Notes: a model not told the origin generated them from the letters alone. A stretch of 35,796 bases of DNA from Chloroflexota bacterium (GCA_016875925.1 VGOO01000003.1:1-35796), one strand, 5' to 3'. Positions 1 to 35,796 are shown, counted from the first letter of the stretch. Numbers and translations: made by a program.

Positions 1-1266
1 ATCGCTAGAAAGGACGGGAGCAGGGGATTTGCAGAAGCTACAATTTCCCTGGTGCGAAATGAGAAGGGTGAAATCGTTGGCTTCCGGGGAGTTGGCAGGG
101 ACATCACCGAGCGCAAGAAGGCGGAAGAACACAGGCGCCAACTGGAGCTAAAGGCTCAGGTCTCCAGCCGCCTGGCTTCCGTGGGCGAGATGTCAGCAGG
201 AGTAGCCCACGAAATCAATAACCCGCTCACCGCTGTCACCGGCTATGCCCAACTGCTCCTGGACAGGGAGGATATACCGCCTGACGCGAGGAAAGACCTG
301 GCAGCTATCAACGACGGTGCCAGGCGTGTAGCCGGCATTGTGCAGAGACTTTTGACCTTCTCCCGCCAGACTAAGCCGGAGCGAAAGTACGTTGACATCA
401 ACCAGCTTATAGAAAGCACCCTCGTGCTGCGGGCTTATCACCTGAGGACGAACAACATCAAGGTCACCACCAGCCTTGCCCTCGACTTGCCTCAAACCAT
501 GGCTGACCCGGGCCAAATCCAGCAGGTGCTGCTCAACTTAATCGTCAATGCCGAGATGGAGATGAAATCGGCTCATGGCAAGGGCAGGCTCACCATAACC
601 ACGGAGAAAAGCGACGGCACTATAAAGATATGCGTCAAGGACGATGGCCCGGGGATAAAGCCTGAGCTAATGGACAGGATATTCGACCCCTTCTTCACCA
701 CCAAGGAGGTAGGAGAAGGAACTGGCCTGGGCTTGAGCCTGTGCTACGGCATAGTAGCCGAACACAATGGCAAGATATACGCCGAAAGCAAGACGGGCAA
801 AGGGGCTACCTTTATCGTGGAGCTGCCCGTAGTCACGGAAATAGAAACATCGGATGCGCCTGAGCCTGCTGCTGACGAGCCTGAGAGGGTGGGCAAAGCC
901 AGGATACTGGTGGTTGATGACGAGCAGGTAATCAGGGACCTGGCGAAACGGATGCTGGCTGGAGAAGGCTACCAGGTAGATACCGTGGACAACGCCACGG
1001 ATGCTTTGAAAATGATTGAAGGGAAGAGATACAACCTCATCCTGCTGGACGTCAAGATGCCTGGGATGAGCGGGCCTGAGCTATACCGACGAATCCAGAA
1101 GATAGCCAAATCGCTGGCAAAGAGGGTGGTGTTTGTCACCGGTGATGTCATGAGCGCGGATACTGACAGGTTCCTCGCCGAGACTAAAGTTGCCCACGTT
1201 GCCAAGCCCTTCGATGCTGCGCAGCTAAAGAAAGAGGTGAAGCGAGTGCTGAGCGAAGAGCAATAG
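1..1266 (+). CDS. PAS/PAC hybrid sensor histidine kinase with C-terminal receiver domain (5'-partial)
   Basis: Frame is open from base 1 ([10 protein letters not shown]...[13 protein letters not shown], a PAC motif). H-box AHEINNPL, N-box [34 protein letters not shown]. Receiver motifs [22 protein letters not shown]. Confidence 0.93.
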
Positions 1267-1341
1267 AAGACCATATCCTGCTGCACTATTAGCCTGTCTT
1301 GTTCACCACCATGTTAGCCGCACTCCCAACCCAAACCGCTA

Positions 1342-1372
1342 TTGACTTCGCCTCGAGCCAGTATGCTATACT
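1342..1372 (+). promoter_or_regulatory. Putative sigma70 promoter for the riboswitch-btuF transcript
   Basis: Extended -10 TGcTATACT at 1364-1372, just upstream of the riboswitch P1. TTGACT at 1342-1347 has a long 19-bp spacer. Confidence 0.6.
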
Positions 1373-1385
1373 AATCGCAAACTGA

Positions 1386-1530
1386 ATAAAGCGTTAGGGG
1401 TGCCTTCGGGTGACCGAGGGCTTAATTGGAACGCAAGTCGGCGCAATTCCGGCACAGTCCCGCCTACTGTGAAAGTCAGGACGCCAACCCTGTAAGCTTT
1501 ATCTGCCTCCGCGGAGTAGGGGGTGGGATT
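1386..1530 (+). promoter_or_regulatory. Cobalamin (B12) riboswitch, compact form
   Basis: P1 ATAAAGC (1386-1392) pairs with GCTTTAT (1496-1502). Core elements GGTGC...CTTAATTGGAA, GGCGCAATTCCGG, ACAGTCCCGCCTACTGT and B12-box-like AAGTCAGG. A downstream hairpin has loop GCGGAG complementary to the TCCCGC loop. It lies upstream of a BtuF-like gene. Confidence 0.88.
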
Positions 1531-1542
1531 TGTTGTTTGATG

Positions 1543-1582
1543 AATCCCCCTGTTCCACATGGGCAGGGGGATTGTTTTTATT
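1543..1582 (+). terminator. Riboswitch-controlled intrinsic terminator
   Basis: Stem AATCCCCCTG (1543-1552) / CAGGGGGATT (1564-1573) followed by GTTTTTATT. Upstream GGGGGTGGGATT (1519-1530) can pair with the 5' arm as an antiterminator. Confidence 0.8.
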
Positions 1583-1597
1583 ATGAGGAGGTTTGCC

Positions 1598-2623
1598 ATG
1601 AAAAAGTACATCTACAGCATTCTGACACTCACGGCCATCACCTGCCTGACGCTTACCCTTGCCTGTACGCCAACTCCCACTTCACCACCTACTGCACCGC
1701 CACCACCTCCTCCATCACCAACACAGGAGAAACCACCGCCGCAGGCAGCACCGCAGGAAGAGCTGCCCACCTTCCCAATCACAGTCACCGACGACCTGGG
1801 CAGGAAAGTGACCATCCAGAAACTGCCCCAGCGCATCGTTTCGCTGGCTCCCAGCGTCACCGAGATGCTGTTTGCCCTGGGGCTGGACGATAGAATCGTG
1901 GGCACCACCGACTACTGCGACTATCCAGAAGCAGCCAAATCAAAAACCAGGGTCTCCGGCTACAGCACGCCAGACCTGGAGAAAATCGTCGCCGTACAGC
2001 CAGACCTGATAGTGGCAGAGTCCATACATGAGAACACGGTCCTTCCCGCTCTGGAGAAGCTGGGGCTGCCCGTCTTCGTCACCTTCGCCACCTCTATCGA
2101 CGTGATACTGAACGACATCACCGTCATCGGGCAAATCACCGGCAAGAGCAAAGCAGCACGGAAACTGGTCAGCGACATGACCAACCAGATAGACGCTGTC
2201 ACCTCCAGAACATCAGCGCTGGCTGCCAAAGACCGCCCCGGCGTGCTCTATGTTGTCTGGTTTAATCCCATCTGGACCATGGGCTCCAAAACCTTCACCG
2301 ATGACCTGATTGCCAAGGCCGGCGGCACAAACGTGTTTTCCGCTGATTTCGAGAAGGCGCGCGTAGTCTCGCTGGAAGCAGTGGTCACCAAGAACCCACA
2401 GGTCATCCTGGTAAGCGCCATGGCTACCACCGCAGACCTGGTCTATAACAGCATCAAAAAGGAGACCAGGCTGGCCGGCGTGGATGCCATCAAAAACAAC
2501 CGCGTCTACAAGATAACCGACTCCAACCTTATCGAACGCCCTAGCCCCAGAATAATCCAGGGACTGGAAGAGGTAGCCAAGCTGATACACCCGGAGATAT
2601 TCGGGACAGGAGATTCAAAATAG
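1598..2623 (+). CDS. btuF: Cobalamin ABC transporter substrate-binding lipoprotein (BtuF/YvrC-like)
   Basis: SD GAGGAGG before ATG 1598. Lipobox-like LTLAC, Pro-rich linker, then FPITVTDDLGRKV, PQRIVSLAPSVTEMLFALG, VGTTDYCDYP and ERPSPRI. Sits under a B12 riboswitch. Confidence 0.9.
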   Translation: MKKYIYSILTLTAITCLTLTLACTPTPTSPPTAPPPPPPSPTQEKPPPQAAPQEELPTFPITVTDDLGRKVTIQKLPQRIVSLAPSVTEMLFALGLDDRIVGTTDYCDYPEAAKSKTRVSGYSTPDLEKIVAVQPDLIVAESIHENTVLPALEKLGLPVFVTFATSIDVILNDITVIGQITGKSKAARKLVSDMTNQIDAVTSRTSALAAKDRPGVLYVVWFNPIWTMGSKTFTDDLIAKAGGTNVFSADFEKARVVSLEAVVTKNPQVILVSAMATTADLVYNSIKKETRLAGVDAIKNNRVYKITDSNLIERPSPRIIQGLEEVAKLIHPEIFGTGDSK

Positions 2624-2672
2624 AAATGCAACTCTCGCGTCAACACGTCGTGAGGCCTCCCAAATAATTAAT

Positions 2673-2778
2673 TGTCATCGCGAGGAGCAAAGCCCCGTGG
2701 CGGTCCCTGCCTGGGCAGATACTTGTGCCTTACGGGGAATTGCGAGTCCTTCAGCGGAAGGACTCAGTCAGAATGATA
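2673..2778. repeat. Degenerate palindromic REP-like element (TGTCAT/CGTC-type)
   Basis: TGTCATCGCGAGGAGCAAAGCCCCGTGGCGGTCCC at 2673-2707, with a partner ending ...CAGAATGATA. The partner contains a perfect hairpin GAGTCCTTC-AGCG-GAAGGACTC (2744-2765). Confidence 0.55.
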
Positions 2779-2819
2779 GGAGAACGACAGAAAAATGCTC
2801 GAGGTAACAAGACAAACAA

Positions 2820-2924
2820 TGTAGGGACAGACCTGAAGGTCTGTCCGCGGATGGGTCCAACGTGAGTCAGGTTTTTAAACCTGTCCGCCATTCCTGCGGG
2901 CGCGCCTGAAGGTACGCCCCTACA
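2820..2924. repeat. GTAG-type REP cluster (inverted pair plus a degenerate middle unit)
   Basis: TGTAGGGACAGACCTGAAGGTCTGTCC (2820-2846); middle hairpin CAGGTTT-TT-AAACCTG; inverted unit GGGCGCGCCTGAAGGTACGCCCCTACA (2898-2924). Confidence 0.7.
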
Positions 2925-2940
2925 ATATCCCGATATAAAG

Positions 2941-5900
2941 ATGGGCATATCCATGAAAAACAGATTTAAGAGACCAATCGGCCTGCTGGTCATTGCCATA
3001 GCGATTATAGCCAGCATAATACCAAACACATACCCTCGCCCAGCGCTGGCCGACCCTGGCGTTCTGAAGTGGGACCGTGCCTACACGCCTGGGAGCATCG
3101 TTACCAAGAATGACATCGCCAGCCCCTGCGAGGTCAACCGCATCGCCATCGGCTCGGACGGCAAGACTTTTTACGCCGTAGACATCCCCAATGCAGACAA
3201 TTCCGCTGGCAGCAACGCCCTTTACAAATCAACAGATAGCGGCATAAGCTGGGGCGATAAAATCGGCCAGAACTTGTATCAAAGCATGTCCCCTGCTGAA
3301 CAAGCCAACTTTCGCATCTGGAATCTGGCAACTGCCCCCGATGACGTAAATTTCATAGCCGTGGTCACCAACAACGCTATCAGCAATCTACCACGAAACA
3401 TCTGGGTATCCAGCAACGGCGGCTCCCAGTGGCACAACACCAATTTCAGTGGCCCCCATAACATCAACGCCATCGATATCTCCTCAAACTACGCCAGCCA
3501 TGACATTTGCATCGGCACCAGAGACGGCAATGGCAACGGCAATGTCTGGGTTCTGAATGGCCCAGATTACCTCACCTGGGCAGACCAGGCATTCACCGGA
3601 GACATTATGTCCCTGGAGTTTTCTCCCTCATACCAAAACGACTTTGCCATTGCTCTTGTCTATTCAAATGCCAAGGGAACATACGTTAATGTGGGATTCC
3701 ATGACGTTAACCAAAGCTCCACCAACTGGGTAGCCTCTTATGGAGGCTCCCCCCCTGAAATCACCGCTGGCGCTGCCAGCACATCACCTAATGCCAGCCA
3801 GATTATCACCGCAGGCCTGGAGTTGCCCAGCGACTTCTCCGGCCAATCCCCCAGCTTGCGTCGCTATTACATCTGCACGGACGATGCAGGAGTCACTGGC
3901 CAAGCCGGCATTTACCGCATAGACAACACCCACTTGTACAACCTGATGAAAGCCACACCGACAAAACGGATTTGCACCATTGCTTACCACGGCACATTTG
4001 CTTCTGGCAAGCTATTAGCCGGCGAGGTGTTGGGCAACACCCGCGCTGCCACCGTCATGACATGGTTCACCGATTCGCCCACCACCTGCCCCATACCCTG
4101 CTGGTATCCCGCTCTAAAGCCAGCCACCGGCGCCGCCGGCAGCGATAGCTGTGCCGGCTCGGGCTACGGCAACGCCCAGGTCGCATGGTCTCCCGATGGT
4201 TCAATCGCCTATGCAGGCACCGCCAGCAGCGCCCCACTGCGCCCCGGCCCCGATTGGCCAACGCCATATCTAACAGGACAACCACTGGACGAATCGGCCT
4301 TCTCGCTTAGCCGTAATAACGGTGAGACCTGGAATCAGCTCGCCCTGATAGACACCCAAATCAGCCGCTTCACAGACATCGCCCCAGCACCCAATTGCTC
4401 GACCCTCTACCTAGCTTCTGTAAGTGACAATGTCAATTGTTCAGGATTCGACAGCGTCTGGCGTAGCCAGGGTTCACCCCTGGGCAACGATTGGGAACGC
4501 GTACTCTGCCAGCTAACCACAGCGCAGGATTGCGCCATCGGACAAACAGACAACGCCATTCTGGGGCTGGCCGGCAACAAACCTGATGGACAAATTGTTT
4601 TCTGGGCAGCCGTAGGTACCACCAAACTCATGTGGTCGCCAGACTTCGGAGATTACTGGACCAATATAAATACCAGGCTAGCCATACAGGACATGGCACC
4701 AGAGGACAGCAAGACCCTGTACCTCCTCAGCCCCGACGGCTGGGTGCAGAAGTTCAGTTATAGCGGGACTGGCTGGGTTCTGGAGCAGAACACGCTAACA
4801 GAGCTCGGTGCTGCTTACAGCATCGCCACCGCCTATACCGGAATAACGCCGGACAACCACAAGGGACATGTAATCGTGAGCGGGACTGGCGTCGGGCCTT
4901 ATGACGTTGCCTATTCCATAGACGGTGGGAATACCTTCAGCCATGTTCCCACCTCGCTTCCCACGCAAGGAAACACGCTGGTGGTCGCCAGTTCCGCCTA
5001 TAGAAGCGATGGCTATATCCTGGCTATAAACTCAGGTGGCATGTACGCCTGTGGCATCTACTCCGGAACCGACGAGTGGGAAACATGGTGGGGCGGTATC
5101 GCCTGGCCCACCCCGGTCACCAGCCTGGCCATATCCCGCAACTACAGCTTCTACTTCTGTGAACCAGCTACCTGGGCCTCAGCCACGCCCTACGTCAGAT
5201 GGTCAGCAGCTCTCGCAGGCTTAGACCCAACCGTTTCGCTGGGAACAGCAGACCAACCAACCAGAAGATTCAGGATATGCGGCGGCATGGAATTGGGTGA
5301 CCCTATAACCATCTGGACTATCGACCAGCAGCCCTACAATCCTCCCCAGGGTGGAGTTTGGAATTACACCGACACGCTGGCATGGAACGGCCCCAGGCCA
5401 GTGGCACCGATATCAGAGGCAGCTGTGGACTGCGACCCTGTCTCCGGCAGGGCTGGCCAGATAGATTTGCAATGGAAGCCTATCTCCCTATCTCGCGGAT
5501 ATCGAATCGAGATAGCCAAGGACGAAGACTTTGCCCTGAAGGTCGCTGACATTGGCAATATATGGGGAGGAAAGACCTCATCTCTCAGCCCGATTCCCGC
5601 TCCTACCACATATGCCCCTTACGTGCCGCCCGACCTCGATGCTCCGGCTTTAGTCATCCCGCCAAGCGGTGGCACAGTAATAGACGCCAATGGTAATACC
5701 TGGAATGTGCCCCCGCTGGAAGCCAACCACACCTATTACTGGAAGGTCACTGTTCAGGATGTTGTCACCGGCGATGCCATCACCAGCCCGTCATCATGGC
5801 GCGAGATATTCAAAGTACGGCCCGGCCTGCCAGTCAACGCTAAATACCTGGGACCGCAACTGCTGTCTCCCAATAATGGTTGCATCGGTTGCAGCATCAA

Positions 5901-6252
5901 ACCGGCATCATTTTCCTGGTCGCCTTTCCAGGGGACAACCAGATACAGGTTCGTACTGGCCAAAGACCCGACTATGACCGAGGTCATCACGGACACCGAA
6001 GTCAACACCACAGCCTATGAATTCAGCGGCATTCTGGAACCTGGCATCATCTACTTCTGGCGCGTAAAAGCACTTGAACCGTTCCCCAGCGACTGGAGCC
6101 CCACTTTTTGCTTCCAAACGCAACCCAATCCTGTTCCACAATCCACACAAAATTCGCCAGCAGTTCCGGCTTGGACATGGGCAATTATCATCATCTGCCT
6201 GCTCATAGACATTGCCTTACTCACCTTCATCCTCCACCGCCGCTTGCGATAG
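2941..6252 (+). CDS. Large secreted, C-terminally anchored surface protein with Asp-box/BNR repeats and FN3-like domains (candidate S-layer-family protein), paralog 1
   Basis: Signal peptide ending ...PALA. Asp-box-like motifs KSTDSGISW, VSSNGGSQW, LSRNNGETW, WSPDFGDYW, YSIDGGNTF. Two FN3-like modules (YYWKV, YFWRVKA). C-terminal hydrophobic helix followed by HRRLR. The start may be 2953. Confidence 0.75.
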   Translation: MGISMKNRFKRPIGLLVIAIAIIASIIPNTYPRPALADPGVLKWDRAYTPGSIVTKNDIASPCEVNRIAIGSDGKTFYAVDIPNADNSAGSNALYKSTDSGISWGDKIGQNLYQSMSPAEQANFRIWNLATAPDDVNFIAVVTNNAISNLPRNIWVSSNGGSQWHNTNFSGPHNINAIDISSNYASHDICIGTRDGNGNGNVWVLNGPDYLTWADQAFTGDIMSLEFSPSYQNDFAIALVYSNAKGTYVNVGFHDVNQSSTNWVASYGGSPPEITAGAASTSPNASQIITAGLELPSDFSGQSPSLRRYYICTDDAGVTGQAGIYRIDNTHLYNLMKATPTKRICTIAYHGTFASGKLLAGEVLGNTRAATVMTWFTDSPTTCPIPCWYPALKPATGAAGSDSCAGSGYGNAQVAWSPDGSIAYAGTASSAPLRPGPDWPTPYLTGQPLDESAFSLSRNNGETWNQLALIDTQISRFTDIAPAPNCSTLYLASVSDNVNCSGFDSVWRSQGSPLGNDWERVLCQLTTAQDCAIGQTDNAILGLAGNKPDGQIVFWAAVGTTKLMWSPDFGDYWTNINTRLAIQDMAPEDSKTLYLLSPDGWVQKFSYSGTGWVLEQNTLTELGAAYSIATAYTGITPDNHKGHVIVSGTGVGPYDVAYSIDGGNTFSHVPTSLPTQGNTLVVASSAYRSDGYILAINSGGMYACGIYSGTDEWETWWGGIAWPTPVTSLAISRNYSFYFCEPATWASATPYVRWSAALAGLDPTVSLGTADQPTRRFRICGGMELGDPITIWTIDQQPYNPPQGGVWNYTDTLAWNGPRPVAPISEAAVDCDPVSGRAGQIDLQWKPISLSRGYRIEIAKDEDFALKVADIGNIWGGKTSSLSPIPAPTTYAPYVPPDLDAPALVIPPSGGTVIDANGNTWNVPPLEANHTYYWKVTVQDVVTGDAITSPSSWREIFKVRPGLPVNAKYLGPQLLSPNNGCIGCSIKPASFSWSPFQGTTRYRFVLAKDPTMTEVITDTEVNTTAYEFSGILEPGIIYFWRVKALEPFPSDWSPTFCFQTQPNPVPQSTQNSPAVPAWTWAIIIICLLIDIALLTFILHRRLR

Positions 6253-6289
6253 ACAACAGCACAAACAAGAATACCCATACACTTGACTA

Positions 6290-6318
6290 TCGACAATTGT
6301 CCCGTGTAGCACTATAAT
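6290..6318 (+). promoter_or_regulatory. Putative sigma70 promoter
   Basis: TCGACA (6290-6295), 17-bp spacer, TATAAT (6313-6318). Confidence 0.6.
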
Positions 6319-6332
6319 TGTTTGTTAGAGAG

Positions 6333-8489
6333 ATGAGATTTCTTCATCAGCATAAGTCCACACCTGACGGACTACTTCTCAGGATAATTGCCCATCTGCT
6401 ACCCGTCATGTCCTTATTGATAGGCATCAGCCTATCGCTGGCAAGCCCAGTGCAGGCACAGCCATCCATCTACCCCTCCCCCCTGCCCAACGGCCAGGTT
6501 GGCACACCCTACACCACAAATCTTGTTGCCACAGGAGGCTCGCCACCCTATACATGGAGCATCATCAGCGGAGCTTTGCCACCGAATTTGACATTAAACG
6601 CAGCAAGCGGCACCATCTCGGGCACCCCGACTACAGCAGGGACTTTTAGCTTCGTTGTAAGAGTCACCGACTCAGCAGCAGGCACTGGACAGCAGGGTTT
6701 TTTCATCACCATCACCTCGCCACCATTGACATTCCTCACCAGCAGCCTGCCTGACGCCAAGGAAAACACTACCTACGCTACAACGGTAAGTGTCAAGGGA
6801 GGAACTGCACCCTACACCTACTCCATCGTTGGCGGCTCGCTGCCTACGGGATTAAAGCTGTCAGCAACCACTGGCCTTATCTCTGGCGTCCCCGCCAAAG
6901 GCACCGCAGGCACCACCAGCTTCGTCATCGGTGTTACCGATAGCTCTTCACCGCAGCTTTCCGGCCAGCAGAGCTTCACCCTGCTCATAGAAAAGGGGGC
7001 TTTCGAACCGCTGGTCACCATCGGCAGCGGCTTGAAAGCAGGCGAGACCAAGGTCATCGCCGGCACCCAGCTCGTAGCCACGCTACGTGGTGGCGAATCA
7101 GTGCGTCTCTCCATGGAGCTGGGCACCAGAACAACGGTAGCCGTTGACCAAATCGTCAATCACCCAAACAAGAGCGATGTCAGATACAGGGCTGAAGTAG
7201 ACAAAATGACGGTGAGCGAAACCTCCCCATCAATCGAGTTCCCCTACTATGCTGAATACAAGATAGACTTCGAGGCCGACCCCTCTGACGTCACCCAGCT
7301 TTCAGGCTCTGGCTGGTATAAGGAAGGTTACACGCTAAGATCCACCGCCCCAGAACAGGTCACCACATCTGACAAGCCAGGCACGCAGTACCGCTTTTCT
7401 CAGTGGGTATTGCCCACGGGAGAAACCCAATCAGGCAGAGACCTGAAGCTGACCGTTGAAGCGCCCGGTACCTGTGTTGCCAGGTACGATACCTACTACC
7501 AGCTCACCCTTATCTCGCCCTACGGCGACCCACAGGAAAGCGCATGGTATAAAGCAGGTAGTCAAGTAGAGTGGCAAACTGATACCAGGGAAGTCAAAAT
7601 ACCGGGCATCCTTGGCGTCTTCGGTGGCAAGATGAAACCGCTTAAGAGCAGCGACACCGTTCTCATGGATGGCCCCAAGACAGTTGAGGTGAAATGGGCA
7701 CCAGACTATACCATGCCCATGCTTCTGATACCGCTGGCAGTGTTACTGCTTACGGCAGGTATCTATGGCCTGTATCGGCTAGCAAGCCCACGACCCAAAC
7801 CCACGCCCTGGGCTCCACCAGCGTGGGCTCCACCCCAGATGATGTACCAACCACCTCCACCACCTCAGACCACGGTAGTATTGATGGGAGGAGAACAACA
7901 AAAACAACTGCCACAATCAACCAAAGAACAGCTCATGGAAAAGTTCGGTGAGCTTCTGGACAAGTACGGAGAGGAGATCAAGACTACTCTGCAAGCCGGC
8001 CAAGGCCCAGCATTGCCTGCTGCAGATACCCTCAGAGTGGAGAAGAGCCTGCCCCTAGGAGAAACCGCACCACCACCCACGGTCGAGGCTGAGTTCGCTC
8101 CTGCTGAAGCCACAGAAGGAACCCTGCTCTGCAACTTCGCCTCCAAGAGACTGCTACGAGCAGTTGCCGGAAATTGGAAACAGACAGGTACCAGGCCAGC
8201 TTCTACATCTGGCGAAGAACCGCCCGAAAGTACTGCCTTCGTCGTCGTCTGGTCCAGGGATATATACCAGGAATGGGAAATCTTCAACTGCTCCCTGCCA
8301 CCATCCCATAAAGGGACACACGAGGGCGAAACCCAGACGGTATACACCTTGCTCAATACCATCACCGAAGAGAGAACCTACGAAGCAGAAGAGGAGATAA
8401 CCCCACCCAAGCCTCACTACACCGATGGCATGCCACAAGTCGATGTATCCGCTAAACAGATAGTCAATCCAGACGAGCTTCCTGACTAA
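6333..8489 (+). CDS. Single-pass membrane protein: putative Ig (He_PIG-like) domains outside, Pro-rich linker and Cys/His domain inside
   Basis: Signal peptide ending SPVQA. Two repeats of GGxxPYTxSIxxGxLPxxLxLxxxxGxISGxP...FVxxVTDS. Two SGWYKEG / SAWYKAG repeats. TM helix at about 7719-7781. Tail contains C...CSLPPSHKGTH. Start codon uncertain (6318, 6333 or 6408). Confidence 0.75.
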   Translation: MRFLHQHKSTPDGLLLRIIAHLLPVMSLLIGISLSLASPVQAQPSIYPSPLPNGQVGTPYTTNLVATGGSPPYTWSIISGALPPNLTLNAASGTISGTPTTAGTFSFVVRVTDSAAGTGQQGFFITITSPPLTFLTSSLPDAKENTTYATTVSVKGGTAPYTYSIVGGSLPTGLKLSATTGLISGVPAKGTAGTTSFVIGVTDSSSPQLSGQQSFTLLIEKGAFEPLVTIGSGLKAGETKVIAGTQLVATLRGGESVRLSMELGTRTTVAVDQIVNHPNKSDVRYRAEVDKMTVSETSPSIEFPYYAEYKIDFEADPSDVTQLSGSGWYKEGYTLRSTAPEQVTTSDKPGTQYRFSQWVLPTGETQSGRDLKLTVEAPGTCVARYDTYYQLTLISPYGDPQESAWYKAGSQVEWQTDTREVKIPGILGVFGGKMKPLKSSDTVLMDGPKTVEVKWAPDYTMPMLLIPLAVLLLTAGIYGLYRLASPRPKPTPWAPPAWAPPQMMYQPPPPPQTTVVLMGGEQQKQLPQSTKEQLMEKFGELLDKYGEEIKTTLQAGQGPALPAADTLRVEKSLPLGETAPPPTVEAEFAPAEATEGTLLCNFASKRLLRAVAGNWKQTGTRPASTSGEEPPESTAFVVVWSRDIYQEWEIFNCSLPPSHKGTHEGETQTVYTLLNTITEERTYEAEEEITPPKPHYTDGMPQVDVSAKQIVNPDELPD

Positions 8490-8548
8490 CCCCATAACCT
8501 GTCTGGCCTGACAAATAATTCCACTTCCCAATCATAACTCTAACAACG

Positions 8549-11500
8549 ATGCGCAGATTTAAAACAGGGTTACTTCACAAACCCGATAGAATTCACCGAA
8601 AGAGGCAGGTTCTTAAACCCGCCAGCCATCTCCAACAGCTCGTACTAACCTTGGCTTTATTCATAGCTGTCTGCCTTAGCCTCTTTCCTGCTTCAAACTC
8701 AGCCCAGGCTGACACTCTAAAGTGGACCGTGGTTGACACACCCAGCGCCCAAAATAACATTGTCCTAAGCCCATCCGAGGTCAATGCCATCGCCATCGAC
8801 CGTGATGGCAGAACCTTCTACGCTATCGATATACCCAACGGCAAGGTATTTAAATCAGTCAACAGTGGTATTGGATGGGATAATATCACGACGATTTTGA
8901 CCAACGCCGGCGCCGTTATGCCGGCCTGGCACATAGCACTAGCACCGGATAATCCCAACTTCGTAGCCATAGTAACCAGCACCGCCGCTGCGCCCAGAAG
9001 GGTTTTTGTCTCGGTCGACGGGGGTAACAATTGGCATGACACCAACTGCACAGCCACCAGCAACATCAGCGCACTTGACGTGTCACCAAATCGGAACGGC
9101 TACAACGTCATGGTTGGCACCAGAACCGGAGCCGGCAACGGTGATATACTCACTTACAGAGCCGTAGGCATGGACAACTGGGCATCCCAGGGATTTATCG
9201 GCGATGTTCTGTCAGCCAGGTTTTCGCCCAATTATGCCGCAGATGCTAGCCTGGTAATCGTTGCCGCTAGAGCCACCGGTACCACTATCAATCTTGGCAT
9301 TCACGACCCGGCCGCCAATACCACCAACTGGAGTACCTGGAGCCCAGTAGAGGTGACCACAGGAGGTGCCGGCACTTCACCAACCTCAGCCAACATTATA
9401 AGCGCCGACTTGGAACTCCCCATAGATTTTTCCGGTCAGGCTCCTTCCCTGCGCCGGTTCTACGTCAGCACTGACGCCCCTGTACCCAACGCCGGAATCT
9501 ATCGCTTCGATGATACCGCAGGCTACTTGCTCATGCCTGCCGCATCCACCAAGCGGATTTCCAGCATCGCCTATTTCGGCACCTATGCATCGGGCAAACT
9601 GCTGGCTGGAGAGGTTACAGGCAACCCAAACTCAGCGCAGGTCAATACCTGGTTCACCGATGCTCCTACCACCTGTCCTATCCCCTGCTGGTACCAGGCT
9701 AAGAAGCCACCCACCGGTGCCGCCGGCACAGATGCTTGTGCCAGCTCAGGCTACGGTAACGCCAAAGTCGCCTGGTCAGCCGATGGTTCAGTTGCCTATG
9801 CTGCTACCGCTAGTAGTCTTAGCCTGATTCCTGGTCCCAACTGGCACACTCCATACCTAACAGGAGAGGATTTTGATGAATCGGCATTTTCCATCAGCCG
9901 AGATAACGGTCAACTCTGGAACCAGCTAAGCCTGATAGATACAGGAATCAGTTTCCTCTCAGATGTAGCTGTTTCAGCTAACTCTGATACCCTGTACCTG
10001 GCATCCATCAACAGCCATGCTGGCTGCAACGGCTTTGACAGCCTGTGGCGAGGCCATGGCCAGTCCACCTACAAGACCTGGGAACGCGTGCTGTGCCTAA
10101 CCGCCACCACCAATTATACCCTCGTCAGGATGAACCAGGCTAAACCGCAGTCTGTTTTCCTGGGCATCTGTTCCACTGCTAACCTGTATGCATCGCTAGA
10201 TGGAGGCCAAAGCTGGCAAAATATCTTCCCCGGCATCAACGTAACTGACTTCGCAGTCTCACAGGGCAAGACAGCATTACAAATATACGTGCTGGAAAAC
10301 AACTATGTGTGCAGAGCTGAAGGCAGCTTCCAAGCCTGGCAATGGAAACAGAAAATGGACACCGGATTGGCAACAGGACATTCCATAAACGTCTCGCCCA
10401 ACGGCATCATCACCGTGGGCGATGCTGGCGAGGGTAAGGTAGCCTTCTCTGCAGACAATGGCAACCAGTTCATCAGCCTCCCCCCTGTGCCTGCGCCAGG
10501 TAACATTCACGCTGTCGCCGACCCCAGAATCACAAAATACATCGTCATTTACGCCGGCAGCGACAGCCCTGGTGGCAACATCGACGCATGGGTGGTCGGC
10601 GCCACTCAGAACTGGATAGATATGGGAGCGCCACAGCGAAGTACCTACGGGCTGGCTCAAGGCGGAACGCTATACGGCGCCTGGTCAAAAGGCGGGAACA
10701 GCGGAGTCAACCGCACGCTGAACCCTGAGTCCCTGGCAGCTACCTTTGTAGAATGGGATAACCTCACCGCTGGCCTACCCGCTGGCGTGGTCTTCACCAG
10801 AGAGCCATCATCGCTGAAAATATCAGGAAGCGTTGACCTCTGGGCCATCGATAACCGCCCATACACAGCTAACACCGGCAGACTCTGGGTTTTCTACGAT
10901 TGCTTCGGTGTTGGCCCCCAAATTACAACGCCGCCAAGCCGGGAATTGCTTTTGGCAGCCCCTACCCCAATAGCACCAGCAGCCAATGCCATCATGCCGA
11001 TAGACCATGACAAAGGCACTATCGCCGACATTGTATTCAGATGGAGACATCCTACTCAGGCACGAAAATATGAGCTGCTGGTGGCCAAAGACAAAGAGTT
11101 CAGCCAACTGGTTACTCAGCAGCCCATAATTCCGGACAGCCCGCTCATGCCCACCTGGACGCTATCCGCCAAGGAAATAGCGCTGGAACCCACCTCCACC
11201 TACTACTGGAAAGTGCGAGTCACGCGCGATGCCACCAGCGAACCCGCCGAAGGCCAGTGGTCAGAGATAATACCCTTCTCTATAGCCGCAGCGCCAGAGA
11301 AAGAGCTATCTGCCCCCGGTCCCGAGTTGCTCACGCCAGCCAACGGCGAAACTATGGTTAACCAATCACCATCCTTTACCTGGCAACCAGTAAGCGGGGC
11401 CAATAAATATGAACTCACCCTGGCTAAAGATAGAAACCTGAAACAGCCAATCATTAGAGCCCAGATCTCCGGGACAGCCTATCAATATGATGGGACATTA

Positions 11501-11734
11501 GAACCAGGCAGAAGCTACTCCTGGCAGGTGAAAGTGATTGAGCCCCTCGTCAGCCAGCCCAGTCCCCTGTTCAGCTTCACTGTGTCACCGGAGCCCGCCA
11601 AACCACAGCAGAAAACAGATGGCATACCACAGACGGTAAACATAGTTACCCTGCTCTGGATAGCCATACCACTTCTCATAGTCATAATTGCTATCATCTG
11701 GCTCATCGCAGCACGAAACCGCTCCTACCGCTGA
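8549..11734 (+). CDS. Large Asp-box/FN3-like surface protein, paralog 2
   Basis: Colinear with 2941..6252. Shared blocks include LELPxDFSGQxPSLRR, SGKLLAGEV, TWFTDxPTTCPIPCWY, GYGNAxVAWS, DESAFSxSRxNG and WERVLC. Has a signal peptide and a C-terminal TM helix followed by RNRSYR. Confidence 0.75.
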   Translation: MRRFKTGLLHKPDRIHRKRQVLKPASHLQQLVLTLALFIAVCLSLFPASNSAQADTLKWTVVDTPSAQNNIVLSPSEVNAIAIDRDGRTFYAIDIPNGKVFKSVNSGIGWDNITTILTNAGAVMPAWHIALAPDNPNFVAIVTSTAAAPRRVFVSVDGGNNWHDTNCTATSNISALDVSPNRNGYNVMVGTRTGAGNGDILTYRAVGMDNWASQGFIGDVLSARFSPNYAADASLVIVAARATGTTINLGIHDPAANTTNWSTWSPVEVTTGGAGTSPTSANIISADLELPIDFSGQAPSLRRFYVSTDAPVPNAGIYRFDDTAGYLLMPAASTKRISSIAYFGTYASGKLLAGEVTGNPNSAQVNTWFTDAPTTCPIPCWYQAKKPPTGAAGTDACASSGYGNAKVAWSADGSVAYAATASSLSLIPGPNWHTPYLTGEDFDESAFSISRDNGQLWNQLSLIDTGISFLSDVAVSANSDTLYLASINSHAGCNGFDSLWRGHGQSTYKTWERVLCLTATTNYTLVRMNQAKPQSVFLGICSTANLYASLDGGQSWQNIFPGINVTDFAVSQGKTALQIYVLENNYVCRAEGSFQAWQWKQKMDTGLATGHSINVSPNGIITVGDAGEGKVAFSADNGNQFISLPPVPAPGNIHAVADPRITKYIVIYAGSDSPGGNIDAWVVGATQNWIDMGAPQRSTYGLAQGGTLYGAWSKGGNSGVNRTLNPESLAATFVEWDNLTAGLPAGVVFTREPSSLKISGSVDLWAIDNRPYTANTGRLWVFYDCFGVGPQITTPPSRELLLAAPTPIAPAANAIMPIDHDKGTIADIVFRWRHPTQARKYELLVAKDKEFSQLVTQQPIIPDSPLMPTWTLSAKEIALEPTSTYYWKVRVTRDATSEPAEGQWSEIIPFSIAAAPEKELSAPGPELLTPANGETMVNQSPSFTWQPVSGANKYELTLAKDRNLKQPIIRAQISGTAYQYDGTLEPGRSYSWQVKVIEPLVSQPSPLFSFTVSPEPAKPQQKTDGIPQTVNIVTLLWIAIPLLIVIIAIIWLIAARNRSYR

Positions 11735-11890
11735 TACCCCACCACTCCCACCAATTTTTCCTAGGTGGCACCTGCCCACAGGTGCATCATCCTGCGGTAC
11801 AAACCATTACGGTCACCTGTAGGCGAGTGACACGTAGGAATGGCCATCAGGGTCGTGCTACTTGAAACTTGTGACTTGCAACTGTCATTT

Positions 11891-11919
11891 TTGCTTTCCA
11901 CTCCGATATGACATACAAT
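11891..11919 (+). promoter_or_regulatory. Putative sigma70 promoter of moxR-vwa
   Basis: TTGCTT (11891-11896), 17-bp spacer, TACAAT (11914-11919). SD AGGAG precedes ATG 11978. Confidence 0.55.
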
Positions 11920-11977
11920 TAGCCACGGTGAAGTGGGTGCAAAACGAAGAGCAAATAACACAGGAGACAAATAACTC

Positions 11978-12835
11978 ATGAGAAATGACGGCTTTGACCA
12001 ATTCAAAGGCTCCCACGACTACGTAACTTCCGAACCGCTGCGAAACGCCGTAAACGTTTCCATAGCGCTGGGAAGACCACTGCTCGTTCGCGGCGAACCG
12101 GGAACTGGTAAGACACTCCTGGCGCACAGCATTGCCAAGGGTCTGGGCAAGAATCTCATAGTATGGAACATAAAATCCACCACCAAGGCTCAGGAAGGCC
12201 TTTACGTTTATGACACTGTACAAAGGTTGAACGATAGCCGCTTCGGCGACAAAGATGTCTCCAACATCAAGCACTATATCAAGCTGGGCAAACTGGGACA
12301 GGCGTTCACCTCCAAAGAACAGGACGTACTCCTCATCGACGAAATCGACAAGGCAGACCTGGAGTTTCCCAATGACTTGCTCAACGAGCTTGACGAAATG
12401 AGCTTCTACATACCAGAGACAAACGAGACCTTCAAGGCAATCCACCGTCCCATAGTAATCATCACCAGCAATGCCGAAAAGGAGCTTCCCGATGCCTTCC
12501 TCAGGCGCTGCATCTTCCACTACATCGAGTTCCCCGACCCATCCCTGATGGAGGAAATAGTCAGAGTGCATTACCCGGACCTAAAGAAAAGCCTGCTGGA
12601 ACAGGCCATGTCCGCCTTCTATTCCCTGCGCCAGATCGACCAGTTCCGCAAGAAACCATCCACCAGCGAGCTGATAGATTGGATCCACGCCATCCTGGCC
12701 AGCGGCATCGGCAGCATAGACCCCGCGAAAGAGTTGCCGTTCCTCAGCACTCTTATCAAGAAGGAATCGGACTATAACCTCTTCATGACTACCTACGCTA
12801 AGAGAAGACAACTCAAAGTATCAGAGACATCTTAG
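11978..12835 (+). CDS. MoxR-family AAA+ ATPase (PA2707/CoxD-like)
   Basis: Walker A GEPGTGKT, Walker B LLIDEIDKADLEFPNDLL, ITSNAEKELPDAFLRRC, KKPSTSELIDW. Confidence 0.92.
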   Translation: MRNDGFDQFKGSHDYVTSEPLRNAVNVSIALGRPLLVRGEPGTGKTLLAHSIAKGLGKNLIVWNIKSTTKAQEGLYVYDTVQRLNDSRFGDKDVSNIKHYIKLGKLGQAFTSKEQDVLLIDEIDKADLEFPNDLLNELDEMSFYIPETNETFKAIHRPIVIITSNAEKELPDAFLRRCIFHYIEFPDPSLMEEIVRVHYPDLKKSLLEQAMSAFYSLRQIDQFRKKPSTSELIDWIHAILASGIGSIDPAKELPFLSTLIKKESDYNLFMTTYAKRRQLKVSETS

Positions 12836-12859
12836 GTAACGCTATAGCCGAAGGGAAAC

Positions 12860-14026
12860 ATGTTCACCGATTTCTTCTATACCCTCAGGGAAAGAAGTGT
12901 CCCCGTCTCGCTCACCGAATGGATGGCACTGATGGAGGCACTCTCCAAGGGCTGCATCACCAACTTGGATGAATTCTACTACCTGGCACGCGCCATCCTG
13001 GTGAAAAGCGAAGCCTATTACGACCAGTATGACGTAGCCTTCCAGGAATGCTTCAAGGGCATCCAGGTCCCTCCGGAAATTACGGAACAGATTATGGAGT
13101 GGCTCAAAGACCCGTTCAATCGCTTACAGCTCAGCCCAGCGGAAATGGCCCTATTAGAAACCATGAGCCTCGATGAGCTGATAGAAGAGTTGGAGAAGAG
13201 GCTGCGAGAACAGGACGAGCAACACGATGGCGGAAATTACTGGATAGGCAGAGGCGGCACATCGCCCTTCGGGCATTCAGGCGCCCACCCCGCCGGCTTC
13301 AGGCTCGGAGGCTCTGGAGGTGGCAGGAGCGCCATGAAAATCGCCGAGGAGAGAAAGTTCCGCAACTACCGTCATGACTTAACCCTAGACGTACGCCAGA
13401 TCAAAGTAGCCTTGAGGCAGTTACGACAGTTAAACCGTATTGGTCCTGAAGAGCTAGACCTGGATGGCACCATAGATGCCACCTGCAAGAACGCCGGAGA
13501 ACTGGAGTTTATCTGGAAACGCAGCCGTAAGAACGCGGTGAAGCTGCTACTGCTGATGGACGTGGGAGGCTCAATGGAACCTTTCGCTCACCTCTGCAGC
13601 CTGCTCTTCTCCGCTGCCCATTCCAGCAGCCACTTCAAGGACTTCCAGTATTACTACTTCCACAACTGTGTTTATGATTATCTCTACAAAGATATTGAGC
13701 GCCGCGACAGAATAGGCATCGACCACGTGCTGCGCACCACTGAATCAGATTACAAGGTGGTGCTGGTCGGTGATGCCTGCATGGCATCATCGGAGTTGAT
13801 TGATTCTCTTGGCTCTATCTACTACTACGAACGCAACTACAGGCCAGGCATCGCCAGGCTAAAGCAAATAGCCCAGCACTTCACCCACTGCATCTGGCTC
13901 AATCCAGAATCCAAAAGCTACTGGAACCATCCTACCATCGCCGCCATTGCCAAGGTCTTCCCCATGTACGAGCTTACTATCGAAGGCCTGGGCCAGGCCG
14001 TCAAAAAGCTCATCGTTAAACGCTGA
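12860..14026 (+). CDS. VWA domain protein (CoxE-like partner of the MoxR ATPase)
   Basis: N-terminus MFTDFFYTLR...VPVS, HDGGNYWIGRGGTSPFGHSG, MIDAS-like LLLMDVGGSM, YYFHNC, VGDAxM, WLNP. Confidence 0.88.
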   Translation: MFTDFFYTLRERSVPVSLTEWMALMEALSKGCITNLDEFYYLARAILVKSEAYYDQYDVAFQECFKGIQVPPEITEQIMEWLKDPFNRLQLSPAEMALLETMSLDELIEELEKRLREQDEQHDGGNYWIGRGGTSPFGHSGAHPAGFRLGGSGGGRSAMKIAEERKFRNYRHDLTLDVRQIKVALRQLRQLNRIGPEELDLDGTIDATCKNAGELEFIWKRSRKNAVKLLLLMDVGGSMEPFAHLCSLLFSAAHSSSHFKDFQYYYFHNCVYDYLYKDIERRDRIGIDHVLRTTESDYKVVLVGDACMASSELIDSLGSIYYYERNYRPGIARLKQIAQHFTHCIWLNPESKSYWNHPTIAAIAKVFPMYELTIEGLGQAVKKLIVKR

Positions 14027-14071
14027 AGCCTATCGCCCCTCATTTCCACCACCTGCCTTGCTCAGCAACCC

Positions 14072-14103
14072 TTAATAATTCATTAACATTTTGGGGATAT
14101 ACT
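14072..14103 (+). promoter_or_regulatory. Direct-repeat regulator box 1 with -10 element
   Basis: TTAATA (14072), N5, TTAACA (14083), N9, TATACT (14098). Confidence 0.7.
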
Positions 14104-14185
14104 GTAAGTATAGGCTTGAATCTACAGCAGTGTGCCGTATGAAGGAAATTATGCGTTGATGGTCCTTACCAGGAGGATGACGGAT

Positions 14186-14458
14186 ATGCGGCAAATACAT
14201 TTCTGCCCTAATTGTGGTGTACCTGTTGCTTATGTCGGGAGATTTTGCGGCAACTGCGGTGGCAATTTGAACCAATGCCAGCGGCCGCCAATTTGTAATA
14301 ACACCAGCACAGTTCCCCAAGTGCAGCCCAAAACCTCCAAAGGCACCGCAACACCAATGCGTACTGAGATTCTCAAGCTGATGGCAAATCTGTTAGAAAA
14401 GCCCTCTAATACAACAAGAATCCCCAATAATCGAACTGGAACACCCTCTAAAAATTAA
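14186..14458 (+). CDS. Small zinc-ribbon protein
   Basis: SD AGGAGG at 14171-14176. Sequence MRQIHFCPNCG...FCGNCG contains two CxxC knuckles. Confidence 0.7.
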   Translation: MRQIHFCPNCGVPVAYVGRFCGNCGGNLNQCQRPPICNNTSTVPQVQPKTSKGTATPMRTEILKLMANLLEKPSNTTRIPNNRTGTPSKN

Positions 14459-14486
14459 CAGGATTTTAACATTGGCCTGTTATCAT
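14455..14486 (+). promoter_or_regulatory. Direct-repeat regulator box 2 with extended -10
   Basis: TTAACA (14455), N5, TTAACA (14466), N9, TATCAT (14481) preceded by TGn. Confidence 0.75.
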
Positions 14487-14525
14487 GAGGCTATACTGCA
14501 TATAAAGGAGGTAAGCAAGACGGAA

Positions 14526-14978
14526 ATGTGGCGAAGCAAAAAGTTCATTCTGGTCATGGTTTTGGCTGCTGTACTATTAGTTGGCAGCATCGGCGGCATA
14601 GCCTTTGCTGCTGACAACGGTGATAGCAACCAGCCCAAGGCTCGAAATGGAGCTATGCTGGACAAAGTTTGCGAAATCTACCAGCAAAAGACAGGAGTCG
14701 CTATCGACAAAGAAGTGCTGAAAGAGTCATTTGCCCAGGCCATGAGCGAGATGCGACCTCAGACTTCACCAGCGCGCACCGGGAAGGGCCCCGAAGCCAT
14801 GCAAGACCATCTCAAGAAACTGGTCGACGATGGCAAGATAACCCAGGAACAACTTGATGCGCTTAATAAATGGTGGGAATCAAGGCCTGACGTCCCGCTT
14901 GGCTTCGGCCCTGCCGCAGGTCCCGGTAAATTCCGTGGTATGGGTGGACCGTGTGTCCCACCTCCACCGGCAGAATAG
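14526..14978 (+). CDS. Small secreted helical protein (possible Spy/CpxP-like accessory; function uncertain)
   Basis: SD AAAGGAGG upstream. Signal peptide MWRSKKFILVMVLAAVLLVGSIGGIAFA, motif LKKLVDDGKITQEQLD, Gly/Pro tail. Lies directly upstream of a BaeRS-like pair. Confidence 0.7.
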   Translation: MWRSKKFILVMVLAAVLLVGSIGGIAFAADNGDSNQPKARNGAMLDKVCEIYQQKTGVAIDKEVLKESFAQAMSEMRPQTSPARTGKGPEAMQDHLKKLVDDGKITQEQLDALNKWWESRPDVPLGFGPAAGPGKFRGMGGPCVPPPPAE

Positions 14979-15017
14979 GAAACACACCTAGCACAGACAT
15001 ATCGAAGTCACCACAAC

Positions 15018-15053
15018 AAGAAAAGAGGGGGGAATAAGTCCCCCTCTTTTCTT
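15018..15053 (+). terminator. Intrinsic terminator
   Basis: AAGAAAAGAGGGGGGA, loop ATAAG, TCCCCCTCTTTTCTT. Confidence 0.85.
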
Positions 15054-15092
15054 ATCACAACAACAGCAACAGGCTCATGAAATAGCCCGCCC

Positions 15093-15124
15093 TTAACATT
15101 TACTTAACATTTGCGGTATAACAT
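15093..15124 (+). promoter_or_regulatory. Direct-repeat regulator box 3 with -10-like element (autoregulatory position)
   Basis: TTAACA (15093), N5, TTAACA (15104), N9, TAACAT (15119). Confidence 0.75.
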
Positions 15125-15159
15125 AATAGGAGCCTGCACAATCACAAAGGTATACATAC

Positions 15160-15855
15160 ATGTCAGCTAACAGAGTACTTGTAGTTGATGACGACACCAA
15201 AACGGTGGACTTGGTCAAGCTCTACCTGAACCGAGACGGCTACCGAGTCTTCACCGCTCAGAATGGCATTGAGGCACTACGCTTGGCCAGGGAGAGTCAC
15301 CCCGACCTTATCGTCCTCGACCTTATGTTACCGGGCATTGACGGGCTTGAAATCTGCCGCAGGCTAAGGAACGAATCAGACGTGCCCATAATCATGCTCA
15401 CCGCCAGAACCACTGACGAAGACAAGCTGACAGGCTTGGACATGGGCACAGATGACTATGTAACCAAGCCATTCAGCCCCAAAGAGCTAGCCGCCAGGGT
15501 GCGGACAGTCCTGAGACGTCTCCCCGGAGAACGCGGTCCTAACGAGATCAGACATGGCGACATAGTGGTAAATTTCCCAAGACGGGAAGTATCACTTGCC
15601 GGCAGACCCCTGCACCTTACCACGATTGAATTCAAACTACTGGCAACTATGGCCAAGGAGCCTGGCAGAATTTTCAGCCGTGCCCAGCTTGTAGAAAAGG
15701 CCCTTGGCTACGACTTTGAAGGAAATGACCGAACAATCGATGTGCATATCCTCAACCTTCGCCGAAACCTCGAGCCAGACCCCAAGCGCCCAAAGTATAT
15801 TAAAACCGTGTACGGCGATGGCTACAAACTCGCTGAGATAGCAAATGATACATAG
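15160..15855 (+). CDS. OmpR/PhoB-family response regulator
   Basis: Receiver motifs [29 protein letters not shown]. Winged helix [11 protein letters not shown]...[10 protein letters not shown]. Confidence 0.95.
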
Positions 15856-17257
15856 CTTGCAATTTCGCCTTCTGGCAGCTTTTGCTCTTGTGATTCTAAT
15901 CACTATTAGCAGCATATTCTTCCTTATCAGCCAAGCCACCATAGCAGAAGTTCGCCAATTCGGAGAGAGGTTCGAACGCGCATATACTGGCAAGATGAGA
16001 GCCGACCTATCCCGTTACTACTCCACACAAGGAGGATGGGAAGGCATTCAACCTGTGGTAGAGCAATGGGGCGAATTATATAAGCAACGCATCATAGTAA
16101 CCGATATTACAGGCACGACAATTGCCGATTCCAAGAAAGAGCTAGTAGGCAAACCTTATTCTCCTGATTCACCTGGCATGCTAATACAAAGCCCCCGTAA
16201 GGGAGCAGAAGATACCGGCACTGGTACTGAGGGCTTCGGAAGACTGCTACAACCCCCCTGGGAGCGAGAAACGATAGGCATGCTCTATATTAGCCCGGGG
16301 CTTTTAGCAGATTCAGAGCGAGTTGCCCTGCAAATCATCTACAGCAAAATAGGCCGTTTCTTCCTCTGGGGAGGCTTGATAGCAGTTGGTATCGCTCTGG
16401 CAATAACGTTCTTCATGTCACGACGAATTCTCTCCCCGGTCAGAGCGCTCACCGCCGCTGCTCAAAGCCTGGGACGCGGCGATTTCTCCCAACGGGTACA
16501 AATCAAAGACAAGGGTGAGGTAGGGGAACTTACCAATGCCTTCAACTCCATGGCAAGCGACCTGGAGCGTGCCGAGTCATTGCGACGCAATATGGTAGCA
16601 GATGTAGCCCACGAGCTGAGAACCCCGCTTTCCAACTTGCGCGGCTATCTCGAGGCAGTTCACGACGGGATTATCAAACCAGATGTGGATACCATCCACT
16701 CCCTCAATGAAGAAGCAATGCTGCTATCACGGCTGGTCGACGACCTCCAGGAACTCAGCCTGGTTGAGGCAGACAAAATAAAGCCAACCCGCCAACCCGA
16801 ACAAATAGCTGACCTCATCAAACAGGCGATGGCAACGACACAATCTCAAGCTACAGCAAAGGGTCTATCTTTGACAGCAAACTTGCCTGACAACCTGCCA
16901 CCAGTCGATATCGACCAGCAACGAATCGCTCAGGTTCTGCACAATCTAATAGAAAATGCCATTGCCCACACCTCTGAAGGCGGTACCATTACAATCGATG
17001 CCAGGGAATGCCAGAACTGGGTCCAGGTAAGCGTCACCGACACCGGAGAAGGCATCCCGCCTGAGGACCTGCCTAATATCTTTGAGCGTTTCTACCGCGT
17101 GGACAAGTCCCGAGCCAGAGCCACCGGCGGTACCGGCCTAGGCCTTACCATCGCCAAGCGCTTGGTCGAAGTTCATGGCGGCAAAATCGAAGTTCAAAGC
17201 GAGCTGGGCAAAGGGAGCCGCTTTACGTTTACCATCCCTGTATTTGCCCAATCTTAA
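15845..17257 (+). CDS. HAMP sensor histidine kinase (BaeS-like)
   Basis: Two TM helices, HAMP domain, H-box [35 protein letters not shown]. Overlaps the regulator gene by 11 bp. Confidence 0.95.
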
Positions 17258-17285
17258 CAATTCATTAACAGTTTTCTGCTATGAT
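17254..17285 (+). promoter_or_regulatory. Direct-repeat regulator box 4 with extended -10
   Basis: TTAACA (17254), N5, TTAACA (17265), N9, TATGAT (17280) preceded by TGn. Confidence 0.75.
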
Positions 17286-17320
17286 TAGCAGTCACATATC
17301 TCGACTCCAATTCAACCCGA

Positions 17321-19276
17321 ATGAAAGCCTTACGAATGAATAACAAAACGCTACTGAAAATCATGGCATCGATGATGGCTATCTGCGCCATCATCCCGCT
17401 TGGCATAGGTTGCGTCGCTAAAAAGTCCACGCCAGCACAACCGACACAGACAGTCGCCATACAGCGTGGCAATTTGACAATATCTGTACCGGTAGATGGC
17501 AATTTGGTAATGCCCCAGGCTTTTGACCTCCGTTTCGGCACACCAGGCGATGTCAGGGACGTACTGGTAGAAGAAGGAGACCACGTAAAAGCAGGAGCAA
17601 TACTGGCAATGCTGGACAACACCACGCAGAGATTGGACATCCAATCGGCCAACGCCTCTTTGCAGAGAATCTTAAGCAATCTCTACCAAACCGTGCCACG
17701 TCTGCCCCAATTTCCGAACCAACTTTACGATGTCAACACGGTGACTACGACTACTACTACAACTGTTTGGGATTGGCGTGAAGGGTACGATTCTCTGGGT
17801 AATCCCATAACCGATTCTCCACTTCCTGGCGGGAATCAAGGATACATCGGAGTTCCCAGTACCGTTACCACGACCACGACCAGGACTACTATTAAAGCAA
17901 TACCAAATACTCTCCATTCAGATACCAGTTATCCATTTTACTACCCCAACCACACAGCCTTGATAGCGTTTGCCTGGGCACAAGAAGCGCTCTCCAGAGC
18001 AGATGAACTGTTTCAGTCTAAGAATTACGCCGACGCAGAATCTGAACTATACGTAGCCGCAAATGACCTGGAAACCTGCGCCAAAATAATCGAGGACACC
18101 ATTACTAACCCACAGTCGGGATTAGGCGGCTCAGGACCCCTCCCCGAGCAGGATGACCTGACATTCCTGCTCCAGCAGAACGAACCATTATCTGTAAGCT
18201 TCATCCTGGAATTACAACAACTGGTTGAGCTAATCAAGCAATGCCAGGCAGACATGGAGAAGGTCCGCTCCTTGACCACGGAGGGAAAAAACGACGAGGC
18301 CAAATCCTTATTTGCCACCATCCAGGGCAAGATGAAAGACATAGGCAAGTCAATCCTGAACAACGTCAACTTGATTGAAAAGCGCCACGTAGGCATGGTC
18401 TACGGCAAGAACATATGTCTCTACCTGTACAAAGCCGCTGACGACAGCCTTAATGAAGCATTTGCTGCAATTGAAAAGGGCAGTATCGATTCGCCAGAGT
18501 TCAAAAACAATCTACGCGTGGCCCAGCACCGGATGGCACTCTGCAACGCTGTTTTGGGGAGCAACGACTATGTATTGCAGCATGGCCTCTCTCTGAAAGC
18601 TGAGCACCAATACAAAGTGGACCTGCAGAAATCACTGGTAAACCTTGGAAACAAGCAGGACGATTTCCTAAAAACAATAATACTTGCGCCTTTTGACGGC
18701 ACGGTAGTCAGCGTAGGAGTAAAGAAAAACGACGTCCTATCCGCCCAGGACTATTCCTCCAAGGGCACCATCCAGATTGTTGATACAACGGCTGTCAAAT
18801 TCGAGGGGCTAGTTGACGAAATTGACATCCTGAAAGTTAAAACTGGACAAAAGGCCACCATTACCGTAGATGCCATACCCAATAAAGTATTTACCGGCAT
18901 AGTGTCGTTCATTTCCCCTTACGGTGAGGCAGGCACGTCGAACGTTGTTAAATTTGCTGTGACCATACAGCTTGACCCCACCGATATAGAGCTAAAGGGA
19001 GGTCTCACCGCCACAGCCGATATCGCCATAGAAACTGTTGATAACGTTGTATTGGTACCACTCCGAGCTATAAGCAGCACTGCTCAGGGTGTCTTTGTAA
19101 CCGTCATAGACGAGACAACAGGTCAGACCGAAAAGCGCGAGGTCACCCTCGGTAGGCAAAACTTGCAGTTCGCCGAAGTGTTGTCTGGCCTTGAAGAGGG
19201 GGAGAGAGTAGTGATGGAGGTCAAAATCACCGGAGCACCGGTCGTTCAAGGCTTCCCACGCCCATCAGGAAGATAG
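17321..19276 (+). CDS. Membrane fusion protein / efflux adaptor (MacA/YknX-like lipoprotein) with very long helical insertion, copy 1
   Basis: Lipobox LGIGC. Lipoyl half-motifs GDVRDVLVEEGDHVKAGAILAMLD and IILAPFDGTVVSV are about 350 aa apart. Also VDEIDILKVKTGQKA and EVLSGLEEGERVV. The start may be 17336. Confidence 0.88.
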   Translation: MKALRMNNKTLLKIMASMMAICAIIPLGIGCVAKKSTPAQPTQTVAIQRGNLTISVPVDGNLVMPQAFDLRFGTPGDVRDVLVEEGDHVKAGAILAMLDNTTQRLDIQSANASLQRILSNLYQTVPRLPQFPNQLYDVNTVTTTTTTTVWDWREGYDSLGNPITDSPLPGGNQGYIGVPSTVTTTTTRTTIKAIPNTLHSDTSYPFYYPNHTALIAFAWAQEALSRADELFQSKNYADAESELYVAANDLETCAKIIEDTITNPQSGLGGSGPLPEQDDLTFLLQQNEPLSVSFILELQQLVELIKQCQADMEKVRSLTTEGKNDEAKSLFATIQGKMKDIGKSILNNVNLIEKRHVGMVYGKNICLYLYKAADDSLNEAFAAIEKGSIDSPEFKNNLRVAQHRMALCNAVLGSNDYVLQHGLSLKAEHQYKVDLQKSLVNLGNKQDDFLKTIILAPFDGTVVSVGVKKNDVLSAQDYSSKGTIQIVDTTAVKFEGLVDEIDILKVKTGQKATITVDAIPNKVFTGIVSFISPYGEAGTSNVVKFAVTIQLDPTDIELKGGLTATADIAIETVDNVVLVPLRAISSTAQGVFVTVIDETTGQTEKREVTLGRQNLQFAEVLSGLEEGERVVMEVKITGAPVVQGFPRPSGR

Positions 19277-19281
19277 ATAGC

Positions 19282-20985
19282 ATGATGACAAGAGGAAATA
19301 TTTTCATAGTCGCCATAACGGTAAGTCTGATTTCTCTGCTGTTCAGTGGTTGTGGTAAAAGTGCTGCACCTGTCGGCAAGACCTTCGAAGTAAAAAAAGG
19401 AGACCTGAACATCACCATATCCACCGACGGCTACCTTACGATGCCTAACCAGTTCGACCTCAAGTTTGGGACCACAGGACAGGTCGCCGAAATACTGGTA
19501 GAAGAAGGAGAGCAAGTAAAACAGGGTGCCCTGTTGGCCATGCTCGATAACACATCACAGAAAAACGCAATTAAAACAGCACTGTTTGATATACAGACGG
19601 CAAGGAGCAACATAACACTGGGATGTGGCACAGACCGCATTCCTTACACCTATGCCGACCTGAGCGTGCCCCGCTTAATGAAAGAGGCACAAAGAGACAT
19701 AGACAAGGCTATTGGCTATTTTGAGCAGGGGAACTACAAAGATGCCGGTTACTGGCTGGTCATGACCTACTTCGACGTCGAGGTGTGCGAGGATTTAATC
19801 AAGTCCAGGCCTGATGCTGCTGCGCTGGCCGGGATACAGTCAAATTCAACTTACTATCCGGATATCAACGCCGGCAGCCCTTCGCCTCCACCAGAGTATA
19901 TTGATATGGTCATCTCCTACCTGCAGAATTACCGCGCCAGGCTACTGGATATTTCCCGGCTACTGAAGGCTGGCTCCTACGCAGAAATCAATCCTAAACT
20001 CGAACAAGTGCACCTGGATATGCGTACAGTATCACAACTGGCTGTAAGCACAGTATATAAGAAAGGTAGAAGCATGTTCGAGTACCCTGATACAGCTACC
20101 AGCGCTGACTTCCTCCAGGTCGCTATACGCCAACTACAGGAGTTGGAGAAATACATTGCCCAGGATAATGCCAACCCTGTAGAAGCTGCCAAGAAGCTGT
20201 ATATTGCCAAGGTTAGCCTACTGGTGGGCAAAGATGTCCTGGAAAACCAGACGCGTATCTTCGAGAGCGGAGGCAGCATCAACTGGAAGACATTAGAACA
20301 ATACAACATCGACCTGCAAAGCGCGGAGATGGGTTTATATAAAAACAAGCAGGAAATCATGAAGACAGTCATCATAGCCCCTTCCGACGGCGATGTGGTC
20401 AGCGTTGACCTCAAGAAATCTTATGTCCTCTCCGCACAGGACTACTCAGCGCGAACGGCCATCAAGCTCGTCGATACAAGTACTATCAAATTCCAGGGGA
20501 CAGTAGACGAGATAGATATTGCTAAAGTAAAACCCGGGCAAAAGGCGCGAATAACCATAGATGCCGTGCCTGACAAGACATTCACCGGTACGGTGAAATT
20601 TATCTCCCCATTCGGCACACAGACTGGCAGGGTCATTAAGTTCGCCGTCACCATAGAGATGGACCCCACCGATGTCGAGTTGAGAGGTGGCTTAAGTGCT
20701 ACCGCCGAAATCAGCATATACAACGCCAAAGACGTGTTGCTGGTTCCCGTATCAGTGATTGCCACCACACCGGCAGGACCTGTAGTAGCAGTAGTCAATG
20801 AGGCCACAGGCCAAGTTGAGAGAAGGCGAATTACCATCGGCATGCAGACATTCGAGTTTGCTGAAGTGCTTTCCGGTCTTAAGGAAGGCGAAAAAGTACA
20901 GGTGATAAGCCAGGAAGCCATTAGAAGCCCGTCCGCCACACAGCAGCGTCCGGGTGCGCCAGTACCCATGCGCCTTATCAGATAG
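19282..20985 (+). CDS. Membrane fusion protein / efflux adaptor with long helical insertion, copy 2
   Basis: Lipobox LFSGC. GQVAEILVEEGEQVKQGALLAMLD and VIIAPSDGDVVSV are about 270 aa apart. Also VDEIDIAKVKPGQKA and EVLSGLKEGEKV. Confidence 0.88.
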   Translation: MMTRGNIFIVAITVSLISLLFSGCGKSAAPVGKTFEVKKGDLNITISTDGYLTMPNQFDLKFGTTGQVAEILVEEGEQVKQGALLAMLDNTSQKNAIKTALFDIQTARSNITLGCGTDRIPYTYADLSVPRLMKEAQRDIDKAIGYFEQGNYKDAGYWLVMTYFDVEVCEDLIKSRPDAAALAGIQSNSTYYPDINAGSPSPPPEYIDMVISYLQNYRARLLDISRLLKAGSYAEINPKLEQVHLDMRTVSQLAVSTVYKKGRSMFEYPDTATSADFLQVAIRQLQELEKYIAQDNANPVEAAKKLYIAKVSLLVGKDVLENQTRIFESGGSINWKTLEQYNIDLQSAEMGLYKNKQEIMKTVIIAPSDGDVVSVDLKKSYVLSAQDYSARTAIKLVDTSTIKFQGTVDEIDIAKVKPGQKARITIDAVPDKTFTGTVKFISPFGTQTGRVIKFAVTIEMDPTDVELRGGLSATAEISIYNAKDVLLVPVSVIATTPAGPVVAVVNEATGQVERRRITIGMQTFEFAEVLSGLKEGEKVQVISQEAIRSPSATQQRPGAPVPMRLIR

Positions 20986-21125
20986 CCAAATTGCCCAGTA
21001 TGATGTGAGCGACACAATGGAACCACAGAAGAGAACGCCAAAAAAGTCCCCCCCATCTTTGCGAGTCCTGATGCAACCCGGACAAAGCGAACTCTATACC
21101 ACCGCATCTCTAGAGACCAGCGAAA

Positions 21126-21794
21126 ATGATTGAAATTGAAAAAATAAGCAAGATATACGATTTAGGCTCGGTAAAGGTAACCGCCATTGACAACATATCT
21201 CTCCGTTGCCATCAGGGAGAGTTCATCTCCATCATGGGAGCCTCCGGCTCCGGAAAATCCACTGTGATGAACATACTTGGCTGCCTTGATAGCCCAACAC
21301 ACGGAAGCTACCGTCTGGATGACCAGGATGTCAGCAAGCTTAACGACGACCAACTAGCCAAGATAAGAAACAGCAAGATAGGCTTCATCTTCCAGTCTTA
21401 TAACCTCTTGCCTAAAACCACAGCATTGGCTAACGTGCAATTACCGCTAATCTACGCAGGCACAGACCACAGAAAACAGCGCGCCATAGAAGCCCTGGAG
21501 GCTGTGGGTATAAGCAAAAGAGCGCATCACCGCCCATCTGAGATGTCAGGCGGGGAACAGCAACGTGTGGCCATCGCTCGTGCCTTAGTCAATAACCCAT
21601 CGATAATCCTGGCTGACGAACCGACCGGAAACCTCGATACTACAACGAGTCATAGCATAATGTCCATTCTATGCGAGCTAAATAGAAAAGGTATTACCAT
21701 AGTCATCGTAACCCACGAGGAAGATATAGCAGCATTCACGCACAGGACTATCTATCTGAGGGACGGGAAAATCACCGACGAGAAAAGAAGATGA
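21126..21794 (+). CDS. ABC transporter ATP-binding protein (MacB/LolD-type)
   Basis: [49 protein letters not shown]. Confidence 0.95.
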
Positions 21795-22996
21795 ACATCT
21801 GGGAGAGCATCAAAACGGCCTGGCAGTCTATATTCGCCAATAAAATGCGCTCATCACTCACCATGCTCGGCATCGTTATCGGCGTCAGCGCAGTAGTCCT
21901 GCTGGTGGCGCTTGGCCAGGGATTCCAGGTCAACATGAAGACGACTTTCGAGAATATGGGCGCCAGTGCCCTCTACATATCAAGCTCGACAGACAGGGCG
22001 GTAAAAAGCGTGCGGGAGCTAACACTTGAAGACGCCCAGGCTTTGGCAGACCCAAAGATGGCCCCATCGATAGCCGTGGTCTCTCCCACGCTAAGCAAGA
22101 GCGTCAGTATCCAGTATGGCAACAACAACGTAACCACGCAGGGAATAGGTGTCACACCTGTGATAACACAGATAAGGAACTATACCATGGACAAAGGTCG
22201 GTTCATCACCGAGCAAGATAACGCAACCAGGCAGAATGTGGTAGTTCTGGGCTACCAGACTGCCCTTGACCTGTTCGGCAGCGAGTCCCCAATAGGCAAG
22301 AGCCTGCGCATTGATGGCATCAAGTTTCAGGTTATAGGCACAATCCAAAGGCTCGGTGGATTCGGAGGCGATGGCTACGCACTGATGCCACTCACCACCA
22401 TGCAATCTAAACTGGTGGGTGGCAACAGCATCGGCCAGATTGCCGTAAAGGCCGTCAGCCCCGACCAAGTGGACTCCGCAATCGCCGAGATGACCAGCAT
22501 CATAAGAGCCAGGCATTACATCAGACCCGGGGCACCAGACGACTTCACCATCAGGGACATGCGCGAGACGCTGGAGAGCATGCAGCAGACATTGGCGAGC
22601 TTTTCCATCTTCTTGGGTAGCGTTGGCGCTATCTCGCTCCTCGTTGGTGGCATCGGCATCATGAACATCATGCTGGTCTCGGTAACAGAGCGCACCCGTG
22701 AAATAGGTATACGCAAAGCCATTGGAGCCAGGCGCCGTGACATTCTGCTGCAGTTCCTTATCGAAGCCGCCGCCCTCAGCTTCACAGGCGGCTTGATAGG
22801 CCTACTCCTGGGGCTGGCTGGCTCATCGCTAATGCGCAACATTCCCATGGGCAACATGACCATCAGTGCAATTATTTCGCCAACCATTGTGATTATTGCT
22901 CTTGCCGTATCGATAGGAACAGGGCTAATATCAGGAACTTACCCAGCTTCCCGCGCCGCCAGGCTCGACCCCATCGAATCCCTGCGTCACGAGTAA
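21791..22996 (+). CDS. MacB-type ABC transporter permease
   Basis: NKMRSSLTMLGIVIGV, large extracytoplasmic domain, GGIGIMNIMLVSVTERTREIGIRKAIGA, YPASRAARLDPIESLRHE. ATGA overlap with the ATPase gene. Confidence 0.95.
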   Translation: MNIWESIKTAWQSIFANKMRSSLTMLGIVIGVSAVVLLVALGQGFQVNMKTTFENMGASALYISSSTDRAVKSVRELTLEDAQALADPKMAPSIAVVSPTLSKSVSIQYGNNNVTTQGIGVTPVITQIRNYTMDKGRFITEQDNATRQNVVVLGYQTALDLFGSESPIGKSLRIDGIKFQVIGTIQRLGGFGGDGYALMPLTTMQSKLVGGNSIGQIAVKAVSPDQVDSAIAEMTSIIRARHYIRPGAPDDFTIRDMRETLESMQQTLASFSIFLGSVGAISLLVGGIGIMNIMLVSVTERTREIGIRKAIGARRRDILLQFLIEAAALSFTGGLIGLLLGLAGSSLMRNIPMGNMTISAIISPTIVIIALAVSIGTGLISGTYPASRAARLDPIESLRHE

Positions 22997-23015
22997 CACC
23001 CACCACACGCGACCA

Positions 23016-23044
23016 TAGACAGCCGAGAGGCTTAAGTCTATAAT
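23016..23044 (+). promoter_or_regulatory. Putative sigma70 promoter of hpt (possibly leaderless transcript)
   Basis: TAGACA (23016-23021), 17-bp spacer, TATAAT (23039-23044). GTG start at 23051 has no SD. Confidence 0.65.
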
Positions 23045-23050
23045 ATTGCG

Positions 23051-23569
23051 GTGGTTTCGGGGCCGCGGGTATTACTTTCCAAGAACCAAATCAAGAAAGC
23101 CGTTGCCAGGCTCGCTGCTGAAATCAGAAAGGACTACCAGGGAAAACAGCCTCTGCTCATCGGCATTCTGAAGGGCTCATTTGTCTTCATGGCTGACCTG
23201 GTTCGACAACTGGACATGCCGGTGGAGATGGACTTCGTTAAGGCATCCAGCTACGGTGCAGGCAAGGAAAGCTCCGGGAAAGTACACGTAGTGCAGGGGC
23301 TGAAAACGCCGATAAGAGGCAAGGATGTCATACTGGTCGAAGACATAATAGATACCGGACTGACGGTATCCGTCGTCATGGATTATTTACGCAAGAAAAA
23401 ACCAGCATCCCTGAAGCTCTGTGCCCTGGCAGACAAGCCCTCCAGACGGGAGGTGCCAGTGTCCATCGATTACCTCGGATTCACCGTGCCCAACAAATTC
23501 ATCGTGGGCTACGGAATAGATTGGAACGAGCAATACCGCCACTTGCCCGATATATGCTGTATAGATTAA
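23051..23569 (+). CDS. hpt: Hypoxanthine phosphoribosyltransferase
   Basis: IGILKGSFVFMADL, ASSYG, PRPP-binding loop VILVEDIIDTGLT, FIVGYGID. Confidence 0.95.
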   Translation: MVSGPRVLLSKNQIKKAVARLAAEIRKDYQGKQPLLIGILKGSFVFMADLVRQLDMPVEMDFVKASSYGAGKESSGKVHVVQGLKTPIRGKDVILVEDIIDTGLTVSVVMDYLRKKKPASLKLCALADKPSRREVPVSIDYLGFTVPNKFIVGYGIDWNEQYRHLPDICCID

Positions 23570-23591
23570 TAACAAGCAGACAATAATAATA

Positions 23592-25304
23592 ATGAAGAAA
23601 TCAATAAGTCTAGCCAAGCTGCTCTCCGTGGCACGAGGGGACACACCTGCTGATTTAGTGTTGAAAAATGCCAGAATAATAAACACCTTCGTAGGCATCA
23701 TCGAAGAAGGTTGCATAGCCATTTGTGGCGATAGAATCGCCGGCACCGGCAATAACTATAACCAAGCCAAAGAGATAATCGACCTCAAAGGCGCTTACGT
23801 GGCACCCGGCCTGATAGACGGCCACACGCATATCGAAAGCTCCATGCTGCATCCCGCCCAGTATGCACTGGCGGTGGTACCCAGAGGTACTTCAGCCCTG
23901 GTCACAGACCTCCACGAAATAACCAATGTGGCAGGCTTCGAAGGAATCAACTTCGTGGTAAACTGGGCACAGAAGCTGCCACTGGACATGTTCTTCATGG
24001 CGCCGTCCTGCGTGCCAGCCACCCACATGGAAACTGCCGGCGCCAAGATGGATGCCTCCGACATCAAGAAAGCGCTCAGGCTGCCCAATTTCTTGGGACT
24101 TGGCGAGATGATGAATTTCCCCGGAGTAATAAATGGCGATAAGCATGTCCTGAGCATCATAAATGCCGCCAAAGGCAAAATCATCAACGGCCATGCCCCA
24201 GGAGTCACTAACAAGCATCTCACCGCTTACGTGGCAGCGGGAATTTCCTCCGACCACGAATGCACCACCACAGAAGAGGGCAGAGAAAAACTAAGGAGAG
24301 GCATGTACCTGATGATACGTGAAGGTTCCTCAGCAAAAAATCTGGACGCTCTCCTCCCGCTGGTCAACGATAAGACTTACAAACGATGTCTCCTGGTGAT
24401 AGATGACAGCAGTTGTTCCGATTTGCTTAACGATGGAGATATCGATTCTGTGGTCAGGAAAGCAATCCAGAAAGGCCTCGACCCCATACGGGCAATCCAA
24501 CTAGCCACCATCAATGCCGCCGAGCACTTCAGGCTCTACGACCGAGGTGCTATTTGCCCTGGCTATGTTGCCAACCTCATCACCATCACAGACCTACCCA
24601 AGCTAGAAATAGACATGGTCTTCTACAAAGGACGGCTGGTCGCCCGAGAAGGAAATCCCCTGTTCAAACCGCCCAGGATATCAGCAACAGAAATGGCTGA
24701 CACCATCCGCATCAAACCCTTCAGCGTTAATGCCCTTAGCATCCCTGCAAAAGAGGAAACATTCCCTGTCATCGAGATCGTCCCAGGCCAGATAATCACC
24801 AAGAAAAGGGTGGAAAGAATCAAAATTGAAGACGGAGCCATCATCCCGGACATAGATGAGGACATCCTCAAACTAGTCGTAGTAGAAAGACACAAGGCCA
24901 CAGGCAACATAGGCCGCGGACTAGTCAAGGGTTTCGGCCTCAAGCGCGGCGCGCTGGCATCATCCATCGCCCACGATTCCCATAATATAGTGGCGGTGGG
25001 TACCAACGACTATGATATATATAATGCAATCAGGGAAATAGAGAGGATGCACGGCGGCTTGGTGGTCTGCAGCGATGGCAAAATACTGGCATCGCTTCCA
25101 CTCCCAGTTGCTGGCTTGCTTTCACCAGAGCCACTGGAAACAGTAGTAGAAAAGTTCGAAGAGATGGAGAAGACAGCCGCGGGATTAGGCTGCCTTCCAC
25201 CAACACCATTTGCCCTGCTTTCCTTCATTGCCCTCCCCGTCATCCCAGAACTGAGACTGACAGACATGGGCATAGTTGATGTGCTGGAATTCAAACTAAT
25301 CTAG
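23592..25304 (+). CDS. ade: Adenine deaminase
   Basis: PGLIDGHTHIESSM, APSCVPAT, LGEMMNFPG, GHAP, DHE, IREGS, SSIAHDSHN, LPVIPELRLTDMG. Confidence 0.95.
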   Translation: MKKSISLAKLLSVARGDTPADLVLKNARIINTFVGIIEEGCIAICGDRIAGTGNNYNQAKEIIDLKGAYVAPGLIDGHTHIESSMLHPAQYALAVVPRGTSALVTDLHEITNVAGFEGINFVVNWAQKLPLDMFFMAPSCVPATHMETAGAKMDASDIKKALRLPNFLGLGEMMNFPGVINGDKHVLSIINAAKGKIINGHAPGVTNKHLTAYVAAGISSDHECTTTEEGREKLRRGMYLMIREGSSAKNLDALLPLVNDKTYKRCLLVIDDSSCSDLLNDGDIDSVVRKAIQKGLDPIRAIQLATINAAEHFRLYDRGAICPGYVANLITITDLPKLEIDMVFYKGRLVAREGNPLFKPPRISATEMADTIRIKPFSVNALSIPAKEETFPVIEIVPGQIITKKRVERIKIEDGAIIPDIDEDILKLVVVERHKATGNIGRGLVKGFGLKRGALASSIAHDSHNIVAVGTNDYDIYNAIREIERMHGGLVVCSDGKILASLPLPVAGLLSPEPLETVVEKFEEMEKTAAGLGCLPPTPFALLSFIALPVIPELRLTDMGIVDVLEFKLI

Positions 25305-25324
25305 AAAAACGGAGGTTCCATGCA

Positions 25325-26284
25325 ATGAAAAGAAGCCGACTTTGCGACCTGTTGGGAATTGAGTTTCCTATAATCCAGGGGGGAATGGTCTGGATTGCCA
25401 ACGTCGAACTGGCCACAGCAGTCTCTAATGCCGGCGGCTTGGGACTCATCAGCCACACAGCAGAACTGGACAAGAGCGGCAACCAGGTAGCTAGCTTAAT
25501 ACAGCAGATTAAGAAAGCAAGGAGTCTGACCTCCAAACCCTTCGGTATAAACCTGCCGCTGCAAATGCCAGGCATTGAAGACCTGATAGACACTGTCATC
25601 AGAGAACAGGTGGACATAGTGGTTACGGCTGCCGGAAACCCCGCCACTTTTACCGGCCGTCTCAAAGAAGCAGGCATAAAAGTTCTCCACGTTGTCGCTT
25701 CTGTAAAACACGCCCAGAGCGCAGAAAAGAAGGGGGTTGACGCAGTTATTGCCGAAGGGTACGAAGCTGGAGGACACAACGGTCTGGACGAGCTTACCAC
25801 CTTCGTTCTCGTCCCGCAGGTAGTAGATGCCGTCAAGGTTCCTGTAGTGGCAGCCGGCGGTATTGCTGATGCCAGGGGGATAGTGGCAGCCTTGGCGCTA
25901 GGCGCTGATGGAGTACAGATGGGCACCCGTTTTGTAGCCACCACCGAATGTATCGCCCACCAGAACTTCAAAGAAGCCATAGTAAAAGCTAGCGATACAG
26001 ATACCGTTATCACCGGCAGAAAAATAGGGCCTACCAGGATATTAAAGAACCCCGTAGCGGAAAAACTGCTGAAAATGGAAGCCTCTGGAGCCTCGGCCGA
26101 GGAGATGAACGCCTTTATCGGGCCGGAGAGCCGCTCCCGACTAGGTCAGGTAGAAGGCGACATGGTAAACGGCCAGGGACACTGCGGCGCTATCGCTGGA
26201 ATGATAAAGGAGATTCAGAGCGTCAGCAACGTAATGCAAAGCATCATTAAAGACTACGATGCAGTAGTTAGAAGCCTGGTGTAA
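25325..26284 (+). CDS. Nitronate monooxygenase / FabK-like enoyl-ACP reductase family flavoprotein
   Basis: FPIIQGGM, AVSNAGGLG, KPFGINL, AEGYEAGGHNG, VVAAGGIADARG, GVQMGTRF. Confidence 0.85.
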   Translation: MKRSRLCDLLGIEFPIIQGGMVWIANVELATAVSNAGGLGLISHTAELDKSGNQVASLIQQIKKARSLTSKPFGINLPLQMPGIEDLIDTVIREQVDIVVTAAGNPATFTGRLKEAGIKVLHVVASVKHAQSAEKKGVDAVIAEGYEAGGHNGLDELTTFVLVPQVVDAVKVPVVAAGGIADARGIVAALALGADGVQMGTRFVATTECIAHQNFKEAIVKASDTDTVITGRKIGPTRILKNPVAEKLLKMEASGASAEEMNAFIGPESRSRLGQVEGDMVNGQGHCGAIAGMIKEIQSVSNVMQSIIKDYDAVVRSLV

Positions 26285-26305
26285 CAAAAGATACCAGCAT
26301 GCAGG

Positions 26306-26698
26306 CTAACCGGCTTTTTTAGCTTTGGTTCGGCTGCTCTGCGCCAGTACCCTTATCCCCTCAAGTAAATCCTGGCGCCTGCAATCTTTTGTAAGGTACC
26401 AGCTAGCGCCAGCAGCCAATGCACCACCCACATAATCACCATAAACCGTCAGAAATAAGACCTTCACATCCGGGAGGCTCTGCTTTATGCGCTTGGTTGC
26501 CTCGGTGCCATCCATCACCGGCATCTGAGCATCCATAAGTATCACGTCTGGACGCAGTTCCTCTGCCTTGGCCACAGCATCCAGCCCGTCGGTCGCCTGT
26601 CCTATTACCTCGATATCAGGCTGCGGCTCAAGAATGCTCTTAAGCCCTTCCCTGACTACTTCATTGTCGTCGACCAACAGTATCCTTATTTTTTCCAT
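26306..26698 (-). CDS. Stand-alone receiver-domain response regulator (NarL-type receiver, no HTH)
   Basis: SD GGGAGG then MEKIRILLVDDNEVVREGL, PDVILMDAQMPVMDG, FLT, YLTKD. The protein ends shortly after the receiver domain. Confidence 0.88.
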   Translation of the reverse strand: MEKIRILLVDDNEVVREGLKSILEPQPDIEVIGQATDGLDAVAKAEELRPDVILMDAQMPVMDGTEATKRIKQSLPDVKVLFLTVYGDYVGGALAAGASWYLTKDCRRQDLLEGIRVLAQSSRTKAKKAG

Positions 26699-26880
26699 TA
26701 TGCCTCCCATAATACAGGAACTAGTCCTCTCGCAAAAACGTAAATCCAACTCGCTGGCATCGAAGCTAACTTCTCATTTATCAGTTTACCTTCCACAATT
26801 CAATTCACAATCAGGACAACGGATGGTTTTACCATAGAAATGGAATGACCCTGAGATCATACTTTCTGCCGATGCATGAG

Positions 26881-26896
26881 TCATACTTCAGTATGA
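26881..26896. promoter_or_regulatory. Perfect 7-2-7 inverted repeat, candidate NarL/LuxR-family binding site
   Basis: TCATACT-TC-AGTATGA. A second TCATACT half-site lies 24 bp away at 26857. Confidence 0.65.
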
Positions 26897-27541
26897 TTAA
26901 AGGCTGATAATGCCCCTCTTCAGCGCCTCAGTCACCGCACCTGTACGGTCATTCACGCCCAGCTTCTGGAATATGTTGCTGATATGTGTTTTCACCGTAC
27001 TCTGGGAGATGTGGAGCGCAGCGCCTATCTCCTTGTTGGCAGCGCCTTTAGCCATAAGCTGCAATACCTCCAGCTCACGTTCGGAAAGCTCGTCGCCCGA
27101 AGGAGCCCTGCGGGACAATTCCGTCAAACGATCCAGTACCTTGGATGCTACTACCGGCTGGATTAGTGATTCACCAAGATGAACAGCCCTTATCGCCTTG
27201 AACAAATCTTCCCTGGGGGCATCTTTCAGTAGATACGCCCTGGCACCAGCCGCAATTCCCCGAAAGATGTAATCATCATCGCTATAAGTAGTCAATATCA
27301 CAAATTTTGTATCCGGTTTGGCTTCTCTTATCTGGTTCATAGCCTCTACACCATCCATCTCTGGCATGCGCAAATCCATGAGAACCACGTCAGGGCTAAG
27401 TTCTTTGGCCTTGCTGACTGCCTCTGTCCCGTTCTCCGCCTCCCCCACTACCACAAAGTCGCGTTCACGCTTTAGCATAGACAAAAGCCCTTCCCGTACA
27501 TACGGATGGTCATCGGCAATAAGTATTTTTATAGGCTCCAC
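26897..27541 (-). CDS. NarL/LuxR-family response regulator
   Basis: ILIADDHPYVREGL, PDVVLMDLRMP, HTH region LSERELEVLQLMAKGAANKEI...TVKTHISNIFQKLGV. Confidence 0.95.
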   Translation of the reverse strand: MEPIKILIADDHPYVREGLLSMLKRERDFVVVGEAENGTEAVSKAKELSPDVVLMDLRMPEMDGVEAMNQIREAKPDTKFVILTTYSDDDYIFRGIAAGARAYLLKDAPREDLFKAIRAVHLGESLIQPVVASKVLDRLTELSRRAPSGDELSERELEVLQLMAKGAANKEIGAALHISQSTVKTHISNIFQKLGVNDRTGAVTEALKRGIISL

Positions 27542-29649
27542 GATTGCACCTCCTGTCCAACAGGCAACACCACCCTGACCAACGTTCCTTTTCTCTTTGT
27601 GCTCTGTAATTCAAAAGTACCACCTAGACCTCTGGCACGCTCTTGCATACTGGTAAGCCCAAACCTGCGTTCTTTCCTAGTAGTTTCACCGATAGTCTCT
27701 GGCTTAAAGCCGACTCCGTCATCGCGCACGGTCAATGTTACCAACATGTCATCGAAACCCAGACTAACCTCCACTAAAGTAGCCCTGGCATGTTTCCTCA
27801 CGTTGGTCAATGCCTCCTGACAGATACGCAAGAGACCAGCCTCCAAATCTGGGGATAGGTCTCGTCGTTCTCCTGTTATAGCAAAACGAGCATCAATACC
27901 CGTCTCGTGAGCAAACCTGACCACTTCCTGCTTCAATGCGTCGGCAAGCTTGACCTTCTCCAGAGCCTGCGGGCGCAAATTCCAAACTGAACGCCGCGCT
28001 TCAGCAAGGCTCTTACGCGCCAGACTCGCTGCCTGCGCAATATGCCGCTCCACATCCTTGCTACCATGGCTCAGCGATTGTTCTGCAGCCTCTAGCTGAA
28101 GAATGATGCCGGTGAAACCCTGAGCCAAGGTATCATGGATTTCTCTCGCCATGCGGTTGCGCTCTTCCATCACTGCAATCTGACGCGTTTCAGCATAAAG
28201 ACGAGCATTCTCTATAGCCACTGCAAGCTGGTCAGCAATAGTCTGGGCGGTAAACACATCAGCCTCACCAAAGGCGTCTAACTCCGTGCTCTCTATATCA
28301 AGCACACCCAATATCTCATTGCCTATCTTCACCGCCACCGCCAACTCAGCCCTGATATCGCTTAATTCTTTGACCGGTCGATACCTTGGCTCCTTACTAA
28401 CATCGTTGGCCAACAGCACATCCCCAGTTTTGGCCACCCAACCCACAACCCCTTCCTCATCCACTTCCAGCGGCACGCTTACTGGAATCACTCCTCCCTG
28501 TCCACTAACGCTAAGCGCCTTAAGCGCTAACTTCCCAGACCCCGGCTCAAACAAAAAGATATTCACATTATGGTAATGGAAAGTCTCACGAAGCATGTTG
28601 CCAACGTAAGGTATCAGCTCATCCAGCTCTACGATGGAACTGATTCGGCGGCTAACCTCATTTATGGTGCGCAGTTGTTCAGCACGCTGCCGCTCCTGCC
28701 TGGTCCGCTCCTCTACCTTCTGCTCCAAGTTGCTGTAAGATTCCTTTAATGCCCTGGCCATAGCATTGAATTGTTCGGATAGTTGTTGAAGCTCATCGCC
28801 AGTCTCCACTTTGATGCTATAGTCCAGTTGTCCTTTCCCTATGACTTCTGTGCCTCTGGTGAGTGCTAAAAGCGGCCGTGTGATTGCCCTAGAAAGCAAG
28901 AAGATGACCACAGCAGCCAGGAGAATCACGCCAATGCCAACCGCAAAGAAGATCAATTGCGCCTTTTCCATCTGCTTCTCGATGTACTCGGTAGTAGCCG
29001 CCACCGTGGCAGCTATCTCGCGCTCTGCATCCTCAGCCGGCGCTAGGTACTCGTCAGTATAGGTAGCAGCAGCTACTACAAGATTTGTACCCGGAACAGA
29101 GATGCAGTGCATATACTTTCGCCTGGGGTTTTTCTGCTCATCTTCGCCCCAGGTGTAGTAGCCGGAAGCGTCGCCATGGATACCACGCTCCACGATGCTT
29201 AAGAACTGAGAAGGCTCACCGGCTATTTTGTTCAATTGGGTACCCACCATCTTAGGGTCCGGATGGAAAACCACCCTCAGCGTATCATCGTAGACCATGG
29301 TGTGGCCTGTTTGCCCCACGCTCTGCACGGCGATATCCCTCAACTCCTTATCATCCGCCAGCCGAGACATGTCCAGATTTGGATGGAATTGCAGATAAAT
29401 ATCCATCTCAGCAGCAATAAACAGTGCCTTGCGTTGTATTAATGTCCTTGCCATTCCCTCCAAAGCCGAAAAACTGGTACGCACCACGCTTTCGCCCATG
29501 CGAGCAGTATTATCCCTGGCACGATAGCCCACTTCATAAATGCTACGCGTAGCTATAGCACTGATAACACCCAGGGAAATGAGCATCAGCGCTAGGAAGG
29601 GAATGAGAATCTTGCCCCTCAGCCCGATTGCTATTTTACGCTTGGGCAT
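27529..29649 (-). CDS. Sensor histidine kinase (TM, Cache-like, TM, HAMP, GAF, HisKA_3, HATPase)
   Basis: QSVGQTGHTMVYD...FHPDP (Cache-like), GDELQQLSEQFNAMA (HAMP), GAF region ending QLAVAIENARLY, EERNRMAREIHDTLAQ, QEALTNVRKHA, DDGVGF. Start is 29649 or 29676. Confidence 0.92.
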   Translation of the reverse strand: MPKRKIAIGLRGKILIPFLALMLISLGVISAIATRSIYEVGYRARDNTARMGESVVRTSFSALEGMARTLIQRKALFIAAEMDIYLQFHPNLDMSRLADDKELRDIAVQSVGQTGHTMVYDDTLRVVFHPDPKMVGTQLNKIAGEPSQFLSIVERGIHGDASGYYTWGEDEQKNPRRKYMHCISVPGTNLVVAAATYTDEYLAPAEDAEREIAATVAATTEYIEKQMEKAQLIFFAVGIGVILLAAVVIFLLSRAITRPLLALTRGTEVIGKGQLDYSIKVETGDELQQLSEQFNAMARALKESYSNLEQKVEERTRQERQRAEQLRTINEVSRRISSIVELDELIPYVGNMLRETFHYHNVNIFLFEPGSGKLALKALSVSGQGGVIPVSVPLEVDEEGVVGWVAKTGDVLLANDVSKEPRYRPVKELSDIRAELAVAVKIGNEILGVLDIESTELDAFGEADVFTAQTIADQLAVAIENARLYAETRQIAVMEERNRMAREIHDTLAQGFTGIILQLEAAEQSLSHGSKDVERHIAQAASLARKSLAEARRSVWNLRPQALEKVKLADALKQEVVRFAHETGIDARFAITGERRDLSPDLEAGLLRICQEALTNVRKHARATLVEVSLGFDDMLVTLTVRDDGVGFKPETIGETTRKERRFGLTSMQERARGLGGTFELQSTKRKGTLVRVVLPVGQEVQSWSL

Positions 29650-29686
29650 CTGTAGCCCCCATTTCTCATTGTTCATGAGCCTGCTA

Positions 29687-31057
29687 TCAATCCTCTCTAG
29701 TGCCGACTGCTTTGGCTGACCACGTGGGCTGAGTGGTAAAAGCCTCACCGCTCAACTTTGCCTGCAAAGTGGATACCAAGTCTCGCAGAGGCAGTCTTAT
29801 CTGTGCCATGCCATCTCGCTCCCGTATGGTGACCTGCTTATCCTCCAAAGACTGAAAATCGATAGTGACGCAGAATGGCGTGCCAGCCTCATCCTGGCGA
29901 CGGTACCGTCTGCCTATGCTCTGGGCATCATCATACTGCGTCATAAAATGACGGTGCACCTCGGTATATACCTCCCGGGCCATCGGCACCAACTTCTCAT
30001 TGCGGCTCAGTGGCAGGACAGCCACCTTGATAGGAGCCAGGGCAGGATGTAACCGCAAAACCACCCTGGTCTCGCCTTCAGCAATATCCTCATCATAGGA
30101 GTCCACCAGGAAAGCCAGCACCGAACGGTCAACACCCGCCGAGGGTTCGATAACATAGGGGACATACCGCTCATTCGTCTCTTCATCGAAATAATCCAGC
30201 CCCTTCCCGCTGTGCTTGGCATGTTGAGCCAGGTCGAAGTCTCCCCGGTTAGCCACTCCCTCCAACTCAGACCAACCCATAGGAAACAGATACTCGATGT
30301 CGTAGCAGTCTTTGGCATAGTGAGCCAACTCTTCCTTACCATGCCGACGCAGGCGCAAGTTCTCCTTCTTGATGCCCAACTTCAGATACCAGTTGAAACG
30401 TTCCTTCACCCAGTAGTTGAACCACTCGTCATCTGTATCCGGCTTGACGAAGTACTCTATCTCCATCTGCTCGAATTCCCTGGTACGAAAGATAAAGTTG
30501 CCGGTTGTTATCTCATTGCGAAAGGACTTGCCTATCTGAGCAATGCCGAAAGGCAGCTTCTTGCGCATGGTGGAGCGCACATTTTCGAAATTGACAAAGA
30601 TGCCCTGCGCCGTCTCTGGCCGCAGATACACTACATTGGCATTGTCCTCCACAGGACCCATAAAGGTCTTGAACATCAGGTTGAACATCTTGGGTTCTGT
30701 AAGTTCTCCGTCGCAATCAGGACACTTTTCGCCGCTCAGTTGGTCAGCCCGCCACCTCAGGTGGCAGTTCTTGCATTCCACCAGCGGATCGGAAAAACCT
30801 TCCACATGCCCGCTAGCCACCCATGCCTGGGGATGCATCATAATACTGGCATCTATGCCAACCACATCATCCCGCTCCTGCACCACAGCCCGCCACCAGG
30901 CATCTCTCACATTTCTCTTCAGCTCTACTCCTAGAGGCCCATAGTCCCAACAACTGTTCAGCCCACCGTAAATCTCGCTGCTGGGAAAAATAAAACCCCG
31001 CCGCTTGCATAGCGAAACAATCTTATCCATATCAACTTTACGTTTCTCTTCAGGCAA
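29687..31057 (-). CDS. glyQS: Glycine--tRNA ligase, homodimeric (alpha2) type
   Basis: [73 protein letters not shown] start with SD GAGGAG. Confidence 0.96.
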
Positions 31058-31082
31058 CTCTTATCTCCTCAGGATTTCTGAA

Positions 31083-31111
31083 AGCTTATCAACTTTACCT
31101 ATTAGTGTCAA
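31083..31111 (-). promoter_or_regulatory. sigma70 promoter of glyQS
   Basis: Minus strand: TTGACA (31111-31106), 17-bp spacer, TAAGCT (31088-31083) preceded by TGn. Confidence 0.75.
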
Positions 31112-31198
31112 AGACTCACACTCGTCTTCTCGCTATAGCCAGGCTTCAATCAAATCATGGTGGATTGAAAGGTGACAGTCAGCTACAATACTAGTAAG

Positions 31199-32884
31199 GT
31201 GAATAAGCCGAGACCGCTCAAAAAAACCTTAAAACTACTAGCTATCATCTCCCTTGTTACTCTAGCAGCCGCATCGTGCGGACCTAACCTGCCACCTGTC
31301 ACCCCTCCACAACCCACCCAACTTACCCTACCATCCCCACCACCAGAACCACCCCCAGACAACACAGCACCAGAGACCATAATCAACAGCAGCCCTGGCA
31401 AAACCGTCAACCAGAACGCCGTCACCTTCCAATGGACAGGTACGGATGATAAAACGCCCACACCCGACCTGACCTACTCCTGTTACCTTGCCGGCTACGA
31501 TGCTGATTACTCCCCATTCACCAGCGATACCACCAAGACTTACTCCAACCTGCCAGATGGCACCTATACATTTTATGTCAAATCCAGAGACGCCGCCGGC
31601 AACGAAGACAAAACACCAGCCAGTGTGGAGTTCACCGTCCAAACTATCAAGCCATCGCCTGTCACGCCAGCAGCCCCGGTAGACAGCAGTCTGCTCATAG
31701 TCCCCAATAGCAATGTCAGCCATATCGCAGTTGGCCCCGATGGTAAAGCCATATACGCCATCGATGCCTTCAACGCCAAACTGTACAAGTCGGAGCAAGG
31801 CGGCTTTGGCTGGATTGACTCATCCAAAGGCATCGGTGGAGCCTCCGCCTGGGACGGACTTGCCGTAGCACCTGATGATGCCAATGTGGTCGCCATAATT
31901 GCCGATAGTGGCACCGAAGTCTATTTATCCACCAACGGTGGCACTAGCTTCTACCGAATGGGGCTGGCCGGCACACTCAAGGCTAGCGAACGGGCTAAAT
32001 GCCTCGCCCTCTCACCAGTCTATGGCCAAGGCCGGCGTGAACTGGCTGTGGGCACCTCCACAAGCAATGGTGGCGGTAGAGTCCTGCTCAGCATAAGCTC
32101 TGGTATGAGCACTGCTTGGGCAGACATCAGCACCGGAGTCAGCGGTTGGCTACCTAGCAGCCCTCCCATAGCTGGCGCCGATGTCTTCGCCATCAAATAC
32201 TCTCCCTCCTTCCCATCCGATGGCACGCTCCTGGCTATAGTCGCCAGCAAGCCACCGCCAGATACCGACGATACCTATCTCTACATCGGTTTCAAAGATA
32301 TGGGCACCAGCAACATCGTCTGGAACTCCTTTCCCGGCTATCCTGTAGAAATATGCCAGCCTGGAAGCGATAGCCCAGGCACACCACTCACCTACGCTGA
32401 CCTAGCCCTACCCGCAGACTACAACGGTGCCAACCCTGCACATCGCCACGTCTATGCTTGCTGGACAGACAATCCAGCAGGGTCAACATCTGTAGGCAAT
32501 CCCAATGACAGTGTCTATCGCCTCGATGATACCATCGTCTACAGGCTGCTGGTACACAACGACGTAATCTGCAGTCTGGCACACTATGGTAGGTTCAGCC
32601 GCGGCAAGCTGCTTGCCGGCGCCTTAAACGCCAGGCCAGGTACCTTCGCTACAGGCCCACAGGTTTACTTCAGCTTCAACCCACAATCTGCATACCCCGC
32701 CTGGCAGGAAAGCCGTAAGCCCCCAACCGGCCCAGGCCAGGCACGAGTCGCCTGGTCTCCCGATGGCAACCTGGCCTATTGCGGCACAAGCTCCACTGCT
32801 CCAGGTGGCCACGACCAGAGCGCTTTCTCTATTAGCCGCTACAACGGCCTTACCTGGAACCAGACCGGACTGATAGACCTCTAG
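31199..32884 (+). CDS. Surface lipoprotein: Pro-rich linker, one Ig/FN3-like domain, then the N-terminal half of the Asp-box surface-protein family
   Basis: Lipobox AAASC. Domain PDNTAPET...FQWTGTDD...YSNLPDGTYTFYVKSRDAAGN. Then IAVGPDGKAIYAID, GKLLAG, KPPTG, VAWSPDG and DQSAFSISRYNGLTWNQ match paralogs 1 and 2. Start is GTG 31199 or 31172. Confidence 0.75.
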   Translation: MNKPRPLKKTLKLLAIISLVTLAAASCGPNLPPVTPPQPTQLTLPSPPPEPPPDNTAPETIINSSPGKTVNQNAVTFQWTGTDDKTPTPDLTYSCYLAGYDADYSPFTSDTTKTYSNLPDGTYTFYVKSRDAAGNEDKTPASVEFTVQTIKPSPVTPAAPVDSSLLIVPNSNVSHIAVGPDGKAIYAIDAFNAKLYKSEQGGFGWIDSSKGIGGASAWDGLAVAPDDANVVAIIADSGTEVYLSTNGGTSFYRMGLAGTLKASERAKCLALSPVYGQGRRELAVGTSTSNGGGRVLLSISSGMSTAWADISTGVSGWLPSSPPIAGADVFAIKYSPSFPSDGTLLAIVASKPPPDTDDTYLYIGFKDMGTSNIVWNSFPGYPVEICQPGSDSPGTPLTYADLALPADYNGANPAHRHVYACWTDNPAGSTSVGNPNDSVYRLDDTIVYRLLVHNDVICSLAHYGRFSRGKLLAGALNARPGTFATGPQVYFSFNPQSAYPAWQESRKPPTGPGQARVAWSPDGNLAYCGTSSTAPGGHDQSAFSISRYNGLTWNQTGLIDL

Positions 32885-33034
32885 CTAGCAGTCTGAAGTT
32901 ACAAGTTTCAGGTTTTGCCACTTGCATCCTGAATCTTACATCTCACTCTTGCCTGTTGTTCAATAGCGACTGTGGCTGCACTGGTTGTCGAATGCAGTAG
33001 TTCCCACCAATGCATATATGAGCGGAAATAACTG

Positions 33035-33043
33035 TGATATAAT
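33035..33043 (+). promoter_or_regulatory. Extended -10 promoter element
   Basis: TGaTATAAT at 33035-33043; SD AGGAGG at 33091-33096. Confidence 0.6.
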
Positions 33044-33102
33044 GCGCTGAAGCATTCGTCAGTTTCCTGGCTGTCAAATAGTAATTACGCAGGAGGTTTA
33101 GC

Positions 33103-34851
33103 ATGAAGAACCTGGTGGCCCTCTTAGTGGTCGCTCTTGTTCTCGTTGGCTCTGGATGTGTTCCACCGACACCTATGATGGTAGAGCCGGAAACACCGGC
33201 GGATGGCAGTGCTGTGGGCTCCCTGACGCCGGTCTTGGCCTGGAGTTGTACTGCTGTAGCTACTTCTTACCATGTGCAAATCGCCGAAGACGCCAATTTT
33301 CAAGCGATAACTGTTGACGCTGCCAGTGTCAACAGCCCAACCTACACAGTGCCCTCTGGCACCTTGAAACACGGGCGAACATATTTCTGGCGGGTGAGCG
33401 CCAGCAGGGCTGGGCAGACATCGGGCTGGTCGCCCGCATGGTCTTTTAAGACCATTGGTGGAGGCCCTGCTGCCGGGGGGATATCAGTCTACGCCACTCT
33501 GGATGGAACACCGTGGACTGGTGCCGCTGACTTCACCGTGACCGGTCCTACTACCAGGTCTGGTGCTGCTGTGCCGAGCAACTTCACCGATTTGTCTCAA
33601 GGAACCTACACGGTCACATATAATTATGGTGGCCCGGCGGGGGCATCGCTGGCCAGCATCACCCCATCTCCAACGCAAAATCTAACTGCTGGTAGTTCAC
33701 TGGCATTCACCTTGAATTTCCACAGGCATTCGACTTCTAATATCAACGTCAGCGCCACTCTCGATGGTGCTGCTTGGTCTGGCGCTGTGGACTATACGCT
33801 AAGCGGGCCTTATAACGATTCTCATCATTCAGTGCCGGCCAGTTTCCCTGGATTGCCGTCTGGAACTTATACTCTGAGCTACAACGGAGGTGGCCCGGCT
33901 GGAGCTACCTTGACCAGCATTTCGTCGGCGCCTACACAAAGCCTTGGTTTAGGAGGGAATATCAATTTTACCTTGAACTTCACCCATCAGACCTTTGGCA
34001 ACGTGATTATAAATACTACACTGAACGGCGCACCGTGGTCGGGACAGGTAGCCTACAATTTGCACGGCCCTGTCACGGACTATCATGGCGCTGTGCCACA
34101 GACTTATCCCAATATGCCCTCTGGTATCTATACTCTGAGCTACTACGGCGGTGGACCAGCTGGTGCCACATTGGCCAATATCACACCATCGCCATCCCAA
34201 ACATTGTACAAAGAAACTACCATAGTGTTCAGCATGAACTTCTTCTCGCAACCACAAGCTGGCACCATAATAGTCAATGCTACGCTCGATGGTGCTCCGT
34301 GGCAGGTAATGCCTGGCTCCGGTAGCATCAATTACACCATCAACGGGCCAAAGGTTGATTCCAACCATAATGTCCCTGAGACTTTCAGCAACATGCCAGC
34401 AGGCATGTATACGCTTTCCTATAACTCTGGAGGCCCTATAGGGGGAGCGTTGGTAGGCATTACACCTTCCCCAAGTCAGGCACTGTCGCCTGGCGGCACT
34501 ATCGCCTTCACCTTGAACTTCCGAGCACAGGCTAAAGGCACTGTAGAAGTCAGCGCTACCTTGAATGATGAGCCATGGTCAGGTCCTGTGGGTTATGTGC
34601 TGCAAGGACCCTACGTAGAATCCGGACATTCAGTGCCACAGGTCTTTAGCAATGCGCCTGCAGGAGGCTACTCTGTGAGCTATAGCTCAGGCGGGCCACC
34701 AAGCGCTGTATTTGAAGGCGTTATGCCACCATCCCAGATGTTGCCCGCTGGTGAAAATATCAGATTCACTTTAAGATTTAGATTCAAGGGAGTGGAACCG
34801 CAACCGATGCCCGGACCTATACCAGGACCCATTCCCGGGCCACTGAAGTAA
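33103..34851 (+). CDS. Surface lipoprotein with one FN3-like domain and five tandem ~87-aa beta-rich repeats
   Basis: Lipobox VGSGC. FN3-like domain with YHVQIAEDANF...TYFWRVSA...WSFKT. Five repeats of (A/T)TL(D/N)xxxWxG...GP...VP..F...GxY(T/S)xxYxxGGP...Q.L...F.(L/M).F. C-terminal PGPIPGPIPGP. Confidence 0.8.
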   Translation: MKNLVALLVVALVLVGSGCVPPTPMMVEPETPADGSAVGSLTPVLAWSCTAVATSYHVQIAEDANFQAITVDAASVNSPTYTVPSGTLKHGRTYFWRVSASRAGQTSGWSPAWSFKTIGGGPAAGGISVYATLDGTPWTGAADFTVTGPTTRSGAAVPSNFTDLSQGTYTVTYNYGGPAGASLASITPSPTQNLTAGSSLAFTLNFHRHSTSNINVSATLDGAAWSGAVDYTLSGPYNDSHHSVPASFPGLPSGTYTLSYNGGGPAGATLTSISSAPTQSLGLGGNINFTLNFTHQTFGNVIINTTLNGAPWSGQVAYNLHGPVTDYHGAVPQTYPNMPSGIYTLSYYGGGPAGATLANITPSPSQTLYKETTIVFSMNFFSQPQAGTIIVNATLDGAPWQVMPGSGSINYTINGPKVDSNHNVPETFSNMPAGMYTLSYNSGGPIGGALVGITPSPSQALSPGGTIAFTLNFRAQAKGTVEVSATLNDEPWSGPVGYVLQGPYVESGHSVPQVFSNAPAGGYSVSYSSGGPPSAVFEGVMPPSQMLPAGENIRFTLRFRFKGVEPQPMPGPIPGPIPGPLK

Positions 34852-34866
34852 CGATAGAGCCAGCGG

Positions 34867-35784
34867 TTATGTGCTCCTCACTAGTAGTATTGGGCTGTTA
34901 GCCCCGCCCAATACCTTATCGGCTATGCTTCCCAGCGCCCAACGGCCAAGCCCTGAGCGACCATGCGTAGCCATTACAAGAAGGTCGAAATTGTTCTTGT
35001 TGGCGTAGCCAATGATGGCCTCGGCTACATTGCCTGTAGGCACTTCTGTGTGTGTGGTTAGGCCTTCTCGCTTTAACTCATCTTCCACCTTGCTCAGGTA
35101 GGTCTGGCATATCACTTTGCAGCGTTTGGTCTCGTAATCCAGGTATTCTTCCCAGGTCATGGGTGTAGGTGGAGGATAAGTGTAAGGGGGAAAGAATAAT
35201 TCGCAGACTCGGAGCAGGGTAAGCTCAACAGATTGCTTTCCAAATTGTTCGGCTAGCTTGCCAGCATCTTCTAGCGCCTTTTCTGCCCGCTCTGAGCCAT
35301 CAAGAGGCACCAGAATCTTCATCTTTTGGCCCTTTTTGTGCAGGCCTTTCTTGGAAGCGCTGGCCCTGATGAGCCATACTGGCACAGGCGACTCTTGAAG
35401 TACTTTGTCAGCAACGCTACCTCGTACCCAGCGCTTGACCCCGGAAAGGCCATGGGTAGCCATCACAATCAAATCCATTTTGCTCTTCTTGGCATAGTCT
35501 ACGATGGCATCGGCTGCTTTCCCCATCACTACCTTGGCCTCTGCCGTTTCGTGATACCTCTGCTTGCTCGCTAGATGGTTAAGATAGTCTTGAGCAGCAG
35601 CCCTAGCTTCTGATTCGATTTTATCCTTGAAAGCAGTTTTGGCCATGATAACTTCCAGCGGTTGAACTGCATACAGAAAAGTTATCGCAACAGGGTTGTT
35701 GGCTGTGGTAAGTGCCTCGACATGTGGCAGCACGCATTCAGCAACATCTGAACCATCGAGTGGAACCAGTATCTTGCTATACAT
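34867..35784 (-). CDS. Universal stress protein, two tandem USP domains
   Basis: KILVPLDGS occurs twice; DLIVMATHGLSG...GSVADKVL and DLLVMATHGRSG...GSIADKVL. Confidence 0.95.
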   Translation of the reverse strand: MYSKILVPLDGSDVAECVLPHVEALTTANNPVAITFLYAVQPLEVIMAKTAFKDKIESEARAAAQDYLNHLASKQRYHETAEAKVVMGKAADAIVDYAKKSKMDLIVMATHGLSGVKRWVRGSVADKVLQESPVPVWLIRASASKKGLHKKGQKMKILVPLDGSERAEKALEDAGKLAEQFGKQSVELTLLRVCELFFPPYTYPPPTPMTWEEYLDYETKRCKVICQTYLSKVEDELKREGLTTHTEVPTGNVAEAIIGYANKNNFDLLVMATHGRSGLGRWALGSIADKVLGGANSPILLVRST

Positions 35785-35796
35785 AATTTCCCCCTT

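Follow-up and report, generated by a model that had tools for sequence, protein, structure and literature searches.

Paired paralogous lipoprotein adaptors with a predicted helical bundle domain in a MacB-type exporter of freshwater Dehalococcoidia

Most of what is known about adaptor proteins concerns their bridging of an inner-membrane pump and TolC; the reason for their retention in cells that lack an outer membrane is less clear. Such a case is a locus of a lake bacterium that belongs to an uncultured freshwater lineage of Dehalococcoidia (genome GCA_016875925.1, 82.74% complete with 5.13% contamination). The window, which is the whole stretch of DNA that was analysed, covers 35,796 nucleotides of this genome. 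DNA of the operon described below occurs in lake-water metagenome runs. In this lineage TolC, PBP and FtsW/RodA genes have not been detected, yet the helical domain of the adaptors is enlarged, the adaptor is duplicated and the systems are multiplied.

Positions 17321 to 22996 contain four open reading frames on the plus strand, with the boundaries given in the original prediction. Two adaptors of 651 aa (adaptor 1, 17321..19276) and 567 aa (adaptor 2, 19282..20985) are followed by an ATPase of 222 aa (21126..21794) and a permease of 401 aa (21791..22996). The ATPase, a separate polypeptide, matches the Pfam model ABC_tran and is nearest to the MacB and LolD models of NCBIfam. The permease combines a MacB_PCD extracytoplasmic domain (E 1.1e-44) with an FtsX C-terminal domain (E 1.4e-24). 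Its best solved relative is MacB (5lil_A, E 1e-59, residues 4-400), while Spr0695 (5xu1_M) matches with E 8.4e-47 and LolC with E 8e-09; in NCBIfam the LolC/FtsX similarity is below the threshold. Type VII ABC permeases have four transmembrane segments and a large extracytoplasmic domain between the first and the second. The FtsX-type permease with its extracytoplasmic domain and the LolD/MacB-type ATPase make the present transporter a member of this type.

Both adaptors belong to the membrane-fusion protein (MFP) family. They score 50.3 and 53.5 bits with HlyD_3 (cut-off 22.2), and 135.6 (adaptor 1) and 138.6 bits (adaptor 2) with TIGR01730 (RND_mfp, cut-off 94.9). Among PDB sequences both are nearest to MacA, and the scores with the MacA equivalog NF008606, 97.7 and 112.2 bits, stay far below its cut-off of 342. 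Foldseek aligns both models along the whole chain to AcrA, MacA and MexA and places them among the adaptors (adaptor 2, for example, with 9qgy_G at E 2e-16). The chains follow the MFP layout, in which a lipoyl domain split by helices precedes a beta-barrel and a membrane-proximal domain. The N-terminal half-lipoyl signal (Biotin_lipoyl_2) spans residues 73-99 of adaptor 1 and 66-89 of adaptor 2, and HlyD_3/HlyD_D23 are matched only from residues 451 and 345 on, respectively; the HlyD_D23 and CusB_dom_1 matches are C-terminal to the helical insert. The two proteins are 37% identical over 448 aa (BLASTP, E 2e-81), with 47% identity in the N-terminal 92 aa. A lipobox-like motif ends in Cys31 of adaptor 1 in 44 of 49 copy-1 orthologues and in Cys24 of adaptor 2 in all 51 copy-2 orthologues, which backs the predicted lipoprotein status, and Lgt and LspA are encoded in the genome. 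The original prediction, a MacB-type exporter whose two paralogous adaptors are lipoproteins, is in agreement with Pfam, NCBIfam and the PDB neighbours.

The residues that form the ring of MacA are given as E231, Y276 and T293 in PMC8277102. By hand count in HMMER alignments, their counterparts are E500/F545/T563 (adaptor 1) and E410/F454-A455/S472 (adaptor 2). The gating residue of MacA, Gln209, is described as sitting in a lipoyl loop (PMC5768738). The peptide VLSAQDYS, which is present in both copies as had been pointed out, aligns with this loop, and the longer peptide pair singled out with it aligns in BLASTP.

The two lipoyl halves are separated by 353 residues in adaptor 1 (residues 100-452, 17618..18676) and by 275 residues in adaptor 2 (residues 88-362, 19543..20367), so that the predicted wide gap is real. 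The inserts are homologous (hhalign probability 99.95%, E 5.3e-38, 271 columns). The idea of two giant inserts holds as to their homology, but the approximately 350 aa of copy 1 consist of a shared core of about 275 aa and a variable Thr/Pro-rich loop. This loop is missing in several copy-1 orthologues, the inserts of which span 277 to 396 aa. Its Thr-rich segment (residues 134-195, 17720..17905) is absent or different in many orthologues and is modelled by AF2 as a long beta-hairpin with low to medium confidence; the mean top-residue frequency over residues 125-204 is 0.29.

AF2 was run on the full-length adaptors with shallow alignments of 49 and 51 rows, giving mean pLDDT values of 62.0 and 65.0 and pTM values of 0.39 and 0.48 for adaptors 1 and 2, respectively. 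Between the lipoyl halves the models have nine helices in adaptor 1 and eight in adaptor 2, at moderate confidence. In the predicted secondary structure three helical hairpins are present in each insert, matching the three helix-turn-helix units that had been read from the sequence. The order in adaptor 1 is an outer helix, the variable loop, the three hairpins and a returning outer helix. The single antiparallel two-helix coiled-coil hairpin, which is typical of the family although not universal, is seen in neither model. With VIA-align, residues 207-352 of adaptor 1 match the four-helix bundle 6w6x_A (Z 16.0, rmsd 1.9, 124 aligned), residues 122-261 of adaptor 2 match the same bundle (Z 13.8), and residues 86-365 of adaptor 2 match single-chain ROP (1yo7_B, Z 13.1, 117 aligned); Z values of 13-16 for four-helix bundles are near the level that helical models reach by chance arrangement. 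Talin, vinculin and FAT-domain structures are also found among the four-helix-bundle matches of the inserts.

These models suggest, with moderate confidence, that each insert forms two four-helix bundles rather than the ordinary long coiled-coil hairpin that would have spoken against the original prediction. Judging from the aligned ranges, a proximal bundle would be composed of the two canonical hairpin helices and hairpin 3, and a distal bundle stacked on it would be composed of hairpins 1 and 2. Hairpins 1 and 2 have weak profile similarity to each other (probability 71.6-92.7%, E 3.5e-05 to 4.3e-07, from very short profiles), and hairpin 3 has none to either in the same test, which is suggestive of an internal repeat origin of the first two. 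In MacA-type adaptors the TolC-binding motif is located at the hairpin tip; in both adaptors this position is occupied by the insert.

The insert has few relatives. No Pfam family is matched above its cut-off, and the sub-threshold matches are helical (DUF5667, 18.9 bits versus 27; PMEI, 16.1 versus 29). Against PDB sequences the insert profiles find nothing credible, with best E-values of 0.38 and 0.002; the latter belongs to a poxvirus uncoating factor and was taken as chance. In the ESM Atlas the adaptor 1 insert has no match at 0.9 or above, the best being an unnamed cluster at 0.84, and an LcnD-like helical-bundle cluster at 0.77 is a lead only. Among 1.84 billion cluster representatives the insert was found in only 72, and among 401 genomes of the phylum it was found in 6, all from one family of Dehalococcoidia. 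The literature searched, mostly outside subscription journals and confined to main texts, yielded no paper on these adaptors and no description of a bundle-type adaptor domain in Dehalococcoidia.

The partners to which an adaptor usually docks were sought at the gene level. PF02321 (OEP/TolC), the family of the cognate outer-membrane factor (OMF) used by tripartite MacA, has no match in the 82.74% complete genome of the window and none in the 25 high-quality genomes among its relatives, in a search that matched 7 of 14 reference genomes as a control. Among all 41 relatives there is one match, a 114-aa frame at a contig edge. The predicted lack of TolC is in line with these counts. Neither PBP (PF00905) nor FtsW/RodA (PF01098) is found in any of five genomes of the family, so the envelope assumed in the original prediction is upheld as far as genes can tell. 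Dehalococcoidales are described as having lost peptidoglycan and as possessing S-layers (PMC10284905).

The following observations show how the two adaptors have been kept. An adaptor gene lies directly upstream of adaptor 2 in all 28 assessable loci out of 30, so that neither copy is commonly lost, and the pair is still adjacent in relatives whose proteins are 35-40% identical to those of the window. The inserts of the two paralogues have separate sets of strongly conserved motifs, and conservation of the insert columns nearly equals that of the core; both copies are kept under strong constraint. In a quick maximum-likelihood tree the 'first' (24 rows) and 'second' (25 rows) adaptors form clades with 100 SH-aLRT support each, which branch in mirror fashion, as is expected of any two linked, vertically inherited genes. 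From these sequences, the adaptors are the products of one old duplication and have been retained together since, as two distinct paralogues encoded side by side in the manner of TriA and TriB. Operons with a single adaptor that carries this insert also occur, one of them (C6) in the genome of the window itself, and they are basal in the tree. A hetero-partner is therefore not required by the insert, and the homo-oligomeric form is probably ancestral. Several such systems are present per genome in this family, and the genome of the window has five MacB_PCD matches.

A direct contact between the adaptors is predicted. The complex of adaptor 1 with adaptor 2 has a median ipSAE of 0.69 (runs 0.62, 0.79 and 0.69), and the best of three controls has 0.00. 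Between the runs at least 27% of the contacts agree, with a partner pLDDT of at least 62. In calibration the mark is reached by 58 of 80 solved complexes and by 2 of 110 mismatched pairs, but the test uses small custom alignments and close cousins of true partners also pass, so that the paralogues might equally score as homodimers. The value supports an insert-to-insert contact and does not tell a hetero- from a homo-oligomer. In the predicted contact, hairpin 3 of adaptor 1 (residues 357-415, 18389..18565) lies against hairpin 3 of adaptor 2 (residues 266-321, 20077..20244). The interface is of a closed, two-fold type, which by itself builds no six-membered ring. Columns with at least 90% conservation make up 12 of 29 interface positions versus 57 of 217 in the rest of the adaptor 1 insert, and 16 of 30 versus 104 of 241 in adaptor 2, which suggests that the interface is somewhat more conserved than the remaining insert in both.

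By comparing the locus with known pumps, it is possible to describe the putative system in some detail. In MacAB-TolC (E. coli, Aggregatibacter; PDB 5nik, 9qgy, 4dk0, 5lil) the permease also has MacB_PCD and FtsX domains, and the beta-barrel ring residues and the motif of the lipoyl gating loop are retained here. The locus differs from MacAB-TolC in having a second adaptor and separate genes for ATPase and permease, in the lack of a TolC match, and in the helical domain, where about 275 aa, modelled as two four-helix bundles, take the place of the two-helix hairpin of MacA. Spr0693-0694-0695 of Streptococcus pneumoniae and YknWXYZ of Bacillus share the split ATPase and permease and the absence of an outer membrane, and Spr0695 is a clear relative of the present permease. 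In these monoderm pumps the MacA-like adaptor is regarded as a tube directed away from the membrane, and Spr0693 is reported to be a hexameric nanotube in an assembly about 154 Å tall (PMC5768738). Each of them relies on a single adaptor, the hairpin of which is of the ordinary two-helix kind (a 56 Å alpha-barrel in Spr0693), in contrast to the two bundle-domain adaptors here, and their hosts have a peptidoglycan wall, the synthesis genes of which were not found here.

TriABC-OpmH of Pseudomonas aeruginosa (PDB 6vej) likewise has two paralogous adaptor genes side by side in one operon. The identity between TriA and TriB is given as 36%, close to the 37% found here, and both adaptors are reported to be needed (PMC13328181). 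The Tri transporter, however, is a proton-driven, OMF-dependent RND protein with adaptors that have normal hairpins, whereas the present transporter is of ABC type VII and no OMF gene was detected. That the helical domain of adaptors varies in evolution is illustrated by CusB, in which it is a three-helix bundle, and by BesA, which lacks a hairpin. The two are among the structural matches, but in neither is there a domain of about 275 aa that contains three additional hairpins, and the insert has no sequence match to them. The locus thus encodes a pump like MacAB, with an adaptor pair that resembles TriAB.

The system would be a MacB-type (mechanotransmission) ABC export or detoxification pump, in which one permease-ATPase pair is served by two different adaptors. 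Each adaptor would keep the MacA-like ring-forming core of lipoyl domain, beta-barrel and membrane-proximal domain, and the family-specific helical domain would take the place of the TolC-docking hairpin. The adaptors may pair as heterodimers via their hairpin-3 surfaces, and three heterodimers probably sit on the permease dimer, as in the accepted model of TriA and TriB. The resulting TolC-independent extracytoplasmic tower might then lead the substrate off the membrane. The S-layer-crossing conduit or cap put forward in the original prediction is a hypothetical role of the same bundles. By analogy with MacAB, Spr0693-5 and YknXYZ, a toxic compound or peptide of amphipathic character, which the pump would take up from the outer leaflet, is the probable substrate. 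We consider this description, a MacB-type pump with paired adaptors as heterodimers and a TolC-independent tower of family-specific bundle domains, to be rather likely. The further idea that proximal bundles zip neighbouring adaptors into a hetero-hexamer, while distal bundles dock to or cross the S-layer in place of an OMF, is unlikely; if true, it would give an as yet undescribed type of duct that spans the envelope on its own.

The predicted hetero-oligomer is favoured by the co-retention of the pair and by the contact at 0.69 versus 0.00, and is weakened by the single-adaptor operons. The latter, with their basal position and the same insert, are what would be expected if the adaptors did not mix and served the same transporter alternately as separate homo-oligomers, for differing substrates or conditions. 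Solved MacA-type adaptors, including Spr0693 and YknX, are reported as homo-hexamers (PMC8277102, PMC5768738), and the complex test does not part cousins from true partners. This alternative would leave unexplained why the genes are still neighbours in all 28 assessable loci, including those with proteins 35-40% identical to those of the window, why each paralogue has strongly conserved insert motifs of its own, and why a hetero contact is predicted well above the controls; the known two-adaptor pump, TriABC, is also said to require both adaptors (PMC13328181). Separate homo-oligomers are therefore less probable, although they deserve some weight.

It might also be that the bundles do not conduct a substrate but form a docking or force-transmitting platform, as in FtsEX or LolCDE, which passes the ATP-driven motion to an extracytoplasmic partner (an S-layer component, surface protein or lipoprotein) for envelope assembly or remodelling. 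The MacB family includes these non-efflux mechanotransmitters (PMC5768738), the permease has sub-threshold similarity to LolC/FtsX, and four-helix bundles such as those of talin, vinculin and FAT domains are common protein-binding modules. A small secreted protein is a frequent neighbour, and the large upstream ORFs may encode surface proteins, as one of them (6318-8489) has He_PIG Ig repeats. The permease is nevertheless nearest to efflux-type MacB and not to LolC or FtsX, the adaptors retain the MacA ring residues and gating-loop motif, the adjacent two-component system fits inducible detoxification, and the operon has no conserved partner gene; a platform is distinctly improbable. Dedicated secretion of an endogenous peptide, lipid or glycolipid, comparable to that by DevBCA or bacteriocin exporters, would agree with the multiplicity of systems per genome and with sub-threshold NCBIfam similarities to DevB and DarC (adaptors) and to DevA, DarD and bacteriocin-type ATPases. 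The DevB and DarC scores are, however, far below the cut-offs, and no precursor or biosynthetic gene is found in or adjoining the operon, where purine salvage and two-component genes are located instead. Such a role is very doubtful.

A structure of the pair would show what role an adaptor tower has when there is nothing to dock to, and whether an ABC pump has independently acquired heterodimeric units like those of TriAB. The interest lies in structure and evolution, with no direct medical relevance.

An OmpR-type two-component system is positioned directly upstream of the adaptor genes. The response regulator (15160..15855, plus strand; Response_reg and Trans_reg_C) and the sensor histidine kinase (15845..17257, plus strand; HAMP, HisKA and HATPase_c) overlap by 11 nt, and a promoter-like site at 15099-15127 precedes the former. 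In at least 12 of 30 related loci one or both of these genes immediately precede the adaptors, and the pump is probably under their control. Adjacent two-component systems are typical of inducible detoxification modules. The operon itself contains no substrate gene. Further upstream, a protein of 168 aa (14472..14978, plus strand, from a TTG start) has an N-terminal hydrophobic signal or anchor and no Pfam or NCBIfam family above the cut-offs; a terminator-like hairpin at 15027-15045 lies 3' of its gene. Its homologues adjoin the two-component system or the adaptors in loci L012, L014, L017, L027, L044-046, L054, L056-059 and L068. Three large ORFs, including the one with Ig repeats, are also situated upstream, and the other neighbours of the operon are purine salvage genes.

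The four genes at positions 17321-22996, all running in one direction, almost certainly encode an exporter with two adaptors. The genes of adaptor 1 (17321-19276, 651 aa) and adaptor 2 (19282-20985, 567 aa), two membrane-fusion proteins, are followed by those of an ABC ATPase (21126-21794, 222 aa; ABC_tran in Pfam) and a permease (21791-22996, 401 aa; MacB_PCD and FtsX in Pfam). The nearest solved relatives of the permease are MacB (5lil_A, E 1e-59) and pneumococcal Spr0695 (E 8.4e-47). Both adaptors are publicly annotated as 'efflux RND transporter periplasmic adaptor subunit'. In NCBIfam, they lie above the TIGR01730 cut-off of 94.9 bits (135.6 bits for adaptor 1, 138.6 for adaptor 2) and far below that of the MacA equivalog (97.7 and 112.2 bits versus 342). 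The full models of both align by Foldseek to MacA, AcrA, MexA and TMexC with E values down to 2e-16; the TM-scores are low because of an extra domain.

This domain is a helical insert, which splits the lipoyl halves (residues 100-452 of adaptor 1 and 88-362 of adaptor 2). Pfam places a half-lipoyl signal near the N-terminus of both proteins, and HlyD_3, HlyD_D23 and CusB_dom_1 match only past residue 451 of adaptor 1 and residue 345 of adaptor 2. The original prediction of paralogous lipoproteins, each with a giant three-unit insertion, is largely borne out. The adaptors share 37% identity across 448 residues (E 2e-81), rising to 47% in the N-terminal 92; the peptides then quoted from them align to each other, and VLSAQDYS is common to both. 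The lipoyl halves are indeed far apart, by 353 residues in adaptor 1 and 275 in adaptor 2. A lipobox-like motif is found in 44 of 49 adaptor-1 and 51 of 51 adaptor-2 orthologues, and the genome encodes Lgt and LspA. The three helical hairpins per insert are present in both AF2 models. A giant insert exists in both adaptors, but the extra length of adaptor 1 is only a Thr/Pro-rich, weakly conserved loop.

This variable loop (residues ~125-204, mean top-residue frequency 0.29) is absent from several orthologues, and insert lengths range from 277 to 396 aa for adaptor 1 and from 275 to 289 aa for adaptor 2. In residues 134-195 (window 17720-17905), TTTTTTT and TTTTT runs flank a short Pro/Gly-rich stretch. 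The segment differs widely in length and sequence between orthologues, is modelled by AF2 as a long beta-hairpin with low to medium confidence, and may be an O-glycosylated or spacer loop.

The residues that hold the MacA ring together have counterparts in both adaptors. According to PMC8277102, E231, Y276 and T293 of MacA are conserved contacts in the six-membered beta-barrel ring, and are also retained in YknX and Spr0693. Counting by hand on HMMER alignments, the counterparts are E500, F545 and T563 in adaptor 1, and E410 and S472 in adaptor 2, where F454 is one position off the aligned A455. They are invariant or almost so across the orthologue alignments. VLSAQDYS aligns to the MacA lipoyl loop with Gln209, described as the gating ring in PMC5768738; its glutamine is invariant among adaptor-2 orthologues but not among adaptor-1 orthologues.

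The two inserts are homologous end to end (hhalign probability 99.95%, E 5.3e-38, 271 columns), and the insert is therefore older than the adaptor duplication. The AF2 full-length models are moderate (mean pLDDT 62.0 for adaptor 1 and 65.0 for adaptor 2; pTM 0.39 and 0.48), with residues 210-350 of adaptor 1 confident (block means 83-94). In both, an outer helix is followed by the three hairpins and an outer helix coming back. VIA-align, a search independent of Foldseek, matches residues 207-352 of adaptor 1 (hairpins 1 and 2) to the four-helix bundle 6w6x_A (Z 16.0, rmsd 1.9 Å, 124 aligned), residues 122-261 of adaptor 2 to the same chain (Z 13.8), and range 86-365 of adaptor 2 (outer helices and hairpin 3) to the four-helix bundles 1yo7_B (Z 13.1, 117 aligned) and 1x8z_A (Z 12.9), all of these Z values being near the level that helical models attain for common arrangements. 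The modelling shows hairpins 1 and 2 as an up-down four-helix bundle, and from the aligned ranges, rather than coordinates, we read each predicted adaptor as a proximal and a distal four-helix bundle, not a long coiled-coil hairpin. Hairpins 1 and 2 resemble each other weakly in profile comparison and both have a 'G-x-Y-x-x-A' turn motif, neither of which holds for hairpin 3; this hints that the first two arose through internal duplication.

Complex prediction was run on the hetero pair alone, as two inserts with self-supplied alignments. The median ipSAE is 0.69 (runs 0.62, 0.79 and 0.69) against 0.00 for the best of three controls; the runs share at least 27% of contacts, and the partner pLDDT is at least 62. 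In calibration, 58 of 80 solved complexes reached this mark, as did 2 of 110 mismatched pairs, counts that apply only roughly because the alignments were our own. The test is also passed by close cousins of a true partner, and adaptors 1 and 2 are paralogues. The confident contacts fall in hairpin 3 (residues 357-415 of adaptor 1 and 266-321 of adaptor 2), where helix a of either adaptor lies antiparallel to helix b of its partner. Together, the two hairpins would therefore make a four-helix bundle between the molecules, in which both adaptors extend from the membrane in the same direction. Of the three hairpins, the third is the most conserved in both (mean top-residue frequency 0.79 and 0.84), and columns at least 90% conserved are modestly enriched at the interface (12/29 versus 57/217 in adaptor 1; 16/30 versus 104/241 in adaptor 2). 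As modelled, the interface is closed and of a two-fold type, and alone does not explain a ring.

The envelope that the pump serves appears to have neither an outer-membrane factor nor a peptidoglycan wall. The window's own genome, at 82.74% completeness and 5.13% contamination, gave no OEP/TolC match, in line with the claim that TolC is lacking. Of 41 related genomes, a single one, 89% complete, gave a match, to a frame of 114 aa at the edge of a contig; the 25 high-quality ones gave none. In the control search, 7 of 14 reference genomes were positive. Transpeptidase (PF00905) and FtsW/RodA (PF01098) were found in none of five family genomes, four of them 97-99% complete, and each matched 10 of 10 bacterial controls. 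This agrees with PMC10284905, which describes Chloroflexota as monoderm, places the loss of peptidoglycan synthesis before the Dehalococcoidales radiation and mentions S-layers in cultivated Dehalococcoidaceae.

The pair of adaptors is conserved. When 185,579 species genomes were scanned with a pattern, 30 loci were confirmed, all from MAGs labelled Dehalococcoidia, Dehalococcoidales, Chloroflexi, Chloroflexia or Chloroflexota. Leaving out two that begin inside adaptor 2, adaptor 2 is immediately preceded by another adaptor gene in 28 of 28, and the ATPase and permease follow wherever the contig goes on. Two of the 28 (L068 and L069) have broken-up adaptor reading frames; in L068 the ATPase and permease are broken up as well, which points to assembly errors. 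In a quick maximum-likelihood tree (68 rows; fragments below 530 aa excluded, four short outgroups kept), the insert-bearing adaptors form one clade with single-adaptor forms at its base. Within it, 'first-position' (24 rows) and 'second-position' (25 rows) clades branch in mirrored fashion, all three clades having 100 SH-aLRT; three pairs that diverge more (L018-L020) fall into small groups of their own. The tree fits one old duplication with both copies retained, and does not imply physical interaction. Up to 17 adaptor matches occur per genome within the window's family; these adaptors have thus multiplied in this lineage. One locus from a MAG labelled Chloroflexia (L064) has two adaptor pairs on one contig: the pair, ATPase and permease are directly followed by a 671-aa adaptor of the first type and one of the second type that the contig end truncates, an arrangement that looks like tandem duplication of the whole module. 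Each adaptor could form its own homo-oligomer, both serving the same transporter. With a single 606-aa adaptor carrying the same insert beside an ATPase and MacB-type permease, and no second adaptor in that system, on another contig of the window's own genome (C6, 3420-7142) on one side, and the contact predicted through hairpin 3 on the other, we consider this rather unlikely and the hetero-oligomer of the original prediction the probable, if far from certain, arrangement.

By combining these observations, it is possible to sketch how the pump might work, a picture that we moderately favor. The two lipoprotein adaptors would form heterodimers through hairpin 3. Held by the conserved contacts of beta-barrel and lipoyl domain, three heterodimers would probably sit on the permease dimer and build a tower outside the membrane that needs no TolC. 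By analogy, the substrate may be an amphipathic toxic compound or peptide taken off the outer leaflet. The proposal combines features of Spr0693-0695 and YknXYZ, MacAB-like pumps of monoderms, with the two adaptors and three dimers of TriAB, whose adaptors are 36% identical and modelled as 3+3 in PMC13328181. That the distal bundles reach or cross an S-layer, as first proposed, is unlikely. The adaptors could transmit force or dock in envelope assembly instead of serving efflux, which seems quite improbable beside a permease closest to MacB, and dedicated secretion of an endogenous product is more improbable still.

The heterodimer tower would depend on a helical domain of a new kind, on an otherwise known MacAB-like type of pump. 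On either insert, no Pfam family reaches cut-off, profile searches of PDB sequences give nothing credible, and an Atlas search with that of adaptor 1 has no match of at least 0.9. Searched exhaustively against 1.84 billion cluster representatives, the adaptor-2 insert profile retrieves 72 proteins with E of at most 0.001 (53 at 1e-10, 27 at 1e-30), almost all adaptor-length or fragments. In a phylum-wide sample of 401 genomes, six carry the insert, the window's own and five of five from its family; none of the remaining 395 does, including six from other families of the same order. Those families have single adaptors of ~365-457 aa beside an ATPase and permease of the same type. In the literature searched, with most subscription journals outside its scope, neither the insert nor the paired arrangement is described for Dehalococcoidia. 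The system merits structural study, and does not overturn current understanding.

Directly upstream of the adaptors, an OmpR-type response regulator is encoded at 15160-15855 and a HAMP histidine kinase at 15845-17257; genes for one or both are so placed in at least 12 of the 30 loci. From this adjacency, the two-component system would regulate the pump. Consensus matches to a terminator-like hairpin (15027-15045), a promoter-like site (15099-15127) and a strong promoter-like site just 3' of the permease (23016-23044) are consistent, short of proof, with a single transcription unit from ~15130 to 22996; purine-salvage genes lie downstream of the permease. The gap between adaptor 2 and the ATPase (20985-21126, 140 nt) exceeds that of most relatives. 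An antisense frame overlapping the end of adaptor 2 (20442-21107, minus strand, 221 aa) is probably spurious.

Further upstream, on the plus strand, a gene at 14472-14978 that starts with TTG encodes a small protein of 168 aa, which has a hydrophobic segment at its N-terminus and whose homologues adjoin the two-component system or adaptor genes in many related loci. Its 'KITQEQLDAL' stretch resembles the LTXXQ motif of CpxP/Spy-type envelope-stress proteins, a resemblance with no family match behind it. Of three big reading frames in series (2941-11734, plus strand; 1103, 723 and 1061 aa), the middle one carries Ig-like repeats of the He_PIG type, and no Pfam family reaches cut-off on the other two. 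An AAA ATPase (11978-12835) and then a VWA protein (12860-14026) come next, and the group may be surface or S-layer-associated proteins. A second two-component system, with a LuxR-type response regulator and a Cache-HAMP-GAF-HisKA_3 kinase, lies on the minus strand at 26897-29748.
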